Shown here: positions 1 to 58,857 of the stretch, piece after piece | How positions within the stretch are numbered: position 1 is the stretch's first letter | Layout of the letters: every line of letters begins with the position of its first letter | Source of the DNA: a virus | Strand: one strand, 5' to 3' | Length of the DNA stretch: 58,857 bases | IMG/VR virus record: IMGVR_UViG_3300045988_042242 | Coordinates: 1-58,857 of that record | Made by a program: the position numbers and the translations under genes | The notes under the pieces: generated by a model | What the model was told of the DNA's origin: nothing | What the model saw: the letters and a program-made list of their open reading frames with translations, nothing else | The model's database searches: none

Positions 1-55
1 CCTTTGAAAGCATAAGAACGTCATACGCGCTGTTTGTTCTGTCAACCTCTTTGAC
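1..55 (+). repeat. 55-bp terminal direct repeat, copy 1 (identical to 58803..58857)
   Basis: Exact match by eye: cctttgaaagcataagaacgtcatacgcgctgtttgttctgtcaacctctttgac occurs at both ends. Confidence 0.95.
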
Positions 56-352
56 TGTGACAAGTTCCGGTGCCTCAGCGCCATACTTGAATACGTTGTC
101 ACCCTTTGTGAAGTAGTGACCTTTGGGAACGCGCACTTTCGTGGTCGTTCCACCGTCAAGCACTGAAGCAACTTTGCACACGGTCGCACTCATTTCATCG
201 AAGTTGACAAAGACCGGTGTCGCACGGCGAACGACTGTGCCAGGTGCAAATTCCTGTGTAGGTTTGAAACCACCGGGAAGCATCTTACATTCGCCACGCC
301 AAATTTCAGGGAAGCGACCCCCGAAAGACTGCTTTTCAAATGTGATAGCCAT
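1..352 (-). CDS. Head decoration-like protein, N-terminal part of a gene that wraps the contig junction (continues at 58802..58543; 203 aa in total)
   Basis: ATG at 352 (MAITFEKQSFGGRFPEIW...). Manual translation runs through base 1 (...TVKEVDRTNSAYDVLMLSK) and joins the 58543..58815 ORF frame exactly (MLSKDITD...). It sits between the scaffold and capsid genes, as lambda gpD does. Confidence 0.5.
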   Translation of the reverse strand, partial: MAITFEKQSFGGRFPEIWRGECKMLPGGFKPTQEFAPGTVVRRATPVFVNFDEMSATVCKVASVLDGGTTTKVRVPKGHYFTKGDNVFKYGAEAPELVTVKEVDRTNSAYDVLMLSK

Positions 353-393
353 GTGTCTGAAATTTGAAATTTGTGAAACTTCGGGTCTGTCTG

Positions 394-993
394 TTAGTCG
401 GGAAGTCCTGCCGCCCACGACTTCGCATCTTCTTTTGCTTGCGTGAGGTCAATTTTACCGGCTTCATGCGCCTGACCCTTGGGCATGAGAGAATTGTTGA
501 CAAGTTCTTGCTTGAAGTTCGCAAGTTCAGCGTCAACGTCTGCATCTTCAGCGATGCTTCCGATGATACGCTTCACCATAAATTCCGGAATACCGAGCTT
601 CTTTGCCTTGTCGGCGATTGTTGTTGCCCTTTCGGTCGCTGCTTTTTCGGCTTTCAGGTCGTTGTTCTCTTTTTCGAGAGCCGCGATGCGCTGGTCGTTG
701 CTTTGCTGATACTGCTTGAACCAAGCGGGCATTTCAGTGTCGCTTTCGTCCTCTCCGTCACCCTCGTCTTCAGATTGTTTCTTGGTAGATGACTTGCGCG
801 TCTTTCTTGTGATTTCTCCCTGCATCGCCTTTGCATAGGGAACAAGCAAATCCGCTTTTGCGGCAATTTCTTCGTCAGTTGACTCGTCTGTGAGTTCTGA
901 AGAACCGAGTTCTGTCAGTTCTTCAAGTGCTTTCTTCGTTAAACCAAAAGACTTGCACTTCGTCTTTAAGACTTCAAAAAGTTTAGTGTTCAT
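394..993 (-). CDS. Scaffolding protein (199 aa)
   Basis: Start refined to the ATG at 993 (MNTKLFEVLK...). The protein is helical and highly charged, with an acidic tract EDEGDGEDESD and a coiled-coil segment. It lies immediately upstream of the decoration-like and capsid genes. Confidence 0.55.
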   Translation of the reverse strand: MNTKLFEVLKTKCKSFGLTKKALEELTELGSSELTDESTDEEIAAKADLLVPYAKAMQGEITRKTRKSSTKKQSEDEGDGEDESDTEMPAWFKQYQQSNDQRIAALEKENNDLKAEKAATERATTIADKAKKLGIPEFMVKRIIGSIAEDADVDAELANFKQELVNNSLMPKGQAHEAGKIDLTQAKEDAKSWAAGLPD

Positions 994-1200
994 TGCAATG
1001 AATTTGTTTGATGTACAGATGTCTATGCGCAAAGGTACTTATAATTTCCGAAAAAGTGGCTATTAAACACCGAAAATATGAAATTTTTTATTATGACGTA
1101 AATCATTAAGGTACAGACATTACCATATCTATGAAGTATTTTTATTGGATTTTTCTGCCATTTTTCCTGTTAAAAAGTTGCCTATTCGGGAAATAGGTTA

Positions 1201-1208
1201 TATCTTTG
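1201..1208 (+). promoter_or_regulatory. Bacteroidota-type -7 promoter box TATCTTTG for the plus-strand accessory island
   Basis: Matches the TAnnTTTG consensus. The context tatctttgcatcgtaaatca is nearly the same as at 4242 (taactttgcatcattaaattca). A small palindrome cctattcgggaaatagg lies just upstream. Confidence 0.45.
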
Positions 1209-1257
1209 CATCGTAAATCAGATGTTTAATAAACACCAACAATAAAAATTCAGCGCA

Positions 1258-1527
1258 ATGAAGACAAAAACATTCAAACAGATTATCGACCACCTGATTG
1301 AAAAAGGTGTTGAAACTATCAAAATCATGAGAAGTGATAGTTACTGCGGTTGCATAAATCCAAACGACATCATCGCTATCGAAGTAATAAAGAACAACAT
1401 GGTTTACTTCGCTTCTGTATCACACGTTTTCGACAACCCGATAATAGACGTTGACCGCATCATCAGAAATGAAAATGGTCGTTGCATCAGTCGCTTCACA
1501 ATCGGTCAATTCAAATACACAAAATAA
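1258..1527 (+). CDS. Hypothetical protein (89 aa)
   Basis: ORF preceded by the leader ttcagcgcaATG and followed by an 8-bp GC hairpin at 1539..1560. Confidence 0.6.
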   Translation: MKTKTFKQIIDHLIEKGVETIKIMRSDSYCGCINPNDIIAIEVIKNNMVYFASVSHVFDNPIIDVDRIIRNENGRCISRFTIGQFKYTK

Positions 1528-1538
1528 ATATAAATCAC

Positions 1539-1560
1539 GTGGCGGCCATAGCGCCGCCAC
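1539..1560 (+). terminator. Hairpin gtggcggc-catagc-gccgccac
   Basis: Perfect 8-bp GC-rich stem directly after the stop of 1258..1527. Confidence 0.5.
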
Positions 1561-1577
1561 ACAATATCATCAACGCA

Positions 1578-1787
1578 ATGAAACCTGAATACATCGCTGA
1601 AGCAATAAGCATCATCAGCAAAAGCAATTCAATCAAAGTGTCGTTCAACGTGCCTGTCAAAGACAACTACTCGCACATATACGCGATACTTATTCACGAG
1701 AGCAACGCATCAGTCATTAACCACCTTATCAACGCCGGCTTTTCGCTATCAATGACAACGAAAGGTCTGTCAGTAGATAAATTCTAA
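1578..1787 (+). CDS. Hypothetical protein (69 aa)
   Basis: Start refined to the ATG at 1578, which follows the leader atcaacgcaATG. The longer track ORF starting at 1482 runs through the upstream terminator hairpin. Confidence 0.55.
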   Translation: MKPEYIAEAISIISKSNSIKVSFNVPVKDNYSHIYAILIHESNASVINHLINAGFSLSMTTKGLSVDKF

Positions 1788-1799
1788 ATCATCATCACT

Positions 1800-1997
1800 A
1801 TGTTCTCAGAAAACATCACAGCACTTCTTTCAGAATACGGTTTCGAGTTCATCAAACAGAATGGTGTAAATGAATACATCAGTTACTTCAAAAGTGTTGT
1901 AAGTCGCAAACTTGAAGCAAAGACGATAACTGAAACCGCTGCAAAAGTTGCAATAAGTCGCGCTGAAGCAATCGCGTTATACTGCTTAAACAACTAA
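1800..1997 (+). CDS. Hypothetical protein (65 aa)
   Basis: ORF followed by an 11-bp hairpin at 2009..2038. Confidence 0.5.
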   Translation: MFSENITALLSEYGFEFIKQNGVNEYISYFKSVVSRKLEAKTITETAAKVAISRAEAIALYCLNN

Positions 1998-2008
1998 ATT
2001 ATTAACCC

Positions 2009-2038
2009 GGAAGACTGACATATATCAGTCAGTCTTCC
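2009..2038 (+). terminator. Hairpin ggaagactgac-N8-gtcagtcttcc
   Basis: Perfect 11-bp inverted repeat between two plus-strand genes. Confidence 0.5.
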
Positions 2039-2055
2039 ACAAAAATATCAACGCA

Positions 2056-2967
2056 ATGATTACAGAAACAACTCTCGACAACAAACTTTTTGACTTCGAC
2101 AAGGCAAAAGTTCAGACGCTCACACTCGAACAACTTGAGCGCACGCACAAAGAAAATGATGTGTACGGAAATCCGCTTCGTGGCATCTATCATTTCCAAC
2201 TTCTTCAGACACTCATAAACGAGTGCAACAACATCGGCTACAATGTCGAAGTGTACGACCTGTTCGCTGCACAGAACAAAGACCGCAACACGCCTGGTGT
2301 CGTGCTGCTTCCGCAAGTAGAAGCACAGTACGGACAGCGTGCTGTTGAAGCGCACATCTTGCGCCGCGTCTTCGCAAACATTCGTATCACAGACTTCGAT
2401 GATGAAGAAAAAACGACCAATCTTGCAGTCGCTTTTCATCAGAAAGGCATACAGGTTGGCTTCGGAAATATGGTCAAGATATGCCACAATCAGACAATGC
2501 TGTGCGCTGACAAGTACATCGCTACATACAGCGAACGCGGCAACGGTCGCGGTGAACCTATCACAATTCCGCAAGTCATAGATGTTGTGAAGTCTTGGCT
2601 TGTAGATGCGCGTCACATCATCGTCACAGAGCGCGAAAAGATTGAGCGCATGAAGTCAATCGAAGTCGGCATGCAACAGATGTTGCTTATCATCGGAATG
2701 CTTACCGCTATTCGCGTGAAGTGTGACACAAGCATTTCATCAATCAAAGAAAACCGCGTCTATCCGCTTAATCAGGCACAGATTTCACGCTTCACTGAAA
2801 GCCTGATGGTGAAGTCGCAAGAAATGGGCGGCAGCATCAGCGCATGGGACTTGTATAACAGTGCGACAGACCTCTACAAAGCCGACAGCATGGATATACC
2901 GGCACTGCTTCCACAGAACCGTGCAATGGTACGCTTCCTTGACGAGCAATTCAATTTGAATGTATAA
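2056..2967 (+). CDS. DUF932/DUF3871-like protein of the kind carried by Bacteroides conjugative elements (tentative family call)
   Basis: 303 aa. Leader tcaacgcaATG. The family was recognised by memory only, from the GFGNMVKICHNQTMLC-type core. Followed by the hairpin at 2977..3003. Confidence 0.4.
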   Translation: MITETTLDNKLFDFDKAKVQTLTLEQLERTHKENDVYGNPLRGIYHFQLLQTLINECNNIGYNVEVYDLFAAQNKDRNTPGVVLLPQVEAQYGQRAVEAHILRRVFANIRITDFDDEEKTTNLAVAFHQKGIQVGFGNMVKICHNQTMLCADKYIATYSERGNGRGEPITIPQVIDVVKSWLVDARHIIVTEREKIERMKSIEVGMQQMLLIIGMLTAIRVKCDTSISSIKENRVYPLNQAQISRFTESLMVKSQEMGGSISAWDLYNSATDLYKADSMDIPALLPQNRAMVRFLDEQFNLNV

Positions 2968-2976
2968 ACTATCATC

Positions 2977-3003
2977 GCACGTCTGCCAACGCGGCAGGCG
3001 TGC
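2977..3003 (+). terminator. Hairpin gcacgtctgcc-aacgc-ggcaggcgtgc
   Basis: 11-bp stem with one G-U pair, directly after the stop at 2967. Confidence 0.5.
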
Positions 3004-3019
3004 TTAAAACTAAATCACA

Positions 3020-3472
3020 ATGGAAATTAAAGTCAACATACCTAAAAACGAATATAAACAGCCTACAGAAGTACGCGCTGAAGTAGTTCAAGCAATCTGT
3101 GAAGCGTTCATCAAAAAGACGTGCGGTTCAACATTTCACCCATACGCCGGCAGCAACAACGGAAGTCGCAATGCGACACTTTGGCTGTTCAAGCAAAATG
3201 GCAGCGGATATGCGCCCAGTTTTACCACACACGAATACGCACATCGTGACGCACAGGAAGCCGAAAAGAAAGGAAAGGAATACATCATGTATCGTATTCG
3301 CGGCTGTGAAATGAAAGCGGCGTTTGACGCTCTTCAGAAAGCCGGTTACTATATGTTCCGGTGCTACCATTACGGTTCCTGGTTAGGTTACGACTGCGGA
3401 ACTAAACCTGAAATGATGCTTGGCACACAGCATTGTGAACGTGTTACTTCATTCAACGATTTCATTGATTAA
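3020..3472 (+). CDS. Hypothetical protein (150 aa)
   Basis: Uninterrupted ORF in the plus-strand island. No motif recognised. Confidence 0.55.
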   Translation: MEIKVNIPKNEYKQPTEVRAEVVQAICEAFIKKTCGSTFHPYAGSNNGSRNATLWLFKQNGSGYAPSFTTHEYAHRDAQEAEKKGKEYIMYRIRGCEMKAAFDALQKAGYYMFRCYHYGSWLGYDCGTKPEMMLGTQHCERVTSFNDFID

Positions 3473-3485
3473 CCTATAATAGAAA

Positions 3486-3773
3486 ATGGAAAACTTTATC
3501 ATAAAGACAGACGGCTCAAAGCACGTCATCGCACCAAAGAACGGAAATAAGTTTGAACTTGAAGAACTGCAAGAACTTGTAGGCGGTTACATTCAAGTCA
3601 TCAGACTTAACAACAAGGACAATCAGTGTATGATTGTCAACGAAAACGGCAAACTGTACAACATGGCACACAATGATGAAGCATCAATCATCGCGCACAG
3701 CGCAAAAGCAATCTTCGACTGTGACTATATTGTCGGCGATGCTGTCATTATCAATTATGAACAATTAGACTGA
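3486..3773 (+). CDS. DUF3846-like protein (tentative; family often found in conjugative-element leading regions)
   Basis: 95 aa. The segment ELEELQELVGGYIQVIRL...MIVNENGKL resembles the DUF3846 pattern from memory. Confidence 0.4.
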   Translation: MENFIIKTDGSKHVIAPKNGNKFELEELQELVGGYIQVIRLNNKDNQCMIVNENGKLYNMAHNDEASIIAHSAKAIFDCDYIVGDAVIINYEQLD

Positions 3774-3780
3774 TACAACC

Positions 3781-4161
3781 ATGAAGAAAGCAATCATTCT
3801 GAAGACCGGCGAAGTCATTACGGTCTATGATAGAAAGTTTGAAGTCGTTGACTACGGACACATATATGTCGCCATTGATGCGATAAACAACGTATTTGAC
3901 GAAACAGAACTGCACGTCATTGATGACACACAAGCGTTCATCGAAGAAAATCTTCCTGACTACAACACGAACACCAATGTAACGCTGTCAGATGACATAC
4001 AGTGCTGTCTTGAAGGTGAAGGAACTCCTCATAAGTTTGAAAACGTGATAAATAACTGCGGAAGACACATTGAAGATTGGGAGTGCGCACAGATACGCAT
4101 CGAGCGCGAACTGCTTGAAGAAGCTGCAAGCAATTTCATAGCACAGAAAACAAATAGGTGA
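3781..4161 (+). CDS. Hypothetical acidic protein (126 aa)
   Basis: ORF tightly spaced after 3486..3773. Confidence 0.5.
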   Translation: MKKAIILKTGEVITVYDRKFEVVDYGHIYVAIDAINNVFDETELHVIDDTQAFIEENLPDYNTNTNVTLSDDIQCCLEGEGTPHKFENVINNCGRHIEDWECAQIRIERELLEEAASNFIAQKTNR

Positions 4162-4241
4162 CGTTCTTCGCGATTTGACGTATTAGGTTGATAAATTACT
4201 CATTTATTGACAGAAAACGCGCCAAATCGCGGGAATTTCCG

Positions 4242-4249
4242 TAACTTTG
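4242..4249 (+). promoter_or_regulatory. Bacteroidota-type -7 promoter box TAACTTTG
   Basis: Matches TAnnTTTG about 22 nt upstream of the ATG at 4271. It is flanked upstream by the 9-bp inverted repeat cgcgatttg (4169..4177) / caaatcgcg (4223..4231). Confidence 0.45.
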
Positions 4250-4270
4250 CATCATTAAATTCAACGCAAT

Positions 4271-4507
4271 ATGGCTACACAGAAAATCGTTCATCTACAT
4301 CTGAAGATACCAATTGACAACAAGACAGATTTCTACTTCGGTAGTATCAAAGCAATCTTTGACTTCGTAACTGAAGCAACAATCGGCATCAGGTACAAGT
4401 CACTGACAAATGCGCTTCGCGGTCGTGACTTCTATAACAACAAGCACTGCACCGTGCGCATTAGTTCACTTATTACAAAACAACAGACTAAAAACAGAAC
4501 TTTATGA
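4271..4507 (+). CDS. Hypothetical protein (78 aa), translationally coupled to the ADP-ribosylglycohydrolase gene
   Basis: Leader tcaacgcaatATG. Its stop overlaps the next start (ATGA at 4504). Confidence 0.55.
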   Translation: MATQKIVHLHLKIPIDNKTDFYFGSIKAIFDFVTEATIGIRYKSLTNALRGRDFYNNKHCTVRISSLITKQQTKNRTL

Positions 4508-5280
4508 TTGGTGCAATTATCGGTGACATTGTTGGTTCTCGCTTCGAGTTCAACAACACCGACAAGAAAGATTTTAAGTTGTTCACAAAAGACTGTGACT
4601 TCACCGATGACACAATCTGCACTGTTGCTGTTGCAGATGCTATTCTTCGCAATGTGTCATTCAAAGACAGTCTGCTTCATTGGTGCGCAAAGTACCCTAA
4701 CCCTATGGGCGCATACGGCGGTTCATTCAGTGCGTGGCTTCGTTCTCCGATACATGAACCGTACAATAGTTTCGGTAACGGTTCTGCTATGCGCGTATCA
4801 CCGTGTGCGCTTGCTGCGCGTTCTGATTATGAAGCGATACGTCTTGCGTATGACAGTGCTGCTTGCACGCACAATCACGCTGAAGGTGTCATCGGAGCCG
4901 TTGCGACCGCGCTTGTCATTCGTGCGTTTCAAGCGTCAGCCGGTCGTGAACTGACTGCACGCATAGACGCTGAAAGCATCATTTCAACCTATTACGGCGA
5001 AGATTGGAACAATCGTCTTCCTGTGCGCGGTTACTTCGATGTGACGTGTCAAGGTTGTGTGCCTCTTGCATACTACATCATCGACAACAGTCACAGTTTT
5101 GAAGATGCGATACGAAACGCTGTATCATACGGCGGTGACAGCGACACACTTGCAGCGATTGTCGGGTCTATGGCAGAAGCGTTGTGGGGAGTTACAGAAG
5201 AACTTAAAGAACAAGCGTTCACATACTTGCCTGAAGAAATGAAACAAGTCATAAATCAGTTCTATGCAACTGTGATTTAG
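4504..5280 (+). CDS. ADP-ribosylglycohydrolase (ARH/DraG family)
   Basis: MIGAIIGDIVGSRFEF N-terminus, TDDT motif, GNGSAMRVSP, and a C-terminal YGGDSDTLAAIVGSMAEALWG metal-binding motif. Confidence 0.85.
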   Translation: MIGAIIGDIVGSRFEFNNTDKKDFKLFTKDCDFTDDTICTVAVADAILRNVSFKDSLLHWCAKYPNPMGAYGGSFSAWLRSPIHEPYNSFGNGSAMRVSPCALAARSDYEAIRLAYDSAACTHNHAEGVIGAVATALVIRAFQASAGRELTARIDAESIISTYYGEDWNNRLPVRGYFDVTCQGCVPLAYYIIDNSHSFEDAIRNAVSYGGDSDTLAAIVGSMAEALWGVTEELKEQAFTYLPEEMKQVINQFYATVI

Positions 5281-5355
5281 TTTGAAGATAAAAACAAACT
5301 GAGTTTTAGTTGTTTACAACAAAATTTGATTAACAATGAAAATAAAAATACATAT

Positions 5356-5667
5356 ATGAAGAAAGAAAACGACAACTTGCTGAAGTTCTGCCGGTACTAT
5401 CACGGCGAAAAGACTTGCAAAAGCACTGACAAAGACGTTCAGATGCTGTTCAACATTGAACGAATATGGATTGATAGAATGAGTTCTGAAGAAAGCAATT
5501 TTGAAGAACTACTCGATGAATATGTAACGTTTGGTCTGACTGTGTTTTGCGAAACAGATGATGTGCCGGTGACGTTGAAAGCACTTCTGTTCAACCGCTT
5601 TTCACAGTACAACGACCGCATTGATGTTGATGCTTTCAAGACGTGGTACAAGAAGCATTACGATTGA
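5356..5667 (+). CDS. Hypothetical protein (103 aa; alternative start at 5326)
   Basis: ORF ending at the bidirectional terminator. Confidence 0.45.
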   Translation: MKKENDNLLKFCRYYHGEKTCKSTDKDVQMLFNIERIWIDRMSSEESNFEELLDEYVTFGLTVFCETDDVPVTLKALLFNRFSQYNDRIDVDAFKTWYKKHYD

Positions 5668-5696
5668 CAAACTGATTTCACAATCAATTCTTTCAC

Positions 5697-5739
5697 AAAG
5701 AAAGCTGCACCGTTTATCACGATACAGCTTTCTTTTTTT
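5697..5739. terminator. Bidirectional terminator between convergent genes
   Basis: 11-bp stem aaagaaagctg / cagctttcttt (5697..5707 and 5725..5735) followed by a T-run. It lies between the stops at 5667 (+) and 5738 (-). Confidence 0.65.
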
Positions 5740-8647
5740 ACTTGAATTTGCAGTAAAAACCGCCTGACCCAATTTCAAAACTTTCAATCGGTCGCGGATA
5801 TTGCGACAGAACTTCACAGTCGATATACCACTGACCTGATTTATATTCCGCTTTAGTGATACGGAACTTTGTTCCACGTTGCAGAATAATTTCGTTTTCA
5901 TGCGTTGTCAATGGCTTCGATGAACCGTCCCAAGACTTACCAGGTTTATATATTCCGTTGTCGTGCTTTCCTCCAAATTCAGAAAACGGTTCTGCGTATA
6001 TCAATCGCGTCTGCTTCGGACAATATATGTTCAGAATTACAGGCTTTGAACCGAAGTATGTGCTTTTGTTGTTTCCACAAGACATGAAACTTTCATCTAC
6101 ACCAATGCGTCCGACAAGTGCTGACGGGTTGCTTTCATAGAGTGATAAATCAGGGATGCCCCAACGATATTCAGCGCACCATGCACCTTCATCGCGCTTT
6201 ATCCAAATGTCATGCGTACAATAGCATCGTGATATGATATTTGTCATTTGTTCAACATCTCTTTCACTTTCGTCTTTTCGCGATGTATAGTAATGATAAT
6301 ATCCTTTAATAGCTCGAAGTGGTTCTGTTATGTAAGAACTTCCAGCGGTGTACTGATGCAATGCTTTCTTTTCTTCTGCTGAAGCGGCAAGCCATTGTGC
6401 TTTGGTGTTCGTTTCTTCAAAGTAGAAGTCATTCGCATCTGTGTCGTTCTTGAACCATTTTGCCGCATCTTTTCGTTCTTGTGTTCGTGTATCATCATCG
6501 AAGTCTATCTGATTGAGGTTTGTAACACCTTTTCCTTTCTTTGCATCGCGACGTGCCTGTGCTGCTTCGAGTGCTGCCTTTTTCTTCTCTGCTTCACTGA
6601 CATACATTTCTGCTTCAAACAAATTGTCACTTGTCAGATTTGTTTCTGCCTGTGCAATTAGTGATGCAAGTGTTGTCGCTTTTGTGTGCGCTGAAAGATA
6701 CGTCTTCAATATGTTGAGTTTCGCTGTCAACTCATTTACTTTCTGCTGATGCTTAACCTTTGCCAATTCTTGCATATATGCCGACTGCGAAACTTTCCAT
6801 GTCGGGTAAATGCTGTGCGGTTTCAGATATGTCGGGTCAGATACATACTTGATTTCATTTTCAAGTTTCTTGATTTGCTTGTCAATAGGCAAAGATGCAA
6901 TCTGTGCAAGTTTGTTCTGCACTGCATCGTGTGCTGCTTGAAGTTCTGACACTGTGAATTGGTCTGACCACTGCTTTGCGTTCGGGATAACTGAAGACAT
7001 TGACTGAAGTTGCTTCTTGATTGCCACAATCTGCTGTGCAAGTGCGCGTGTCTGCGTGTTGATTGCAGACAAGTTGCCTGTCTTCAGCGCGTCATTCAAA
7101 GAAGTGACTGCATCAGTGTCAACAGTGAAGTCTTTGTACTTCGATGTGACACCGATGACATTGCTTGCCGTCTTCTTGATTTGCTGCTGCTTCTTCGCCA
7201 TGACCTGTGCAAGCACACGTGTTTCGGCATTGATGATTGCCGTGTCACCTGACTGCACCGCCGCTTCGAGTGCAACAGTATCAAGACCGAAGTCTGCAAA
7301 GCGCGTGGTCGCTGTTTTAAGCACGTTCTGCGCTGTCTTTTTGATGCGTTCGATGCGAATACGTTCCGCTTCCGCTGCTTTCTTTTCAGCCGCGATGCGT
7401 TCTTGACGCTCCTGCCACTTCATACGTATCGCTTCTTCCTGTTCAGGCGTTCGGTTCGCGTGACGCTGTTCTGCGATTTCAAGCGGCGTCAGTTTCTCCT
7501 TCGGGTTCAATATGTCCTGTACTGCGTTGAAGTTGTTCCGCACAAAATATGGGTCAGTACCGATGTCGTGCGATGCAAGTATCTTGTCTTCGTTGTCGCG
7601 CACCCATTCTTTGAAGTTTTCAGGATATTGCGTGATGCGCTTTCCGCGTGGCTTGTATTCTTTTCCCTCAAGCATCGCTTCGTTCATCTTCTGTATTTCT
7701 TCTTCGTCCATAAGAATTGGCGTGACGAAACAGAAGCATTGAGGATGCCAGCCGTCAAAGACAAAATCGGGTGGATAGTCACCGGCTAACTTGTCACAGA
7801 TGTCTTTCTTCGGGTGATTGCGCGACAACTGAACGCGCTGACCGAGAACAAAGTCCATTTGCTGCCAACGTGTGTTATCTGCACGCCTGTACGCGATATT
7901 CGTTTCTGTGCGTGCTACACGCATAGCGTTCTGCGCTGAAGACTTGTAATAACCGGGACCCGTCCATTCGTCCTGATAACTGTCTTTGTCGTAGTCTATG
8001 AAATGCACTTTGCCGTCTTCACCGATGACACGCTTCTTCCACTTGCGCTTCCATTCGCCGGTTTCAGGGTCTTTGTATCTAAAACGGCGAAACATCAGGT
8101 CAGGGTCGTTCAGATACTTGCGCACGCTGCGCGACATTGTTGCTGCTGAAGTACCGTCACCGACCGCTACTGTGATAGCGACTTCCATTTCATCGCGTAG
8201 TTGTCTGCACGACTTCCATACGCGCTGCGATAGGTTCAGACCATTTTCGCTGCGTGCTATGAAAGCCGCCATTGCTGCTTCATTGCGCTGCGTCCAGGCA
8301 GAAAATTCAGGCGTTTCAAGTGCTTTCTTGCCAAAACAAGACTGAACAAGTTTGTCACATTCCGCGTTTGCTTGCGCCCATTCAAGTTTGACACCTGACT
8401 GTATCGCCATAGTCGCAACGCTGTGAAGTTGTCGAAGAAGACGCTCTACTTCGTGCTGTTTCTTAATACCGACAGTATCGAACGAGAACATTTCACCGTC
8501 CTCAAGTGTAGGCAGCGACTTGTTCAGCGCAAGAATTTCGTTCACGGTAGCCGCGAACAGCGTGCGCACACGTTCTGCATACGCTTCTGTGCGTCTGATA
8601 CGCGCAAGCGTGTTCTTCTTCGGGTCATTGTCACTTTTCTTTGCCAT
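5738..8647 (-). CDS. Minor head (Mu F / SPP1 gp7-like morphogenesis) protein with a long coiled-coil linker and a C-terminal ADP-ribosyltransferase toxin domain
   Basis: 969 aa. Mu F-type region: RVARTETNIAYRR...CDKLAGDYP...GWHPQCFCF. Two internal repeats of about 55 aa begin KKTAQNVL... and KKTASNVI.... The C-terminal domain carries R-S-E ART motifs: YTAGSSYITEPLR, WIKRDEG, SFMSCG and HENEIILQRGTKFRI. Confidence 0.85.
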   Translation of the reverse strand: MAKKSDNDPKKNTLARIRRTEAYAERVRTLFAATVNEILALNKSLPTLEDGEMFSFDTVGIKKQHEVERLLRQLHSVATMAIQSGVKLEWAQANAECDKLVQSCFGKKALETPEFSAWTQRNEAAMAAFIARSENGLNLSQRVWKSCRQLRDEMEVAITVAVGDGTSAATMSRSVRKYLNDPDLMFRRFRYKDPETGEWKRKWKKRVIGEDGKVHFIDYDKDSYQDEWTGPGYYKSSAQNAMRVARTETNIAYRRADNTRWQQMDFVLGQRVQLSRNHPKKDICDKLAGDYPPDFVFDGWHPQCFCFVTPILMDEEEIQKMNEAMLEGKEYKPRGKRITQYPENFKEWVRDNEDKILASHDIGTDPYFVRNNFNAVQDILNPKEKLTPLEIAEQRHANRTPEQEEAIRMKWQERQERIAAEKKAAEAERIRIERIKKTAQNVLKTATTRFADFGLDTVALEAAVQSGDTAIINAETRVLAQVMAKKQQQIKKTASNVIGVTSKYKDFTVDTDAVTSLNDALKTGNLSAINTQTRALAQQIVAIKKQLQSMSSVIPNAKQWSDQFTVSELQAAHDAVQNKLAQIASLPIDKQIKKLENEIKYVSDPTYLKPHSIYPTWKVSQSAYMQELAKVKHQQKVNELTAKLNILKTYLSAHTKATTLASLIAQAETNLTSDNLFEAEMYVSEAEKKKAALEAAQARRDAKKGKGVTNLNQIDFDDDTRTQERKDAAKWFKNDTDANDFYFEETNTKAQWLAASAEEKKALHQYTAGSSYITEPLRAIKGYYHYYTSRKDESERDVEQMTNIISRCYCTHDIWIKRDEGAWCAEYRWGIPDLSLYESNPSALVGRIGVDESFMSCGNNKSTYFGSKPVILNIYCPKQTRLIYAEPFSEFGGKHDNGIYKPGKSWDGSSKPLTTHENEIILQRGTKFRITKAEYKSGQWYIDCEVLSQYPRPIESFEIGSGGFYCKFK

Positions 8648-8879
8648 AGGGTAGGATTATGAATTGTTCGTCTTCTTCATCATCATCGTCTTCCTCTGCT
8701 TCCTCACAGTCTTCAGCCGGTGCATCAGATGCGTATGCTGTGAAGCCGCACGCGCGGCGTGCCTTGTCTTCAGCACCGACATAGATGCTTCTGAAGACAG
8801 GCACACCTAAAATGTAGAGTGTCGTTACTTCACCCGATTTTGTTTCTTTGGTATATTTGCAGATGACAGGCTTCATCAT
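8631..8879 (-). CDS. Hypothetical small acidic protein (82 aa)
   Basis: The ORF overlaps the portal stop and the start of the minor head gene. Poly-acidic tail EEAEEDDDDEEDE. Confidence 0.4.
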   Translation of the reverse strand: MMKPVICKYTKETKSGEVTTLYILGVPVFRSIYVGAEDKARRACGFTAYASDAPAEDCEEAEEDDDDEEDEQFIILPYGKEK

Positions 8880-10420
8880 TCTTCAGACTTCTTTTTCTTC
8901 TTGTTATCTTCTTTCTTCTTGCTTTCATCACCGTCTTCTTCGTCTTCTTCGTCTTCTTCGTCTTCGCTTCCGTCACCATAAGACTGCGCACCGGCACCGG
9001 CTGCATCGCCGAAGATAGACATTTGCTGCTGCTGTCTTTCTTCCTGTTCTGCTTTCAGACGTTCAAGTTCGCGTGTCACGTCTTTCACAAGTGGGTTCTG
9101 TTCAACTGACGTTTCGCGTGACTGAATACCGCCGTCATACGCTTTCAAGATGTTATCAATGTCATCAGACACATCTTCGCCGAACGGTTCTTGAAATTCG
9201 TGACCGATGCTTGCTTGTTCGCACTGTCCGTGAAGCGACACATCAAGCACGTTGCCGATGATAGCAAGCACAAGCGATGCTGTGCGGTCAAGCAATTCAT
9301 CGTGCTTTTCCTTTCGCTTTGATGCTTTAATGTCAGCCAACATCATAACCGTGCGAAGTGCTTTTGCAGACAGCGTTGAAAGCGACTTCAGCGTGTCAAG
9401 CGTGATGTGCGGTGTGAAACTGTTAGTCAGTATCTGATTTTGCAGCCATTCGATTTCGTCTTTCTTCGACTCCGGCGCACTGTCCCAAGTGACATAGTGC
9501 ATCGCGTCTGTTGTCTTCTGTCCTGACTTCACATAAAGCGATTTGCCGACTGCATCTTTTTCAGGCAAGTTCTTGATTGCATCTGCATCGAAGACTGCAA
9601 TCGGTTCTGCGAAGTAGTCGTTTGTGTCCGCTGTGCGTGAAGCAATCATTTCTTCGCGCTCGATAAGCGGTTCAACGCCGTGCCATTCTTTTTCTTGCTG
9701 AAACAGAATGATTGGTATCTTGCCTATCAGGTTCGGTTCTTCTTCAACGTCCCAACCGAGCATACCATGCTTGCAGCGATATATGATTTCGGGCGTGAAG
9801 ATGTCGAAGTGTTCAACGACCTTGTTTTCTTTCTCGCGCACGCGATAGCCCCAAGCAACACTGATAAGGTTTTCATATTGGTCAAAACGTGTGTATATGT
9901 CATCGCCCTTGCTTTTGGCAAGCACGCGAATTTGCACATCTGGTTCTCCTGTCTTGTCATCCTTGAAGACGCGGAACAACATCGCGCTTTCTGTTTCTGC
10001 TCCGGCAATACGCTTGCACTCGCGTATCTTGCTGTCAAAGCGCGTGCGCTTTATCACATCTTGGAACTTGTCGAAGACTGCATCTGTGCCGTCAGACAGT
10101 TGCGACCACTTGACAGGTCTGCCATACATGAACACAAGCGCGATTTCGTTGATGTACTGCTGATATGGAATTGGCAACTTCGCGACTGACACTTTCTTGC
10201 GCATCTTGCCTTTCTTGTCAGTCAGGATTTTGTCTTCACGCAACATTACGCTGTGAGTGCGTATGTTGTATTCTTTCATCGCTGCAAGTGCCTGTGCGCC
10301 GTTAGTTGTCATCTGACTGCGTACTGCGTCAATGTCACCCAGTGCAAGCAACTCGTCAAATTCTTGCTTTCTGCCAAGAATTGAGTTCATCGAATTTCGT
10401 AGAATGTCGAATAATACCAT
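8876..10420 (-). CDS. Portal protein (SPP1 gp6-like)
   Basis: 514 aa, immediately downstream of TerL. Size and general portal-like sequence fit, with an acidic/lysine-rich C-terminal tail. Confidence 0.8.
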   Translation of the reverse strand: MVLFDILRNSMNSILGRKQEFDELLALGDIDAVRSQMTTNGAQALAAMKEYNIRTHSVMLREDKILTDKKGKMRKKVSVAKLPIPYQQYINEIALVFMYGRPVKWSQLSDGTDAVFDKFQDVIKRTRFDSKIRECKRIAGAETESAMLFRVFKDDKTGEPDVQIRVLAKSKGDDIYTRFDQYENLISVAWGYRVREKENKVVEHFDIFTPEIIYRCKHGMLGWDVEEEPNLIGKIPIILFQQEKEWHGVEPLIEREEMIASRTADTNDYFAEPIAVFDADAIKNLPEKDAVGKSLYVKSGQKTTDAMHYVTWDSAPESKKDEIEWLQNQILTNSFTPHITLDTLKSLSTLSAKALRTVMMLADIKASKRKEKHDELLDRTASLVLAIIGNVLDVSLHGQCEQASIGHEFQEPFGEDVSDDIDNILKAYDGGIQSRETSVEQNPLVKDVTRELERLKAEQEERQQQQMSIFGDAAGAGAQSYGDGSEDEEDEEDEEDGDESKKKEDNKKKKKSEE

Positions 10421-10440
10421 TTTGATTTGATTTTTGAATG

Positions 10441-11919
10441 TTAGACGATATTGATGTTGTCATAATCTATGTCATCATCGTCTTCGTAAAGGTCATTGAT
10501 TGCATAGCCGAGTATATCGACAAATTCATCATGCGGTGCTGCCGGAAAGGCGCACACCTGGTCAAGAAAGTCTTCGTTCCAAGACCCTTCAACGATGAAG
10601 ACACGCCCACACTCAATGCGCGGTGACACAACACGCAATCTGACTTCTTTGTCATCAACAGGCACAGGCGTTTCAGTTACGTTCAGCGTTGACACTTCGC
10701 GAAGCATCTGAACGACACTGATGCCGTTTGCCTTTGGCTCAATATGCAAGACAGACTCTTTGTTGCCACAATGAGCGGCGATGTATTCAGGTAAGAAGCG
10801 CAACAGGTCGGGCATTTCTTTCCACACACTCTGCGCGTCATACAAGTATATGTTCTGACCGATGCGACACGCTGCAAGAACTCCTGACGGGTCGTTGTCG
10901 CTTTTCTGCTGCTTCTTCTTGTACGCTGTATCAAGATAGAAGTGCATCGGTTCACGGAAGCGAAGCGCGGTAAAGTCTGCGTAACTGATTTTGCGGAACC
11001 AATCACGCTTCACGATGTTACCGCCCTCAATGGTCGGTCGCTGCTGATACAGCGCACTAAATTCACGCGGCGCACGCTTCTTCTGCTTCTGAAGTTTCTG
11101 AAGTGAGTGCTTTTGAGGCCATAGCGCATCACCGATATGTCTTTCAGACTGAAGTTCGCCGTCATGCTCCTTTTCACAGATAGCCGGAATGACAACGACT
11201 GTCCATTCTTCGGGTTCTGCTTTCAGCAAGCGACCTGCAAGGTCATCTTCATGCCAGCGCGTCATTATGAACAACTGCTTGCTGTCATTGTGAAGACGTG
11301 TTGAAAGAACGGTGTTGTACCAATTCCACACACGCTGACGATAAGTGACGCTGTATGCTTCAGTGGCATCTTTCACAGGGTCATCAATGATTGCGATGTC
11401 AACCGGTGTACCTGTCAGACCGCCGCCGACACCTACTGCCTTGTAGAAGCCTCGATGTCCTACGGTTTCAAAGTAGTCAACATTGCGAAGATAGCCGCGT
11501 GAAGATTTGTCGTTGCGCTGCGTCATGCTTCCCGACAGGTATGTGTCCGGGAATATAGTATGATATTCTTCGCTGTCAATCGTTCGTTGTATCGAACGGC
11601 TGAACTGTTCTGCGAGGTCTGAAGAATATGAAGAACCGACAATCTTCAAGTCAGGGTCACGCCCCAACGCCCACGCCGGAAAGTTTCGCGATATGATTTC
11701 AGACTTGCCGTGCTGCGGCGGCATGAAAAGCATCAACTTCTTGATTTTGCCTTCAAACAACTTCTGACAGTAGTCTGCGATAAGAATGTGAAACCATTCT
11801 GCCTGATACTTTGGGTTCGCATATCCAAGAAAGCACGCAAAACGCTTCGGTGCTTCAAGCCGTAACTTGGTGCGCCGAAGTGTCATCAATCGTCTTTTTC
11901 TTTCTTGTTCTGTCATCAT
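10441..11919 (-). CDS. terL: Terminase large subunit
   Basis: 492 aa. Walker A-like PPQHGKSE, Walker B IAIIDDP, and a C-terminal RNaseH-like nuclease region (YLDTAYKKK...DPSGV). Confidence 0.9.
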   Translation of the reverse strand: MMTEQERKRRLMTLRRTKLRLEAPKRFACFLGYANPKYQAEWFHILIADYCQKLFEGKIKKLMLFMPPQHGKSEIISRNFPAWALGRDPDLKIVGSSYSSDLAEQFSRSIQRTIDSEEYHTIFPDTYLSGSMTQRNDKSSRGYLRNVDYFETVGHRGFYKAVGVGGGLTGTPVDIAIIDDPVKDATEAYSVTYRQRVWNWYNTVLSTRLHNDSKQLFIMTRWHEDDLAGRLLKAEPEEWTVVVIPAICEKEHDGELQSERHIGDALWPQKHSLQKLQKQKKRAPREFSALYQQRPTIEGGNIVKRDWFRKISYADFTALRFREPMHFYLDTAYKKKQQKSDNDPSGVLAACRIGQNIYLYDAQSVWKEMPDLLRFLPEYIAAHCGNKESVLHIEPKANGISVVQMLREVSTLNVTETPVPVDDKEVRLRVVSPRIECGRVFIVEGSWNEDFLDQVCAFPAAPHDEFVDILGYAINDLYEDDDDIDYDNINIV

Positions 11920-11933
11920 CGCTGTGAAATGCT

Positions 11934-12440
11934 TTACTTCATGTCGAGTTTTTCAAGACGCTTGATTTCTGCGTCAATATCTTCTTCGCTCATGTGTTCG
12001 TCTGCGTCACGCTTCGATACTGCGATATTTTCTTTCAGACCGAGGTCACGCGCAATGATGTTCGCGTTGTACAGACCCACGACCGCGCCGTCAAACTTCG
12101 TGTCGTAACAGTATTGCGTGATGCGTTCGATTACCGCTTCATAGTCTGCGCCACGCTTTCCGTTCGGAAGCGAATACCACCACTGATGCGTCATGCCAAG
12201 CCATCGCGTAACAAAGTCAAGTATCTTCGGCGGTCTTGCATACCGCTGTGTTCTGCGCTGCTGTCTGCGTTCGTCATTGCTTGTCTGATAGCGGTAGTTC
12301 GTTTCGACTTCGATTTGATTTTCTTCGAGGTCTGCGATGTACTTCTTGAACTCTCCGGCAAGGTCTTCAGGCGAATATCGTGCTTTGCGACCGCGAAGAT
12401 TTTCAAAAAGTCGCTTTGTGTCAGGATAGAAATGTGCCAT
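11934..12440 (-). CDS. terS: Terminase small subunit (putative)
   Basis: 168 aa, directly upstream of terL. Size and charged helical sequence are typical of small terminase subunits. Confidence 0.55.
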   Translation of the reverse strand: MAHFYPDTKRLFENLRGRKARYSPEDLAGEFKKYIADLEENQIEVETNYRYQTSNDERRQQRRTQRYARPPKILDFVTRWLGMTHQWWYSLPNGKRGADYEAVIERITQYCYDTKFDGAVVGLYNANIIARDLGLKENIAVSKRDADEHMSEEDIDAEIKRLEKLDMK

Positions 12441-12446
12441 ATCTTG

Positions 12447-13553
12447 TTACTTTTTAGGTTTTGCGACTTCTGTTTTTCCGATATATTCAAAAGACACGGT
12501 CAGTCTGTTGCGTGAAAAAGACCCTTTCAACTTTGCTGTTCGCACACCGCCGGAAACACGACCGATGCGCGTTGTCTTCCACTTCGGGTTATTGGCGCGT
12601 GAATGTATCATTGCAGGGTTCGATGTCGTGCTGATGAATGTCTTGCCCTCGTCACGGAATAGTTCTGCGATTGCGTCACTGAAGACGGTGCCGATACCAA
12701 CGCCCTGAAAGTCGGGAAAAACGACTGTGCGATGTTCTTTCCATGTGTTCTTCTTTATCGGGTGTGGGAATGGCAGTGCTGCACAGAAAGCGCACAATTC
12801 ACCGTTGCAAGTTGCGATGAAGACACGCGCTGCATGATTGAAGTTATAACTCAGATAGTGATGCTTCTTAAAGACGTTCCAAAAGTATTCTTTTCGTTTG
12901 GTCTCGTAGATTTCGATGCACAGTCCTGGTCGATTTTTTTTTTGCGCTTCAGCGTCAAGCAACTGAAACGTCATGTCATCTGTGTTGAATACCCAGTCAG
13001 GCATCAGCCAGTCCTGTACGTCATAGTGACACGTCACTGCGATGAACTTCTTGTCTTGCCGCCTGATTGCTTTCTGAATGGCAAGCGAGGAAACACGCGC
13101 CACGTTGCGGTCGACTACTGAAGTAAATTCATCGAAGACAAACATATCGCGCTTTTCAAGAATAGCGCGTGCGATGTCACAGCGCATTTTCTCACCGTTC
13201 GACAGAACTGCATACGGTTTCAGCCAACTTGGAGGACTGCTGAAGCCGACAGCGGTCAGCGTTGCAGCGATTTCTTTCACGGTCGCACCTTTTGGCATAT
13301 CGTCAAGAATGTTGTCGTGCGTCCAATCGAAGCCGTTGATGATGTCTGCATCAAACAATTCGTGCGCAATAGTAGTCTTACCGCTACCACTGCGCCCGAC
13401 AATCAAACCGATGTTCCACTTGTCAGGCAATTCGATGTTGCCTGTGAAGTGTTCTGTGACGTGCTGCTGTTGTAGGTCGTAAGTTCCGATGATAGACTGC
13501 ACGCGAAAACTATCAGTCGGCTGTGATGTCCTTACAATGTCAAAACTCGGCAT
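12447..13553 (-). CDS. ABC-type ATPase fused to a GNAT-like acetyltransferase domain
   Basis: Walker A GRSGSGKTT, ABC signature-like LSNGEKMRCDIARAIL, Walker B MFVFDEFTSVVD. The C-terminal half carries FQGVGIG (a Q/RxxGxG/A-type acetyl-CoA motif). An A10 tract (12934..12943) sits at the domain junction. Confidence 0.6.
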   Translation of the reverse strand: MPSFDIVRTSQPTDSFRVQSIIGTYDLQQQHVTEHFTGNIELPDKWNIGLIVGRSGSGKTTIAHELFDADIINGFDWTHDNILDDMPKGATVKEIAATLTAVGFSSPPSWLKPYAVLSNGEKMRCDIARAILEKRDMFVFDEFTSVVDRNVARVSSLAIQKAIRRQDKKFIAVTCHYDVQDWLMPDWVFNTDDMTFQLLDAEAQKKNRPGLCIEIYETKRKEYFWNVFKKHHYLSYNFNHAARVFIATCNGELCAFCAALPFPHPIKKNTWKEHRTVVFPDFQGVGIGTVFSDAIAELFRDEGKTFISTTSNPAMIHSRANNPKWKTTRIGRVSGGVRTAKLKGSFSRNRLTVSFEYIGKTEVAKPKK

Positions 13554-14092
13554 GAATATCCCTGGTCAATTAGTGTGTTATACAGTAGTTCTTGTTCTGC
13601 TTCATCTGCACAGTCGATTTCTATCTTGTACGACTGACCGATTTGGTCTGACAAGTCTTTCTTTTCTCCTTTGGTCGGAATGTCAAGCCCCCAATCGTCA
13701 AGCATATCGTCCGGCCACTCGTTGGCAAGCAAGTCCCAATTCCAATCACCGAAACCGTTGTTGTCGATGATTGTGTATGCCCGAAGACGCTCAACAGGTG
13801 TGTCAACAGGTACGATGACCGCCGGTGCTTCTGTGTGCCCAAGTTCTTGCATCGCTTTGTAGCGCATATTGCCGCCGATGATGATGTACTTGTTGCCACC
13901 AATCGGATAGACAAGTAAGCTGCGCCATGCGAGCATTTCGGGGTATTCTTCGATGTTCTTCTTCAGTTTCTCAAACTTCGCTTTCTTGATTGAACGTGGG
14001 TTCTGCGGCAGTCCGTCAAGTTGCCCCGTATTCGGTTCAATCTGCGACAACGGAAGCATTATCAGTTCTTTGTTGATGTCTTCTTTGCTCAT
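13532..14092 (-). CDS. ParB-like nuclease domain protein (186 aa)
   Basis: Start refined to the ATG at 14092 (MSKEDINK..., leader cattgcgtt). ParB N-terminal-like IIGGNMRYKAMQELG motif. Confidence 0.6.
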   Translation of the reverse strand: MSKEDINKELIMLPLSQIEPNTGQLDGLPQNPRSIKKAKFEKLKKNIEEYPEMLAWRSLLVYPIGGNKYIIIGGNMRYKAMQELGHTEAPAVIVPVDTPVERLRAYTIIDNNGFGDWNWDLLANEWPDDMLDDWGLDIPTKGEKKDLSDQIGQSYKIEIDCADEAEQELLYNTLIDQGYSCRVLTL

Positions 14093-14188
14093 TGCGTTCT
14101 GCTTTTGATGATGATATTTTTTAATGACTGCAAAAAATTGATGCCGCCAAAGCGTAATGTTCTGACAGAACACGTCTTTTGCATACTG

Positions 14189-14196
14189 CAAAGGTA
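14189..14196 (-). promoter_or_regulatory. -7 promoter box TACCTTTG (minus strand) for the packaging/late operon
   Basis: Plus-strand caaaggta is the reverse complement of TACCTTTG, just downstream (in minus-strand sense) of the early-operon terminator. Confidence 0.4.
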
Positions 14197-14199
14197 ATA

Positions 14200-14228
14200 A
14201 AAAAGTAGTGTTTGTTAGACACTACTTT
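14200..14228 (-). terminator. Intrinsic terminator ending the early operon
   Basis: Stem agtagtgt / acactact with a 6-nt loop, followed on the minus strand by a T-run (plus-strand aaaaaa). It lies after the stop at 14257. Confidence 0.6.
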
Positions 14229-14256
14229 GAGGAAAAATAAAAAACTGACAGAATTT

Positions 14257-14625
14257 TCACGCTTTTCGGGTCTGAAAGACGTATTTCTTGACAAGTTCGA
14301 TGAAGTCTTCAATGCTTCGCACGATTACATACTTGTAACCTTGTGCTTCGACTGCTTGCTGAAAACACTTCTGACTTTTCTGCTGTCTGCCTGTCTTTGT
14401 CTTGAACTCGATGCACAAGCCGTGATACTGTTCATTCGGGTACAGGAACAACACGTCTGCGACACCAGCCGTCACACCTTCTGCTTTCATTATTGCTGCT
14501 TCGATGCGTCTGCGACTTCCGCCGTTCGGTACTGCAAACATCAGCATTGCCAGGTCGGGGAACTGAAGCCTGAACCACTTGAAGCACGATTGCTGTATCT
14601 GACTTTCTATGTGTTTCATTGTCAC
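14257..14625 (-). CDS. VRR-NUC domain nuclease
   Basis: 122 aa. PD-(D/E)xK-like core GVADVLF...LCIEFKTKTG, typical of VRR-NUC. Confidence 0.65.
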   Translation of the reverse strand: MTMKHIESQIQQSCFKWFRLQFPDLAMLMFAVPNGGSRRRIEAAIMKAEGVTAGVADVLFLYPNEQYHGLCIEFKTKTGRQQKSQKCFQQAVEAQGYKYVIVRSIEDFIELVKKYVFQTRKA

Positions 14626-14631
14626 GCTGAT

Positions 14632-15075
14632 TTAGAACGGTAAGTCGTCATCTTTAGAGTTGCCTTGCTGTGGTGCTTGATAGCCATTTGCTCCGTATGC
14701 CGGTGTCACGCTGTTGTTCGGTTGCACGTCAGATGTTTGTTTTTTATCAAGAAGTTGGAAGTTTTCACCGATTATTTCTGTGACATAACGCTTGATGCCG
14801 TCTTTGTCATCATAACTTCTTGTGCGCATCTTGCCTTGAACGAAAAGCGATGAACCTTTATGCACATAGCGACCGATTACTTCAGCCGGTTTGCCGAAGA
14901 AAACGATGTTGTGCCATTCCGTGCGGTCTTCGACTTTTGTGCCATCTTGCCGCTGATAGCCTCGTTCTGTTGTCGCGATTGCGAAACTTGCCATTGCTGT
15001 ATTGCTTTGCGTCTGAATGATGCGCGGTTCATCGCCGACAAAGCCAATGACTGTTGCTTGATTGAAAGTTGCCAT
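14632..15075 (-). CDS. ssb: Single-stranded DNA-binding protein
   Basis: OB-fold N-terminus (ATFNQATVIGFVGDEP...), Gln/Pro-rich linker, and the canonical acidic tip DDDLPF. Confidence 0.9.
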   Translation of the reverse strand: MATFNQATVIGFVGDEPRIIQTQSNTAMASFAIATTERGYQRQDGTKVEDRTEWHNIVFFGKPAEVIGRYVHKGSSLFVQGKMRTRSYDDKDGIKRYVTEIIGENFQLLDKKQTSDVQPNNSVTPAYGANGYQAPQQGNSKDDDLPF

Positions 15076-15174
15076 ATTAACTGCTGTTATTAAATATGTC
15101 GTTGTATATATTATCTCTGTTATTATATTATATATTAACTTGAATATATCGTGCGTGCGCGTGAAGACACGTCT

Positions 15175-15675
15175 TCAGACGTTGTTCAGCGTTGCGGAAC
15201 GGTTCGCGTATCTGAACGGCGTGAAGTGAACGATGACACCGTTGAAAGTCGCGTCTTCCTTGTTGCGCTGCTTCCAAAAGAACCAATCTTTGAAGTCATC
15301 GACAGTCGTGCCGTCATTCTTAGCAAGTAGTTCAATTTCGTCTGCTGACAGATACCTGTCTTCGATGCACACGGAAAGACCGTCATCGTCTGCTGAATAG
15401 TTCATCGCTATGTGTTCGACACCGATTTCTTCGTCTGTGTTATAGACTTCGCGCTGCTTTGAACGGCGCGGCACGCCTGACCATTGACGCACTGACAGAA
15501 CGTAATTGCCGGTGCGCATCTTTTCTGCGTTCACCGCCCACTGGTCATAATTCGCGCGTATCGTGTGAAGTTTCTCACCGTTGATGAGCTTCGATGCGAA
15601 GTGCGTCTGTTCTCCGTGCCTTTTATGCACTTTCGGGTATGCTTTCGATACCACGATATTTATCTTTCTTTTCAT
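15175..15675 (-). CDS. Hypothetical protein, possibly ASCH/PUA-like (tentative)
   Basis: 166 aa ORF. The weak resemblance (KLHTIRAN...W) is by memory only. Confidence 0.35.
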   Translation of the reverse strand: MKRKINIVVSKAYPKVHKRHGEQTHFASKLINGEKLHTIRANYDQWAVNAEKMRTGNYVLSVRQWSGVPRRSKQREVYNTDEEIGVEHIAMNYSADDDGLSVCIEDRYLSADEIELLAKNDGTTVDDFKDWFFWKQRNKEDATFNGVIVHFTPFRYANRSATLNNV

Positions 15676-15705
15676 AAAACGTCATATTTTTGATTTACCG
15701 CTGTT

Positions 15706-15918
15706 TTACTTGTTTGTATAGTCAAACATATTCTGCTGCTTCTGAATTGCGTCAGGTAGCGCGACAATCGCTTCCACGCGCTTTATTTCTTCGTCCACCT
15801 TACTTTCAAGTATCTTGCTTTGCTGTAAGTCTGATTTCCGGCGGTTCTTGAAGTATTCGCGCTGATAGGCTCGCATACGTCTGACAAGTTCAAAGAATTG
15901 TCTTGCGTCCATATTCAT
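15706..15918 (-). CDS. Hypothetical protein (70 aa)
   Basis: ORF abutting the MazG gene (stop/start adjacent at 15918/15919). Confidence 0.5.
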   Translation of the reverse strand: MNMDARQFFELVRRMRAYQREYFKNRRKSDLQQSKILESKVDEEIKRVEAIVALPDAIQKQQNMFDYTNK

Positions 15919-16245
15919 TTAGCGATTATCACCACTTCCTGACAGTTTTCCGCGCCGTTGACGTGATGCAAGTTTGTCGATGTTCATCTGCGCCACTTCT
16001 TCAAGACTGAAGCCGAGGTCGTGCGACAGGGTAGCACAGTACCAAAGAACGTCACCGATTTCTTTTGCGATTTCGCGTTTTCTGTCATTTGTGAAGTCCT
16101 GATTGTTGTCGCGAATGACTTTCTTGACCTTGTCTGCGACTTCTCCTGCTTCGCCGCACATACCAAGTGCCGGATAAATGATACGCTTGTCTTCGGGATA
16201 GACAGCCGTTGTCAGTGCTGCTTTCTGATATTCGTTGATTTCCAT
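15919..16245 (-). CDS. MazG-like nucleotide pyrophosphohydrolase
   Basis: 108 aa. LGMCGEAGEVADKVKK and EIGDVLWYCATL (EEXX(E/D)-type helices). Confidence 0.8.
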   Translation of the reverse strand: MEINEYQKAALTTAVYPEDKRIIYPALGMCGEAGEVADKVKKVIRDNNQDFTNDRKREIAKEIGDVLWYCATLSHDLGFSLEEVAQMNIDKLASRQRRGKLSGSGDNR

Positions 16246-16333
16246 TGCTGTTTGATTATTTATTGTTGTTGATTGTGACCGAGTGCGAAGTCATCGGTAC
16301 GGTTCAACAACTTCATACACCGGTCTGTTTCTG

Positions 16334-16768
16334 TCATTCTGAAAGTTTCGCTTTGAACACGTCCATGATTGCGGTTTCCGTGATGCCGATAATCTCGAAG
16401 TCTGCCATTGTGCATTTCATGCCCTGCATGAAGTTGTCGTATGCGCTCTTGAAGTCGCTTGCCTGTACCATGAAGACGGTCTTGCTGCGCTTTTCTGCGC
16501 CGGTCTTTTCGTTGATAGTGATGAAAGCTGCTTTGACCTGATACCAACGGTCACCGCTTGCGTCCCAAAAGATTTCAGACACTTTCGACTTGTTGACAGC
16601 CGACACGGTGAACTCGCCGCTGATGTACGGCGTTACTTCTTCGATGATACGTGCTTCTGCTTCTGTGAATGAAAGCGCATCAACAAGATACGGTTCTGTT
16701 ACTTTCTTGATTGCTCCGTTCTCCATTGTCTTGTCAAATCGAACGGAAGTTTTAATCCATTGTTCCAT
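16334..16768 (-). CDS. Hypothetical protein (DUF4494-like, tentative)
   Basis: 144 aa ORF. The family name is recalled from Bacteroidota proteins of this size and pattern and is not verified. Confidence 0.4.
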   Translation of the reverse strand: MEQWIKTSVRFDKTMENGAIKKVTEPYLVDALSFTEAEARIIEEVTPYISGEFTVSAVNKSKVSEIFWDASGDRWYQVKAAFITINEKTGAEKRSKTVFMVQASDFKSAYDNFMQGMKCTMADFEIIGITETAIMDVFKAKLSE

Positions 16769-16807
16769 TGTTTTTTTGATTTTAGAAGTTATTAAATGAT
16801 TTTGCTT

Positions 16808-18499
16808 TTATGCTGGTTGCTTGATTTTACGCTTGTATAGTTCTGCACATAACGCTTCGCACCACTTTCGAGCGATAGTCACTTCAACTGCGTTGCCGAT
16901 AAACTTCTTCTGGTCTGCCTGTGTGCCGATTAGTTCATAATCTTCAGGGAAGCCCATTATCAGTTTCAGTTCTTCAATCTTCAACATACGCATAGTGATG
17001 TCTATGATGTTGTACATCGCCATAAATTCTTTGATTTTGACCGTCATCGGACTGTCAGTTTCATAGATTTCAATAGCGACTTCACCTGTTTCAGTTGTAA
17101 CGAGATACGGCGGCATCTTATCCATGCGTGCGATGAGCGTGAAACACGGCGCATCAATAGACCCACCATGCGAAGCAAATTGTGGGTTCATCAGATAGTG
17201 ATGTTTGCGATTTGCTGTGATGACACGCGATGGTTCATCAATCGAACTGCCGACATTTCTGAAATTAGTGTCCATTATCCACGGCTTCACTGTGATAAGT
17301 TTTTGCTTCGGGTTCGTCAGTACAGCCGGGTTCGGCTGTTCGATGCTTGACAGTTGACCGCCGCCTGAATACTCATTCGCGATGAAACGCTTGACTTGCA
17401 CAAGTGCCATTCTGTCTTTTGTCGTAAGCGTTGCCGCCGGTGCTGCGCACGATGTATTGAAGCCATTTCCGTAGTGAACTGATACAAATGCGTGATGGTC
17501 TATTGTCGTGATAGTTCCTGCCGGTTCTTCAACAGATATGTTCTTGTCATCAGGTGAACCGCTGAATTGCTTTGACAGAAACGACACTGATGCAAGTGCA
17601 AGTCGTCCTTGTGTCGCAACAGTAGGGCAAGGTTCATCGAGTGACGGCGGCACATACTTACCGCGTTGGTTCATTGAATTGTACTTTACCATAAAAGCAT
17701 CTTTGCCCCCTGCAACAAACTTTATCAGTCCGGCATATATGCGTTCAAGCGTCTTTTCTGCAAGCGGCTTCTTGCGGTCGAAGATTGATTTGCCTTCATC
17801 TTCAAAGTCTAAGACTTCGCGCACAGGCTTCCACGGCTTCAGTGTGCCGAACAAAGTGCGTTCACCTTTCTTGCTGTGCGTCTGCTTCGGGAATACGATA
17901 GGAAGACCATGTTTCGCAAATATGCCGAAGAAGCGTTTGCGCGATGTGTACGCGCCATAATCAGCCGCGTTCAGTATTCTGAAGTCAAAATCGTAGCCGT
18001 ATCGCTTCACCTGATTGCGCCAACGCACATAACAACGTCCACGGTCTTTTGACAGCGGTTTTCCATTTTCATCGAGCGACCCCCACGACATAAATTCTTC
18101 TACATTTTCGATTTGAATATAATCGGGGTCTATTGCTTCGATGTATCTAAAAAGATGTTCAGCAAGCGTTCGACTGTCTGCGTCACGGGGCTGACCTCCT
18201 TTTGCTTTGCTGAAGTTCGTACATTCAAGTGATGCCCACAGAACGACAAGCGCGTCATGGTTCTGCATACGGCACTTCTGAAGATGTGCCACAAGCGGTG
18301 ACAGTTCAAGCGTTCTGATGTCTTCTGTGAAGTGAAGCGCGTTCGGGTGATTTGCTGCGTGTGATGCTATTGCCTTTGCATCGTGATTGACACACGCGAT
18401 GACTTCTGCGCATTGTTCATTATGAAGACGTGCTGTGTTCACGCCGGTAGATGTACCACCGGCACCACAAAACAGGTCTATGTATAGAAGTTGTTTCAT
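16808..18499 (-). CDS. DNA (cytosine-5)-methyltransferase with a large target-recognition insert
   Basis: Motif I DLFCGAGG, motif IV variant SLECTNFS (catalytic Cys), motif VI IQIENVEEF, motif VIII TSRKRFF, motif X GNAVEV. 563 aa. Confidence 0.9.
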   Translation of the reverse strand: MKQLLYIDLFCGAGGTSTGVNTARLHNEQCAEVIACVNHDAKAIASHAANHPNALHFTEDIRTLELSPLVAHLQKCRMQNHDALVVLWASLECTNFSKAKGGQPRDADSRTLAEHLFRYIEAIDPDYIQIENVEEFMSWGSLDENGKPLSKDRGRCYVRWRNQVKRYGYDFDFRILNAADYGAYTSRKRFFGIFAKHGLPIVFPKQTHSKKGERTLFGTLKPWKPVREVLDFEDEGKSIFDRKKPLAEKTLERIYAGLIKFVAGGKDAFMVKYNSMNQRGKYVPPSLDEPCPTVATQGRLALASVSFLSKQFSGSPDDKNISVEEPAGTITTIDHHAFVSVHYGNGFNTSCAAPAATLTTKDRMALVQVKRFIANEYSGGGQLSSIEQPNPAVLTNPKQKLITVKPWIMDTNFRNVGSSIDEPSRVITANRKHHYLMNPQFASHGGSIDAPCFTLIARMDKMPPYLVTTETGEVAIEIYETDSPMTVKIKEFMAMYNIIDITMRMLKIEELKLIMGFPEDYELIGTQADQKKFIGNAVEVTIARKWCEALCAELYKRKIKQPA

Positions 18500-18502
18500 T
18501 GT

Positions 18503-18955
18503 CTAATAATTTTCATTGTCGTATTCGTAGTTCACACATTCATTCGTTGCGTCAGGCATAGGTCTGTCACATCTGTTCTTGATTTGCTGTGCCTTATCAG
18601 ATGACAGTCTGTGTATTTTGTTTGAATACATTTTACATCCGTCTATGTCGCAAATGAAGTCTATATACTTCTGACTGCCGTCACACACATCTTTGTCAAA
18701 CAGGTCACATTCTGCTGCGGCTATCTGTTCGCCGTATTCATTTCGTTCAATATACATTCTGTTGCAGTGTTTGCATCTTACACCGACTTCACTGCGGTGT
18801 TCTTCCTTTCTGCAATGCTTGCACGATGAACACAACGACTGATTGTGTGGGTTCTTCTTGCAACTTAATTCGTGTCTTAATATACCCGCTGCGCTTTTTG
18901 AAATTCTGCTGCAATACGAGCATTTGAATATCGTTTGATTTATGAGCTTTTCCAT
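18503..18955 (-). CDS. Cys-rich zinc-finger protein (150 aa)
   Basis: N-terminal C2HC/C2H2-like finger FKCSYCSRISKSAAGILRHELSC, plus several further CxxC pairs. Confidence 0.5.
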   Translation of the reverse strand: MEKLINQTIFKCSYCSRISKSAAGILRHELSCKKNPHNQSLCSSCKHCRKEEHRSEVGVRCKHCNRMYIERNEYGEQIAAAECDLFDKDVCDGSQKYIDFICDIDGCKMYSNKIHRLSSDKAQQIKNRCDRPMPDATNECVNYEYDNENY

Positions 18956-18958
18956 TGT

Positions 18959-19366
18959 TTACTTAAATATCATTCTGAAAAATCTGCTTGCTTCTATTTC
19001 TGCCGGTGTAGCAAATTCTTCAGGTTTCAGAACTTTCAACAGCTTCGCCGTCCTGTTAGAGTATGATGTCAGGCAATACTCATGCTTCAGGCAAGTTCCG
19101 ATGCTGTCACCAACAGAATAATCAGCATATTTGCCGGTCGTGCGCTTCAACAACGCTTTGTCAATGTCAAGCACAACACACACTTCAAAGTCAACACAGC
19201 CTTTGAGGTATCGCCATGCTTTCTTCGGCTCGTCTGTTGTAAAGCAAAAGCCAACAGATGTTGAACCGCCTTTACCACCGCGATAATGGTCTGTGGTGTT
19301 CGTCAGTGTTTCGCCCGACATGAATTTGTCAAACTCACTTTTTGAACAAAATCTTGTAAGTTTCAT
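18959..19366 (-). CDS. Hypothetical protein (135 aa)
   Basis: ORF in the early operon, overlapping the upstream gene by 4 nt. Confidence 0.5.
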   Translation of the reverse strand: MKLTRFCSKSEFDKFMSGETLTNTTDHYRGGKGGSTSVGFCFTTDEPKKAWRYLKGCVDFEVCVVLDIDKALLKRTTGKYADYSVGDSIGTCLKHEYCLTSYSNRTAKLLKVLKPEEFATPAEIEASRFFRMIFK

Positions 19367-19665
19367 CGTTCTTCGTAGTTTTTACACGGCTTCTTGCGTG
19401 CGGTTATTCGTTTCTGCAACTTGTTACAGTACATAGTTGCATTTGATAAGCACTCATAGTGTCTGCACTGCGAACAGTGCGGTGTCAGAACTTGTGGTAT
19501 GTTGTCATAATCGTCTTGTGTAGCGGTTCTGACTTCAACCCAACCGATACCGACATACTGATGAACCGTACCGTCTTTGATTACGCAATAATCAGCGTCA
19601 ACAACAGACTGCGGCGGTTTGACGCTCATCTTTAACATTGATATTTCTGAAAGTCTGATAATCAT
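19363..19665 (-). CDS. Hypothetical Cys-rich protein (100 aa)
   Basis: ORF with start/stop overlaps on both sides. Confidence 0.5.
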   Translation of the reverse strand: MIIRLSEISMLKMSVKPPQSVVDADYCVIKDGTVHQYVGIGWVEVRTATQDDYDNIPQVLTPHCSQCRHYECLSNATMYCNKLQKRITARKKPCKNYEER

Positions 19666-20078
19666 TTTGCCGCGATATTATAGTTGTCATTGATTACGAT
19701 GTACGGCATACCACCGGGCAACGCTTTCCACAAGTCACGCGGCATCAGGAACTCGACAGCACCTATTGAACGACCAAGACAGACAAGTTTGTCCTGCGTC
19801 TGATGAAAGTCAGTCCACTGATTGCCGTTCTTGTCGATGCACATATTCAGAAAAGACCAACCACATCCACCGGGTCTGTGAAATTCTTTCGGCAGTTGCA
19901 TAAGCATCTGCATGATGTCTTGTTCGTGTTCGGCTATCTTCACACGATTGAAAGCAACTTCGATAAGCACACCTTTCAGCGTGTGTTCTGCTGTGTCTGC
20001 CAAACAGTCTTTGAAGACATCTTCGACATTCTGATGCGTCAGGCGCATCGGTTCTTTGATTGAAATTTCGTCAGTCAT
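19662..20078 (-). CDS. Hypothetical protein (138 aa)
   Basis: ORF preceded by the conserved leader (plus strand catattgcgttga at 20076..20088). Confidence 0.55.
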   Translation of the reverse strand: MTDEISIKEPMRLTHQNVEDVFKDCLADTAEHTLKGVLIEVAFNRVKIAEHEQDIMQMLMQLPKEFHRPGGCGWSFLNMCIDKNGNQWTDFHQTQDKLVCLGRSIGAVEFLMPRDLWKALPGGMPYIVINDNYNIAAK

Positions 20079-20098
20079 ATTGCGTTGATATTTATTGA

Positions 20099-20374
20099 TT
20101 AACCTTTTATTCTGTCATTGAAAGCAAGTCTGAATACATTGTACTGTCTTCCTACGATAACAAATTCAAGCATTTCGTCTTTGTCTGCAACATCGTTGAT
20201 TTGAAGTACCTGGTATTCTTTGCCGTTGATAGTCTTATATTCCAATGCTTCTTCGATTTCTTCTTCTGAAGCATCTGCAAAGTATTTATACAGACTTGCG
20301 ATGATATGCTGCTGCAAATAGTCTGTGCTGTATGCTGCTGCAATCTTTTCTTGATTTCGTAGTGCGTATCTCAT
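20099..20374 (-). CDS. Hypothetical protein (91 aa)
   Basis: Start refined to MRYALRNQEK..., which avoids overlapping the upstream gene that ends at 20377. Confidence 0.45.
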   Translation of the reverse strand: MRYALRNQEKIAAAYSTDYLQQHIIASLYKYFADASEEEIEEALEYKTINGKEYQVLQINDVADKDEMLEFVIVGRQYNVFRLAFNDRIKG

Positions 20375-20376
20375 TA

Positions 20377-20619
20377 TCAGAATAAACTTAATTGTACACC
20401 GTTCTTCTTTTGTTTCTCTACTGTTCGTGCGTAGATAGTGCATTGTGATGTATAGTGACATTGACCGGCTGCTGCTTCTAAATGTGCGCCGTGCCAATCT
20501 TCCCATTCTTTCACGCCGTCTTCTGTCAAAAAACGTATCAACTGCATACAGTTGAAGCCACGTTCTTTGCGCTTCGCATCGTGTAGTTCTACAAGTCCAT
20601 TACTTTGTGGCTTCATCAT
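20377..20619 (-). CDS. Hypothetical protein (80 aa)
   Basis: Start refined to the ATG that overlaps the upstream stop (ATGA at 20616..20619). Confidence 0.45.
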   Translation of the reverse strand: MMKPQSNGLVELHDAKRKERGFNCMQLIRFLTEDGVKEWEDWHGAHLEAAAGQCHYTSQCTIYARTVEKQKKNGVQLSLF

Positions 20620-20945
20620 TTCTTCAGATATTTCACCCACGCATAATGCTTACGGTCATCGAGATAAAGAAGGTCGCGCTGCATATTGTAGGCTTCACAT
20701 TCAAAACTTATGTTTCTGTATGCCTTGTGTGCGTGTCGATATAGGCAAAGTCTTATCGCCCATTCAATGACATACCACAAGTAAAATAACACATAAAGCA
20801 TTTCACGCTGCTGTGCCGTGTGTATCTGCTCATGTCTGATGTCGATGTCTGTCATATTCATTCCTTTGCGGACAAATAGCATCCCGAATAGGTTTATCGC
20901 TTTGAAACCTTTGAATGGTATGATGTCGTTATATATTATCTTCAT
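20616..20945 (-). CDS. Small HExxH-motif protein (putative minimal zinc metallopeptidase) with one hydrophobic helix
   Basis: 109 aa. IRHEQIHTAQQ contains H-E-x-x-H and is followed by the hydrophobic segment MLYVLFYLWYVIEWAI. Confidence 0.35.
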   Translation of the reverse strand: MKIIYNDIIPFKGFKAINLFGMLFVRKGMNMTDIDIRHEQIHTAQQREMLYVLFYLWYVIEWAIRLCLYRHAHKAYRNISFECEAYNMQRDLLYLDDRKHYAWVKYLKK

Positions 20946-21414
20946 TTTGTTCTTCCTTTAGTCTGTTGATAAGTGCATCTGCCGACTTGATTGCTTCATT
21001 GAAGCGAAGTTCAAGAACTGCATCATTCTTGAAGTCTTCTATACCTGTCCATTTCAGATAGAAGTCGCGTATCAACTCATATCTGCGCTGTTCCCAATCA
21101 ATCTCTTTTTTATGTTCAAGCGCAAACATTGGGAACATTCGACCTTCAGGCGTTTCGTACATTGCAGTTCTTAAAGTAAGCGGTTCACAGCACATTCTGA
21201 CTAATACTGTTTCACCGGTGTCTTTCACAACTGCTTTATTGAAAGGTCTATCATTCTGTGAAATTACATATCTTTTGTTTTGTTTCGCATCTGCTCTTAC
21301 TTGTCGCGTGTGTTCAGCGACACATTCCTTGCAGCGGTGTGGATATGACTTCGACATTTCAGACCGTGTTTTCTGTTTGCCGCACACTTCACAAGTTATC
21401 AGGTCATTTTCCAT
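20929..21414 (-). CDS. Zinc-ribbon protein (161 aa)
   Basis: Start refined to MENDLITCEVCGKQ...HRCKECV (CxxC...CxxC). Confidence 0.45.
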   Translation of the reverse strand: MENDLITCEVCGKQKTRSEMSKSYPHRCKECVAEHTRQVRADAKQNKRYVISQNDRPFNKAVVKDTGETVLVRMCCEPLTLRTAMYETPEGRMFPMFALEHKKEIDWEQRRYELIRDFYLKWTGIEDFKNDAVLELRFNEAIKSADALINRLKEEQNEDNI

Positions 21415-21742
21415 CGTTGCCTCCTTTCTGTTCTTTGCGTACTTCTGCGATTGCAGATGCGACAGCGTTGATTTTGTCACGCTCTTTTGCTTCGATGTGC
21501 TTGTGTGCATATACACAGGCTGCTGCATAGATGTCGTGACCAAACTCTTTGTCTTCGTTCATCAAAGAATTGACAAGATGACCCATGTCACGTGATGTTC
21601 CTGCGAAGTGCATATACACTTCGTTCTGTGTTTTGTCAGCCATGATTACTGCTGCTGCGCGGTTCTTACGGTCTTTTTTCGACCACGCTTCACACTGATT
21701 GATGATTTTTTCTGCTTCTTTCATTGCGTTATAATTTGTCAT
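21404..21742 (-). CDS. Hypothetical protein (112 aa)
   Basis: ORF in the early operon. Confidence 0.5.
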   Translation of the reverse strand: MTNYNAMKEAEKIINQCEAWSKKDRKNRAAAVIMADKTQNEVYMHFAGTSRDMGHLVNSLMNEDKEFGHDIYAAACVYAHKHIEAKERDKINAVASAIAEVRKEQKGGNDGK

Positions 21743-21841
21743 TTTTGCTGTCTGCCGCTTCGCCTGCCGCGTTTCAGCGTTTCAGATGATAGTTTGCTTG
21801 GCTGCAACTGTCAAAGTGCGGCAAACAGCGACATTTTCGTT

Positions 21842-22654
21842 TTATCTGCGGCTTTCGCCTTTCAATACTATGATGTTGTATGTCTTGAAGCGGTCTATCA
21901 GGCGACCGAAGTCATCGCTGAATGTTTCTTTCAATCGCTTCATGTCGAGGTTCGTTGTCAGATGCGCAAACTTGCGTCCGTCAATGGCTGTCTGTGTCCA
22001 GATTTCATTTCTTGCGTGCAAGAAGTCTTCGACTATTGTGCGCGTGTCAATACCGTAGAACGGTCTGTTTTCAACACCGATGTCATTCAGACAGATGTTT
22101 ACAGGCTGCGGTCTGAAACCTACGCTGCTTTCTTCGTTGTACGTGTATCTGTCAATGTTGTTGTGCATCGTGAAGTAATTCGTCATCTGCGTCACTGATA
22201 CGTTCTCGAAGAAGTTCGGGTTTTTCGTTTCTCGTAGATACTCGCTGAATATCTGCATGAGCATCGTCTTGCCTGTGCCAACATCGCCCATGATAAGCAA
22301 GTTGTTGTGCAGTTTGTAGTGCTTGTTCGGGAATACTTCTTCAGCAAGCGGGCAGTTGTTGAAGTAGTACAACAGAAATTGAAGTACCTTTCTGTTGTTG
22401 TCATCAATTTCAAATTTTCTGTGCTGCGGTGCAAGACAGATGTTATTCGCGATGTATATCAACAGATTGCAATGTTGCAAATAGATGTCGTGGTTTGTCA
22501 AGTCAGGGAACTGCTTCTGAGCCCTGCGTGACTTTGCAAGCACCGTGTTCGCGATTTGCTGTATTGTCTGCCAACTTTCTTGTGCATCGCGCTTGCGCTT
22601 CGCTTCGACTTCAGCAATCTGTTCTTCTGTTAGTACTTTCTTTTCTTCAGTCAT
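21842..22654 (-). CDS. DnaC/IstB-like AAA+ ATPase (helicase loader)
   Basis: Walker A GDVGTGKTMLM and a Walker B-like ICLNDIGVE. It lies immediately downstream of the initiator gene and is preceded by the conserved leader. Confidence 0.65.
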   Translation of the reverse strand: MTEEKKVLTEEQIAEVEAKRKRDAQESWQTIQQIANTVLAKSRRAQKQFPDLTNHDIYLQHCNLLIYIANNICLAPQHRKFEIDDNNRKVLQFLLYYFNNCPLAEEVFPNKHYKLHNNLLIMGDVGTGKTMLMQIFSEYLRETKNPNFFENVSVTQMTNYFTMHNNIDRYTYNEESSVGFRPQPVNICLNDIGVENRPFYGIDTRTIVEDFLHARNEIWTQTAIDGRKFAHLTTNLDMKRLKETFSDDFGRLIDRFKTYNIIVLKGESRR

Positions 22655-22666
22655 ATTGCGTTGAAT

Positions 22667-23572
22667 TTATTTGTTCTTGGAAATGAAGTCTGCATCATCG
22701 TTGTCATCGTAGTTTACAACTGACTTCTGTTGCTGTTCTTCTGTCTGCTTCGGCTTCGCTACAACTATGTCAGGCAGTTCTTCTTCCCAACGTGCCTGAT
22801 ACAGCCATGTAGATAGATTTGCGTAGTTCGGCTTCCACTGACCGGCTGCTTCTGCTGCTTTGTTGTATTCAATCAGACGTTGAAGTGCCGGCATCAGCAA
22901 AGGCACAATCTTCGTCCAATTCTTATGCTTACGCTTGAAAGCGTCAAATTCTGTATCGTGACCGCGCTTGCGACCTGGGTACGCTTTTCTGAAGACTTCA
23001 AACGCTTCTTCAAGTTTTGAAAAATGCTCGTTTTCACAGTTTTCTTTTTCTTCTATATCTATATCTTTATCTTTATTATTTATATTATTAAATATAAACT
23101 GTGAATTTTCGTCAGAACAACCAAAACAACCATTTGCTTGATTTGCTTGTTTTTTCGTTCTTTTTGTCTGCGCATCATCTTGTGTTTCAGCAATTTCAGC
23201 AAAACAACCATTTGCTTGTTTTAGTTGTTTTTCAGACGTGCTTTCGCTGTCAAAATCAACCAAATCAACCATTTGGTCGTTTTGCTTGTTTTTGCTTGTT
23301 TTTGCTTGTTTTCTTGCGTTCTGATTGCCTTTCGGCGCACCGCCCTTGAGAGCCGCCGCTATACGCTTTTGACGTATCGCTTCTGTCTTCGCTTTTTCTT
23401 CGTCAATCTGTGACTGCATCAGCGAAGTCACGGCTGCAATGGTAGCGTTAGTTGGTCGTACACCCTCAAATGCGTAAGCGCAAACCGAATTAAATGCTTC
23501 AGCCTGCATTTCGACCGGCAGACACTTGATTGCGTACCACCAATCTTTGTGAAAAATGAGGGTATCTTTCAT
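22667..23572 (-). CDS. Replication initiator (lambda O-like role) containing the origin iterons
   Basis: 301 aa. It sits upstream of the DnaC-like loader. DNA iterons and an AT-rich block lie in the middle of the gene (23041..23312). Confidence 0.5.
   Translation of the reverse strand: MKDTLIFHKDWWYAIKCLPVEMQAEAFNSVCAYAFEGVRPTNATIAAVTSLMQSQIDEEKAKTEAIRQKRIAAALKGGAPKGNQNARKQAKTSKNKQNDQMVDLVDFDSESTSEKQLKQANGCFAEIAETQDDAQTKRTKKQANQANGCFGCSDENSQFIFNNINNKDKDIDIEEKENCENEHFSKLEEAFEVFRKAYPGRKRGHDTEFDAFKRKHKNWTKIVPLLMPALQRLIEYNKAAEAAGQWKPNYANLSTWLYQARWEEELPDIVVAKPKQTEEQQQKSVVNYDDNDDADFISKNK
23041..23312. repeat. Putative origin of replication: AT-rich block plus iterons
   Basis: AT-rich block at 23041..23100. 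19-bp repeats caaaacaaccatttgcttg at 23122..23140 and 23200..23218, and a degenerate copy caaatcaaccatttggtcg at 23261..23279. Three tandem tttgcttgtt units at 23281..23310. Confidence 0.55.
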
Positions 23573-23579
23573 AGTTCAA

Positions 23580-24224
23580 TCAGAATACAAAATCACACCA
23601 AAGGTCAACAAACTGATTTCCGGCGTACAACGCTAATTCGCGTGTCTTGAAGGCGAGCCGAGAGCCGTACCTCGTACCCGAGTACGAGGATGCGTTGCTC
23701 GCGTTCGCACAGACGAGGCCGCCATACGCGTTGGCGTTGCTACCCGAGCGACCAACGACACGGCAGCATCTTTCTTTGTCATCTGCGTCAAGGTCGTTGT
23801 ATTCGTCTTCTGTGTATAGGCAGAACCACGGATAATACTTACATTCGTCACTGTTCGTCCAATCGGGTGCCCAGCCTTGATTGAGTGCTGCTGTGATGAT
23901 GCGCAACTTCAAGAAAGCCGTCAGGTCGCGCATATCTTTTTCGTTGCCGTTCATCTGCTGTTCATACAGATGATATTGACGTACAAGCGTGTGGTCTTCG
24001 CCGAGAACTGCAATAGCATCTTCAAGCGTCTTCACACGTTCTGTGATTGGGCGGTTGTCAACGGCAGCTTCGATGTGTTCTGCTTCGATGACATACTTCT
24101 TTCCTGTTGAGTCGAATTTGACTTCGTACAGATGCGGTTCACGTTTGATGTCTATGACTTCAGTAATGATGCCCTCTTGGTCGAAGACATTTACTTTTTG
24201 ATTTAATTCAAATTGATTTTTCAT
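23580..24224 (-). CDS. Second (remote) DGR target protein, 214 aa, with a variable region near its C-terminus
   Basis: The C-terminal segment CRVVGRSGSNANAYGGLVCANASNASSYSGTRYGSRLAF is encoded by a copy of the template repeat that differs mainly at TR adenines. No signal peptide or TM segment is seen. Confidence 0.8.
   Translation of the reverse strand: MKNQFELNQKVNVFDQEGIITEVIDIKREPHLYEVKFDSTGKKYVIEAEHIEAAVDNRPITERVKTLEDAIAVLGEDHTLVRQYHLYEQQMNGNEKDMRDLTAFLKLRIITAALNQGWAPDWTNSDECKYYPWFCLYTEDEYNDLDADDKERCCRVVGRSGSNANAYGGLVCANASNASSYSGTRYGSRLAFKTRELALYAGNQFVDLWCDFVF
23653..23765 (-). repeat. DGR variable repeat 2 (VR2)
   Basis: 113-bp alignment to the TR shows 13 differences. Eleven are at TR adenines (coding strand), all in AAY codons or TAT. 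The shared 3' flank CTTCA extends it to 23648. Confidence 0.85.
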
Positions 24225-24383
24225 TGTTGATTTTCTTTAATTTTGGTAATACTTCATGTTTTATTATTCTCTTTGCGTTTGTCGCACGCAAACTCTTTCT
24301 GATAGCATCTTCATCAATGTAGTCGAGAAGAAGCGGCAGGCAGCGCACCAAAGTCGCTACAACATTGTTAGGCACTTGCTTCA

Positions 24384-25121
24384 TCAGTACGGTTCTTTAG
24401 AAACATCGACACAGACACCGCGCTTTGCAATGATGACAGGCTTGCCTGTCTTCTGCATGATACGCTGCTTGAACTGTTCTGCATCGCTGTTGTTGTGTGA
24501 CAGATGTATCAGAATTATGTCGTTCACGGTGTCAAGATTTGAAGACAGCAAGATGTTTTCAGTTGTCTTGATTTCCATGTGCGACTGAAGCAAGCGCGGA
24601 CGCATTGATGCCGGTGTGATGCCGTTTTCAATGTTGTAGTCAAGAATTTCGTCTGAATAGTTCGCTTCTATCATCATGTGTGACAGGTTTGGTATGCGAT
24701 ATTCAAACATCATCGTGTCTGTGACAAACAGCATCTTTCCCATTTCTGCGTGTTCGATGACGAAACCGACACACGGCACATCGTGTTCCACATGCACCAC
24801 AAAGACATTGAACGTGCCTATTCGATAGCCGTGCATCGGTTCGATTTCCTTGCAGAAGATGCGCTGCTTCAATGCGTGTGCGTCAAACACTTCTTTCAAC
24901 GCACACACACGAATTGCACTTTTCAGATATTCAGCGATGAATTTTGAATGGTCACCGTGCTGATGTGTCACGATTGCGCCGGCAATGCGACCAATCTTGA
25001 AGTCAAGTGCTTTCTTCACTTCAAGAAGTGGCATACCGCACTCGATGACAAGTGCGCCGTCAGATGCTTCAAGAATGTAGCAGTTGCCGCTTGATGATGA
25101 GCCGAGAACTTTCAATTTCAT
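24384..25121 (-). CDS. Metallo-beta-lactamase-fold hydrolase (possible nuclease partner of RecT)
   Basis: HxHxDH motif THQHGDHS. 245 aa, directly downstream of recT. Confidence 0.7.
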   Translation of the reverse strand: MKLKVLGSSSSGNCYILEASDGALVIECGMPLLEVKKALDFKIGRIAGAIVTHQHGDHSKFIAEYLKSAIRVCALKEVFDAHALKQRIFCKEIEPMHGYRIGTFNVFVVHVEHDVPCVGFVIEHAEMGKMLFVTDTMMFEYRIPNLSHMMIEANYSDEILDYNIENGITPASMRPRLLQSHMEIKTTENILLSSNLDTVNDIILIHLSHNNSDAEQFKQRIMQKTGKPVIIAKRGVCVDVSKEPY

Positions 25122-25142
25122 CGTGAACTTCTGTTTTATGGG

Positions 25143-26120
25143 TTAGTAACCTGGTGCTTCTTCTGCTTCGTTCTGCTGTGACGCTTCTGATGCTGTTTTG
25201 GGCTGCTGTGTGACTTCGCCGGTGCTTTCATCGACTACTTCTTCATACTCGACTGTTGAAGCGTCAAGGTTAAGCGGTTTCTCGTCTGCGATTTGCAGTG
25301 CTTCTTCACGCGCCACAAGTGCGTGCTGTGAAGCGTTGTCATCTGCTGTGATAGCGTTCTGCATCTTGATAGACAGATAGCCATACTTCGACAGAACACG
25401 GCGAATGACAGTCTTCAGTGCCATGTCGTTGAAATTTCCCTCCCAACCGACAGACTTTGACACAACACCGTTGTTCGCTTTCTCGATGAGCTGCGCGATA
25501 GTGGTGTCTTGCTTGATACCGGGAGCGTATCGCTTCGCATACTTCGCCATGTCTTCGACTGACATGAAAAGTGTCTTGCTGTAACCGTTCAGCAACTCGA
25601 AGTAACAGAAGTAACCGACAATCTTGTCAGAAGCCTTCTTGCCGTCAAGTGCGACTTCACCTGACAGACGGTTCACTGTGCGAAGTTCGCCCTCATAAAC
25701 AAAGTCCGCGTTAATGGTGCGATACTGACCTGTTCGCATAGCGAGTTGAATGTAACCCTTGTAACCGGGAATGAATGTCGGTGTCGGCACTTTTATCCAT
25801 TCATCGCGGCCGGTCTGTTCGTTGCGCACTTTCTTCTTGTTGTTGTACACAACGATGTAGGCGAAACCGAGTGCGCGATTGATAGGCAGGTCAAGCACTG
25901 CTGCTTTCAGTGCTTCAGACACGATTTGCGCCGGTTGGCAAGTCTGAAGCGACTTGTCACCGTTGTAAAGGTCGATGATGCTTGCGACAAACAGGTCTTT
26001 GTTTTCTGCAAGCGCGTTTTGGAACTGTTCCTGAACACTGGGCGCGTTCAGAATGGTCTTCAGTTTTGCAAGACCGCCGGTTGTCTGCGGCTGTGCTGCG
26101 ATTTGATTTTTTTCAGCCAT
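25143..26120 (-). CDS. recT: RecT-family single-strand annealing protein
   Basis: 325 aa. IPGYKGYIQLAMRTGQYRTINADFVYEGE and the overall RecT pattern. Confidence 0.8.
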   Translation of the reverse strand: MAEKNQIAAQPQTTGGLAKLKTILNAPSVQEQFQNALAENKDLFVASIIDLYNGDKSLQTCQPAQIVSEALKAAVLDLPINRALGFAYIVVYNNKKKVRNEQTGRDEWIKVPTPTFIPGYKGYIQLAMRTGQYRTINADFVYEGELRTVNRLSGEVALDGKKASDKIVGYFCYFELLNGYSKTLFMSVEDMAKYAKRYAPGIKQDTTIAQLIEKANNGVVSKSVGWEGNFNDMALKTVIRRVLSKYGYLSIKMQNAITADDNASQHALVAREEALQIADEKPLNLDASTVEYEEVVDESTGEVTQQPKTASEASQQNEAEEAPGY

Positions 26121-26147
26121 TTTACTGCGTTGTTAATTGGTGAATTA

Positions 26148-28169
26148 TTATTGATTGTTTGCTTCAACACGAAGTTGTGCATCGCGTGAAACGATAAGAT
26201 TTATTGTTTGTGACTGCATCGGCATGATGTCGTTGATACTTTCTGCGTTATCCACGAATATAGGTGCGTAGATCTCTTCAGACTTGCAGATTGCGTTGAT
26301 GATGTCAAGACCGATGTTGATACGTTCTGCGTTGCTGCAAGTGCTGTATGGCTTACCGTTCAGCGTTGCTTCGCACGTTTCACTTTCTGCGCCGTTGATT
26401 GCTACTGCTATCCAACGAAAGCGCACGATGCTGAAAAGACCGTTGATGCGTGCTTCGATTGCTGCGCTGCGTGCTTTACTGAACTCTGCTATGACAAATT
26501 CTTTGCGTTCAAGTTCTGCAAGTTCGATATTCAGTTCCTGCATCTTCTTTTCAAGTTCGCTCACGCGGCGTTTGTCTGCTTCTGCGTCTGTGCGCTTTGC
26601 AAGTTTAGCGACAAGCGTTTCAATCGCTTGTGTCAGTGTCGTGCGACCGTTACGCAATTCTTCACGATTTTCGTTCTTATTGCCGTCAGACTGCTGCTTT
26701 GTGTCTTTTTCTTTCGTCAGTCGGTCAATGTCTTCTTGAAGTGACTTGTTGCGGCTGTCTGCTGCTATTGCTGCATCAGCATCAGGTCTGACAAGTTCGG
26801 CAGTGTATTCAGAAGATGCTTCGATTGATGTGATGCGCTTCTTGTATTCTGCAATAGACGCTTCAGCAAGTAAGATGTTCTTCTGATATTCTTCTTTGCG
26901 CGTGTTGTTTGCGATGCCATTACGCTTGTTGCGTGCGATGTCATCAGCGACTTCACCAAGACGCTTTTCACGTTCTTTCTCGAAGTTATGAAGCATCTGT
27001 GCTTCTTTTGCTTCTATGTCAGCCATGTCAAGCGGTCTGTGACAAGTAGGGCAAACAAACTGTGCTTCGTCAATCTGAAGTGTTTCTGCCTTGATAGACT
27101 TCTGCTTTGCGTTGAGCTTCTGCCATTCTGCAAGGAGCGTGTTACGGCGTTCTTCGCACTGTGCGATTTCTTTCTTGTAGGTGTCGATGTCGAGTTCACA
27201 CGATGCGATATTCTGCTTCAACAGTTCAACTTCGTGCTTCAGTTCGTTCTTCTTTACCTGTGCTGCGTAGAAGTCGCGCATAACTTCCTCTGTGATTTCA
27301 TTTTGACGCTTCATGCGTTCTGTGCGAAGACTTTCAATTTCGCGCATCAGTTTACGCACGGCTTCATTTGATGCGCTTTCTGCTGCATTGATGTCTTCAA
27401 GTTGCTTTTCGATGTCTGCGCGTGCTTCGCGCTTCTGCTTCAGTTCTGCTTCAAGCGAAGACCAATCTTCTTCTTCAGACTTCGCGATGTCACGCTTCTT
27501 TTCGTCAATGCGACCAGGCAGGTCAACGAGTTCTGCATTGATGCGCTGCTTCTTCGCGCTGATTTCTTTCTTGAAGTCTGCAAGCGTCTTGCCTGTCAGT
27601 TCTGCAAGTAACTTCTGAAAGTCTTCGTTGTCTGCTGCGACTTCTTCGTCTGTAATGTTTCCGGCCATACGGTGCAACATCGCTTTCTGCACTTCTGCTT
27701 TCTGACTTGTGAAGTATGTCGGCGATGTGATGAACTTAAAGACTGCTTCATCGCAAATGTCGGTGATGTGTTCTTCATAGTCTTTCTTGCTGCACGGCAC
27801 GTCATTGAAGAAGCGTTCTTCTTTGTTGCCGTCAAACTCTTTGTCAACCTTACCTGCACGCTTCACCCATTTTTCAGTGAAGCGGCGTGACAGAGTGATT
27901 TCCTTACCGTTCACTTCGATGACTGCACTGACTTCATGCGGAAGTTGTGCGATGATGTTTCCGTCTTCGTCAAGTGTCTTCAGGTCAAATGCCTTGCGGT
28001 CTTGGCTGTCTTTGCCAAACAGTAGCCAAGTGAAAGCATCGAAGACTGTTGTCTTTCCGGCACCGTTGCGACCGTAGATGTTTGTGACTGTCTGATTGAA
28101 GTCAATTGTCAGGTCGCGCACACCCTTGAAATTTACAAGGTGCATCTGTTTGATGATGATACTTTTCAT
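26148..28169 (-). CDS. SbcC/Rad50-like SMC-type ATPase with zinc hook
   Basis: N-terminal Walker A GRNGAGKTT, a coiled coil of about 400 aa with a central CPTCHRPL hook, and a C-terminal IFVDNAESI Walker B/D-loop. Confidence 0.7.
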   Translation of the reverse strand: MKSIIIKQMHLVNFKGVRDLTIDFNQTVTNIYGRNGAGKTTVFDAFTWLLFGKDSQDRKAFDLKTLDEDGNIIAQLPHEVSAVIEVNGKEITLSRRFTEKWVKRAGKVDKEFDGNKEERFFNDVPCSKKDYEEHITDICDEAVFKFITSPTYFTSQKAEVQKAMLHRMAGNITDEEVAADNEDFQKLLAELTGKTLADFKKEISAKKQRINAELVDLPGRIDEKKRDIAKSEEEDWSSLEAELKQKREARADIEKQLEDINAAESASNEAVRKLMREIESLRTERMKRQNEITEEVMRDFYAAQVKKNELKHEVELLKQNIASCELDIDTYKKEIAQCEERRNTLLAEWQKLNAKQKSIKAETLQIDEAQFVCPTCHRPLDMADIEAKEAQMLHNFEKEREKRLGEVADDIARNKRNGIANNTRKEEYQKNILLAEASIAEYKKRITSIEASSEYTAELVRPDADAAIAADSRNKSLQEDIDRLTKEKDTKQQSDGNKNENREELRNGRTTLTQAIETLVAKLAKRTDAEADKRRVSELEKKMQELNIELAELERKEFVIAEFSKARSAAIEARINGLFSIVRFRWIAVAINGAESETCEATLNGKPYSTCSNAERINIGLDIINAICKSEEIYAPIFVDNAESINDIMPMQSQTINLIVSRDAQLRVEANNQ

Positions 28170-28177
28170 TGCGTTTG

Positions 28178-28462
28178 TTATTTAATTCTGCGCGTTGCGC
28201 AAATAGTTGATGCTTGTGAGTTGATTTCGTCTTTTGACGCTGTGCGGTTGCGTGTCTGCCACGCTTCGATTTCTTCACGCTTGAAGTACAGTGAACCGTT
28301 CTGCTTGTATGTCGGTATGACTTGTTCTGATGCCATGTGTCGGACGCGACTTTCACTGATTTCAAGCACAAGCGCGAGGTCTTTGACACTCCACACGTTC
28401 TTCATCAGCGCAATCATGCTGCGCTTGATGTCGCTTAATGACTGCTTCAGTTCTTCATTCAT
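28178..28462 (-). CDS. Helix-turn-helix DNA-binding protein (excisionase/MerR-like)
   Basis: Start refined to MNEELKQS.... The segment VWSVKDLALVLEISESRVRHMASEQVIPTYKQNGSLYFKREEIEAW resembles the Xis-type HTH. Confidence 0.5.
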   Translation of the reverse strand: MNEELKQSLSDIKRSMIALMKNVWSVKDLALVLEISESRVRHMASEQVIPTYKQNGSLYFKREEIEAWQTRNRTASKDEINSQASTICATRRIK

Positions 28463-28715
28463 GTGCGTCTTGCTTTTTTGCTTCGCGAAGTTCTTCAAGA
28501 GAAGCGCGTAGCATGAGTTTCTGACCTGCCAAACCGATAATACAGAAGCAAACAGTGTAGAATATGTTGTCTGCAATACGGTCGTAATGCGTGAATAATG
28601 CGCGTAGTGCGTAACCATAGCCAAACAGAATGATGAACCATGAAAACACTACCTGTGCATACAAGAAGACGCGCTCGGTCTTTCGTATGATTTTGTCTGC
28701 TGTCTGTTCTTTCAT
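28455..28715 (-). CDS. Small membrane protein (two predicted TM helices)
   Basis: 86 aa. Hydrophobic segments VFLYAQVVFSWFIILFGYGYAL and IFYTVCFCIIGLAG. Confidence 0.45.
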   Translation of the reverse strand: MKEQTADKIIRKTERVFLYAQVVFSWFIILFGYGYALRALFTHYDRIADNIFYTVCFCIIGLAGQKLMLRASLEELREAKKQDAHE

Positions 28716-28717
28716 TG

Positions 28718-28966
28718 TTATTCTTCGTTAGCGTTGTCAAAATGATGTTCTGAGAATAGTTCATCTTCCTGCATCCCATAGTGTTCAGCAAGAAGTGTCA
28801 TGCGTGTACTGTTTGGTTTCTGCTTTCCCGAAACCCAAGCGCGTACTGTTGCAAGTGGTGCGCGTGCTACTGCTGCCATTTCTGCAAGTTGAGCCTGTGC
28901 CGGTGTCAATGCTTCAAGCGCATCAGAATAGCGCACGTCAAGCGGTTTCTTTTTGTTCTTTGTCAT
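28718..28966 (-). CDS. Cro-like HTH (XRE-family) regulator
   Basis: 82 aa, the second gene of the minus-strand early operon leaving the divergent switch region. HTH-like LAEMAAVARAPLATVRAWVSG. Confidence 0.55.
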   Translation of the reverse strand: MTKNKKKPLDVRYSDALEALTPAQAQLAEMAAVARAPLATVRAWVSGKQKPNSTRMTLLAEHYGMQEDELFSEHHFDNANEE

Positions 28967-28982
28967 ACTGCTGATTTTGATG

Positions 28983-29279
28983 TTAGTTTAACGACCATGT
29001 CGTGCGCACATCGCAATGGTCAATTTCGTTATGCTTCACTGCTTCGCCGTTCTTGATAAGCGTCTTCAAAAATTCTTTATCTACATAAATGCCTGACTTG
29101 CCACCCCATGAATTTGTGCCAGTAAACAAAACACTTTGTGATGTCAATTCGGCGTTTTCGATGTGTATCGACATTGATGAACCATTCCATGTGTCGTAAG
29201 TGCTTAATCTTCGGCCTACAGTCTTTCTGATTACCCTTTCGATGTCGATTTCTTTGATTATTTTCTTTGATGTCATCAT
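28983..29279 (-). CDS. Hypothetical protein (98 aa), first gene of the early operon
   Basis: ORF preceded by a variant leader (plus strand catattacgttga at 29277..29289). Confidence 0.5.
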   Translation of the reverse strand: MMTSKKIIKEIDIERVIRKTVGRRLSTYDTWNGSSMSIHIENAELTSQSVLFTGTNSWGGKSGIYVDKEFLKTLIKNGEAVKHNEIDHCDVRTTWSLN

Positions 29280-29318
29280 ATTACGTTGATTTTTATTGCG
29301 TGTTAGACACTAATTTTA

Positions 29319-29381
29319 TAACTTTGCACACTTACTTTCGTCAGTGTTGCACTCACTTTCGTGATTGCTGGTGCAAAGATA
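29319..29381. promoter_or_regulatory. Divergent promoter/operator region of the lysis-lysogeny switch
   Basis: Plus-strand -7 box TAACTTTG (29319..29326) and minus-strand TATCTTTG (29374..29381). Between them lie direct repeats ttgcacacttactttcgt (29324..29341) and ttgcactcactttcgt (29347..29362). Confidence 0.5.
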
Positions 29382-29471
29382 AACATAAATGTTGGTCTGT
29401 GCAAACAAAAACGATGATTTCCCAACAAAAAAATTTGGCGATAATCATAAATCATTAAAATTCAACGCAAT

Positions 29472-29801
29472 ATGAAAGGACAAAAAATTAAAGAAATTTT
29501 GCGTGCTGAGGGCATAACGCTCTCGGAAGTAGCCTCTTTACTTGGTTTTGATAACGACCAAAGACTACACAGCGCACTAAAATCAGACGATGTGAAAAGC
29601 GGTCTTATTGAAGACATCGCAAGGGTTACAAACAAAAGTGTTGGCTTCTTCTATGGTCTGCCGGTGGTGAACGACCACGGCATACTTGCAAGCAACAACG
29701 CTACATACAACGAAACTGAAATATCGGTGCGGTTTATCGGTCTTCTTGAAAAGAAAGACGAGCAGATTGACCGACTGTTGACAATGCTTGAAAGGAAATA
29801 A
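29472..29801 (+). CDS. CI-like repressor (XRE-family HTH)
   Basis: 109 aa. HTH IKEILRAEGITLSEVASLLGF. It is transcribed divergently from the early operon and together with the lysogeny-side genes. Confidence 0.6.
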   Translation: MKGQKIKEILRAEGITLSEVASLLGFDNDQRLHSALKSDDVKSGLIEDIARVTNKSVGFFYGLPVVNDHGILASNNATYNETEISVRFIGLLEKKDEQIDRLLTMLERK

Positions 29802-29803
29802 TT

Positions 29804-30295
29804 ATGAAAATCAGCCTTGAAGAACTATTTGCATATTGCGAGCGCAACGGCATCAGTGTTGGCAACATACCAGAAGACGTGATGTGTGCTTCAACTGAAG
29901 CGATGATGAAAGGTGAAGATAAATTTGAAGTGTCTGATAACACCTTTGCACAGATTGATGAAGCGCATCGTAAAGATGTAGAACGTCAAAAACTGTATGA
30001 TGACATTTCTGCGTGTCGGCTTGCCGGAATGAAAGACGAAGATGAAAACAACATTGATGAAGCGATAGCACAGTATGCTGAAGCAATACGCATCGGTGAA
30101 GCATCAGAATTTGACCTGTTGCACGCATACAGACACGCATACGACCGTATCATCATATTATTATCGCGCACGCACGCATACGCACGAGAAGCCGAATACA
30201 TAGAACAATTACTGAAATGGCACAAACTTCAAGACATCGACAGAAAACGTCTTGAAGAACGTCTTAGAAAAACATACATGAAAATCAACAAATGA
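29804..30295 (+). CDS. Hypothetical helical protein (163 aa)
   Basis: ORF coupled to the repressor gene (2-nt gap) and overlapping the next gene. Confidence 0.5.
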   Translation: MKISLEELFAYCERNGISVGNIPEDVMCASTEAMMKGEDKFEVSDNTFAQIDEAHRKDVERQKLYDDISACRLAGMKDEDENNIDEAIAQYAEAIRIGEASEFDLLHAYRHAYDRIIILLSRTHAYAREAEYIEQLLKWHKLQDIDRKRLEERLRKTYMKINK

Positions 30296-30807
30296 CAGAT
30301 ATGAAGAAATTACTGATATTGGTATTTGCTGCATTATGCTTCACAGCGTGCGGCAATGATGATGAGCCGGAAGCAACACCGACTATCACAAAGGAAATTC
30401 GCGAAGTGTGGTCTTCGCTGTCAGGCACGTATTCAACCACGTTCTATGTTCTGAATACTGATAATGTGTGGTACCCCGAAACAATCACATTAAAGCCATA
30501 TTCTGCGCCGGAGAAGTTCGTGCCAATTATGACAGACAAACGCGGTGACATATACGCATACGGCACTGCCGACATTCAAGACACGCGCTTCACTTCAATC
30601 ACAGGCACATCGCACTGTTATTATTGCCTGGGGTATTCTTCAACCGGCAAACTGACAATCACTTTCTATCAGTACGCAAATGACAGCGGTGAAAGTTGGG
30701 GGCGTGAAGACGAAAGAAGCATCAGACTGTTGTCTGCATCTGAATTTGAAATGTGGTCTTATGGCACAAGTGAAGCGGAAAATGTTCATAAATACGTCAG
30801 ACAATGA
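30292..30807 (+). CDS. Lipoprotein expressed from the lysogeny operon (candidate superinfection-exclusion or conversion factor)
   Basis: Signal peptide plus lipobox MKKLLILVFAALCFTAC-GNDDE. It is co-oriented with the repressor. Confidence 0.6.
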   Translation: MTDMKKLLILVFAALCFTACGNDDEPEATPTITKEIREVWSSLSGTYSTTFYVLNTDNVWYPETITLKPYSAPEKFVPIMTDKRGDIYAYGTADIQDTRFTSITGTSHCYYCLGYSSTGKLTITFYQYANDSGESWGREDERSIRLLSASEFEMWSYGTSEAENVHKYVRQ

Positions 30808-31073
30808 GCCGAACACGAAACTACAGCCAAGACACGCTCAATGTCATGGAACGGTTTTACGTTGCGCTTGAAGCGTGCAAAGACAGCAAGGTCATCAATA
30901 GCGTATCGGAATACTGCGAGAAGAACAACATTGAAAGTGCCGCATTATACAGACAGAGAAAGCATCGTGAACGAGGTCTGTTTGAAATAGGTTGGGCGGT
31001 GCCGCTCATTCGCGACTGCGGCGTGTCCGCACGTTGGCTGATGACAGGTGTCGGGTCAATGTTCGCACAATAA
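30804..31073 (+). CDS. Small DNA-binding-like protein (89 aa)
   Basis: The C-terminal CGVSARWLMTGVGSMF resembles the WLxTG ending of phage CI-type HTH domains. This call is tentative. Confidence 0.4.
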   Translation: MSRTRNYSQDTLNVMERFYVALEACKDSKVINSVSEYCEKNNIESAALYRQRKHRERGLFEIGWAVPLIRDCGVSARWLMTGVGSMFAQ

Positions 31074-31113
31074 ACAAAGACAGCGTGACGTTCATAGCCA
31101 CGCTGTCTTTGTT
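31073..31113. terminator. Bidirectional terminator between the lysogeny operon and the integrase gene
   Basis: Perfect 15-bp inverted repeat aacaaagacagcgtg / cacgctgtctttgtt. Confidence 0.7.
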
Positions 31114-32257
31114 ATTCATCATCCTCAAACAAGTTCGGTATTCGTTCAACCGCTGCTTTCTTGTTCTTGTCTAATATCTTCGCATACACTTGTGTCGTTT
31201 CAATGCTCTTGTGTCCTAACAACTTCGATACTGTGTAAAGGTCAACGCCCAAGTCGAGCATCATAACTGCGAATGTATGTCGCGCACAGTGAAACGTGAT
31301 GTGCTTGTTGATACCGGCACTTTTCACCCATGCCGCGATGCTGATGCGTACCGCCTGTATTGGACCAAGTTTCGGGAAGACGCGGTCTTCAGGGTTGCCA
31401 CGTTCACCAAGCATCGAAGCTGCTTGCGTGTTCAGGTCAAGATATTCAAGTCCGCCGGTCTTCTTCTGCGTGAACACGATGCGCGTGCCTGTGTGCCATT
31501 CTTGCACTTCACTCCACTTCAGTTTCACAATGTCGCTCCAGCGCAACCCGGTCAGGCAAGAAAAGAAAAACGCTTGTGCAAGGTCTTCATTCGGTGGCGG
31601 TGTCTTGCGTAGTTTCTTGATTTCTTCAATCGTCAGAAATTCGCGGTCAGACTCAGGTTCTTTGAAGCGTTCAACACCGGCGGTCGGGTTGAAACGTATG
31701 ATACCCTCGCGCATCGCGATATTGAAGACGCTGCAAAACTTCTGAAACATAAGTGCCTTTGTTCCCTGCGATATTGGCTTTGGCTCAACATCGCGCTTTC
31801 GTGTGTCAATCGCCCACTGCATCGCTTCTGTGTCAAGATAGTCACGGAAGCCACGCACCCACTGCGGCGTGATTTCACCGAACGTGATGCGTTCGTTCGG
31901 TTCATACTTCAGAATGTGTGCAAGGCAGTTCTGCCAACTTGTCTTTGTCGTGCCGTCCTTGCGGTCTATAATCTTGCGCATGACCTCAATAAACATCGCG
32001 TCTTCGTGCGTCTGTACGTCAATGCCAAAGTCTTTTGACTGAATTTCGACCACGCGCTTTGCACGCATCGCTTCAGCAAGTTTCAGCGTTTCTTTGTTCT
32101 TCTGCTTGTCTTCGCGTGTCTTTTCCGGCACAAGATACATTTTCAGATATTCATTCGTGCGCTTGCCGTCACGACAAATATCAAGATACAGCGCAATCGT
32201 ACCGTTTCTGCGCGGTCGCTTGCGTAGATAGACGATTTCTTTTTTTTTCTGTGTCAT
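31112..32257 (-). CDS. int: Tyrosine recombinase / phage integrase (Bacteroidota type)
   Basis: Start refined to MTQKKKEIVYLRKR... at 32257, with the leader catattgcggtga. The catalytic region includes HCARHTFAVMM and LLGHKSIETTQVYAKI. An N-terminal SAM-like arm-binding domain is present. Confidence 0.9.
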   Translation of the reverse strand: MTQKKKEIVYLRKRPRRNGTIALYLDICRDGKRTNEYLKMYLVPEKTREDKQKNKETLKLAEAMRAKRVVEIQSKDFGIDVQTHEDAMFIEVMRKIIDRKDGTTKTSWQNCLAHILKYEPNERITFGEITPQWVRGFRDYLDTEAMQWAIDTRKRDVEPKPISQGTKALMFQKFCSVFNIAMREGIIRFNPTAGVERFKEPESDREFLTIEEIKKLRKTPPPNEDLAQAFFFSCLTGLRWSDIVKLKWSEVQEWHTGTRIVFTQKKTGGLEYLDLNTQAASMLGERGNPEDRVFPKLGPIQAVRISIAAWVKSAGINKHITFHCARHTFAVMMLDLGVDLYTVSKLLGHKSIETTQVYAKILDKNKKAAVERIPNLFEDDE

Positions 32258-32664
32258 ATTGCGGTGAATTTTGTTGCGCATGATGCGCGATTTTGACCGC
32301 GCAACAAAAACGCACCGCAAAGATAGCATATATTTAGCACATTTGCGCACACTTTTGGAAAATAAAGAAACCGCAACATAAATGTTTCAGTCTGTGATAC
32401 TGTGCATTTATGTTGCGGTCGTATGTCGTGTGAGTGCGTTACCTGAAAACTTCGTCTTTCGCCTTAAAATTCACTGGTAAAATGCTATATTCTTCATTTA
32501 TTTTGTTGATATTCTGCAATTTGTGCCGCTGTTCAAGTTGCTTGCGCAACAAAAACGCACCATTTTATGCAAAAATACCGTCCGAAGTGCCGTAAAGGCC
32601 ACCCCGGACGGCTTCAACGCAATGATGACTGAAATAATCATCATCTGTGCAAAGGTAGTCATTT
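32258..32664. other. Non-coding attP-candidate region
   Basis: 407-bp gap next to int. It has an 18-bp direct repeat gcgcaacaaaaacgcacc (32299..32316 and 32544..32561), a 14-bp inverted repeat ccgcaacataaatg / catttatgttgcgg (about 32372..32419), and a minus-strand -7 box TATCTTTG (plus-strand caaagata at 32319..32326). Confidence 0.45.
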
Positions 32665-33267
32665 TTAGTCAGACTGCCAACGTCTTCGCTTTTCAATCGC
32701 ACGAAAAATGAAAAAAATAATGATTACTGCGATGATTGTGCAACAAACGACACCGAACAAATAGAAGAAACCGTGCTGTGGCTTGTCCTCTGTCTTCGAC
32801 TTCGTTTGCGTATCTTCAGAAGTCTGTTCTGATATGTTGGTCTGTGTCTGTGTGTCTTCTGTCTTTTCTTCGTTCACGGTTGTCTGCTTCGTCTTGTCAT
32901 TATCAATCGTGACACTACCTGTTGTGACAGACTTGATATTTCGACCTGCCGGCACGTTGGGAGGTTCTGTCAGTTCACGGTCGCGCTGCTTCACTGTGTC
33001 GCTCTGCACGTCTGCGCCGGTTCTGATGTATTCAGTGCCGTCACTGTATTCTATCTTCTGAAACTCAATGACCGCTTTTGAGTAGTCTGTTTCTGATGTC
33101 GTGACATTCGCAACGTCAGACGTGCTTGACTGCTTCTGCGTGTCAGTATTCACAGAAGATGTGATTTGCTGCTGTGACGTTTCGTTTGCGATTTTGCGCG
33201 TAGTGCTGCACGCTGCAAACAGAAATGCAAACAGAACTGCAAACAAGATTTTGATTGTTGTTTTCAT
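32665..33267 (-). CDS. Candidate unimolecular spanin (N-terminal lipoprotein signal plus C-terminal TM anchor)
   Basis: MKTTIKILFAVLFAFLFAAC lipobox, a Thr/Gln/Ser-rich middle, a C-terminal TMD FFYLFGVVCCTIIAVIIIFFIF, then RAIEKRRR. Its start overlaps the amidase stop (TAATG). Confidence 0.5.
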   Translation of the reverse strand: MKTTIKILFAVLFAFLFAACSTTRKIANETSQQQITSSVNTDTQKQSSTSDVANVTTSETDYSKAVIEFQKIEYSDGTEYIRTGADVQSDTVKQRDRELTEPPNVPAGRNIKSVTTGSVTIDNDKTKQTTVNEEKTEDTQTQTNISEQTSEDTQTKSKTEDKPQHGFFYLFGVVCCTIIAVIIIFFIFRAIEKRRRWQSD

Positions 33268-33917
33268 TATGACTGATTTTTGATGTAGTTGATGATGCCG
33301 TCAACGTGAAGTTGCGTAATGAGCTGCTTGCCCTCTTCTGATAGAAGAAATTCCATGTCTGCTTTGTTGTCGTAGAAAAGCGACTCTGTAAGAACTGCCG
33401 GACAGGATGTGTGAACGAGAACATAAAAACGCGCTTCATAATCAGGGTCACCGTCAGACCAATCTGCACGCATCGGCTTCTGCCGACTGTCATACGCGCC
33501 CTGTCCTTTCAGAACTGCGAAGCGTTCTTTGTATGGCTCAAGCACTGAATTTGCCGATTTCCACAGCGATGTTGCAAGTGCATCTGCTTTCGTTTGTCCC
33601 GGTGATGTATATACACACCAACCACCGGCTGACTTCCACTTGCCGTCACTACCGGCGGCATTACTGTGAATTGACACAAAGATGACATTGCGTGTGCCAA
33701 GTTTCTTGCACCATTCGTTTGTTCGTCTGCATCTTTCTTGCAGACTGATGTCGTTTTCTTCCGGCACGACAAGTTCTGCATCGTAGCCTTTTGATTTCAG
33801 CGATGCCAGGATGAGCCGAGCGACTTCACGGTTCCACTTATATTCAATAAGCGACTTGTCAGGACTTTTCTTGCCGTTCGTGTCGTAACCATGACCGTTG
33901 TCAATTAAAATTTTCAT
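33267..33917 (-). CDS. N-acetylmuramoyl-L-alanine amidase (endolysin, Amidase_3-like)
   Basis: MKILIDNGHGYDTNGKKSPD and VSIHSNAAG motifs. 216 aa, in the lysis cassette. Confidence 0.8.
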   Translation of the reverse strand: MKILIDNGHGYDTNGKKSPDKSLIEYKWNREVARLILASLKSKGYDAELVVPEENDISLQERCRRTNEWCKKLGTRNVIFVSIHSNAAGSDGKWKSAGGWCVYTSPGQTKADALATSLWKSANSVLEPYKERFAVLKGQGAYDSRQKPMRADWSDGDPDYEARFYVLVHTSCPAVLTESLFYDNKADMEFLLSEEGKQLITQLHVDGIINYIKNQS

Positions 33918-33920
33918 AAA

Positions 33921-34526
33921 TTATTTGTTAAGTCGATGATAAAAATCTGTCTTGATGTTGTCGTATGCCAACTTTACGTTGGTAAATGCTCGACCATTGT
34001 TTTCTCCGTCTTCGTGATAAATTTCGTTTTCAACAACGGCTGCAACCTGTTCAACCCATTCTTTATTGCAGTATGCGGACAGACGCTCGCCGCGATACGT
34101 GAATGTATCGAAACGGCTGTTTCTGTCTTCATGCAATACTTTTAAGGACTTGCGAATTTTCTCTGCTGTTGCTGTCTTGTCTGCGATGTGATTTTCTTTT
34201 CGTACCTTTTTGATAAGTCGGCACACTTGCTCAACAGACAGGTCAAAAGCGAAACCTGTCAGATTTCTGATGCGCAACTGAGTTTCAGGTCGAAGTCCTT
34301 CCGCGAGGTCATTTAACAGTTCATTTTGCTTTCTTGTTTCAGCAAGGACACCTTGAAGATTTTCTTTGTTGTCAACGATTATCTGTGTGATGATTGATTT
34401 GAACCACTTGAAAATGGCTATCATCATAGAAGCCGACAGCAACAAATAAATTGCTGCCATAATAGCAAGCGCACCATAATCGCTGATGCCTTTCGCTACT
34501 TCTGTCACTTGCGAAACGTCATTCAT
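33921..34526 (-). CDS. Membrane-anchored protein of the lysis cassette (N-terminal TMD; holin or i-spanin-like)
   Basis: Start refined to MNDVSQV... (ATGA overlap with the upstream stop). One TM helix YGALAIMAAIYLLLSASMMIAIFKWF, followed by a helical soluble domain. Confidence 0.35.
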   Translation of the reverse strand: MNDVSQVTEVAKGISDYGALAIMAAIYLLLSASMMIAIFKWFKSIITQIIVDNKENLQGVLAETRKQNELLNDLAEGLRPETQLRIRNLTGFAFDLSVEQVCRLIKKVRKENHIADKTATAEKIRKSLKVLHEDRNSRFDTFTYRGERLSAYCNKEWVEQVAAVVENEIYHEDGENNGRAFTNVKLAYDNIKTDFYHRLNK

Positions 34527-34756
34527 AGACCTGCACGAATTAAGCGTCCGACAATAACGCCGCCGAGTGTCAGCGACCAATCTACCCAATCAAACTTGCC
34601 GCCCCACAGTTTGTCTTTCAGTTCAAGTGATGAAGCGACACCGATGCCGGCAAGTGCGGCACAGTAGTTGTCATCAGACAGCAAACCGATGACTACACCG
34701 CCACCGATATGTGTAAGTCTGTGACTTTCTTTTAGCCAAGAAATAATATTTTTCAT
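34523..34756 (-). CDS. Small membrane protein, putative holin
   Basis: 77 aa with Gly-rich hydrophobic segments (HIGGGVVIGLL, AALAGIGVASSL, LTLGGVIVGRLI). It is the first gene after a dedicated promoter. Confidence 0.4.
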   Translation of the reverse strand: MKNIISWLKESHRLTHIGGGVVIGLLSDDNYCAALAGIGVASSLELKDKLWGGKFDWVDWSLTLGGVIVGRLIRAGL

Positions 34757-34778
34757 ACGTTGTTATTTTTGTCTGTTG

Positions 34779-34786
34779 CAAAGTTA
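34779..34786 (-). promoter_or_regulatory. -7 promoter box TAACTTTG (minus strand) for the lysis cassette
   Basis: Plus-strand caaagtta lies about 23 nt upstream of the ATG at 34756. Confidence 0.45.
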
Positions 34787-34790
34787 CTAA

Positions 34791-34813
34791 AATAGTGTTT
34801 ATTAAACACTATT
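34791..34813 (-). terminator. Hairpin ending the tail operon
   Basis: aatagtgtt-tattaa-aacactatt, overlapping the stop at 34809. Confidence 0.5.
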
Positions 34814-35270
34814 CAAGGGTCAAAATTTGAACTTCAAGCTGATTTATTTGTTGTCGTAAGGCTTGACGTTCAGTGTGAAGTGCCGTTATGTCGTATGGCA
34901 GTTCTTGACCGACAAGCGATGCTTCATAACATTTTATAACCTTGTAGTCTGATGAAGTCAGGCTGTCTTTCAATCGCTGAATTTCGTTGCGCTTCTTTTG
35001 CACATCATAGACACGTTCATATCTGTATTTGATACATTCACCGTCATCATACGGCACAAGTCTAATTATGTAGCCGTTATCAGTTTTTAGTTTACTGTTG
35101 TCAATCGGTTCAACAGGTTTCCACCCGGCTTTTGTCAACGCACTGATTTGTTCTTCTTCTGTCACAATTCGCGTCTTGACAACTTTGCCGTCAAGATACT
35201 GTTCTTGATGTTTTTCTATGATGCGGCTATGAAGATAGCCACCTTCATTTATATATCCGTATTCTTTCAT
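34809..35270 (-). CDS. Hypothetical tail-module protein (153 aa) with a C-terminal coiled coil
   Basis: Start refined to MKEYGYINEGG.... It is the last gene of the tail operon. Confidence 0.45.
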   Translation of the reverse strand: MKEYGYINEGGYLHSRIIEKHQEQYLDGKVVKTRIVTEEEQISALTKAGWKPVEPIDNSKLKTDNGYIIRLVPYDDGECIKYRYERVYDVQKKRNEIQRLKDSLTSSDYKVIKCYEASLVGQELPYDITALHTERQALRQQINQLEVQILTLE

Positions 35271-35281
35271 GCTGCTTCTGT

Positions 35282-38200
35282 TTAGAATTTCCAACGGCTG
35301 ACACTCCACGCTTCAACTCTTTTGCCATTAAGATTGAAGACTGTGAATGTGAATTTTGCTTCTTGACCTTCATATACGTCATAATAATTATTTTCTGTAA
35401 TATCATCAAAAATTTTCTGACCTGACTTCGGATAAAAACGCATCGCGCCTTGTCCTATCTGTTTCGCAAAAATCACTTTACCCTCATAGCCGTCTGTTGG
35501 CAGATACACCGTGCCTGTTTTGTCTTTGTTCGTCAGGCCGACAGCCTGTGTGTCTGTTGTTCCTAAATTGACGGCAGTTGTCGCGGCACTGTCTGTTATG
35601 TATTTCTGCTTCAAGATAAGACCGGCTGCGCACAAGTCCATGAAATAACCACCGTATGCAGGAGCGTTTCCTGAATTGTCAGCACGACCATACACTCCTG
35701 CGACAAGTGTCGTTTCTTTTTCAAACTCCCATTCGTAGCTGACATTATCGCCGAAGCCAAGACCAACTATTGAGCCATAATGTGTGTAACCACTTGAAGA
35801 CGGCATTGCATTTGTCTTTGGATTATTGCAAAAGATGCCGCTTGCAGACAGATATGCAACGCCATTGTCATTGCGCGTTTCAACGACACCTCTTTGTGCA
35901 TCAATATCAATGACCGACGACTTGCTGATGTCAAGTGAATAGTCACCACCTGTGTTTGTTGACACCAACTTTATGTGTCCTGTCTTGCCGTCAAGCAAAA
36001 GCGCATATTGATTACCGCTCATCATCGTTGAGCGAATACGTTCATCAGAGAAGTAGAAGCCAGCAATCAATGCTTCACCAAGAACTTTCAGTGCTTCTTT
36101 GATTTTTGCATTGTTCAGAATGAGAGTTTCTTTTTCTTCATTGTTAAAGTCAAGCGAACTGCCTAACTTGAAAGAATTTTCAATCAAGTCAAGAAAACTG
36201 TTGCCGTCAGACGAAACAATTCTTTCAGTTGTGATGCGTCCAGGCAAGATTTCAGTGAAGCCGTGCATCGCGACAAAACTGCGTTCTCCGTCAATTTCAG
36301 CGTTCAGCAAGCCGACAAGGAAGTGATAATGATTTGCCACTTCATCGAGTTTAATTGATGTCTGCGACAGTACAAATACACCCTTTGAATTGGTGTCTTT
36401 CGGACACTTTGCATACAGATAGTATTTTGCAGAAGTATCAGTCAACACTGGTGAAGTGTAACTTTCCATGCTCCATGTCAGATAGCCTTGCGCATCGTTG
36501 CGGTCTTTCGTTGTGATAGCGTTATGCCCGATTGTCAAGTGCTGAAGATATATCGCCAAGCCGCCTGATGTCATTGTGCTAATAAGTTGCTTCTTTTCGT
36601 TATCCCAACTGACAGGCGTTGCACGGCGCAACCAATTATCGCCTGACTTGCTGACAAATTGGAACTGAAGACTTTCGTCACCAATCAGCAAAGACATTGC
36701 TTGCACTGCGATAGGTGATATTGCATTGGTAAACATATCGAGTTGCGCATCTTCAAGCATTTCGATAGTTTCCTTTGCATCGCGAAAGCGGCGTTTCGTG
36801 AACTGCAAGATGTCGCGCTTCGTGTCATCAATCACAACTTCAGTGTTCGTGATTTGCCGTATCTGCGAAGACACAGAAGAACCGCCAGACACGCTGTTTG
36901 ACAGTTCGATTGTCGGTGAATACGGCGATGTCAGAAAGTCTTTGATGCCGACAATGCGAATGACAACACCGTATTTTGCAAACTGCTCGTCTTGAAACAG
37001 AACGTGACCGCCGACAACGAGTTTGCCGCCGACTTCAAGCCAATGCCGTTTTGCCCACAGTGATTGCAGACTGCCGGTGAACGTGAAGCGTTGGTCTTCA
37101 CACTCATAAAGTGCCTTGACTGCTGCACGCATCATGTCCCATGAGCCGCCCGACTTGTTCGTGTTGTTGCAGATGTATTCATCAGGTAACTGTATGCCGA
37201 AGATTGCATACGTCTGTTCTTTGACAGGACACCACGTTTTATCAGGCATTATCACGCCGTCAATTTCTTGCGGCACGATTTCAAACTTTCGCTGTTCGTG
37301 CTTATAATGCACATCAAATTCCTTCCCGGCAAGCATACCGTCTTGGAAGATGATTGTCATCGTTTCCCCTGCAATCAGATAGTTATTGTAGTTCAGATTG
37401 TCGGGAATAGTGCTGTCAATGATGTTGTAGAAGTTCTTTGCTTCGTTTTCAACTTCGACAGCCGTCACTTCGCCGACATGTGACGGATAGATTTCACTGC
37501 AATCAATGCTGTCTTCTTTGACTGCATCAGAAACCTTGTCGATGCGTTCTACACCGTCACCGTCTGCGTTGCTCTTGTATGTGCGTGCAATCGCGCTGTT
37601 AAAGCCGTCTTCGTCTTCAAAATGGGTGCCGTCATAGCGTATCGTCTGCGACTTCGGCAATAGAAGTTCAGGCGAACCGTACTTTTCACGGTCGATGTTT
37701 CGGTCACTTCCCTGCACAAGCATACGTTTCACAGGCACGCCGTCTGCTTCAGACGTGCGCCCGACACCGGGAATGAAACCGTTGCCGACACCGTAAGACA
37801 GTGCGACAGGTTCTGTCTTGAAGTATTCCACGCGGCGAAGATGTATCTTTGCGCGTGTCGTGCCGATGTATTCGACTTCGTATTCAGTCTGAAACACATT
37901 GCAGATGTCAGTAAGACCGGCATCTATGAATGTGTGATTAAATTCGACTGTCTTTTCTGATGCTTCGATACATTCGCCACGTTCCCAAGTGACAGAAGTG
38001 TCCTTTTTGTTCAAGTTGCGAACAATCAGGTCTATAAATTCGTGTGGCTTCGCACACAGCGAGAACTTCAGACGGTTGTCTTTCGGTGCGCCCTCTTTCA
38101 GTGGGTCAACCACGTTTCTGATTTTCCACACACCGAAAAAGTCTTCATTTGTGCCGAGCGTCATTGTGTATTCAATCTTGCGTGTGCCTTGCTTCTTCAA

Positions 38201-38488
38201 GTCCTGCGCACGTGTCAAGATGAAACGCTGATTTTGGAAGATGCACGATGTGCCGACAGGAAATTCAAAGTAAAACGGCAGATTGAACTTCAGCACAAGT
38301 TGCGGCTTCTGCATCAGTGCGCGGTATCTGTAACTGCTATCTTCCGGCTGAACTTGAATATCGACACGCCACACAGTGCCGACACCAGGCTGATACACGC
38401 TTTGCTGCGTGACGTTTTCACGCCACTGTTCAGCAATCGCGGTACTGATGTCGAGTTTCGTTTTGGAATAGTACGTCAGTGTTATCAT
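35282..38488 (-). CDS. Large tail tip / Tal-like protein (1,068 aa)
   Basis: Size and position in the tail module fit. The N-terminal MITLTYYSK...QNQRFILTR region resembles siphovirus tail-associated (prophage tail endopeptidase-type) N-domains from memory. Confidence 0.5.
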   Translation of the reverse strand: MITLTYYSKTKLDISTAIAEQWRENVTQQSVYQPGVGTVWRVDIQVQPEDSSYRYRALMQKPQLVLKFNLPFYFEFPVGTSCIFQNQRFILTRAQDLKKQGTRKIEYTMTLGTNEDFFGVWKIRNVVDPLKEGAPKDNRLKFSLCAKPHEFIDLIVRNLNKKDTSVTWERGECIEASEKTVEFNHTFIDAGLTDICNVFQTEYEVEYIGTTRAKIHLRRVEYFKTEPVALSYGVGNGFIPGVGRTSEADGVPVKRMLVQGSDRNIDREKYGSPELLLPKSQTIRYDGTHFEDEDGFNSAIARTYKSNADGDGVERIDKVSDAVKEDSIDCSEIYPSHVGEVTAVEVENEAKNFYNIIDSTIPDNLNYNNYLIAGETMTIIFQDGMLAGKEFDVHYKHEQRKFEIVPQEIDGVIMPDKTWCPVKEQTYAIFGIQLPDEYICNNTNKSGGSWDMMRAAVKALYECEDQRFTFTGSLQSLWAKRHWLEVGGKLVVGGHVLFQDEQFAKYGVVIRIVGIKDFLTSPYSPTIELSNSVSGGSSVSSQIRQITNTEVVIDDTKRDILQFTKRRFRDAKETIEMLEDAQLDMFTNAISPIAVQAMSLLIGDESLQFQFVSKSGDNWLRRATPVSWDNEKKQLISTMTSGGLAIYLQHLTIGHNAITTKDRNDAQGYLTWSMESYTSPVLTDTSAKYYLYAKCPKDTNSKGVFVLSQTSIKLDEVANHYHFLVGLLNAEIDGERSFVAMHGFTEILPGRITTERIVSSDGNSFLDLIENSFKLGSSLDFNNEEKETLILNNAKIKEALKVLGEALIAGFYFSDERIRSTMMSGNQYALLLDGKTGHIKLVSTNTGGDYSLDISKSSVIDIDAQRGVVETRNDNGVAYLSASGIFCNNPKTNAMPSSSGYTHYGSIVGLGFGDNVSYEWEFEKETTLVAGVYGRADNSGNAPAYGGYFMDLCAAGLILKQKYITDSAATTAVNLGTTDTQAVGLTNKDKTGTVYLPTDGYEGKVIFAKQIGQGAMRFYPKSGQKIFDDITENNYYDVYEGQEAKFTFTVFNLNGKRVEAWSVSRWKF

Positions 38489-38991
38489 CAGTCTTCAGTT
38501 TCAAAGATTGAATAATCAAGGTCTTTCTTCTTCCACCCATCGTTGAGTGTTTCGATGACAAATGCCGTGGCTTTCGTTACAAAGTCTGCAAGCGGTTCAA
38601 ACTTCGTGAACGTGTGATATATCGGGTTCGCATCAGCATCTTCACCGAGTTTGAACTTGACAGGCAGTGTCGCTCCGTTCGTATCTCGTGCGAAGTCGTA
38701 TGCTGCTTTGAAGTTCTGCTGATTTTCGGTTGACAGATAGACCGGCTTGCCGTTCCAAGTGAAGCCTGTCAGTATCTTCGCGTCTGTTTCAGCGTTAATC
38801 AGGTCGCTGATGTCTTGCTTGATTTCGCGCACCGTAGGCTTGTGGTCGTAGTATTTGCGCCATGTGTATTTGTTGCCGTCTGCATCGGTTTCAAGACCGA
38901 AGATAAGCAAGTAGTTCGATGATGACAGACACACAAGTTTGTCTGCGCGTTCTGTTGCGCCATTGCATCGGAAAAATTCTGTTTTTGCCAT
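38488..38991 (-). CDS. DUF4376-like tail-fibre-associated protein (tentative)
   Basis: 167 aa. The pattern ILTGFTWNGKPVYLSTENQQNFKAAYDFA is recalled from DUF4376. It lies downstream of the RT. Confidence 0.4.
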   Translation of the reverse strand: MAKTEFFRCNGATERADKLVCLSSSNYLLIFGLETDADGNKYTWRKYYDHKPTVREIKQDISDLINAETDAKILTGFTWNGKPVYLSTENQQNFKAAYDFARDTNGATLPVKFKLGEDADANPIYHTFTKFEPLADFVTKATAFVIETLNDGWKKKDLDYSIFETED

Positions 38992-39021
38992 GATGTTGAT
39001 ATTTGAGAGTGAATGAATTTC

Positions 39022-40383
39022 TTAATCATCGAAGTAGTAGCGTGTGCCACCACCGCCTTGAAACGGTTCACTTCGTATTGTTACAGCGATTGAAGTCGTG
39101 TCGAGTGTTCCGCGCATAGCATCAAGCATCGTCTTCATTTCATCGCTGTTTGTGAAGAACTTCGACATTTGACCTGTATTCAACTTTCTGAACGAAACAA
39201 GATAACGACCGTCACCTTGCTTTGTCTTCACATCACGTTCAAAGTCTATCAGTTCAATCGGTACGTTTACGATTGAACTGATGCGCACACACTCGCCGTT
39301 GAAGCGTTTCTTTCCGTCTTTAGGCGTATATGTCAGATTTAAATCACTGAATTTAATCATTTCTTGTTTTGTTAAAATTTTCTTTAATAGATGTTTGCAG
39401 TCTGCGTGTTTCGCCATGCCGTACAGTGAGCCGACAATTTCAACCCTGCGCTTTCTGCTTTTCACTTTCGCGAGTTTACGACAGAAGTTCTTCTTGACAC
39501 GCTTGCGCAAAAGCGTATGTGTCGTGAATATCTGATAACCGAGAAAGTCAAGACCTGTTTCGATAGGGAAAACACGCTCATTCTTCTTGATTGTCTGACC
39601 GATGCTTTCGATATGTTCATGCACTTCGTCACGCACAAGCCACAGAAAGCGTTTGTCTGATGCGCCCACGACAATATCGTCCATGTAGCGATAGAAGTGC
39701 CGCACACCGTATCTGTCTTTCATAAAGTGGTCAAGATGAACCGACAGAAGAAGATTGACAAGACCTTGTGAAGACCGCATACCCATACTCATGCGCTCGC
39801 CGTCCGGCATCGTTGCAAGAAAGTCGGCAAGTATCGCGATAAGTCGCTTGTCTTTGAATACACGGTTGAGCGCGTACAACACAAATTCATGCTTCACTGT
39901 GTCGTAGCACTTCTTTATGTCACATTTATACCAATACAGTATTGATGTGTCTTGCATCATGTCACGTCTGATGTACTGCATCAGGTCGTGCATTCCGCGC
40001 TTTTTGATTGATGCTGAAGTAGTGCGTATATAACGAGGGCGAAGATGCTTGTCAACAGGTCGCATTACAGCATTGATTTTGATGCGTGCTGCCATGCAAT
40101 ACACCTGAAGAAGACGTTTCTTCCCTGCTTCACAGATTTCTTTTTCGTGATAGCCACCGGTGCGCAATTCTTCTTCGGTCGGTGCGCGATGTACAGGCAT
40201 CAGTGAAATTTTCCCTGACACGATTTCTTCGCGCACTGACTTCAGAAATTCTTCGCGATGTTCAAGAAGCCATTTACCTTCAGGCAAACTTTTTCGGAGC
40301 GTTCCTCTGACTACATCGTCAAACGACTCTTCAAGATTTGTCTGTTCAATGATTTCTTCTATTATGTAACCGTCACGTTTCAT
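39022..40383 (-). CDS. DGR-type reverse transcriptase
   Basis: 453 aa. RT motifs YKCDIKKCYDTV (3), MGMRSSQGLVNLLL (4, with the DGR-typical SQ), YRYMDDIVV (5, YxDD) and LDFLGYQIF (7). It is adjacent to the TR/VR pair. Confidence 0.9.
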   Translation of the reverse strand: MKRDGYIIEEIIEQTNLEESFDDVVRGTLRKSLPEGKWLLEHREEFLKSVREEIVSGKISLMPVHRAPTEEELRTGGYHEKEICEAGKKRLLQVYCMAARIKINAVMRPVDKHLRPRYIRTTSASIKKRGMHDLMQYIRRDMMQDTSILYWYKCDIKKCYDTVKHEFVLYALNRVFKDKRLIAILADFLATMPDGERMSMGMRSSQGLVNLLLSVHLDHFMKDRYGVRHFYRYMDDIVVGASDKRFLWLVRDEVHEHIESIGQTIKKNERVFPIETGLDFLGYQIFTTHTLLRKRVKKNFCRKLAKVKSRKRRVEIVGSLYGMAKHADCKHLLKKILTKQEMIKFSDLNLTYTPKDGKKRFNGECVRISSIVNVPIELIDFERDVKTKQGDGRYLVSFRKLNTGQMSKFFTNSDEMKTMLDAMRGTLDTTSIAVTIRSEPFQGGGGTRYYFDD

Positions 40384-40600
40384 GTGCTGTTGTTATATAT
40401 GCCTTCAGTTCTCCGGGTCTATGATGTTCGAGAATTAACCTACCAATCACTACCCAACCAACAACGTAATTTTTCAGTTTTCCACGACTGATGTGTCATG
40501 CTGTTACTGAGGCTCGGTTTCCTCGTTCACGGCTATGCGCCAGCGCGTGACGCTATGCCGGAGGAACGATTGATAATTGTTGTTGTATTCTGTTCTGTTT

Positions 40601-40714
40601 GCGAGCCGAGAGCCGTTATTCGTATTCGAGTTCGAGGATGCGTTGTTCGCGTTCGCATAGACGAGACCGCCATTCGCGTTGGCGTTGTTATTCGAGCGAC
40701 CAACGACACGGCAC
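40601..40714 (-). repeat. DGR template repeat (TR)
   Basis: The coding-strand reading CRVVGRSNNNANANGGLVYANANNASSNSNTNNGSRLA contains 12 AAY codons. It is 114 bp and matches VR1 and VR2 except almost exclusively at adenines. Weak homology extends to 40594. Confidence 0.9.
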
Positions 40715-40794
40715 GTTGGAAACCTCTACCTTTTTATTTCGTTCATTCAATTTCAAGTTTTCATTTCTGTCTTCATTTTGATTGATTTGAAAAA

Positions 40795-40842
40795 CGTGCG
40801 CGGTCGCTGACCGCAACGGGGGCGCGTCTTGCGCCGCGCACG
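40795..40842 (-). terminator. GC-rich hairpin downstream of VR1 (intrinsic terminator and/or DGR target-recognition structure)
   Basis: Perfect 9-bp outer stem cgtgcgcgg / ccgcgcacg with alternative inner GC hairpins. On the minus strand it is followed by TTTTT. Confidence 0.55.
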
Positions 40843-40851
40843 CTTTCCGTG

Positions 40852-43800
40852 TTATTCGCTGACTTCGATTTCACCTCTGAAGGCGAGCCGAGAGCCGTCA
40901 TTCGTACCCGAGCTCGAGGATGCGTCGCCCGCGCTCGCATCGACGAGACCGCCACCCGCGTAGGCGTTGCTAACCGAGCGACCAACGACACGGCACCTGC
41001 TGCCACTGTACCACTGACCGTCACAGTAATTTGATGCAAATACGCTGCTGTCTGATGTACACTTCGATGCGATTACGTCACAGAAGCGACCGTGACGCAC
41101 ACGACCGATGCACACACCACTGTTTGTTACGCCCTGCACGACACGTTCTGTCTTGCTGATAGGGTCATAGATGTGCCACTTCGCATCAATCGGGTCAGTA
41201 TTGATTTCTACACCGTGATTTTCGAGATACGACTTGAACGACAATACATTCACTGCGACATTATCCATGACTTCCCAAGTACAGCCGACAAAGTTTTCAA
41301 TGCCGAGTATCTTGTTTCCGTTCGATGCTGTTGTGCGCTTCGTGTCTGCATTGCCGACTGCATCTTGACTGCCTGTTGTGCCGCCTGAACTACGTCCGTA
41401 ACCGCATATCAACTGAACATCACGATTGCCGTTCAAACTCATCCACAGAATTGCCATGAGTTTGCTCATTTCGTAGTCGATAAGTTGATAACCGTCACCA
41501 CGGCGCATTGCGAGGTTCTGCAAGTCCTTGTATGTGTAGTTCAGCGCACCAACAGGCGTGTTCTTCACACGTCCGTTTTCATCATACTGCCATTCAGTAG
41601 AAGTCTTTGATGTTCCTGTACCAACACGGACAGTTGCAGCACTTATACTTCGTAATTGCATCAGTGTGTCAACAGATGCGTGATATACACCGACAAGCCA
41701 CGGTTTGTTTTCTACCCAATCAGGCTCAATCGCTTCGATTTCTGCACTATCAACTGCGATGACTTCCTGTGAGTTGTTCGTTCCCTTTGACGAAAAGAAG
41801 AACGATACAGCACCGTCAGGCACATTGCAGAATACATAATCTTCACCTTCAAGGAAGTCAAACATCGTATTCGACACTGCAAGATTGAATGTACCTACAA
41901 TTTTGCCGGAAGCATCAGTGAAGACTGCGCCGATGACACTGTGATTAAGCCCCGGCCAGCGCACTTGCTTCATGCCTGACACGTTCAGATGATAGATGTT
42001 GTAGTTCGGTGTGTCTGCGATTATGCCGTCAGTTTCAAGCGTAGATGTGCCGATGACAACATCAGTAGTCTGCACGGTTTTGTTGGCTTCGTACAGCACT
42101 TCAGACAGTTTCTTGCGTGTGATATTGCGTGCCGTGCTGATAGGTTCAGTAGTGAGCGAAGACCAAAAAATGTATTTCTTCTGCGCCTTGAAGTCATTCA
42201 CGCCCTTATACCAAAGATGCGGACAGCGCATCATTACATCGAAGCCTGTACCAAGTTCGTCCTTGTAGTCAAAGACAGTTCCGTCAGGCATCTGTTGATA
42301 ATTCGCATCGCTGATGCGTTCACCTACCCATTTGCCGTTGCTGTTCGTTCTACCCTTGACAGGTATCAGACCTTTGCGTATGCGTAGAATGTGACCGCTT
42401 GCTTCGTATGCGTCACCGTTCGTATTGTTGTCAAGATTGGTGATGTTCTTCGGGTCATTCACCGTATCATCGAAGACAACGCCTGTAAACTGCGCATTGT
42501 GAACTGTCAGACCGATGTCAGACGGCTTGAAGTACGCTTGCAGTTGTGCAAGTTCGCTGTCATCAATCAGCTTCGTCAATATCCATGAGCCTGTGATACC
42601 GTCACAACCGTGGTCTGCGTCACTGCCGATACCCTTTGTGCCGTCAGCCATAAGACGCTTCAGAATTGTCGCGTCTGCATTGACTTCAAGACCTGAAATG
42701 CCGATGTCTGTCAGATGCGCATTGCCGTTTATGACAGCCTGAAGCATTGCGAAAGCATCAATGCCGGCGCACGCTTCAATCTGGAGACGCTTCACATTGC
42801 TGAAACCGGCTATTGTAAGACCGCCGTTTGGATATGTCAGTTTAGGCAGATTTTGAAATGTCAGAGAAGTCATCGTGTTAGGCAGTTGTAGTGTTTCAAT
42901 CGGTGATGTCTGTGCCGGTGTGAATGACTGTAACTGACTGCCGAGCGCACGCACCGTCTTCAGACGCGGGCAATAAGTCGCGTCCAAAGTCTTCAACGGG
43001 AAGTTCCTGATGTCAACTTCTTCAAGGAACGGCAACTGACCGAGTGCAAGCGTAGCAAGTTCATCGCCCGAAGACGTTGCAGGGGTGTATGCTTCGCCGC
43101 CGATGATAAGTTTCTTCAGAAGTGTCAGATTGCTGATGTCCCAACCTTGCTGTTTTGGCGTTGCGTTTCTGATGTCAAGTTCTTCGATGCGGTCTGCGCC
43201 GAAGATGTAAATCATAACACCACCGCCGAGGTTCGTGTTGTTCGTGTAGAACGTATGACTTTCTCCGGCATTCAGGAAGCAAGAACCGCCGTTTGCTTCG
43301 TTGGCACGGTCAACGCCGACACCGAAGTAACCTGCTTTTGCTGCTTTGATTGTGATGCTCATGTTCGTGCCGGTGCATCGCATCGAGATTGCGCTCGAAT
43401 ATGTGTCACCGCACTTATAGAAGCCGTCACGGAACAAGAAGCGTTTCTTGACATATTCGCGAAGTCGCTGAATTGACAGACCGTGAAGCGCGAAGAAGTA
43501 GTTTGCCGATGCCTTGCTGTTTTCGATATACTTGCGATTGCCGTCATACGATGACACAAGTTTCGGCCACTTCTGCAAGCGGTCTGTTACCCAATACTTT
43601 TCAATGCCCTGCGGCGAGAATGGGCGCAAACCTGATGCAAGCTGCTGTGAGCGCATCAATGCTGCGATACGTGCGACAGTAGTTGTGCGTGTCGCGTCTT
43701 CTGTGTCGATTTCTGCGCGATAAGGCTGAAGCCAGATGTGTTCTGCCTTTGCGAGCTGCACGAAAAGCACGCTGTCATGCCCCTGATAGTAACCGTTAGG

Positions 43801-46800
43801 GTCATTGTTCGGGTCAAGTTCTGCCGGGATAGTAAGACCACAGTCATTGTCACTGCCGAGAATGGTATCGCCGTCATACAGATGATTAAGATACATTCTG
43901 ACATTGCCGTCAGTTTCGATATAGAAACCGACCATCATGTTCTTGCTTCGTTGGTCAACTGCTGCGATGTAGTCAGTGAAGACATGATACATGATTGCGC
44001 TGTATGGGTTCGCTTCCTTGTGAAGTTCGTGCGCAAACTTCTTCAGACGATTTTCGGGTGTTCCTGGTACACTCTTGCCGTCAATCGTAATGTTTCCGTC
44101 CGCTGCTGTCTTGTGCTGATTACACTCGTTGCACCAACACAGCCACTTATATAGACGATACGGCAACTTTCGACCGTCTTCATAGGCGGTGTTCAAGTCA
44201 TCGTTGTCGGGATAGCGACTTTCAAACTGCTGAAGCCATACAAGTTCACCGTCTTCAGAACGGCGCAACATATCATCAATGCTTGACACGTTCTGAAACC
44301 AATCCATGTCATTGTATGCTTTCAGTTCGTAGCACTCGACAGGGTTCACAACATCGCCGGTGATGCGCCAGCGACCGCCTGTGTATGTCATCGTGCCTGT
44401 TGTTTCTGTCCATGCGCCACTTTGATAGCGGTACACTTTGTGATTTGGGCCGCAAAATTCAGACAGAACAACGATGTCTTCAGTGTTCCATTCTGACTTG
44501 TCAACAGATGCCGCAAAATCATCGAGCGTCTGATTTCTTGCTGCGATGTATTCTGTAAAATCACCGTAGTTCAGACAGTCTTTGTTGTAACCGTCAACGG
44601 CTTCAAAGCCAAATACTGCTGCATCGCCTTTGTCGTGATTGAAGTTTCCCTTTGCATGGAAATATCCGTAAGAAGGTGAAGTCGGGTCTGGCGAATTTGC
44701 GTCAGTGCGATATAGTGCCATAGGAATGGAACTGATGCAAGGGTTCAGTTCATATTCGCCGGTGTAGAAGTTCTGCGCCGGTGTCATGTATGCCGAACCA
44801 AGTGCGCGTGACAGTTCGTTGTACAACTGCGTAGATGCACCGTTATTCGCGCCGCCACTTTCTGAATAGTCAACTTTGATACAGAAGATGTTTGTCGGCA
44901 TAGTGCCGCGCACGATTTGGAACTTGTTATTTGCCGCGAGTGATGCGATGAAGTCGTATTCTGCGAGTTGCTGCGCGTCAGTGAACTGACTGCGGTCGTA
45001 CATCATACGAATGAGCTTTGCTTTCTTCGACTTGCCTTTCTTGTTCTTGATAGGTCTGCGCGAAGATGTCGTACCCTGATTTGTAGTCGGAATGTCTTCG
45101 ATGACAAAGTTTCTCCAAGGACTATCAGGGAAGTAGAAGTACCAACACAGAACAACAGGTGTCTTCTTGTCACCGTCAAGACCTTCAATGTATTCAGGAT
45201 AATTTTCAGGCGTGTCTTCAGTGTTCGGTGACTTGCACATAACGGCATACGCGATGTTTCTTTCACCGAGTGATGCCATTTGCGGAATGTTTCGTGCCGG
45301 TCTGCCCTCTGCCGTCTGTGATGCCATTACCTGATTGAAGTTGTATTCAACAATCATCGCATCGGTGTCAGCGAGTTTCAGCAAGTAGTTGTTGAACGAT
45401 TGTTCAAAGTTGTAGTACGTTTCCCATGCACGCATATTGTACAGATACAGGTCTGCTTCAGAACCGTCAAACGTGATAGGCGTTGCGTGACGTGACAGTG
45501 AACCTGCGTCATAGAAACAAGCACCTGAAAATTCGCCGTCAAGATACAATGCGACAGTTCCGATGCCGGCATACGGTGCCTGGCTTGTAGGCATGATGAC
45601 GATTGCAACGTCTGTGATTGCGTCTTCTTCAAGTGCCGCGTCAATCGTGTGTGCGACTGTTTCTTCATTGTCAGTCGTGAAGACAACACGTTTGCCGGTA
45701 ACAAAGAAGCCGAAACCATTGCTGATGCAACTGATAAGACGTGCGTTTTCGTCCGCGATGTGGCGCGTGCGCACGCGGAACTGAATAGCAAGACCGTTCG
45801 TTTCGATTGAAGACACGTTGAAAGGAGCATAATCAAGCGTTGCTTTCACGTTCTCTGCGATACGCAAAGCCATGATGCCTGTATCGTTAGGCTGTTCGTA
45901 CACGTCACTGCCGTAACTGTCTTTGACAAAGCCGTTGGTCGTGTAGTTCGAGCCGATGACGGTCATCGTATAGCCGTTGCTTGTGATAGACTTGTCTGTG
46001 TCCTTGTTGCTTCGGCTGCTGAAGTCAATATCAATCATCTGCTGCGCTGTCACGCTTTCGATGTTCAGAAGTGTGCCGACAATCTTGAAGTTCGCTGTTT
46101 CAGATACAGATGTGCCGACACGCGCGAACAAGCCTATTGTCACACTGCCGTCAATCGCGTGACCTTGCACGCGCTGAATGTACGCTGAAGTCACACCACG
46201 TCTGACAAGCGATGTACGCTTGATAGTTGTCTGTGTGCCTACCTTTTCAAAGATTTCGACAGACACTTCAGAAGACTGCGAAGAATACGCTGCGAAGTCG
46301 ATGCTGATTGTTTCGTACTGCTTGACTTCACCGTCTTGCTTTTCGCTGTACCAACGTGTCACGACAATAGGTGTTGTGTTCGCCGGGTCAACGACCATGA
46401 CTGCCGTATGAAGATAGTTTCCGACAACGCCTGAAGACACGTCTTCGCCATGTATGCGAAGCGGATATGCGCCATGCTGAAGCGCAACACCGCAACAGTT
46501 CTTCGGGTCTATTGTGATACTGTGCGCGTAGGTGTCGCTCACGGTTGCTGTGCCGAGCGTTTTCCACTGACCGTTGATTAAGATTTCAGTGATGCAAGTG
46601 ATGCCTTTGTCAGATGCGTTGTTCGCGAAACGATACATCGGAAGCTGCTTCACTGCACCGCCGACATTGATGACAGTTGATGCCGTGTAATTCAGCGTCT
46701 GTTCTGATGTGATAGTCACATCTACTGCTGTCACGTTGATGTTACGCTTCGCTGTGCGGTCGCTGTCATCATACGCAACGAAACGGAACTTGCGCTGACC

Positions 46801-48399
46801 GGCTATGCTGAAGTATCGCGACAGGTCAAATTCAAAGTCGAATGTTTCCTTGTCTGCCGATGTCGCTTTGTTCAGTCTGAATGTTTCGAGCAACTGTTCC
46901 GTGTCGCGGTCATACAGTTCTACTTTTTCGATAATGCCGCTTTCATAGTCTGCACCGTTCTTCAGCGTGATTGCAGCGTTCACGATTAGCGTACCGCCTG
47001 ACTGACCGTAAAGCGGTGATGTTTCGGGCGTAAATTCAAGTATCATTCCTGTCTGGCCGCCACCGCCTGTGCCGACTGCAAACTGCTTTTCGTCACCTAC
47101 TGCTGCACCGGCTGCGTTTACAAGTTGCATCTTCACGACACCTTCTGTTTCAGTGTCGATATTGATGTTTGCAGGAATGTGCGTGAAAGCACCGCCTGTG
47201 CTGAAAGCGTCTTTGCCGTCTTCTTCGGGGTCATCTTTTGTTTCAACAGTAGAACCGCCGCCACCGTTGCCGAAGTCTTTCCACAGACCGGCTTCACCGA
47301 AATTGCCGACAGAAGACGTGAACTGCTTGGCTTCCCAAGTGTTTTCGCCTGTCTGATAACTGATGACAAGACCGCTCTTGCGATAGTCTATGCCTGTTGC
47401 ATTTGACTTTGCGACAAGTGCGTTGATTGCATATTCGAGCGTGTAGTATGCTGCTGCCGTACACGGACCACAAAGCGCATCTATGATGATGAATGTTTCG
47501 TCACCTGCTGACATTCCTGCATTGTCGAGCCAGTTGCCTGGGTTCTTGAAGTTAGCTTCACTGCTATCTGCGCCAATGTATTGATACGTCTTCCAAGACT
47601 TGTCTGCGATAGCGAATGTTATCTGCATACCGACATTGCGGAAGCCTTTGTCATAAGCAACCGCAATCGCTGCTTCAAGGTCGTAGTAACCCATTGACAG
47701 CGGCACATCGTTCGTCACGTTGAAACAGTTTCCGACTGCTGCTGAACCTCCGAACTTGCGCCAATACGATGTTTTGATGAATGGGTCATACTGCGGTGGC
47801 ACCATTCCGTTACTCATATAGAACGTGTATTGCCACGACTCCCAACCTTGTTCGCCTGGGAATGTCACGACAAGTCCTGCTTTCTTGAACAAAGCACTGT
47901 CTTTGTGCGATGAAAGCGCACCTATGACTGTTGCAAGTGTTGTGCTTTGCGTCAAAGACAGCATTTCTTTCGCGTTGATAAACAGACGCGGCGCGATGAT
48001 GTTGTCAAGTTCAGTTCTGTTTGTTTCAACTGCTGCCTTCGCTTCACCGGCTGTATTTTCTGCTTCTGATGCCGTTTCTCTTGCAGTATCGGCATTTCTG
48101 TTTGCCTGTTCTGCAACGCTGTTCGCTGTTTCTGCTTTACTGATTGCAGAATTTGCAGTCGTTGTTGCTTCGGTAGCCGCTTGCTGCGCCGATGATGCAA
48201 GTGTCTTCGCTTCACCGGCTGTTTTGTTGGCTGCTTGCGAGGTCTTCAGCGCGTCTTGTGTCGGCTGTATAAGACCGTTTAGCAAGTCACCGATTGGAAT
48301 TTTTACGCCCTCATTCTGCGCATTGACACCGAGCGTGTAAAGTCCGGCGGTCGATGTCGAGGTAGGTAATTCCGTTATTCTTTTTCTGAGGTCTGCCAT
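40852..48399 (-). CDS. Giant tail fibre / receptor-binding protein (2,515 aa) with the DGR variable region at its C-terminus
   Basis: Ala/Thr-rich N-terminal coiled coil, a LamG-like segment, a leucine-rich-repeat block (about 42700..43200), and a C-terminal ...CRVVGRSVSNAYAGGGLVDASAGDASSSSGTNDGSRLAF encoded by VR1. Confidence 0.85.
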   Translation of the reverse strand: MADLRKRITELPTSTSTAGLYTLGVNAQNEGVKIPIGDLLNGLIQPTQDALKTSQAANKTAGEAKTLASSAQQAATEATTTANSAISKAETANSVAEQANRNADTARETASEAENTAGEAKAAVETNRTELDNIIAPRLFINAKEMLSLTQSTTLATVIGALSSHKDSALFKKAGLVVTFPGEQGWESWQYTFYMSNGMVPPQYDPFIKTSYWRKFGGSAAVGNCFNVTNDVPLSMGYYDLEAAIAVAYDKGFRNVGMQITFAIADKSWKTYQYIGADSSEANFKNPGNWLDNAGMSAGDETFIIIDALCGPCTAAAYYTLEYAINALVAKSNATGIDYRKSGLVISYQTGENTWEAKQFTSSVGNFGEAGLWKDFGNGGGGSTVETKDDPEEDGKDAFSTGGAFTHIPANINIDTETEGVVKMQLVNAAGAAVGDEKQFAVGTGGGGQTGMILEFTPETSPLYGQSGGTLIVNAAITLKNGADYESGIIEKVELYDRDTEQLLETFRLNKATSADKETFDFEFDLSRYFSIAGQRKFRFVAYDDSDRTAKRNINVTAVDVTITSEQTLNYTASTVINVGGAVKQLPMYRFANNASDKGITCITEILINGQWKTLGTATVSDTYAHSITIDPKNCCGVALQHGAYPLRIHGEDVSSGVVGNYLHTAVMVVDPANTTPIVVTRWYSEKQDGEVKQYETISIDFAAYSSQSSEVSVEIFEKVGTQTTIKRTSLVRRGVTSAYIQRVQGHAIDGSVTIGLFARVGTSVSETANFKIVGTLLNIESVTAQQMIDIDFSSRSNKDTDKSITSNGYTMTVIGSNYTTNGFVKDSYGSDVYEQPNDTGIMALRIAENVKATLDYAPFNVSSIETNGLAIQFRVRTRHIADENARLISCISNGFGFFVTGKRVVFTTDNEETVAHTIDAALEEDAITDVAIVIMPTSQAPYAGIGTVALYLDGEFSGACFYDAGSLSRHATPITFDGSEADLYLYNMRAWETYYNFEQSFNNYLLKLADTDAMIVEYNFNQVMASQTAEGRPARNIPQMASLGERNIAYAVMCKSPNTEDTPENYPEYIEGLDGDKKTPVVLCWYFYFPDSPWRNFVIEDIPTTNQGTTSSRRPIKNKKGKSKKAKLIRMMYDRSQFTDAQQLAEYDFIASLAANNKFQIVRGTMPTNIFCIKVDYSESGGANNGASTQLYNELSRALGSAYMTPAQNFYTGEYELNPCISSIPMALYRTDANSPDPTSPSYGYFHAKGNFNHDKGDAAVFGFEAVDGYNKDCLNYGDFTEYIAARNQTLDDFAASVDKSEWNTEDIVVLSEFCGPNHKVYRYQSGAWTETTGTMTYTGGRWRITGDVVNPVECYELKAYNDMDWFQNVSSIDDMLRRSEDGELVWLQQFESRYPDNDDLNTAYEDGRKLPYRLYKWLCWCNECNQHKTAADGNITIDGKSVPGTPENRLKKFAHELHKEANPYSAIMYHVFTDYIAAVDQRSKNMMVGFYIETDGNVRMYLNHLYDGDTILGSDNDCGLTIPAELDPNNDPNGYYQGHDSVLFVQLAKAEHIWLQPYRAEIDTEDATRTTTVARIAALMRSQQLASGLRPFSPQGIEKYWVTDRLQKWPKLVSSYDGNRKYIENSKASANYFFALHGLSIQRLREYVKKRFLFRDGFYKCGDTYSSAISMRCTGTNMSITIKAAKAGYFGVGVDRANEANGGSCFLNAGESHTFYTNNTNLGGGVMIYIFGADRIEELDIRNATPKQQGWDISNLTLLKKLIIGGEAYTPATSSGDELATLALGQLPFLEEVDIRNFPLKTLDATYCPRLKTVRALGSQLQSFTPAQTSPIETLQLPNTMTSLTFQNLPKLTYPNGGLTIAGFSNVKRLQIEACAGIDAFAMLQAVINGNAHLTDIGISGLEVNADATILKRLMADGTKGIGSDADHGCDGITGSWILTKLIDDSELAQLQAYFKPSDIGLTVHNAQFTGVVFDDTVNDPKNITNLDNNTNGDAYEASGHILRIRKGLIPVKGRTNSNGKWVGERISDANYQQMPDGTVFDYKDELGTGFDVMMRCPHLWYKGVNDFKAQKKYIFWSSLTTEPISTARNITRKKLSEVLYEANKTVQTTDVVIGTSTLETDGIIADTPNYNIYHLNVSGMKQVRWPGLNHSVIGAVFTDASGKIVGTFNLAVSNTMFDFLEGEDYVFCNVPDGAVSFFFSSKGTNNSQEVIAVDSAEIEAIEPDWVENKPWLVGVYHASVDTLMQLRSISAATVRVGTGTSKTSTEWQYDENGRVKNTPVGALNYTYKDLQNLAMRRGDGYQLIDYEMSKLMAILWMSLNGNRDVQLICGYGRSSGGTTGSQDAVGNADTKRTTASNGNKILGIENFVGCTWEVMDNVAVNVLSFKSYLENHGVEINTDPIDAKWHIYDPISKTERVVQGVTNSGVCIGRVRHGRFCDVIASKCTSDSSVFASNYCDGQWYSGSRCRVVGRSVSNAYAGGGLVDASAGDASSSSGTNDGSRLAFRGEIEVSE
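40883..40996 (-). repeat. DGR variable repeat 1 (VR1)
   Basis: 114-bp alignment to the TR shows 15 differences. Fourteen are at TR adenines, all in AAY codons. The shared 3' GC-rich element GGCTCTCGGCTCGC is followed by CTTCA, which both VRs carry where the TR has AAACA. Confidence 0.9.
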
Positions 48400-48409
48400 G
48401 TGCTAAAAT

Positions 48410-49432
48410 TTAGTCGTTAATGAATATCTTTGATTGGTCATTGCCGCTGTCAACGATGACAAATTCACCACTCTGATGAATGAGAAGTGAAATGCCGCGT
48501 TTGGGTCTGATGCGCAACAATGTCGGTTCACCGTTCTGAAGCACTTCGACAAGTGCGAAGTCTTCATGTGCAAGAAGCATATACTGACCGACAGGACGAT
48601 AATTCACGAAAGTCAAGACGATGCTAAATTCACACCATACTTTGCCGCTTCGCAAAATATCGAATTTCGTCACGTTCATTGACTTGTAGAAGCAATCATA
48701 TTCGTTGCCGAGTGCCGCATAATAGAAGTTTCGCGTTTCCGGCTGAAGCACGACAGCAAACAAGCCATTGTATCGTTCCCAAAATTCATCAATATCAGGA
48801 GCATCAATCAGCAACTTCAGCGTCACGTCTTTAGACTTGAAGTTCACTGCCGATGCGTCATAAAAGATACCTGAAACATCTTTCGTTGATATTTTCAGGT
48901 TGTCTTTCGTGTTCGCCGCTTTTCGTATGCTGTCTTCGGAACCGTTCAATACGTATGTGCCGAACTGACTGATGTCGATGCCGTCAACTTCAAAACCGAT
49001 TTGTCTGATGCCTGTCTTGTCAAGCGGTTTGTGTGTGCCGCTTGGAATTACAGGGAAGTCATCAGAAAAGGTAAGTGTCATCTTACCGAGTTTGATGAAA
49101 GACGAAAATGCGCCGTTCTGTGTCATTCGCAAACGGTACGTCTTCTTGATTTCGCGAAACTCAAACGTGTGGTAAGCACCAATCGAAAGCTCGTCAAACA
49201 AGTCTTCAGCATATCGCGTGTTCGTGATACAGAACTGTATCTGAAGCGTGCGCGTGTCAAGTTTCGGTTCTATCAGGTCAACTTCAACGCCGTCTTCTTC
49301 CGGCCAATCAGTTGTATCGACTTTTTTGAAAGCGGCCAACTGAATGAGTTGCTTGAAACCGTGCTGTTCAACAAATACGCCGTATTCGATGAAAGCATCA
49401 TGACCGTCTATGAATAACTTGTTTTTCATCAT
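48410..49432 (-). CDS. Distal tail protein (Dit)-like
   Basis: 340 aa, in a post-tape-measure position. The N-terminal MKNKLFIDGHDAFIEYGVFV... is typical of siphovirus tail component genes. Confidence 0.45.
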   Translation of the reverse strand: MMKNKLFIDGHDAFIEYGVFVEQHGFKQLIQLAAFKKVDTTDWPEEDGVEVDLIEPKLDTRTLQIQFCITNTRYAEDLFDELSIGAYHTFEFREIKKTYRLRMTQNGAFSSFIKLGKMTLTFSDDFPVIPSGTHKPLDKTGIRQIGFEVDGIDISQFGTYVLNGSEDSIRKAANTKDNLKISTKDVSGIFYDASAVNFKSKDVTLKLLIDAPDIDEFWERYNGLFAVVLQPETRNFYYAALGNEYDCFYKSMNVTKFDILRSGKVWCEFSIVLTFVNYRPVGQYMLLAHEDFALVEVLQNGEPTLLRIRPKRGISLLIHQSGEFVIVDSGNDQSKIFIND

Positions 49433-49911
49433 ATCACAATAGCATGGTCTTTGATTGTTTCATTCGACTTTGAATGTTTGTCTTTCTCTATATGCACGAC
49501 ACTGAAACCTGATGCTTCAACCTGTGCCGATGCACCATGAAGCACACAGACAAGATTTCGCTTCGTCTGACTGTATTTCAATATCGCGTGCGTATTGCCG
49601 ACCAATAACACACGGTGTTCTTCTTCAAGTGTGATGTTCCCTGCGTCAATATACAAGCCATATTTCTGCGTGTCGTACTTCTTGAACTGTCTGAAGATTG
49701 AAAGCGTAGGGAAGTCGAAACTTGTGATAAATTCAACTCCACGCGGCGAAAACAGAAGCGCAATGAGTTCTTCAAGCGTTTCATCGCCGTGAAACATCGT
49801 GCAAGCGTGTAATTTCTGCGCAACGTCTTCACGTCCGGCTCTGATGCACAACTGCGCTGCGCGTGCCTTTGCTTTTCGCCATTCTGTGCGTATCGGTGTA
49901 AGATTTTCCAT
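49429..49911 (-). CDS. Hypothetical tail-module protein (160 aa)
   Basis: The ORF starts 12 nt after the tape-measure stop and is preceded by the conserved leader (plus strand catattgcggtga at 49909..49921). Confidence 0.5.
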   Translation of the reverse strand: MENLTPIRTEWRKAKARAAQLCIRAGREDVAQKLHACTMFHGDETLEELIALLFSPRGVEFITSFDFPTLSIFRQFKKYDTQKYGLYIDAGNITLEEEHRVLLVGNTHAILKYSQTKRNLVCVLHGASAQVEASGFSVVHIEKDKHSKSNETIKDHAIVI

Positions 49912-49923
49912 ATTGCGGTGATA

Positions 49924-52900
49924 TTATTTCAGTTTAATGCCCTTTGTCGTAATGTCTTCGACTGCATCTTTCACACGTTTGACTTCATATTTCATTTCGT
50001 CAAGCGTTTCGGCAGTCTTCTCCGTATTGCTGTCTATGTTCGCCAACTTGTCAAGTATCTGATTGCCGGTTGCGTTCAGTTCTGCAACACCCTGCACAAT
50101 CGTATATGTATGCGACTGTATAGTTGTCAGACGTGCGTTGTTTTCGTCAACACTGTCTTGCGATGCGGTTGCGATGCCTCGTTCTGATGCCTGTCGTTCT
50201 TCGTCACCAAGAAACCATTCTTTAAGTTCATCAGGAAGTTCGTCCATGATTGCTTTGAACGATGAACCGACTGCGTTCAAGTCGTTGCTGAACTCATTCA
50301 TTGAACCTATAACGCTGTCAATACCTTTGAAGCGTCCGTCAGTTCCGAACCAACGCTGCTTGTACTTGTCAAAGATTTGACCGATAGGTTCTTCAAGCAA
50401 TTTCTGTATCATCATTCTGCGCAAGATGTCAGACACAATTTCATTGACTTTGTCGCGCCATGCTTCCATTGCGTCTTCACCTGACTTCACTGCTTCAAAG
50501 AAAGCGTCACCGAGCTGCTTTGCGATGTCTTCGGCAGATGCGCCGATGATGTCTTCAAGCATATCGTTGATGAGCGTTGCCATTTCTTCGGCAAGTTCAG
50601 CAAGTTTGTTCTTGTAGTCTTGAACTTTGCCGCTGTCAGTCTTCTTCTTGCTTTCTTCTGCGTTCAACTGCTTCTGCACAAGCAACTGTTGTTCTGCAAG
50701 GTTTTCAAGTTGCTTTCTGCTTTCGTCATAACGCTTTGAACCAAGTGCCTTGTCTGCTGTGTACGATGCTTTCGCCCAATAATCAGCAATCTTCTCAACC
50801 GTCTTTGCATAGATTTCTGACTGATATACACAACCTGCAATCCACTTCTGCCAAGCGGTTGCGTTCTGCATAACGCCATGAAGTTTCAGAACCTCTTGTC
50901 GTGCTTCTGAATATAGTTTTTTAACTTGTTCAAGAGCGTTTCCGACATTCTTCTGAAGACGCACCGCGTCTTGGTTATCAAGTTCCCATTGAAGTTGGTC
51001 GATACGTTCCTGAAGACGTTCAATCTCTTTTTGTTTTTGTTCATCGTTGTTGAAAAGGTTAGCAATAGCGGTTGCAATCTGTAACGCTGCGCTGATTACA
51101 GTCAGAATGATAGATGCTTTTTCGACAGTGCTGATTGATGTCGCTGTTGCCTGTGCCGTTGACTCTGTTGCCTGACCCATTGCATCAACTGTTTCAGTCA
51201 TGCCGGTAGCGACAGACTTGCCAACGTCACCGATTGCAGAAATAACGTCTGTCGTTGCGTCAAGCACTTCATCAATACAGTCGAGTGCTTTATCCATGCC
51301 GTCTGCGATGTCATCGCTGAAGACACGCGCGAGGTTACTTGCTTTTTTGCCTACATCAGTAGCGACTTTTCCGGCAGAATTGAGGTTTGTCGCGAATGTC
51401 TTGTATGACTTCGTGACTTTGTTTCGTGCTGTCAACGTGCGCTGTTCTGCTTTAGAGTTCTTTTCCTGGGCGTTCGCAAGTGTAGTTGTCGTTCTTGCAA
51501 GATGTTCATTTGCATTGCTTAATTCAACACAGTCTTCTGCAAGTTCACCATTGTCTATGCGTTCAAGAACTGCGTTTTTTGCTTCAATTGCATCGCGATA
51601 GTCTCTTTCCGCTGAAGTCAAGTCACGTTGCGCTTTTGCAAGTTCGCCGAGCGCATTTACAAGTTCTGTCTTTGCGTCACTGATGTCTGTGAAAGACTTG
51701 TGCATCGCCGTGAATGGGTTTCGCGATGCAATTTCATCTTCCATTTTATCAATGGCTTCTTGAAAAATCTTGATTTGTTCAACAGACATATTCTTGCCCT
51801 CTTGATTGAAGTACGTGCGGACCTTGTCAAGTGTAAACTGAAGCGACTGCAACGACTGTTCACCGAGGTTGCCGAACACAACGTCCCAGTTGATTGTCTT
51901 CTGAAAGTCTTCTGTTTTCAGATTTGAAAAATCTTCTTCCATTTTCTTCAACGCTTCAGGCAAGAAGTCAGGAAACGCCTGACCGATAAAGCTGATTTTC
52001 TTCTGCCATTCAATCGAAAGTTGGTCAAACTTCTGATTGTATGTGCCGAAGTCGTTGACAAGTTGCTTGAAGTATTTTTCGCGAATGTCTGCCAAACCTT
52101 TCTGAAGCGCGTTGTCAATATCCAACAGACCCTGCGAATAGTTGTCTGAAATTTTCGGGTCTTTCAGCAACTCGTTCGCCCAATCTGTAAGACTGCGCTT
52201 TCCTTGTTCAGAAGCGTTCCAACTTTCTTCAGTAGCACCTTTCTGTGCCAGGTAGTATGCTTTTGTTGTGTCGCGCAATGTTTCTGCAAGTTGCATCAAC
52301 TGCTGCTGCCAAGCCGTCTTTCTGTCATTCATCTGCTTGTACATAGCATTGCGCTCTTTATAATATCCGTCTTCCATGCTGTCAATCGCTGCTTGCGATA
52401 TGGCTGCATTGGTACTTCTTACATATTGCGTGACTGCTTTCTGATATTCGTCAAGTGCTTTCTTCTGTTCTGTTGCCGCTTTCTTCGGGTCAAAAGATGA
52501 ACCACTGCCGCTGCTGCCTGAAACTTTCTTTGATTTTGGGTCTATGTGAACAACATCGAAGTGATTTTGCTTCTGATATGCTTCGAGGTCAGCACGCTGC
52601 GCGTCCATTGCTTCTTTCCAATAGTCTGCTTCTTTTTGTGCTTCGGCTTTCATGTTTGCACGGCGTTCTTCATTGCTGTCACCGAACCAACGTGCAGGGT
52701 TATACCAACCACGGTCAAATTCGCCGTTTTCTGCTTTGTGAGCGATTTCAAGTGCTTCGACATACGCTTCAACATATTTGTTCAGCAAACCTTGCTGTAC
52801 TGCTTTCATTCGTAGCATTTTACAGTATGCCGGACCACGTTCTTCAAGAACACGTTCCCACTGTTCAAGACTGTCATAATAACCGAGTGCTTCCCCATAC

Positions 52901-54369
52901 TTCGCGTTCAGTTCATCGACTTTCTTGCGTTCCTGTTCCTTGCTGCCGTGAAAGTTCTTGCACGCTCTGATGTTGTCTTCAAGAGCTATTTTTTCCTTGA
53001 TGTATGTTTCTGCCGCTTCTTCATTGACTTTCTGCAAGTCCTGTGTGTGCTTCGTTGCTTCGTCTTCTGCTGAAAACAGACTGACAACCATTGCGACAAG
53101 TTCACCGACAAGCACGACAAGTGCGCCTATACCTGTTGATATAAGCGCAATCTTCAGCAACTTTGTTGCTGCTGTCAGTGTCTTTGTTGCGACAGTAGCA
53201 CCGACCATTGAACCTGTATGCGCGTTTGTTGATGCTGTTGCCGCTTTTTCTGCTGTTGCGCTTTGTGTCTGAGCTACTGCATTACCTTTTGTTGCAGAAG
53301 TATTCGCGACAGTCGCATCAGTGTCTGCAATTTCTGCTACTTCTGATGCTTCTTTCTGCACGATTTCTTCTTTCGTTTTCTGAATGTTGTATGCGATTTC
53401 TGCGTTTTCATCAGAAATAACCGCTGCGGCTTCTTCAGTATTCTTGCAGAAAAGTTTCTTGACTGCGTTAAGCGTGACAAGTGAAAACGTACTGTCTTTG
53501 TTCAATACTTGCTGAACCTGTTGCAGACCCATAGTGATAGCCATGAGCGACTGCACTTTCAGCATGATTTCGTTCAGTTTTTCGTTTTCAGCACCGAAAA
53601 GACCGACTGCGCCCTGTGCGACACTGAAAGCGCCAGACAGACCTGACAGACCTTGAATGACACCGGCAATCTGATTTTCATCGTTCGCGAAGACATTACC
53701 TGCTTGTGATATATCACCTCGAATGTCACGCAAGCGACCGAGTTCTTCAATGATTTCGCGATAGCGACCTTTCGTTTGGTCGAGCGTGCGACCTTCGTCT
53801 TGCGCTGTCTTCACCAATAAAGCCGCTTCTGCTTCAAGTTCTCTGATTTGCTGTTTCAGTGACTGTGCTGAGCTTCCGTTCTGCTGCTTCGCTTTTGCAG
53901 AAGCAATCAGCGACTTCGTTTCTTTGTCAAGTGCTTTTTCTGCATCCCTTGCAGATGTGATTGCTTGCTTTCGTGCTGCGATGACTTCTCTGATAGCCGT
54001 CTTCTGCTGCTTCAGTTCATTGTAATGTTCGCGCATAGACGGCACGTTCGCAAACTTGTTCGCTTCAGATGATGTTTCGTTATACATCTGCGCCAACTCT
54101 GCAAGTGCTTCTTCGTTTTGACGAATTACACCATGTATCTGCGCAAAAGCCTGACCGATGCCCTCTCTCATTTCTTCGACATTGTTGATGCTCTGAAGAA
54201 AATCAATGTTGACTTCTGGAATGTTCGTAAGCAAGTCGTTTATCTTCGCGCTTTCACTTTCGATTTGTGAAGACGCATCTGATGCGCTTGAAACCATGTG
54301 GTCAAGCGCACCGTCATAGGCTGATGTGTCAATCGCCGCAATATACTGTAAATCGCCGTTTTCGCTCAT
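49924..54369 (-). CDS. Tape measure protein
   Basis: 1,481 aa, largely helical/coiled coil, with a hydrophobic glycine-rich segment (GIGALVVLVGELVAMVV). It is directly downstream of the frameshifted chaperone genes. Confidence 0.85.
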   Translation of the reverse strand: MSENGDLQYIAAIDTSAYDGALDHMVSSASDASSQIESESAKINDLLTNIPEVNIDFLQSINNVEEMREGIGQAFAQIHGVIRQNEEALAELAQMYNETSSEANKFANVPSMREHYNELKQQKTAIREVIAARKQAITSARDAEKALDKETKSLIASAKAKQQNGSSAQSLKQQIRELEAEAALLVKTAQDEGRTLDQTKGRYREIIEELGRLRDIRGDISQAGNVFANDENQIAGVIQGLSGLSGAFSVAQGAVGLFGAENEKLNEIMLKVQSLMAITMGLQQVQQVLNKDSTFSLVTLNAVKKLFCKNTEEAAAVISDENAEIAYNIQKTKEEIVQKEASEVAEIADTDATVANTSATKGNAVAQTQSATAEKAATASTNAHTGSMVGATVATKTLTAATKLLKIALISTGIGALVVLVGELVAMVVSLFSAEDEATKHTQDLQKVNEEAAETYIKEKIALEDNIRACKNFHGSKEQERKKVDELNAKYGEALGYYDSLEQWERVLEERGPAYCKMLRMKAVQQGLLNKYVEAYVEALEIAHKAENGEFDRGWYNPARWFGDSNEERRANMKAEAQKEADYWKEAMDAQRADLEAYQKQNHFDVVHIDPKSKKVSGSSGSGSSFDPKKAATEQKKALDEYQKAVTQYVRSTNAAISQAAIDSMEDGYYKERNAMYKQMNDRKTAWQQQLMQLAETLRDTTKAYYLAQKGATEESWNASEQGKRSLTDWANELLKDPKISDNYSQGLLDIDNALQKGLADIREKYFKQLVNDFGTYNQKFDQLSIEWQKKISFIGQAFPDFLPEALKKMEEDFSNLKTEDFQKTINWDVVFGNLGEQSLQSLQFTLDKVRTYFNQEGKNMSVEQIKIFQEAIDKMEDEIASRNPFTAMHKSFTDISDAKTELVNALGELAKAQRDLTSAERDYRDAIEAKNAVLERIDNGELAEDCVELSNANEHLARTTTTLANAQEKNSKAEQRTLTARNKVTKSYKTFATNLNSAGKVATDVGKKASNLARVFSDDIADGMDKALDCIDEVLDATTDVISAIGDVGKSVATGMTETVDAMGQATESTAQATATSISTVEKASIILTVISAALQIATAIANLFNNDEQKQKEIERLQERIDQLQWELDNQDAVRLQKNVGNALEQVKKLYSEARQEVLKLHGVMQNATAWQKWIAGCVYQSEIYAKTVEKIADYWAKASYTADKALGSKRYDESRKQLENLAEQQLLVQKQLNAEESKKKTDSGKVQDYKNKLAELAEEMATLINDMLEDIIGASAEDIAKQLGDAFFEAVKSGEDAMEAWRDKVNEIVSDILRRMMIQKLLEEPIGQIFDKYKQRWFGTDGRFKGIDSVIGSMNEFSNDLNAVGSSFKAIMDELPDELKEWFLGDEERQASERGIATASQDSVDENNARLTTIQSHTYTIVQGVAELNATGNQILDKLANIDSNTEKTAETLDEMKYEVKRVKDAVEDITTKGIKLK

Positions 54370-54371
54370 TG

Positions 54372-54680
54372 TTAAATTTCAGTTACATCAATTTCATTTT
54401 CAAAATCTTCAAAATTGGCTGGGTTGTTCGCGTCAAGACTGTCATCATACAGTGGTGCGTCTGACTTTTCTTCAGTATCGCCAGGCATTGGCACTGCGCG
54501 TGAATAAAGAAGCGCGTTTGTGAAGCTGATTTCGTGAAGTGCGTAGTCAGGTGTCACGCCGAATGTCTTAGCAATGCCGAGAACAGTTGCCCAAATGCTG
54601 TCATTTAATCGTTCACCACTTCCGCTTTTGTCGGTTTCAGAATGTTTGCGGCGTTTAGGGAAGTGGTAATGGCGAAAAAA
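54372..54680 (-). CDS. -1 frame extension of the tail assembly chaperone (gpGT analogue; reached by programmed frameshift, not an independent gene)
   Basis: The -1 frame is open from 54689 to 54372 and overlaps the 3' end of 54605..55132. Manual translation after the slip reads FFRHYHFPKRRKHSETDKSGSGERLNDSIWATVLGIAKTFGVTPDYALHE.... Confidence 0.6.
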   Translation of the reverse strand, partial: FFRHYHFPKRRKHSETDKSGSGERLNDSIWATVLGIAKTFGVTPDYALHEISFTNALLYSRAVPMPGDTEEKSDAPLYDDSLDANNPANFEDFENEIDVTEI

Positions 54681-55132
54681 GTCATTATCTCATTGTCGCG
54701 AAGTCGTTTGACAATAACTTCAAACAACACGGACGGTCGCACGTTATCAAGTATCTTCTTCGCGAGTTCCGCACGTAGGTCAACAGTCTGCTTCACGCGA
54801 TGCTTGCGCTTGATAAGACCGAAAAGGTGACGTTTTTCAACAGTCACTTCACGTTCTTCAGTCAGACGCTTTGAACCGAGTATCAAGACGGCTGCAAGGT
54901 CTGCAAGCATCTTGAAGTCTTTCGCTTTGAATAATGCCATGAAGATGCGCTGCTTGTCATCAACATCATCTATCTGTGGAAAGAAAGACACTATTTCTGA
55001 AGCAAGAATGAGCGTTCCAATCGTAGGCGGTGCGATGTTGTACGTCACGCCCTCAATTTCAAGCGTGCTGACAGTGCGTTCCAATATGGTGGCTGCAACG
55101 CGACTTTCTATTGTTGTATATTCTGCTGCCAT
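54605..55132 (-). CDS. Tail assembly chaperone (lambda gpG analogue)
   Basis: 175 aa between the tail tube and tape-measure genes. It contains the slippery heptamer near its 3' end. Confidence 0.65.
   Translation of the reverse strand: MAAEYTTIESRVAATILERTVSTLEIEGVTYNIAPPTIGTLILASEIVSFFPQIDDVDDKQRIFMALFKAKDFKMLADLAAVLILGSKRLTEEREVTVEKRHLFGLIKRKHRVKQTVDLRAELAKKILDNVRPSVLFEVIVKRLRDNEIMTFFAITTSLNAANILKPTKAEVVND
54674..54680 (-). promoter_or_regulatory. Slippery heptamer T TTT TTC (X XXY YYZ) for -1 ribosomal frameshifting
   Basis: Zero-frame codons are ACT TTT TTC GCC (plus strand gaaaaaa). The site is correctly phased for tandem tRNA slippage into the open -1 frame. Confidence 0.6.
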
Positions 55133-55298
55133 TGCGATGTATGTTTAATAATTGGTGCGTCATTCAGAATTGAACTGAAGTCCCGACAAACACGCTTCAC
55201 CGCTTGCGTGCGTATCGTGCATGACCAACTATGCTGTGACGCAAATGCGAGTTTCACCTGCCAACTCGAAAGGGTGTCTTACCACACGTCAGCCGACT

Positions 55299-55853
55299 TT
55301 AAGTGCCGGCAGGAATGTCCTTGACAAACTTCGGGTCATTCCAGTCTTCTTTCTTCACCTTGAACTTCTTGTAGAATGTTCCACTTTCAGTTTCAAGAAT
55401 GGTGAAAGTCAAGTCAACATACTGACCTTCATCTTCAGAAGAACCTGGTCTGAATTTCACGTGACAACGTGCTGCCTTGATACCGGTTGCACCGATGTTC
55501 TTCGGGGTGACCTTTACAGAAAACTCACCCTGCACGATGTTCGTCTTCACGTCAAGTTCGTTGCCGTCTGATGACTTTTCAGCACCGGTGAAGAAGCCTT
55601 CTGTGTCAAAGTCCATTTCTTTGACACGTGTCGTGATAGTTGCGACAGGCTCACCTTCTTCCATTGCGACAGTCTTGCCACCTGATGCTTTCGCTTCAAG
55701 GCTTTCGCCGTCAGCGGTTGCAAGCGATGTCGATTTGTCGTTGATAGTTCCAACACTGTACAGGTCGGTTGCCATAGCATCGCCCTCGCCAGTCTTGCCA
55801 ACTTCGACACGACATTCAGACCACGACATGATAATCTTCAATCGTTTTGCCAT
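55299..55853 (-). CDS. Major tail tube protein
   Basis: 184 aa, upstream of the chaperone pair. Beta-rich sequence with size and position typical of siphovirus tube proteins. Confidence 0.6.
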   Translation of the reverse strand: MAKRLKIIMSWSECRVEVGKTGEGDAMATDLYSVGTINDKSTSLATADGESLEAKASGGKTVAMEEGEPVATITTRVKEMDFDTEGFFTGAEKSSDGNELDVKTNIVQGEFSVKVTPKNIGATGIKAARCHVKFRPGSSEDEGQYVDLTFTILETESGTFYKKFKVKKEDWNDPKFVKDIPAGT

Positions 55854-55865
55854 AATTTTAGTGTA

Positions 55866-56270
55866 TTAAGAAATTCTTTGAAATTTAATTCTCGCAACAA
55901 TCAGATGCTGTTCGATGTCAGGGTTCATCGTAGAATACGGTGTGCCGTCAGACGTTATCCAATAGTCTGTATTGTCACACGTATCTATGAAGTCACGTAT
56001 TAGTTCTTGAAGCACTCCGATACGGTTCTTGTCAGCCACTTTGCGCCCGTCTGCGAAGTTGATGTCAGGAACGTACAGATTGAGAATGACCGTGCCGCGC
56101 TGTATCTGTTCATCAGTACCTGCGAGGAACTTGACAATCAAGTCTTCGCCAGTAGCATCAGCCGGGCGCATTTCACTGCGATAGACGGTGCCGCGAATTT
56201 CCGCGCCAAGCCGACTGTTCTTGATGAGCTGATAGAAGTCGCGCTCAATCTGTATTTCTGTTTTCTTCAT
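55866..56270 (-). CDS. Tail terminator / neck protein (putative)
   Basis: 134 aa. The call rests on position between the head-completion genes and the tube gene. Confidence 0.4.
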   Translation of the reverse strand: MKKTEIQIERDFYQLIKNSRLGAEIRGTVYRSEMRPADATGEDLIVKFLAGTDEQIQRGTVILNLYVPDINFADGRKVADKNRIGVLQELIRDFIDTCDNTDYWITSDGTPYSTMNPDIEQHLIVARIKFQRIS

Positions 56271-56761
56271 ACGCTTTTAAGCATTTTGCCAAGAAGTTTG
56301 TCAATCAATCTTTGTGCTTCAAGTTCTGCGTCAATCAGAACGTGTTTGCCACGCACGTTTTCAACGAAAGCCGCGTATTCCATTCCGGCGCAAAGTATCA
56401 GTACCACGCCGTAGGGATATTCAGTCTTCAACTTTTCAAGAAGTTCATTGCCTGCTGCAACTCCGGCACTGCCGTCACCGACTTTTCCGCTTTTCTGCAC
56501 AGGTGCGCCGTACTGCTTCACTGTACCGTTTGACAGCACGATGTAACCGATAGAACTGCGAAGATTGCCTGTGATGTCATTGTAGTCACCCATTTCACGC
56601 GCAATCTTGATGCTCTGTTCGCCGATGTAGCACATATTCTTGACAAGCAAGTCTATGAGTTTGCCGCGTCCAAGTTCTAACTTGTCGCGCAACTTCTTCA
56701 CATCGGTGCGTGATACGATTACACCTTTGTATTTGCCGTGAAACTTCGTTGACTGTGCCAT
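56267..56761 (-). CDS. Head-tail joining protein (HK97 gp10-like, putative)
   Basis: 164 aa. The call rests on position and general similarity recalled for gp10-like proteins. Confidence 0.4.
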   Translation of the reverse strand: MAQSTKFHGKYKGVIVSRTDVKKLRDKLELGRGKLIDLLVKNMCYIGEQSIKIAREMGDYNDITGNLRSSIGYIVLSNGTVKQYGAPVQKSGKVGDGSAGVAAGNELLEKLKTEYPYGVVLILCAGMEYAAFVENVRGKHVLIDAELEAQRLIDKLLGKMLKSV

Positions 56762-56767
56762 ATTGTT

Positions 56768-57091
56768 TCAGACCATGATTTGAAAGCGTCCTTGCGTAAC
56801 AAGCGGCTCACTGCATATCACACGGTATTCGCCAAGCGTTTCAGCACCGCGCATCAAACTGATGCGCTTGATGCTTTCATAGTTCATCTTCGCATCGGCT
56901 TCAAGAAGAATGATGAATGAAGCAATTCTAAACTCACCGTCTTCATACGCGCCTTTGCGATTATCAGAATTTGTCTTGATGCTGCAAGCAATCGCATCGC
57001 TCCACGTTTCAGTTGGCGCGATAGGTTCGCCGTTTTCATCAATGTCACCAGGCGAAAGTATCTGATATTGTAGTATGCCGTTAGTTCTCAT
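56768..57091 (-). CDS. Head closure / head-tail adaptor protein (putative)
   Basis: 107 aa. Positional call. Confidence 0.4.
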   Translation of the reverse strand: MRTNGILQYQILSPGDIDENGEPIAPTETWSDAIACSIKTNSDNRKGAYEDGEFRIASFIILLEADAKMNYESIKRISLMRGAETLGEYRVICSEPLVTQGRFQIMV

Positions 57092-57424
57092 TTACCACAG
57101 ATTTGTTGCATCTGAAATTGTTCTTTTGTCTTCACTGAGTAATTCATCAGCATCGAGACCGTAGATGTCACACCAATAATTGAGCGACTTTTCAACCGCG
57201 TCTTGCATTACAGATGTAGAAACAGACCCTTCAGACCTTGATGCTTCCACATAGCCACGCACAAGCGCGACAGCACAGCGAAAGATTGTTACGTCTTTCG
57301 GCTGTGCTTCTGCGTCTGCGTCAACACCTTCATTGAATAGCGTCAGTTTCAGAACTTCGCTATCAGGATAGAACGTGTTGGCAATAGCGGTGCAAAGTTT
57401 GCTCAATGCTTCGATGTTCGTCAC
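57092..57424 (-). CDS. Head-tail connector protein (putative)
   Basis: 110 aa. It overlaps the capsid gene stop by 4 nt. Confidence 0.4.
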   Translation of the reverse strand: MTNIEALSKLCTAIANTFYPDSEVLKLTLFNEGVDADAEAQPKDVTIFRCAVALVRGYVEASRSEGSVSTSVMQDAVEKSLNYWCDIYGLDADELLSEDKRTISDATNLW

Positions 57425-58530
57425 GACTTCTTCGTTTTAAGAGTATAGATGCCGTTGATTTCAGTGATGACAGGAAGTGATATGCTTTCCGCTTTGGTGA
57501 ACTCAACACCGTTGCTTCCCTGTGTTTCACCAACGCCCCACTGCGATACGCGAATACGACCCTGATTGCTGTATGCAACACCGCTTTCAGGCTTGATTTC
57601 GTTGTTCGAGTAGGCTGTCTTGATGACACCAAGTTTGCCGGCTGGTACGAATACCATGTTTTCTTTCACCCAAGGTTCATATACACTTGCCTGTGTGCCG
57701 TTCAGAATACGCACCTGTCTGCGGATAGGCTCGAAGACTGGGAAGCCGTTAGACTGCATCCATTCGTTCAAGTCACGCGCAAGCAAGATGCTTGAAGACT
57801 TGTCGCTGCCAAAAATCATCTTCTTCATCTGCTTGCTGCGGCAGATGTAACTGATGATAGACGGTGAACACAGAACCTTATCAAGAACAACCTTGTCCTG
57901 TGCTGCGTCAAGAATTGCCTGAATGTCTTCAAAGCAATCGACAGTATCAAGGTTCTCCTGTGTCCAATCTGTTGTGACAGTTGCGATGTTCTCACCCGGT
58001 TGCTTGTAGTCGATTGTACCACGCACACCACCTTCGGGGTTCGTAGTTTCGTCAAACTCAAATACACCGCCGTTAGACAGCGCACGCAAGAAAATCATGT
58101 CGAGCTTTCCGTGAACTGCACCGACAACGGTCATAACGTCACCCCACATGAGTTTGATAAGTTGCTGCTTCTTCGCTTCGTCAGAAATTGACTTGCTGTC
58201 AAGAAGCGCGAGTATTTTACGATACGTCTGAATAGTCATCGGCAGTGTCAGTGCATGATTTACCATGCGCTCACGCATTGTCTGAAGACCGTCAGACCCG
58301 ATGATGCTTTCTTTCGCATCTTCACCGATAGTCGGTGCGGCAATCGTGATGTTGTACTTGCCGATAATCTCCTCAAAGTCAAGGCTGATAGTAGGCAAGT
58401 CCCAATCAAGGAAGCGGTCATAAAGCACTGTGTCAAACAGTCGCTTGTGTGCTTCTGAAGCCGCGTCAAAGCGAATTTGCACGTTGCGTGTCAGTTCGCC
58501 ATAGATAGAGCTGAAGAATACTTCGTCCAT
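57421..58530 (-). CDS. Major capsid protein (lambda gpE-like family)
   Basis: 369 aa. The gene order scaffold, decoration-like, capsid matches lambda Nu3-D-E. Length and sequence style resemble gpE-type capsid proteins. Confidence 0.75.
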   Translation of the reverse strand: MDEVFFSSIYGELTRNVQIRFDAASEAHKRLFDTVLYDRFLDWDLPTISLDFEEIIGKYNITIAAPTIGEDAKESIIGSDGLQTMRERMVNHALTLPMTIQTYRKILALLDSKSISDEAKKQQLIKLMWGDVMTVVGAVHGKLDMIFLRALSNGGVFEFDETTNPEGGVRGTIDYKQPGENIATVTTDWTQENLDTVDCFEDIQAILDAAQDKVVLDKVLCSPSIISYICRSKQMKKMIFGSDKSSSILLARDLNEWMQSNGFPVFEPIRRQVRILNGTQASVYEPWVKENMVFVPAGKLGVIKTAYSNNEIKPESGVAYSNQGRIRVSQWGVGETQGSNGVEFTKAESISLPVITEINGIYTLKTKKS

Positions 58531-58542
58531 TGTTGTGATGCT

Positions 58543-58857
58543 TTACTGTTTGATGAAAATGATGTTTGGATTGTTTTTCAGCGCAACGCCCTGAAGCCAT
58601 TCTTTGAGAATAGGGAACTGAAGCGATGGATAAAGCACTACTGCTTCAAAGGCAGCGTCAAGCGTAGGAAGACCCTTGCCGTCAAACTGCTTGTCTGCAC
58701 CGACAACCATGTTCGGTTCGCAAACTGCTTTAACAGTCTGGGTTTCACCCTCGACAGACTTGCCTTCAACAAGCACGTCATCTTTTGCGATGTCTGTGAT
58801 ATCCTTTGAAAGCATAAGAACGTCATACGCGCTGTTTGTTCTGTCAACCTCTTTGAC
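58543..58857 (-). CDS. Head decoration-like protein, C-terminal part of the junction-spanning gene
   Basis: The frame is open to the window end and is continuous with 352..1 once the 55-bp overlap is collapsed. The stop codon is at 58543-58545. Confidence 0.5.
   Translation of the reverse strand, partial: VKEVDRTNSAYDVLMLSKDITDIAKDDVLVEGKSVEGETQTVKAVCEPNMVVGADKQFDGKGLPTLDAAFEAVVLYPSLQFPILKEWLQGVALKNNPNIIFIKQ
58803..58857 (+). repeat. 55-bp terminal direct repeat, copy 2 (identical to 1..55)
   Basis: Exact match to bases 1-55. This is most simply a circular-assembly overlap. Confidence 0.95.

Follow-up and report, generated by a model that had tools for sequence, protein, structure and literature searches.

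A probable Bxa/BAH/Bsi-type module, with an ADP-ribosyltransferase on a MuF-like head protein, in a temperate Bacteroidales-type phage

Genes and features of the locus

The window, which is the whole stretch of 58,857 nucleotides analysed here (IMG/VR record IMGVR_UViG_3300045988_042242), belongs to a complete, temperate, gut Bacteroidales-type phage. Within its head module, a minus-strand gene encodes a MuF-like head protein with a predicted C-terminal ADP-ribosyltransferase (ART) domain, and a group of plus-strand genes that includes an ADP-ribosylglycohydrolase (ARH) is convergent with it. The features are:

4242..4249, plus strand: TAACTTTG, match to the Bacteroides -7 promoter consensus TAnnTTTG (pattern scan)
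4271..4507, plus strand: 78-aa ORF (phrog_10608, E 3.6e-20)
4504..5280, plus strand: ADP-ribosylglycohydrolase, 258 aa, BAH-like (Pfam, PHROG)
5356..5667, plus strand: Bsi-like small protein, 103 aa (phrog_19606, 4.1e-23)
5697..5742, no strand: hairpin and T-run, likely bidirectional terminator (folding z-scores)
5738..8647, minus strand: toxin gene, MuF-like head protein plus ART (969-aa ORF)
5741..6490, minus strand: C-terminal ART domain, last ~250 aa (Pfam, conserved residues, predicted fold)
6194-6196, 6080-6082, 5897-5899 and 5891-5893, minus strand: ART catalytic codons R818, S856, E917 and E919, respectively
6491..7447, minus strand: middle linker, roughly residues 401-719 (diverged internal repeat)
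7448..8647, minus strand: N-terminal MuF-like head-morphogenesis domain, residues 1-400 (PHROG; ARTETN and HPQCFC motifs)
8631..8879, minus strand: 82-aa ORF in the portal-toxin interval, kept as an 81-aa ORF in relatives
8876..10420, minus strand: portal protein (phrog_64, 5.7e-53)
10441..11919: TerL (phrog_38, 2.9e-105)
11934..12440: TerS, packaging module

The toxin gene comes after the TerS, TerL and portal genes, and the product of the 82-aa ORF at 8631..8879 had no match in family searches. The toxin had been described in the initial annotation as a Mu F/SPP1 gp7-like head protein, an assignment that rests on the gene order and on PHROG head families, since the N-terminal domain matches phrog_7625 “head morphogenesis” (1.1e-51), phrog_115 “minor head protein” (3.9e-25) and phrog_1657 (4.3e-24), but not on the dedicated models: the N-terminus has no match to Pfam Phage_Mu_F at E≤10 and none to the NCBIfam gp7/MuF-type models. 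The same domain shares 90% identity with a prophage protein of Bacteroides xylanisolvens. The linker that follows contains a diverged repeat of ~57 aa (residues 460-509 and 517-566, repeat score 64) and is longer than that of the Bxa profile by ~60 residues.

The hairpin, whose arms at 5697-5713 and 5719-5735 are followed by seven T, overlaps the stop codon of the toxin gene and stands between this gene and the immunity operon. Its folding z-scores, -4.3 on the plus strand and -7.8 on the minus strand, point to a likely bidirectional terminator; the hairpin at 5697-5735 is not among the results of a simple terminator scan. Hydrolase and toxin genes had been described as sharing this terminator, and the convergent units with the hairpin are indeed present, but the 103-aa ORF at 5356..5667, which had been overlooked, intervenes, so the hydrolase gene does not abut the terminator. 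At the other end of the operon, TAACTTTG precedes the first gene by 21 nt and is a consensus match alone, TAnnTTTG being found 13 times in the window against 10.4 expected, i.e., without enrichment. A second copy of this pattern is located at 1201-1208, ahead of the first gene in the plus-strand block. The first gene of the operon, the 78-aa ORF, is coupled to the hydrolase gene by the ATGA at 4504-4507, as annotated initially, and has homologues in 57/57 evaluable related loci, whichever toxin end the MuF protein carries; it is thus a backbone gene without ART specificity.

The ADP-ribosyltransferase domain and its putative antidotes

The R-S-E signatures of ARTs had been noticed in the C-terminus of the head protein, and this observation is upheld by a Pfam match, by invariant residues and by a C3-like predicted fold. 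The proposed HMM search with ADPrib_exo_Tox gives a match at residues 752-935 of the 969-aa protein (E 6e-12, 45.7 bits, cut-off 23.4), a region that holds the motifs YTAGSSY (766-772), EPLR (775-778), WIKRDEG (815-821), SFMSCG (853-858) and HENEIILQRG (916-925). In an alignment with 7-8 relatives, which are merely 29-47% identical within the domain, R818, S856, E917 and E919 are invariant, together with Q923-R924-G925. R778 of the EPLR motif is variable, with EPCY at that place in one relative, which indicates that the catalytic arginine is the one in WIKRDEG. The AlphaFold2 model of residues 715-969 (mean pLDDT 76.6, pTM 0.80) has the C3 exoenzymes as its top Foldseek match in the PDB (C3bot1, 2c8g, E 2.5e-14; TM 0.74-0.76 against C3 exoenzymes, normalised by target), followed by VIP2, CDTa, iota toxin and the Listeria ART-ARH pair, while a direct search of the PDB with the ART sequence gave no match. 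As judged from sequence and predicted fold, the C-terminus of the toxin is a C3/VIP2-type ADP-ribosyltransferase with an ExE loop of the arginine type.

The closest described system is formed by Bxa, BAH and Bsi of the Bacteroides stercoris prophage PhiBxa (Brown et al. 2021, as cited in PMC11699363; Alexei et al. 2024, PMC11699363). Bxa is toxic to Escherichia coli and modifies arginine (Alexei et al. 2024, PMC11699363), BAH undoes this ADP-ribosylation and alone rescues E. coli, the E15A variant being inactive, and Bsi binds Bxa, with K89 and E92 shown to be necessary for neutralisation (PMC11699363). The comparison with these proteins runs through the PHROG profile and the phage Versailles, whose 869-aa protein is the stand-in for Bxa (positions 1-869 of 869 of phrog_16625, 1882 bits). 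phrog_16625, named “Bxa ADP-ribosyl transferase”, matches the 969-aa protein over its whole length (1.5e-211) in two stretches, residues 1 to ~415 with profile positions 1-411 and residues 474-968 with positions 392-869. E919 aligns with E820, the Bxa catalytic glutamate, of the Versailles protein, and the ART domain is 61.9% identical to this Bxa-type protein and 36.7% identical to the otherwise closest backbone relative.

The gene at 4504..5280 had been called a bona fide ARH/DraG-family hydrolase, and it matches Pfam ADP_ribosyl_GH (8.7e-33) and phrog_6572 (3.9e-65), with 55% identity to the ARH of Versailles. The catalytic E15 of BAH is retained in the sequence GSRFEF, and the metal-site motifs FTDDT and GGDSDT align with ARH3. 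The product is an intact ADP-ribosylglycohydrolase and a putative BAH-like enzymatic immunity protein. The initial annotation made the pairing depend on the conservation of the catalytic residues on alignment, and they are kept in both the ART and the hydrolase.

The 103-aa ORF, which begins at the ATG at 5356 (a TTG at 5326 would give 113 aa), may encode a non-enzymatic inhibitor of the ART domain. Its product shares 37% identity (E 2e-24) with a 107-aa Versailles protein in the same position, which scores 196 bits on phrog_19606 and has the K-Y-x-E motif described in Bsi; the nearest homologues of the product measure 100-104 aa, and a homologue is found in 34/34 Bxa-type loci. The residues used by Bsi for neutralisation, K89 and E92, are replaced here by Q84 and D87, and the Versailles residues K86-Y87-A88-E89 align with Q84-Y85-N86-D87. 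This stretch is hypervariable in the family (Q/K/H/Y and M/E/G/D/S at the two positions) and is flanked by the conserved LLFNRY and FKK. Binding of the ART domain by this protein is therefore plausible, not assured. Identity among the Bsi-like proteins does not follow that of the ART domains (Spearman rho 0.24, in a small sample of 7 loci).

Linkage in related phages and possible roles

Among 57 related IMG/VR loci, an ARH gene accompanies 38 of the 39 ART-type C-termini and 1 of the 18 other ends (Fisher p = 2.3e-12), an association that links the hydrolase to the toxin of the same phage and speaks against a counter-defence role. The ends found on the same backbone comprise ART, glutamine deamidase, CdiA_C-like and unassigned domains. 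The convergent layout is kept in 8/8 closely inspected loci, among them those of the cultured phage Versailles and of the genome of a B. xylanisolvens isolate. The initial reading of the locus as a writer/eraser pair with toxin-immunity logic gains support from this linkage, from the retained catalytic residues and from the experiments on the homologous Bxa and BAH. The locus very probably belongs to the Bxa/BAH/Bsi family and would be a toxin-immunity module of the polymorphic kind, carried among the head genes by a temperate Bacteroidales-type phage.

Domain identities, catalytic residues, gene order and the linkage of hydrolase and ART are direct observations. In the proposed mechanism, the MuF-like minor-head domain would carry, via a long linker, an arginine-type (ExE) C3-like ART, and the other strand would encode two antidotes, apparently as a cassette bounded by its own promoter-like element and terminator. 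By analogy with the published homologue, from which we take over that the ART is toxic and specific for arginine, that the hydrolase reverses the modification and that the small protein binds, the ARH1/DraG-superfamily hydrolase would strip ADP-ribose from modified proteins, and the ~103-aa protein would most likely bind the ART domain and block its active site. Together, the antidotes would shield the toxin-producing cell and probably the lysogen too. The timing of cassette expression and the toxin's site of action are what we infer.

T4 Alt is a head-packed protein that enters the cell with the phage DNA. Capsid delivery, which concerns the biological role of the module and is compatible with the Bxa/BAH/Bsi-family explanation, is a tentative proposal for the present toxin: a few MuF-ART copies packed in the head would be carried along with the DNA into the next cell and modify host proteins at entry, and the ARH and the inhibitor, from the incoming genome or from a lysogen, would limit or reset the modification. 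The N-terminus falls into head-morphogenesis and minor-head PHROGs, and the gene stands straight after the portal gene. SPP1 gp7 is found inside the capsid, bound to the portal, and Jamet et al. 2017 (PMC5576092) hypothesised that MuF toxins are delivered with the DNA. The immunity cassette lies opposite to the late-gene strand, and its expression could be independent of the late genes, given the -7-like element of the Bacteroides type and a terminator of its own, but the promoter is supported by a match to a consensus whose frequency does not exceed chance (13 against 10.4). Bxa has been published as a secreted or released protein that acts on gut epithelial cells. If capsid delivery were true, the module would be a host-takeover or a superinfection/kin-discrimination device.

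A role as mammalian-host effector is likewise possible but doubtful. Here the toxin released from lysogens would modify epithelial proteins, and the antidotes would only prevent self-poisoning before release. According to Brown et al. 2021, as cited in PMC11699363 and in reviews, lysogens of B. stercoris release Bxa, which modifies epithelial proteins, non-muscle myosin II among them, by ADP-ribosylation; this modification leads to the release of inosine, which feeds the bacterium. The ART domain has the same ExE loop as the Versailles Bxa-type domain, to which it is 62% identical, and the abundance of the phage in metagenome assemblies, where the protein occurs in dozens of variants that are at least 96% identical, is consistent with this role. 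The sequence, however, offers no pointer to a eukaryotic target, and the ART is one of several swappable ends, with glutamine deamidase and CdiA_C-like domains as others, a pattern typical of inter-bacterial toxins.

The initial annotation had also suggested that the ARH could counter host ADP-ribosylating defences, but an independent counter-defence or housekeeping gene, which would reverse host-imposed ADP-ribosylation and stand beside the ART gene by chance, is highly improbable, because, although stand-alone ADP-ribose-removing enzymes do occur in phages and the identity of the ARH tracks the backbone (Spearman rho 0.83 with the N-terminal domain) over the ART variant (-0.21 with the C-terminal domain), the gene is nearly confined to ART ends in this phage group (38/39 against 1/18, p = 2.3e-12) and BAH alone rescues cells from Bxa (PMC11699363).

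Comparison with known systems

The ART domain of the Bxa/BAH/Bsi-like locus resembles C3 exoenzymes and VIP2/iota-type ARTs in its predicted fold, in the R / S-x-S-type / ExE signature and in the match to ADPrib_exo_Tox, but its sequence identity to them is 16-19%. C3 exoenzymes have QxE and target asparagine, whereas the ART domain here has ExE, the arginine-type loop.

Tre1/Tri1 of the Serratia T6SS, DraT/DraG and the Listeria pair (PDB 8za7), like the present locus, combine an arginine ART with a reversing hydrolase of the ARH fold; both chains of 8za7 were matched, the ART by fold and the ARH by sequence. These systems are delivered by secretion systems or act in regulation, whereas the ART here is fused to a phage head protein. 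The likeness to Tre1/Tri1 and DraT/DraG, drawn in the initial annotation, holds for the pairing logic but not for the hydrolase family: against the NCBIfam equivalogs the hydrolase scores 55.5 bits for DraG (TIGR02662, cut-off 337) and 32.4 bits for Tri1 (NF041672, cut-off 490). Assignment as a DraG or Tri1 equivalog is therefore rejected, the superfamily being shared and the family not.

MuF polymorphic toxins (Jamet et al. 2017, PMC5576092; Zhang et al. 2012, PMC3482391) share with the locus a fixed head-protein domain, swappable C-terminal toxins and small adjoining immunity genes, and Apk2/Aph1/Tis1 (PMC10083569) shares the pairing of an enzymatic immunity protein with one that acts by binding. 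In MuF toxins and Apk2 the immunity genes are co-directional and downstream, while here they are convergent with the toxin gene. The word Bacteroidetes does not occur in the survey of Jamet et al. 2017 (PMC5576092).

The module of PhiBxa is matched in the N-terminus (MuF-like by PHROG families and gene order), the linker and the C-terminal ExE ART of the toxin, in the adjoining ARH with E15, in the ~100-aa protein whose gene separates the ARH gene from that of the toxin, and in the location among the head genes of a temperate Bacteroidales phage. The toxin here differs from Bxa (869 aa) in its length of 969 aa, with ~60 extra linker residues, and against the Versailles stand-in the N-terminal domain is ~43-45% identical and the ART ~62%. 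The small protein has Q and D where Bsi has its contact residues K and E. Since Bxa/BAH/Bsi was tested experimentally in 2024, the locus would be a further example of a kind of system that is already known.

The published toxin/antidote system and its counterpart in the phage

The 969-aa protein and the genes convergent with it belong to a toxin/antidote system that is already published: the locus is a domain-shuffled member of the Bxa/BAH/Bsi family, known from a prophage of Bacteroides stercoris, and lies in the complete genome of a temperate phage. The 969-aa protein matches PHROG 16625, whose name is "Bxa ADP-ribosyl transferase", with 1.5e-211. The observation in the initial annotation of an ADP-ribosyltransferase (ART) domain fused to a head protein beside a hydrolase gene is confirmed, and its toxin/immunity interpretation is supported, for a system described before.

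Bxa is an 869-aa MuF-ART protein (Alexei et al. 2024, PMC11699363), which kills E. coli through its C-terminal ART domain and has arginine as its target residue (PMC11699363). The adjacent hydrolase BAH, with catalytic residue E15, neutralises Bxa enzymatically, and the small protein Bsi neutralises it by binding, an effect that depends on its K89 and E92 (PMC11699363). The same paper found no protection from a third small ORF at the locus, suggested that the unassigned small ORF there is a spare immunity protein, and described other toxins fused to the same N-terminal domain (PMC11699363). Jamet et al. 2017 (PMC5576092) had proposed that the phage head carries MuF toxins and delivers them together with the DNA. 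Bxa is reported to act on gut epithelial cells, and a link between the toxin family and gut colonisation by Bacteroides has been described.

The virus record is complete, with direct terminal repeats. The two ends are identical over 55 nt (1-55 and 58803-58857), which leaves 58,802 bp of unique sequence; circular or permuted genomes typically give such an overlap on assembly. An integrase gene at 31112..32350 on the minus strand (phrog_1, 1.6e-59) marks the phage as temperate. The packaging and head genes, and the toxin-linked genes facing them, are placed as follows:

11934..12440, minus strand: TerS, first in the packaging/head gene order
10441..11919, minus strand: TerL, second
8876..10420, minus strand: portal, third
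8631..8879, minus strand: 82-aa ORF, between the portal and the 969-aa ORF
5738..8647, minus strand: 969-aa ORF, after the 82-aa ORF
394..1032: scaffold-like gene, next around the circle after the 969-aa gene
57421..58530: major head protein gene, around the circle with the scaffold-like gene
4271..4507, plus strand: 78-aa ORF
4504..5280, plus strand: ADP-ribosylglycohydrolase (ARH)
5356..5667, plus strand: Bsi-like gene, 103 aa

The last three are the end of a plus-strand gene block (1258..5667) that lies between the 969-aa gene and the scaffold and major head genes. The rest of this block (1258-4161) has ORFs of 89, 101, 65, 303, 150, 95 and 126 aa, most of them without a family match; the 95-aa ORF is a DUF3846 protein (3.9e-11), and the 303-aa, DUF3846 and ~126-aa genes are found again in relatives. 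A -7-like element, TATCTTTG, is located at 1201-1208.

The gene immediately upstream of TerS (12447-13553, minus strand) encodes a 368-aa protein in which an ABC-type ATPase is fused to a GNAT acetyltransferase, and it has the same place in the four related loci showing that position (L023, L054, L055 and L057, the last partial). A diversity-generating retroelement occupies 39022-40995 and 23580-24224, with its reverse transcriptase at 39022..40383 (phrog_1423, 2e-82) and 118-nt repeats at 40596-40713, 40878-40995 and 23648-23765, whose copies are 86-87% identical. The repeat at 40878-40995 forms the 3' end of a 2515-aa ORF (40852..48399) and that at 23648-23765 the 3' end of a 214-aa ORF (23580..24224). 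The similarity of the copies points to a single template with two variable targets.

Toxin domain and antidote cassette

The Pfam model ADPrib_exo_Tox matches residues 752-935 of the 969-aa protein (E 6e-12, over the curated cut-off), and every ART motif quoted in the initial annotation is found there. In an alignment with relatives of just 29-47% identity in this domain, R818 (WIKRDEG), S856 (SFMSCG), E917 and E919 (HENEI), and Q923-R924-G925 are invariant, and R778 in EPLR is not. A phmmer search of the domain against PDB sequences gave no match, so structure prediction followed by Foldseek was required. The AlphaFold2 model of residues 715-969 (mean pLDDT 76.6, pTM 0.80) has C3 exoenzymes as top structural matches (Foldseek E 2.5e-14), and further matches include VIP2, CDTa, iota toxin, Certhrax and a Listeria ART-ARH pair. 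In this enzyme class an ExE loop is a sign of transfer to arginine, and the QxE of C3 of transfer to asparagine. The arginine modification measured for Bxa agrees with the ExE loop of the 969-aa protein.

The N-terminal ~400 residues match the PHROG families head morphogenesis (1.1e-51) and minor head protein (3.9e-25), and the MuF/gp7 models of Pfam and NCBIfam have no match to the N-terminus; the MuF label is used because of the PHROG matches, the gene order and the literature. The linker contains a diverged tandem repeat of ~57 aa (window 6950-7270, residues ~460-566), LEAAVQSGDTAIINAETRVLAQ... versus LNDALKTGNLSAINTQTRALAQ..., which explains part of the extra length over the shorter, 869-aa Bxa-type proteins.

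The product of ORF 4504..5280 is an ADP-ribosylglycohydrolase by its Pfam match (8.7e-33); its E15, FTDDT and GGDSDT align to residues that serve ARH3 in catalysis and metal binding, and the start of the gene shares ATGA with the stop of the 78-aa ORF. ORF 5356..5667, whose 103-aa product matches phrog_19606 (4.1e-23), was not listed in the initial annotation. This ORF is followed by a likely terminator, a hairpin with 17-nt arms (5697-5713 and 5719-5735) and then by a seven-T run that overlaps the stop codon of the toxin gene. The hairpin at 5697-5735 folds far better than shuffled sequence on either strand; a simple terminator scan did not pick it up. The Bacteroides -7 promoter consensus is matched by TAACTTTG, 21 nt upstream of the 78-aa ORF, as a consensus match only, and the full pattern (TTTG...TAnnTTTG) has no match upstream of the cassette, where the -7 element occurs alone; promoter support from the sequence is weak. 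As an apparently separate transcription unit, on the strand opposite to the late genes, the antidote cassette could be expressed in the lysogen.

Relatives and exchange of toxin ends

Dozens of variants of the 969-aa protein with at least 96% identity occur in metagenome assemblies. Their contigs are ~59 kb long in some cases and >300 kb in others, as would be expected if both free and integrated forms exist. NCBI nr has one 99%-identical variant, named ADP-ribosyltransferase exoenzyme, from an uncultured Caudoviricetes. A 66%-identical relative comes from a B. xylanisolvens isolate, and a scan of genome contigs gave four relatives, all distant.

The convergent layout is the same in 8/8 closely inspected loci: a 78-84-aa ORF and a 257-262-aa hydrolase come first, in some loci an additional ORF comes next, and a 101-113-aa ORF then points towards the 3' end of the toxin gene. 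HMMs built from these loci were used to scan 4 kb downstream of each toxin gene in 80 IMG/VR loci found by N-terminal alignment. The tally covers the 57 loci whose toxin gene is complete (>600 aa) and whose downstream sequence spans 2.5 kb or more; the C-terminal 200 residues of these toxins form eight groups.

Toxin ends and hydrolase genes in the 57 tallied loci
Bxa-like ART end: 34 loci, hydrolase in 34
Second ART subtype (Pfam ADPrib_exo_Tox): 5 loci, hydrolase in 4
Six non-ART groups: 18 loci, hydrolase in 1

The hydrolase accompanies 38/39 ART ends versus 1/18 non-ART ends (Fisher p = 2.3e-12), and the Bsi-like gene is present in 34/34 Bxa-like loci. Because of this linkage to ART-type ends, a role of the hydrolase against host ADP-ribosylating defences, the third suggestion of the initial annotation, is disfavoured and was rejected.

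The sole non-ART locus with an ARH is L121, and the sole ART-type locus in which none was detected, within 3.9 kb downstream, is L101, of the second ART subtype (Pfam 3.7e-14). In L127 and L128, which were excluded from the tally, the MuF frame stops at 407 aa and ARH and Bsi-like genes are still downstream, so the toxin gene may be split or frameshifted.

The non-ART ends include one glutamine deamidase group, two single-locus groups likewise with a glutamine-deamidase domain, one of these with a CdiA_C-like end, and the two largest groups, which have no Pfam match in the toxin end. Type 2 (L115-L118, L120, L131, L138) and type 3 ends (L105-L107, L110, L111, L121), of ~200 aa, without Pfam match and with the motifs ATWTAGDSL...YHGDLTVDCVES and GDGMYVAT...NYMVIWNRS, are candidate toxin domains, carried by MuF proteins of the same backbone. 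Downstream of the type 2 toxin genes there is a weak match to the Bsi family (E 1e-6 to 1e-8).

The 78-aa ORF is found in 57/57 loci whatever the toxin, so it is a backbone gene that is not tied to the ART end. On the speculative and rather unlikely reading of the exchanged unit given below, it would work with MuF toxins of any kind, for instance in regulation or as an aid to packaging, instead of serving as a spare immunity protein.

The domains of the 969-aa protein were compared with the B. xylanisolvens relative and with the Bxa-type protein of the cultured Bacteroides phage Versailles, with identities recomputed at fixed boundaries; the regex-based boundaries in the co-variation analysis are uneven.

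Identity of the domains of the 969-aa protein to two relatives
N-terminal domain: B. xylanisolvens protein 89.8%, Versailles protein 44.6%
ART domain: B. xylanisolvens protein 36.7%, Versailles protein 61.9%

These opposite identities indicate that the toxin end was swapped independently of the head-protein body, as would be expected of a polymorphic toxin. The hydrolase sequence varies in step with the head-protein body (rho 0.83 against the N-terminal domain), which fits a general eraser with no need for toxin recognition. Co-variation between the Bsi-like protein and the ART domain is weak and not significant (rho 0.24, 7 loci).

Proposed role and comparison with Bxa, BAH and Bsi

By sequence and by analogy with Bxa, the ART end would modify arginines of many proteins and be toxic inside bacteria, the hydrolase would take the modification off, and the small Bsi-like protein would probably block the active site. 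The 969-aa toxin may travel inside virions and be injected, may be set free at lysis and reach gut epithelial cells as reported for Bxa, or may do both. Two modest points going beyond the published description are advanced as speculative and rather unlikely: that the exchanged unit is exactly the toxin end, the Bsi-like gene and the ARH, and that the toxin is carried in the virion and injected. The exchanged unit may be bordered by the conserved MuF body and, at its other end, by the 78-aa gene. If the toxin is injected, its entry would be tolerated only by cells already expressing the separately promoted antidotes (lysogens, kin), and the module would then be a phage-delivered weapon of kin discrimination.

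Bxa, BAH and Bsi were compared indirectly, with PHROG 16625 and phage Versailles standing in for the B. stercoris sequences. The 869-aa protein of Versailles matches PHROG 16625 end to end with 1882 bits, and its E820 aligns to E919 of the 969-aa protein. The hydrolases of the window and of Versailles are 55% identical and have the N-terminal GDIVGSRFEF in common. At the position of Bsi, Versailles encodes a 107-aa protein with K-Y-A-E, the pattern reported for Bsi, to which the product of ORF 5356..5667 is 37% identical (E 2e-24). The aligned residues in ORF 5356..5667 are Q-Y-N-D. The variability of the Bsi-like family is highest at this stretch, which aligns with Bsi K89-E92 between the conserved LLFNRY and FKK and is consistent with a contact to the variable toxin; the Bsi residues critical in the 2024 mutagenesis fall in the most variable part of their protein family.

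The published picture of Bxa, BAH and Bsi is unchanged by this locus. The family gains a complete 58.8-kb temperate phage genome, of a phage that appears common in metagenome assemblies, and the comparison of relatives quantifies both how the hydrolase travels with ART ends and how the toxin end is exchanged independently of the head-protein body.

Follow-up and report, generated by a model that had tools for sequence, protein, structure and literature searches.

Phage DGRs are usually explained as tail-fibre tropism switches. The question raised by the locus described here is why a copy of the repeat of such an element should lie within a small gene of the early recombination and replication block, and what the product of that gene might do for the phage. 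The window, the whole stretch of 58,857 nt that was analysed, is a 58.8-kb temperate gut Bacteroides phage. It is taken to be temperate because it encodes a tyrosine integrase (31112..32329, minus strand; Pfam Phage_integrase, E 2e-22) and because homologous prophages have been found inserted in the genomes of Prevotella and Bacteroides. No close relative was identified among GenBank phages by megablast of 20-30 kb.

A repeat search of the window identified a 118-nt repeat (family D1) in three copies, all on the minus strand, at 23648-23765, 40596-40713 and 40878-40995. The adenine-rich middle copy (40596-40713), with 27 A in its 113-nt core, is the TR and encodes CRVVGRSNNNANANGGLVYANANNASSNSNTNNGSRLA. 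It is the single TR of the window, sits beside the RT gene and a tail-protein gene, and is identical to the TRs of the related contigs L010 and L013. The DGR reverse transcriptase (453 aa; 39022..40383, minus strand; Pfam RVT_1, E 5e-15; phrog_1423, E 2e-82) is encoded by a single intact ORF whose translation includes MGMRSSQ and YMDD, which we take to be DGR-type RT motifs. The copy at 40878-40995, VR1, lies at the C-terminus of a 2515-aa tail-type protein (40852..48399, minus strand; 'tail protein' matches to phrog_14959 and phrog_5302) that is the primary, adjacent target. The remaining copy, VR2 (23648-23765), is 17 kb from the cassette and encodes about residues 154-192 of a 214-aa protein, the ORF for which (23580..24224, minus strand) matches phrog_11581 (E 3e-52).

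In the 113-nt core VR2 shows 13 mismatches to the TR; 11 fall at TR adenines (binomial p = 7e-6) and the other two at a TR T (T>C and T>G). VR1 shows 15 mismatches, of which 14 are at A (p 2e-8). A previous sequence-only reading of the window had placed VR2 in a 214-aa ORF some 17 kb from the cassette with 13/113 mismatches, 11 at adenines, and these figures were recovered when the alignment was recomputed; the codons it cited, GGT, TAT, TAC and TAC in VR2 against GTT, GGT, AGC and GAC in VR1, were also correct. Alignment of the three copies confirmed its observation that GGCTCTCGGCTCGC is followed by CTTCA in both VRs and by AAACA in the TR. This IMH-like 3' element occupies 23648..23666 (minus strand) in VR2. 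The distinction between CTT in the VRs and AAA in the TR is retained in related contigs and putatively represents that between an IMH and an IMH*. With these elements, cDNA copied in an error-prone manner from the TR transcript would replace VR2 and give rise to the adenine-specific mismatches. An Avd-like accessory gene was sought, and no coding-strand ORF of at least 60 aa is present between VR1 and the RT; a 167-aa ORF downstream of the RT gave a weak match to DUF4376 only. A recognisable Avd is not present in every DGR. DNA folding of the regions 3' of the VRs gave no hairpin or cruciform better than shuffles (z +0.43 for the VR2 flank and -0.48 for the VR1 flank).

Evidence that VR2 continues to be rewritten came from relatives of the phage, compared as assemblies and not by within-sample read mapping. 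Three near-identical genes were compared; of their TRs, those of the window and the L007/L013 contig were recovered and are identical, whereas the L006 contig yielded none. Among these genes VR2 contains 26 polymorphic sites, 23 of which are TR adenines, and dN in VR2 is 0.22-0.29 against a dS of 0-0.03. In the scaffold outside VR2 dN is 0.014-0.036 and dN/dS 0.25-0.36 and, as judged from these values, the remainder of the gene is under purifying selection. Across 60 close cluster representatives variation is almost confined to codons that are AAY, TAT or ACG in the TR: the 14 VR positions at which the TR codon contains an A (11 AAY, one TAT, one ACG) have entropies of 1.3-3.1 bits, against a mean of 0.15 elsewhere. 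VR1 is likewise variable among relatives and the extent of diversification is similar for both VRs. The independent rewriting of VR2 suggested by the sequence-only reading is genuine and also current, since relatives vary at TR adenines as much in VR2 as in VR1. VR2 is not an invariant element beside a varying VR1, because it varies at TR adenines among close relatives, and the idea that it is a fossil copy was rejected on this variation together with the purifying selection acting on the scaffold. These comparisons show the 214-aa ORF to be a true second target, on which the one DGR of the phage is still acting.

The target gene is closely packed among co-oriented genes, overlapping an upstream 58-aa ORF by 17 nt and ending 7 nt before the gene for a DUF6291 replisome-organiser-like protein (22667..23572, minus strand). 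The latter forms a downstream block (21842..23572) with a DnaC-like loader (21842..22654, minus strand), and an upstream block (24384..28169) encodes, also on the minus strand, an MBL-fold hydrolase (24384..25121), RecT (25143..26120) and an SbcC-like ATPase (26148..28169). These are the neighbours that had been claimed for the gene, and they make up an early recombination/replication block. Iteron-like repeats are found at 23118-23312, inside the DUF6291 gene. The packing of the genes suggests that the target gene is co-transcribed with its neighbours. A promoter and terminator scan of 20500-29500 gave no useful excess over shuffles with a promoter consensus of the sigma-70 type, other types not being covered, and Bacteroides is expected to be among the organisms whose promoters are unlike the sigma-70 consensus. 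The 214-aa protein was said to have neither a signal peptide nor a TM segment and this was borne out, with no hydrophobic segment found and a maximum 19-residue Kyte-Doolittle mean of 0.85.

Residues 8-52 of the protein (24069..24203, minus strand) are predicted to form a small beta-barrel, SH3/Tudor/KOW-like, with an AF2 block-mean pLDDT of 80-92, and Foldseek on this barrel gave weak matches to SH3, PWWP, KOW and Tudor folds in the PDB. The N-terminal region of other family members is made up of unrelated domains. Alignments (A4 and A5) define a conserved C-terminal module at about residues 59-214 (23583..24050, minus strand), consisting in order of a helical part, a YYPWF strand, the VR, an SRLAF strand and a two-helix tail; 22 residues follow SRLAF rather than the 23 previously given for the tail after the VR. 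In the profile search most matches span profile positions 34-193. Of two AF2 models, that of the full length has a pLDDT of 75.8 and that of the C-terminal module a pTM of 0.73, and in both the pLDDT of the VR is <50. Foldseek with the C-terminal module returned 0 matches in the PDB, and a structure search of BFVD returned uncharacterised gut-phage proteins only. Pfam searches with the window protein and all 65 alignment members, together with NCBIfam and PDB profile searches, gave nothing meaningful. None of these searches returned the C-type-lectin or FGE-like fold that the sequence-only reading had proposed to look for. The VR terminates in G[SF]RL[AC], an ending typical of CLec-type VRs. 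A CLec domain has been reported for the Quimby homologue of the target (Benler et al., 2021; PMC8008677).

The protein belongs to phrog_11581, a large family whose members are small and acidic, lack a signal peptide and are encoded by temperate Bacteroidales phages. A homology search gave 1749 homologues, and at E<=1e-30 the family makes up 357 clusters at 50% identity; single 90% clusters reach about 37,000 sequences, and thousands of intact family variants were recovered. In tblastn the window protein is 29-56% identical to its homologues (37% for that of LoVEphage), and the Versailles and LoVEphage homologues, as well as more distant members, all fall within phrog_11581. The shared architecture is a conserved C-terminal module of ~160 aa bearing the VR, joined to interchangeable N-terminal domains that could represent different effector or anchor parts. 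In nine lineages family members are accompanied by cognate adenine-biased TRs, the sequences of which are unrelated. Versailles has three copies of its repeat, with 15 of 19 VR2 mismatches at A, and 31 variants differ solely at 12-13 TR-A codons. The VR of the family member matches the TR of the same genome in both LoVEphage and L020, and in IMG/VR contig 188293 VR2 tracks the contig's own diverged TR. VR mismatches are at A in 14/14 and 17/17 cases in L034 and L068, respectively, and in 14/14 and 14/16 cases for the two VRs of the two-module family member of L021, immediately downstream of which lies the RT. L021 and L020 are also examples of cassettes in which a phrog_11581 member is the sole nearby target.

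The position of the gene is shared as well as its sequence. Of 80 species-level loci, 29-30 have SbcC-RecT-MBL just upstream of the phrog_11581 gene, so that a context described from the window alone as unusual is not so for phrog_11581. The synteny check proposed at the same time found the order integrase, regulators, SbcC, RecT, MBL, target, DUF6291, DnaC conserved in the window, Versailles and prophage loci. The slot occupied by the target is a variable accessory position within the early recombination/replication block, and in related phages it is filled by other accessory genes, for example a methyltransferase. In Versailles, LoVEphage and the prophage loci, as in the window, the family gene is found apart from the structural module.

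BLASTP of the 214-aa protein against the VR1 tail target gave an alignment restricted to the 40 VR-encoded residues (154-193) and, going by sequence, the protein itself is not a tail protein. The target might still be an accessory of the virion or of receptor binding, such as a fibre-tip adaptor or a decoration protein, whose gene happens to lie away from the tail module, in which case VR2 would diversify adsorption as VR1 does. The VR common to target and tail protein and the similar extent to which VR1 and VR2 are diversified are consistent with this, as is the annotation of the Versailles homologue as 'tail protein'. That annotation was rejected, however, as the PHROG match covers the VR alone, the label deriving from a match to phrog_5302 at profile positions 500-545 of 548. 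Further points count against a virion role: the gene lies within the early block directly after the lysogeny switch in at least 30 species-level loci, in L021 it is accompanied by its own RT, and the interchangeable N-terminal domains include none that matches a structural PHROG. Benler et al. likewise judged the homologue to be non-structural (PMC8008677). A role as a component of the virion is considered unlikely.

The reading preferred here is that the protein is an active second DGR target which is not part of the tail, and that it serves as an early-expressed intracellular binder, diversified so as to be re-tuned to a host partner; taken together these propositions are considered reasonably probable. 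The gene would be expressed early and its product would act inside the infected cell, its variable surface being re-tuned to a variable host-encoded intracellular partner, and diversification of VR2 would in this way complement that of the tail fibre at adsorption. The partner would most plausibly be a component of phage-host conflict, for example a defence protein or its trigger, and the target may thus have a role in that conflict. Counted towards such a role were the neighbours of the L020 member, an LPD38 polyvalent protein and a protein with a weak Acb2/Tad1-hairpin match, and the annotation as Apyc1-like of orthologues of the MBL enzyme encoded next to the target. This guilt-by-association case for counter-defence is weak, the Pfam hints being 'weak' or 'faint'. 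The MBL gene is paired with that for RecT in >100 phage records, and the enzyme could be no more than a recombination nuclease; phmmer against the PDB gave RNase J as its sole match (E 0.0075). Its identity as an Apyc1-type anti-Pycsar enzyme, suggested by annotation labels and weak Pfam hints only, was kept as a lead.

A different function after entry would be that of an adaptor in replication or recombination, with the variable surface recruiting a host protein that is not the same in all host species, for example DnaB helicase, primase or SSB, to the replisome organiser or to RecT and thereby widening the post-entry host range. In the window, Versailles and many prophages the gene has SbcC-RecT-MBL on one side and the genes for the replisome organiser and the DnaC-like loader on the other, which is suggestive of such a function; no helicase or primase was noted among the neighbouring genes scanned, and several Bacteroidaceae species have been reported for related phages (PMC12694917). 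The gene is nonetheless dispensable for the module, which is present without it in Porphyromonas phage005b and BS-TP4, and in LoVEphage and L021 the family gene is situated away from replication genes. Moreover a DNA primase is annotated in LoVEphage itself, and most Quimby-like phages have their own primase and helicase (Benler et al., PMC8008677). An adaptor of this kind is accordingly regarded as improbable. That VR2 is a mere by-product, a relic or off-target copy of the tail VR which is rewritten just because it has the homing signal and whose variability has no selected function, is barely credible, for although the two non-adenine mismatches of VR2 and the absence of a detected hairpin downstream of it point that way, the scaffold is under purifying selection, the architecture is kept in nine lineages with unrelated TR sequences, some cassettes have a phrog_11581 member as their sole nearby target, and the intact variants number in the thousands.

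An extension of the preferred reading, an intracellular binder re-tuned to a host partner, is that phrog_11581 as a whole consists of dedicated intracellular DGR-diversified binders, or 'intrabodies', which would neutralise variable factors of the host cytoplasm, for example defence proteins, or sense them. Selection on the target itself fits both the early-region, RT-adjacent cassette of L021 and the modular N-terminal domains, and the proposal is put forward tentatively as one possibility. A signal-less second target among early genes suggests that hypermutation is used after DNA entry too. If the 'intrabody' proposal is true, DGRs would widen the host range of temperate Bacteroidales phages post-entry as well as at adsorption, and if the partner is a host defence or replication factor the family would amount to a naturally occurring case of programmable protein evolution within the cell. 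The question of the ligand of such second targets was raised by Benler et al. (2021; PMC8008677). Cultured carriers of the family exist, namely Versailles, the LoVEphage isolates and BT-TP2, and the question of the partner is therefore directly testable.

The concept of a second, non-structural DGR target is not new, since related gut phages were known to have one, and the description of this locus as a little-described use of a DGR does not hold: the same family and arrangement were reported in 'Quimbyviridae' in 2021 (PMC8008677) and again in 2025 (PMC12629997). New here are a second, unrelated phage backbone carrying a phrog_11581 target and a survey which finds the family to be very large and modular, often placed after SbcC-RecT-MBL and, in L021, with the RT directly beside it.

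The DGR of the Bordetella phage BPP-1, with its target Mtd, resembles that of the window in its RT, A-rich TR, adenine-specific mutagenesis, distinction between IMH and IMH* and C-terminal VR. BPP-1 differs in that its one target is structural and adjacent, and in having an Avd and a DNA hairpin downstream; in the window there is a remote second target that is non-structural, and neither an Avd-like ORF nor a hairpin at VR2 was detected. This comparison draws on established knowledge together with PMC8008677 and PMC12629997. The Bacuni phages of Bacteroides uniformis, like the window, have one RT-adjacent and one distant target (PMC8143477). Both have been described as fimbrial-tip-like DUF1566/Fib_succ_major proteins (PMC8143477), and tblastn with the window protein and a central family member found no match in the Bacuni genomes. 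Tentaclins are also second targets of two-target gut-phage DGRs (PMC10743442). They are proposed to be receptor-binding proteins, with Ig domains placed after an N-terminal C-lectin domain (PMC10743442), in contrast to the window target, in which the VR is near the C-terminus, the gene lies in the early region and neither Pfam nor the models show an Ig domain.

Four prophage species of Bacteroidota have been reported to carry distal second VRs (Dahlman et al., 2025, Nature 647:698; PMC12629997). As with VR2 of the window, these VRs were found by TR search, are distal from the RT cassette and belong to temperate phages of gut Bacteroidota, LoVEphage among them. They lie near counter-defence genes (PMC12629997). 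The report takes the form of a two-sentence observation and a figure, without definition of a protein family, structure or survey (PMC12629997).

In 'Quimbyviridae' the second, non-structural DGR target is ORF 80/84 of Quimbyvirus (Benler et al., 2021, Microbiome 9:78; PMC8008677), and a role for it in phage-host conflict was inferred by the same authors (PMC8008677). The Quimby-type system is like that of the window in that a single RT and TR act on two VRs, of which one belongs to a gene of the tail module and the other to a small gene distant from the structural module, and in the adenine-specific variation seen among near-identical genomes. [quoted passage not shown] The window TR is unrelated in sequence to the Quimby-type TR, and the N-terminal domain of the target is a beta-barrel in the window and helical in the Quimby-type protein. 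The immediate neighbours of the target are recombination and replication genes in the former and methyltransferases in the latter, and the RT is a single intact ORF in the window but frameshifted in Quimby-like phages. These phages are ~71-75 kb in size and of a different lineage from the window, which is temperate, measures 58.8 kb and encodes SbcC/RecT/MBL together with a DUF6291 initiator.

A repeat search of the window recovered a 118-nt repeat in three copies (23648-23765, 40596-40713 and 40878-40995), all on the minus strand, like the genes around them. Rich in adenines, the middle copy lies between the gene for a 2515-aa tail-type protein (40852..48399, minus strand) and that for a 453-aa reverse transcriptase (RT; 39022..40383, minus strand; Pfam RVT_1, E 5e-15; phrog_1423, E 2e-82), and is therefore the template repeat (TR). 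The copy at 40878-40995 is a variable repeat in the tail-type protein (VR1), and that at 23648-23765 (VR2) lies within an ORF of 214 aa (23580..24224, minus strand) that has a 17-nt overlap with an upstream 58-aa ORF and ends 7 nt short of the next gene. Over the 113-nt core VR2 differs from the TR at 13 positions, 11 at TR adenines and two at T, and VR1 at 15, of which 14 are adenines; given that 27 of the 113 positions are adenines, the binomial probability of such a bias is 7e-6 for VR2 and 2e-8 for VR1. At the 3' end both VRs read GGCTCTCGGCTCGC-CTTCA, whereas the TR reads GGCTCTCGGCTCGC-AAACA. A third repeat copy with adenine-biased mismatches and the shared 3' CTTCA had been described in a sequence-only reading, and every material point of that description was confirmed, the codons it cited from VR1 and VR2 being correct. 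The two mismatches at TR thymines in VR2 of the window (T>C and T>G; relatives have 0 or 1) may be point mutations that arose after the last homing, or RT errors.

No Avd-like accessory ORF was found among VR1, TR and RT (39022-40851 of the window). The RT is long, with its last ~110 residues matched by a PHROG of their own, phrog_19665; this extension might substitute for the accessory factor. A hairpin 3' of VR2 was not detected. Within the C-terminal 300 aa of the tail-type protein (40855-41754, minus strand), residues 15-65 weakly match fucose-binding lectin repeats (E 0.0016), which hints at an extra carbohydrate-binding module upstream of VR1. The two ends of the window (1-55 and 58803-58857) carry the same 55 nt as an exact direct repeat, and the window probably represents an entire, circularly assembled phage genome of ~58.8 kb.

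The possibility that VR2 is invariant while VR1 varies, named by the sequence-only reading as one outcome that would refute its claim, was checked on assemblies. Two related IMG/VR contigs (L006 and L007) each code for a version of the protein, with 93% and 88% identity respectively, and in DNA alignment the three genes are near-identical outside the VR, with the differences crowding into it. One of the two contigs also yields its TR (L013), which is identical to that of the window. The three VR2 copies differ at 26 of 113 sites, of which 23 are TR adenines; dN/dS outside the VR is 0.25-0.36, and inside it dN is 0.22-0.29 and dS 0-0.03. VR1 varies among the relatives to an equal extent (13-15 substitutions per copy). 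The protein has 1749 homologues in the protein database; in 60 close cluster representatives, entropy per column averages 0.15 bits outside the VR and is 1.3-3.1 bits at the 14 VR positions with an adenine-containing TR codon (11 AAY, one TAT, one ACG). The placement of polymorphism at TR adenines, the low dN/dS of the scaffold and the equal variation of VR1 together show VR2 to be an active target under selection. A relic or fossil copy is thus ruled out, and the proposed independent rewriting is upheld.

The 214-aa protein matches phrog_11581 (E 3e-52), annotated by PHROG as 'unknown function', and has no match in Pfam, NCBIfam or PDB sequences. Its pI is 4.9; hydrophobic segments are absent (the Kyte-Doolittle mean over 19 residues peaks at 0.85), and it resembles the tail target only over the 40 VR-encoded residues. 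AlphaFold2 (65-sequence alignment) predicted a confident small beta-barrel at residues 8-52, weakly related in Foldseek to SH3, Tudor, KOW and PWWP folds, followed by a helical region and a C-terminal part; VR residues 155-186 were at pLDDT below 50 in this full-length model. A second model, of residues 56-214 from a more diverse alignment, reached pTM 0.73 with the VR again below pLDDT 50, and had no Foldseek match in the PDB. A C-type-lectin fold displaying the variable residues, put forward for checking in the sequence-only reading, is a candidate that these two models neither favour nor disfavour.

Homologues were found by tblastn in Bacteroides phage Versailles, several LoVEphage records, BI-TP1, PV4-TP1 and BT-TP2. 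Versailles has a three-copy layout like that of the window: one copy lies in a small gene of the SbcC-RecT-MBL...replisome-organiser block, one is the VR of a tail protein, and the TR adjoins the RT. Its TR is unrelated in sequence to the window's, 15 of 19 VR2 mismatches are at adenines, and 31 near-identical Versailles-type proteins differ at only 12-13 positions, matching TR adenine codons. The 'tail protein' label of the Versailles homologue (WAK79127.1, L004:2082-2663) was rejected, as only its VR-encoded ~45 residues match phrog_5302; it is likely a mis-annotation, of a kind that other non-structural DGR targets with a VR in common with a fibre will also attract. The LoVEphage homologue matches LoVEphage's own TR and VR1, and in IMG/VR contig 188293, where the TR has diverged, VR2 tracks the contig's own TR. 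A profile search of 1.84 billion representatives returned 3500 clusters at E<=1e-3 and 357 at E<=1e-30, which have in common a ~160-aa C-terminal module preceded by many unrelated N-terminal extensions; all members tested against PHROG were phrog_11581. Four members (P0144, P0159, P0243 and P0255 of alignment A5) show internal tandem duplications of VR segments, with variable VR length, which may be a by-product of aberrant retrohoming.

In one Logan contig (SRR32592299, L021:10001-12235) a 300-aa target carries two tandem module copies, each with a short 65-nt VR, and the RT gene lies directly downstream with the TR in between (10931-10995, encoding SGSSFSYNDYNYDNSNSKVGS). Mismatches in the two VRs are at TR adenines in 14/14 and 14/16 cases. 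This cassette of target, TR and RT lies among the early genes of a temperate phage, with the family member as the adjacent target; two-module phrog_11581 members are cis targets. A second Logan cassette (SRR18476388, L020:10001-11265) comprises a TR and three VRs: a tandem-module protein has two of them, and the 124-aa gene that follows has the third. No RT turned up within 10 kb. An IS1595 transposase is close by, and the neighbours are an LPD38 polyvalent protein of 2926 aa and a weak Acb2/Tad1-hairpin protein.

The early recombination/replication setting had been considered unusual. A survey of 80 species-level Bacteroidales genome loci shows it instead to be the normal placement of the family, since SbcC-RecT-MBL recurs directly upstream in 29-30 of them. 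An integrase lies within 10 kb in 25/80 and an RT in only 4/80, two of these four (L034 and L068) having perfect adenine bias. The slot itself is variable, and phages with the same module hold other accessory genes there, including a methyltransferase. In Porphyromonas phage005b (L023) and Bacteroides phage BS-TP4 (L024) it is the segment from the MBL hydrolase to the replication initiator, which one phage fills with hypothetical genes and a methyltransferase and the other with DUF4494 and VRR-NUC. The 214-aa protein is therefore an accessory, not core to replication or recombination. The MBL-fold hydrolase that adjoins the target gene (24384-25121, minus strand) has orthologues in Porphyromonas phages annotated 'anti-Pycsar nuclease (Apyc1-like)' (41.7% identity), and prophage orthologues give weak or faint matches to Pfam PF23023. 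The enzyme is coupled to RecT in >100 phage records, its sole PDB phmmer match is RNase J (E 0.0075), and it may alternatively be a recombination nuclease. A ~47-nt unit (CAACCAAAACAACCATTTGCTTG...) occurs in four iteron-like copies at 23118-23312, within the DUF6291 replisome-organiser gene; they constitute a candidate replication origin inside the initiator gene, ~340 nt from VR2.

In a DGR, reverse transcription of the TR transcript is error-prone at adenines, and any IMH-bearing VR is overwritten by the resulting cDNA. The window holds one RT, one TR and two VRs, each with a 3' IMH-like element unlike the TR, and adenine-specific rewriting is independent in both VRs with the scaffold under purifying selection. 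Adenine-error cDNA made from the TR transcript would thus replace VR1 and, 17 kb off, VR2; remote DGR targets are documented and distance from the cassette is no bar (PMC8144416). No signals were detected in the block around the target gene, and the tight gene packing suggests that the gene would be transcribed early with the recombination/replication genes. Since it lacks an export signal, the product probably acts in the cytoplasm, and it is probably a diversifiable binding protein. Gene-neighbour association suggests a role in phage-host conflict: the neighbours in other lineages include the weak Acb2/Tad1-hairpin and the LPD38 proteins of L020, a PAPS reductase and methylase in L021, and the MBL enzyme next to the target, some of whose orthologues bear an Apyc1-like label. 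An adaptor that links replication to variable host proteins would be consistent with the window and Versailles loci, but fits neither LoVEphage nor L021, and the same module occurs without the target gene. A virion accessory is disfavoured by early-region placement across lineages and by the want of any structural homology. Two observations contradict a reading of VR2 as a neutral by-product: the scaffold is under selection, and some cassettes have no nearby target except a family member.

The sequence-only interpretation thus holds in that the target is active and probably non-structural; its novelty was overstated, a 'Quimbyviridae' DGR with two VRs, one of them in a small non-structural gene, having been reported already (Benler et al., 2021; PMC8008677), as were second VRs distal to the RT cassette in four Bacteroidota prophage species (Dahlman et al., 2025; PMC12629997), and a remote non-structural phage DGR target will not surprise the specialist. 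The LoVEphage locus has the same neighbourhood as in that report and a target 37% identical to the window protein, from which we infer that LoVEphage is a Quimby-type phage; no paper among those searched links the two names. Somewhat beyond published notes are the modular architecture, the RT-adjacent cassette and the standard position after SbcC-RecT-MBL, and the role of the very abundant phrog_11581 family is testable in cultured phages. In Bacuni phages, too, a second target lies far off, but it belongs to another family, which is fimbrial-tip-like, and Tentaclins differ in topology from the window protein. From the known kind the window is set apart by its own phage backbone, TR, N-terminal domain and neighbours.

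Follow-up and report, generated by a model that had tools for sequence, protein, structure and literature searches.

A Hankyphage-type diversity-generating retroelement with two variable repeats in a siphovirus-like Bacteroides phage

Organisation of the cassette

The window (the whole 58,857-nucleotide stretch of viral DNA analysed here) carries on its minus strand a gene for a giant protein of 2515 aa (40852..48399), a template repeat (TR, 40601..40713), a structured RNA and the gene for a reverse transcriptase (RT) of 453 aa (39022..40383). A variable repeat (VR1, 40883..40995) codes for aa 2469-2505 of the giant protein. A second one (VR2, 23653..23765, minus strand) lies remote from the cassette, 17 kb from the TR, in the minus-strand gene for an acidic protein of 214 aa (p214, 23580..24224). 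The order of giant gene with VR1, TR and RT on this strand had been described in an earlier note on this DNA, and all of the elements were found in place. The copy at 23648-23765, which the note had listed merely for alignment, turned out to be a real second target.

TR, VR1 and VR2 share a copy length of 113 nt. A repeat length of 114 nt had been proposed; the VR1/TR copy behind it is real, but the additional G is present only in TR and VR1 and is not part of the three-way copy. The TR is non-coding and is located 217 nt upstream of the RT start on the same strand. It contains 27 adenines, 26 of which fall on codon position 1 or 2 in the VR frame, and counting confirmed the 12 AAY codons reported for this frame. 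Each VR is read in frame near the C-terminal end of its ORF, with 10 codons (VR1) or 23 codons (VR2) between the end of the repeat and the stop codon. VR1 differs from the TR at 15 of the 113 positions, and 14 of these mismatches are at TR adenines (Fisher p=9.6e-10; 12 A>G and 2 A>T), the remaining one being a T>G change that turns TAT into GAT, exactly as the spectrum had been described before. In VR2, 11 of the 13 mismatches are at adenines (p=1.3e-6). The alignment check that had been suggested for the repeats thus yielded a mismatch spectrum that is overwhelmingly adenine-specific (14/15 in VR1, 11/13 in VR2).

The 3' element of the repeats, GGCTCTCGGCTCGC (14 nt), occurs exactly three times (0.17 occurrences expected by chance). 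At the TR junction (40596..40614, minus strand) it is followed by AAACA and resembles an IMH*, and at the VR1 junction (40878..40896, minus strand) it is followed by CTTCA, an IMH-like boundary of the rewritten segment. In each copy examined in the clade of the window, the element reads GGCTCTCGGCT[C/T]GC, with AAA after it in every TR and CTT in every VR. This GC-rich element may thus be a 3' boundary of the IMH/IMH* type that separates VR from TR.

The RT ORF is intact. It contains a Pfam RVT_1 domain (aa 86-285), matches phrog_1423 and is 51% identical to the RT of the Hankyphage DGR over its full length. Its top PDB match is the DGR RT of Bordetella phage BPP-1 (8ub7, E=1.4e-14), with other RT classes at 7e-7 or weaker (~1e-6 for group II intron and retron RTs). 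The PDB search and the Hankyphage identity, which bear on the question of RT class raised earlier, argue that the enzyme belongs with the DGR RTs. YMDD and a DGR-type SQ had been reported for this protein and are both present, the latter within MGMRSSQ. The published signature motif of DGR RTs is [I/V/L]GxxxSQ and the Hankyphage RT has IGLRSSQ, so that the first residue is Met here and not Ile, Val or Leu; this is a conservative departure, and while the motif itself counts in favour of a functional DGR, the Met is counted among the points against one. The RT ends in a C-terminal extension of ~110 aa (~aa 342-453, 39022..39360 on the minus strand; phrog_19665 match at aa 342-452), which is kept in the RTs of Hankyphage and BS-TP4; the 328-aa RT of BPP-1 does not have it. 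A profile of the extension matches 248 cluster representatives. The two “stand-alone” copies of it that were checked are gene-calling artefacts.

The spacer between TR and RT contains an RT-3 RNA (Rfam RF03068; 40414..40571, minus strand), which matches the full model (1-148) with 95.8 bits (gathering score 40.5) and is the sole Rfam match in the whole window. RT-3 occupies the equivalent position in Hankyphage (146.6 bits), in five relatives and in BS-TP4. An RNAalifold analysis of seven copies gave 37 pairs, 16 of them with compensatory changes. Weinberg et al. (2017, PMC5737381) described RT-3 as an orphan motif in the vicinity of RT genes, and RT-10, which sits in the BPP-1 spacer, was the only motif tied to a DGR (PMC5737381). 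In the literature searched, we found no paper that places RT-3 in the TR-RT spacer of a DGR. The orphan motif gains a concrete context here, the TR-RT spacer of Hankyphage-type DGRs, which goes slightly beyond published knowledge. By analogy, RT-3 may serve the function that the spacer RNA has in BPP-1.

Just past the stop codon of the giant gene, a GC-rich hairpin is followed by a T-run (40791..40846, minus strand). This is an intrinsic terminator that parts the giant target from the TR. No equivalent of the hairpin was found downstream of VR2, and it is therefore not a cis element common to both targets; the lack of a VR2 hairpin is another point counted against a functional DGR.

No canonical Avd or HRDC accessory gene was found adjoining the cassette, which likewise speaks against a functional element. 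Neither the missing Avd nor the RNA in the TR-RT spacer had been mentioned in the earlier note. None of the ORFs flanking the cassette has an Avd-family Pfam match, and the intergenic gaps contain no small ORF suitable as Avd. Avd is common, not universal, among DGRs, and its absence does not therefore exclude DGR membership. Downstream of the RT lies a conserved ORF of 167 aa (38488..38991, minus strand), which is an ortholog (43% identical) of a Hankyphage ORF noted as “Avd” and is 40% identical to a DUF4376 protein of BS-TP4. We rejected it as an Avd: it is acidic (pI 5.0), and it has a weak DUF4376 match only and no Avd-family Pfam match. The “Avd” annotation of a Hankyphage record thus does not denote an Avd-like protein, and this widespread clade of gut-phage DGRs would work without Avd; this point, too, goes slightly beyond published knowledge. 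The RT extension may have replaced Avd.

Adenine-specific variation among relatives and in populations

When six related genomes were pooled, 135 of 270 TR-adenine sites were substituted, as compared to 6 of 860 other sites (p=3e-89). Substitutions at non-adenines make up 6 of the 141 in this pool, four of them T>G, and these six count against a functional DGR. Each related genome carries its own distinct set of substitutions in VR1. VR2 is also found in the relatives, where it covaries with the cognate TR. All lineage-specific non-adenine changes of the TR are present in the cognate VRs (40/40), with VR1 and VR2 carrying them in 13/13, 13/13, 12/12, 1/1 and 1/1 cases. The TR itself is 100% identical in two relatives (L002 and L003), whose VRs differ and whose whole genomes are just 91-94% identical to the window. 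In this comparison, invariant TRs next to variable VRs indicate that information is transferred in one direction, from TR to VR.

These data bear on a rival reading, in which TR, VR1 and VR2 would be ordinary paralogues or duplications that have drifted apart through point mutations or gene conversion, and the RT (of a retron, a group II intron or a defence system) would have nothing to do with them. Weak, sub-threshold NCBIfam matches of the RT to group II (60 bits, cutoff 300 bits), Drt3a and retron models could be taken to point this way, but all of them are far under their cutoffs, and in the PDB search the DGR RT was best by ~8 orders of magnitude. Nor would ordinary paralogues be expected to show adenine-restricted substitutions at p=3e-89 or a flow from an invariant TR to variable VRs. 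We consider such an origin next to impossible; the adenine spectrum, the PDB match and the Rfam result refute it. As to the individual RT classes, a retron was rejected (28.6 bits with a model cutoff of 235; no RNA of a retron family passed the Rfam gathering thresholds in the window), and so was a group II intron (60 bits with a TIGR04416 cutoff of 300; no Rfam group II intron in the window).

In public p214 sequences, variability is confined to adenine-templated codons. The population entropy is 2.50 bits at these 14 codons, as compared to 0.02 bits in the rest of the VR and 0.155 in the remainder of the protein. In a public p214 homologue (P0001), 10 residues differ from the window copy; each of them is encoded by an adenine-templated codon, and the remaining 199 positions show 0 differences.

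The earlier note had called the DGR “active or recently active”. The comparison between genomes and the population data support this for the lineage only. An element that is a DGR by descent and has since become inactive in this genome, the VR differences being fossils, would fit the lack of a canonical Avd in the cassette and comparative data that reach no further than the lineage, and inactivation does occur in the lineage, as one relative (L023) has a nonsense codon at RT codon 10. However, the RT ORF with its catalytic YMDD, the TR, the RT-3 RNA and both VR junctions are all intact, and P0001, with a p214 scaffold identical to that of the window and a rewritten VR, points to very recent activity in near-identical genomes. 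Moreover, the Avd-less cassette of Hankyphage is experimentally active (PMC12135933). We thus think it unlikely that the element has become inactive.

We are highly confident that the window contains a functional DGR of the Hankyphage type, carried by a temperate Bacteroides phage that is siphovirus-like and whose genome unit measures ~58.8 kb. In the mechanism that we propose, a transcript would start past the terminator of the giant gene and run through the TR, an A-rich linker and the RT-3 RNA into the RT mRNA. The TR would be reverse-transcribed by the RT with misincorporation opposite adenines, and, in analogy to the spacer RNA of BPP-1, the RT-3 RNA would bring in the RT and supply the priming site or place it correctly. 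The cDNA would replace the homologous 113-nt segment in the two target genes. Replacement would be limited on the 3' side at the 14-nt GC-rich element, where CTTCA in the VRs corresponds to AAACA in the TR, and this difference may keep the TR a donor only. The 12 AAY codons, one TAT and one ACG could in this way be rewritten without stop codons, which would diversify the ligand-binding surface of a C-type-lectin fold at the C-terminus of the 2515-aa tail-module protein and also a C-terminal patch of the small early-region protein p214.

The two target proteins

The giant target matches phrog_14959 end to end and is a putative tail fibre or tip protein. An AF2 model of its C-terminal 420 aa has a pLDDT of 91.7, and in a Foldseek search this region hit TaqVP (5vf4, E=3e-6), Mtd (1yu1, E=0.014) and FGE (E=0.15). 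The best structural matches of the VR1 domain are thus variable proteins of DGRs (TaqVP, Mtd), and the VR1 residues are predicted from the model to be displayed on a C-type-lectin fold. The gene immediately follows those for the tape measure and tail proteins; BFVD structural neighbours of the protein are automatically labelled tail fibre or tail-collar fibre, and its N-terminus has weak matches to tail-fibre PHROGs. It is from gene position, the DGR-type C-type-lectin fold and the automated neighbour labels that we infer “fibre” and “receptor-binding”, and the VR1 protein is probably related to host range or adhesion.

The same protein could also be something other than a fibre that binds the host receptor, for example a virion-surface adhesin with another purpose, such as binding mucus glycans, or a multi-domain protein bearing an enzyme. 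No Pfam domain marks it as a fibre, a separate downstream ORF of 1068 aa (35282-38488) could be the actual fibre, the Hankyphage homologue was described as a protein of unknown function for which mucus adherence was suggested (Benler et al., PMC6199706), and DGR targets of >2000 aa with CotH-kinase, CBM and LRR motifs have been reported (Macadangdang et al., 10.1101/2024.11.15.621889). We regard such a role as a serious possibility, if the less likely one, given the position of the gene, the neighbour labels and the weak N-terminal PHROG matches, and the Hankyphage homologue was named a tail fibre in a 2025 study (PMC12135933).

The second target, p214 (phrog_11581), is encoded in the early recombination/replication module and not in the tail module. 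There are 1749 homologues of it in public data, and in at least three phage lineages it holds its place in a recombination/replication or anti-defence module. In the model of p214, aa 152-187, the VR region, have a pLDDT of <50, too low to assign a fold, which is counted against a functional DGR as well. We tentatively suggest, as a rather doubtful proposal, that the cassette belongs to an Avd-free DGR clade, in which the RT-3 RNA and the ~110-aa module of the RT take the role of Avd, and that p214 is an early intracellular protein and not a component of the virion. If this is true, programmed hypermutation would vary an intracellular binder (with host defence or host factors as possible targets) in addition to the adsorption apparatus. 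The documentation of p214 as a conserved, hypervariable small protein of the early module goes slightly beyond published knowledge.

Comparison with known DGRs

The cassette resembles that of Hankyphage (Bacteroides phage p00, BK010646), whose DGR was described by Benler et al. (2018, PMC6199706) and was shown experimentally to be active (PMC12135933). Both share the gene order giant target with C-terminal VR, TR, RT-3 RNA, RT with extension and DUF4376-like ORF. The Hankyphage TR is in part ~80% identical to that of the window at the nucleotide level, the VRs of both end in ...GSRLAF, and the TR/VR 3' junctions have the same design. In contrast, the giant proteins are only ~26% identical, and the window has a 14-aa insertion and the Met of the signature motif in its RT, no small ORF between VR and TR, and a second, remote VR, all unlike Hankyphage. 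By tblastn, no p214 homologues were found in p00 records; the related BT-TP2 has a partial one. Hankyphage is a 43-kb phage with a Mu-like transposase, whereas the window phage has 58.8 kb and a tyrosine integrase, and membership in Hankyvirus was rejected on this size, the integrase and the lack of a nucleotide match beyond the TR/RT region. Judged from sequence, only the DGR cassette is homologous between the two phages.

The closest deposited homologues of the giant target, 36% identical over ~90% of its length, are found in the Bacteroides phages BS-TP4 (PQ571277) and BKO1-TP3 (PQ571269). Their RTs are 40-42% identical to that of the window, an RT-3 RNA is present, and the TR/VR differences are adenine-specific, with junctions arranged as in the window; BS-TP4 has its own junction sequences (VR ...CGTCTG GCCTTC, TR ...CGTCTG AAATTC), and its target is separated from the TR by an inserted RelE/XRE pair. 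These are different species-level genomes, and no record near-identical to the window was found in the phage collection. Prophages of four species have been reported to carry a second VR at a distance from their RT cassette and near counter-defence genes (“double variable repeat”, PMC12629997, Nature 2025).

With the DGR of BPP-1 (Mtd, Avd, TR, spacer RNA, bRT), the window shares the design of adenine-specific mutagenic retrohoming with an AAY-rich TR, a C-terminal VR in a tail protein of C-type-lectin fold, and a GC-rich 3' element at which VR and TR diverge (IMH, IMH*). Both have a structured RNA between TR and RT, but of different families (RT-10 in BPP-1, RT-3 in the window; PMC5737381; PMC7826257). 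The window differs in the absence of Avd, in its RT, which has an additional module at the C-terminus and exceeds that of BPP-1 by 125 aa, and in having two targets instead of one. BPP-1 also uses a downstream hairpin for target recognition, which VR2 of the window does not have.

Cassettes of the Hankyphage type, giant targets and second VRs at a distance have each been published before, and neither the RT-3 context nor the non-Avd ORF nor the documentation of p214 alters the classification. The locus is thus a well-supported new example of a known system and not a new kind of system. It is an unusually clean, internally controlled DGR, with two targets, covariation of TR and VR across strains and hypervariability in the population, and would be a good model locus.

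Template and variable repeats

The template repeat (TR) of this diversity-generating retroelement (DGR) covers 113 nt (40601-40713, minus strand). It lies 282 nt downstream of a variable repeat of the same length (VR1, 40883-40995, minus strand), which is located at the 3' end of the ORF for a giant protein of 2515 aa (40852-48399, minus strand). The ORF of the reverse transcriptase (RT) encodes 453 aa (39022-40383, minus strand). An ungapped comparison of TR and VR1 yields 15 differences, 14 of which are at the 27 adenines of the TR (12 A>G, 2 A>T) and one of which is a T>G exchange; the enrichment at adenines is highly significant (Fisher p = 9.6e-10). Read in the VR frame, the TR encodes CRVVGRSNNNANANGGLVYANANNASSNSNTNNGSRL, in which 12 codons are of the AAY type; of the 27 TR adenines, 26 occupy codon positions 1 or 2. 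Mismatch count and AAY codons are as stated in the earlier note, whose description is therefore accurate. The repeat also lies where that note had placed it, but its length has to be corrected from 114 nt, as the extra G is common to TR and VR1 only and all three copies share 113 nt.

The third copy, VR2 (23648-23765), was detected in a repeat search of the window, in frame at the C-terminus of a 214-aa ORF (p214, 23580-24224). Aligned with the TR, as had been suggested, it has 13 differences, 11 of them at TR adenines (p = 1.3e-6). The 14-nt element GGCTCTCGGCTCGC at the 3' end of the repeats occurs exactly three times in the window (0.17 expected by chance). In every copy examined from the window's clade, this element has the form GGCTCTCGGCT[C/T]GC; the next three bases are CTT in VRs and AAA in TRs. 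Bacteroides phage BS-TP4 has the same layout with sequences of its own: after ...CGTCTG, the VR continues with GCCTTC and the TR with AAATTC. Judged from these sequences, the junction would mark where rewriting stops on the 3' side, and it resembles the arrangement of IMH and IMH*, the 3' boundary elements of VR and TR in Bordetella phage BPP-1. A hairpin shared by the regions downstream of the VRs, as in BPP-1, was rejected. The strong GC-rich hairpin with a T-run 3' of VR1 terminates the giant gene; no such hairpin follows VR2, where the sequence folds no better than shuffled versions (z = +0.92). As VR2 lacks a downstream hairpin, this structure is not a shared recognition element.

Close relatives of the phage are present in IMG/VR, with whole-locus identities to the window of 87-97%. 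In two of them the TR is 100% identical to that of the window, and the set of VR substitutions differs from genome to genome. When each VR was paired with the TR of its own genome in six genomes, substitutions numbered 135 among the 270 adenine sites and 6 among the 860 sites with another base (p = 3e-89), with a pooled spectrum of 75 A>G, 50 A>T, 10 A>C, 4 T>G, 1 T>C and 1 C>T. Lineage-specific non-adenine changes of the TR are present in the cognate VR1 and VR2 (13/13, 13/13, 12/12, 1/1 and 1/1), which reads as the signature of repeated copying from the TR into both VRs. Among the six non-adenine VR substitutions, the four T>G changes are found at TR positions 54, 89, 95 and 102 across genomes, and three of these four thymines adjoin TR adenines. 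With so few cases, either a second, less frequent type of RT error or plain mutation may account for them.

The same pattern is seen in the wider population. There are 1749 homologues of p214, and column entropy in the 60 closest averages 2.50 bits at the 14 adenine-templated codons, compared with 0.02 bits at the remaining VR codons and 0.155 bits elsewhere. A homologue cluster of 143 member sequences (P0001) differs from the window's p214 in 10 residues, all inside these 14 codons, with 0 differences at the other 199 positions. Homologues of the giant protein's C-terminus vary in the same way. The suggestion that the element is active or recently active is thus supported by the VR substitutions of the relatives, by TR-VR covariation and by the p214 population entropy. 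The locus is a genuine DGR with very probable recent activity, and we infer such activity for the window's own genome as well.

Target proteins and their surroundings

The last 420 aa of the giant protein were modelled with confidence by AlphaFold2 (pLDDT 91.7, pTM 0.82). The best PDB matches of this model are to the DGR variable protein TaqVP (5vf4, E = 3e-6), to Mtd, the tropism determinant of BPP-1 (1yu1, E = 0.014), and, lower in the list, to formylglycine-generating enzyme; the C-terminus is thus predicted to adopt a DGR-type C-type-lectin fold. The best matches in a viral structure library are proteins of gut and crAss-like phages labelled tail fibre or tail-collar fibre, these labels being automated, and the gene directly follows those of the tape measure and a tail protein. 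Due to its gene position, the labels of its structural neighbours and its fold, the giant protein can reasonably be read as a putative tail fibre or tip protein. The "fibre tip" of the earlier note would fit this reading.

Among deposited sequences, the nearest homologues of the giant protein come from Bacteroides phages BS-TP4 and BKO1-TP3 (36% identity). Large (>2000 aa) multi-domain DGR targets have already been described in Bacteroides prophages, with a reported CotH-kinase motif (10.1101/2024.11.15.621889). In the giant protein, Pfam does not detect the CotH-kinase domain of the published "domain group 3" targets even at E<=1. Sequence searches of both targets against the PDB gave no matches.

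The resemblance between the giant protein and p214 is confined to the 40 VR-encoded residues. The p214 model consists of an N-terminal SH3-like barrel and helices, with the VR region unmodelled; its only fold match, to a generic SH3/Tudor-like barrel, is weak and N-terminal, with nothing at E<=0.001, and was rejected. The gene is flanked by SbcC-like, RecT-like and metallo-hydrolase genes on one side and by DUF6291 and DnaC-like replication genes on the other. This context is the same in phage Versailles, where the label "tail protein" of the homologue is a HHpred/PHROG transfer. In the LoVEphage-like BI-TP1, the homologue is found among methyltransferase, HNH and radical-SAM genes; another comes from Bacteroides xylanisolvens. 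The DUF6291 ORF immediately downstream of p214 contains four copies of a ~47-nt repeat (CAACCAAAACAACCATTTGCTTG..., 23118-23312), which resemble iterons and possibly indicate an origin of replication.

The window encodes a major head protein, tape measure, endolysin, tyrosine integrase, large terminase and portal. Its first and last 55 nt (1-55 and 58803-58857) are identical, which indicates either a circular assembly or terminal redundancy of the genome; the unit length is 58,802 bp. A ~35-nt conserved motif (plus strand ...CATATTGCG[T/G]TGA..., repeat families D5 and D6) overlaps the ATG of several minus-strand genes (20060-20097, 22636-22673, 29261-29298, 32239-32276, 49909-49940) and resembles a promoter or 5' leader that recurs in several phage operons. 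A 969-aa minor head/head-morphogenesis protein (5738-8647, minus strand) is fused to a Bxa-like ADP-ribosyltransferase domain. An ADP-ribosylglycohydrolase gene lies nearby on the opposite strand (4504-5280, plus strand), and the two may form a pair of ejected toxin and antidote. A 288-nt segment (1241-1528) is 89% identical to a porcine GenBank record labelled "Microvirus sp." (MT135339.1), an odd match in a tailed-phage genome; the record may be mislabelled or chimeric.

Reverse transcriptase, accessory genes and spacer RNA

The RT matches Pfam RVT_1 and the PHROG RT family. A check of its class by homology search, as proposed in the earlier note, placed a DGR RT first: the best solved-structure match is the 328-aa RT of BPP-1 (8ub7, E = 1.4e-14), with group II intron and retron RTs behind at ~1e-6 in the same PDB search. 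NCBIfam gave no match to a DGR-specific model and only far-sub-threshold matches; names based on its group II, Drt3a and retron models were rejected because all scores are far under the cutoffs. Over its whole length, the RT is ~51% identical to that of Hankyphage (Bacteroides phage p00). Its catalytic motif is YMDD and its signature motif MGMRSSQ (IGLRSSQ in Hankyphage; published form [I/V/L]GxxxSQ). Compared with the Hankyphage and BS-TP4 RTs, it carries a 14-aa insertion, LMPVHRAPTEEELR, in the N-terminal region (aa 61-74; 40160-40201, minus strand).

An extra C-terminal module of ~110 aa (phrog_19665) has been conserved between this RT and those of Hankyphage and BS-TP4, and a profile of the module matches 248 cluster representatives. 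Stand-alone copies were rejected as evidence of a separate accessory protein, since both cases checked were artefacts, one due to contig truncation (L026) and the other to a nonsense codon in the RT of a relative (L023, Logan SRR19497825 contig, ~4000). In the latter, GAA>TAA at codon 10 explains the spurious call of a "stand-alone" 111-aa protein. This stop is either a natural RT inactivation or an assembly error; the giant target of the locus still has a diversified VR.

A search for Avd (accessory variability determinant) and HRDC found nothing Avd-like in the flanking ORFs (Pfam, PHROG, NCBIfam) or in small ORFs of the intergenic gaps. Downstream of the RT, in a conserved position beside it, lies a 167-aa ORF (38488-38991, pI 5.0) with a weak DUF4376 match and no Avd-family match in Pfam. 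It is orthologous to a "DUF4376 domain-containing protein" of BS-TP4 (40% identity) and to a Hankyphage ORF (43% identity) which one GenBank record notes as "Avd". Because it is acidic and matches DUF4376 weakly, we rejected it as a canonical Avd. In BS-TP4, an inserted pair of RelE toxin and XRE regulator separates the DGR target gene from the TR (L022, 7953-8613), which shows that the VR-TR gap tolerates cargo.

The spacer between TR and RT contains an RT-3 RNA (RF03068; 40414-40571, minus strand), found with the full-length Rfam model at 95.8 bits (threshold 40.5); it is separated from the TR by 29 nt and from the start codon of the RT by 30 nt. Hankyphage (146.6 bits), BS-TP4 (74.5 bits) and five relatives likewise have RT-3 in this place; the Rfam family search did not find it at loci of distantly related RTs. 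Independently, RNAalifold on the seven copies gave 37 pairs, 16 with compensatory double changes. RT-1 to RT-19 were published as orphan motifs near RT genes (Weinberg et al., PMC5737381); only RT-10 was tied to a DGR, as the TR-RT spacer of BPP-1, and a similar function of further RT motifs in other DGRs was offered by the authors as speculation. Our search of the accessible literature found no paper linking RT-3 to DGRs. By position and analogy, RT-3 would be the spacer RNA of the Hankyphage-type DGR clade, possibly with a role in priming.

Comparison with known DGRs

Searches of the annotated phage collection with window positions 1-25000 and with the cassette region returned no near-identical genome. 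Four Bacteroidota prophage species have been reported to carry a second VR that is distant from the RT cassette and close to counter-defence genes (PMC12629997). The novelty of the window's DGR is modest: RT-3 gains a DGR context, the location of the second target in the early module is conserved, and a canonical Avd is absent and the RT extension conserved. The Hankyphage cassette is annotated as a DGR (PMC6199706), and diversification of its VR in culture has been demonstrated (PMC12135933). The window's cassette is homologous to it and represents a genuine DGR of this type with two targets. Its RT differs from bRT, the DGR RT of BPP-1, in being 125 aa longer, with the additional C-terminal module.
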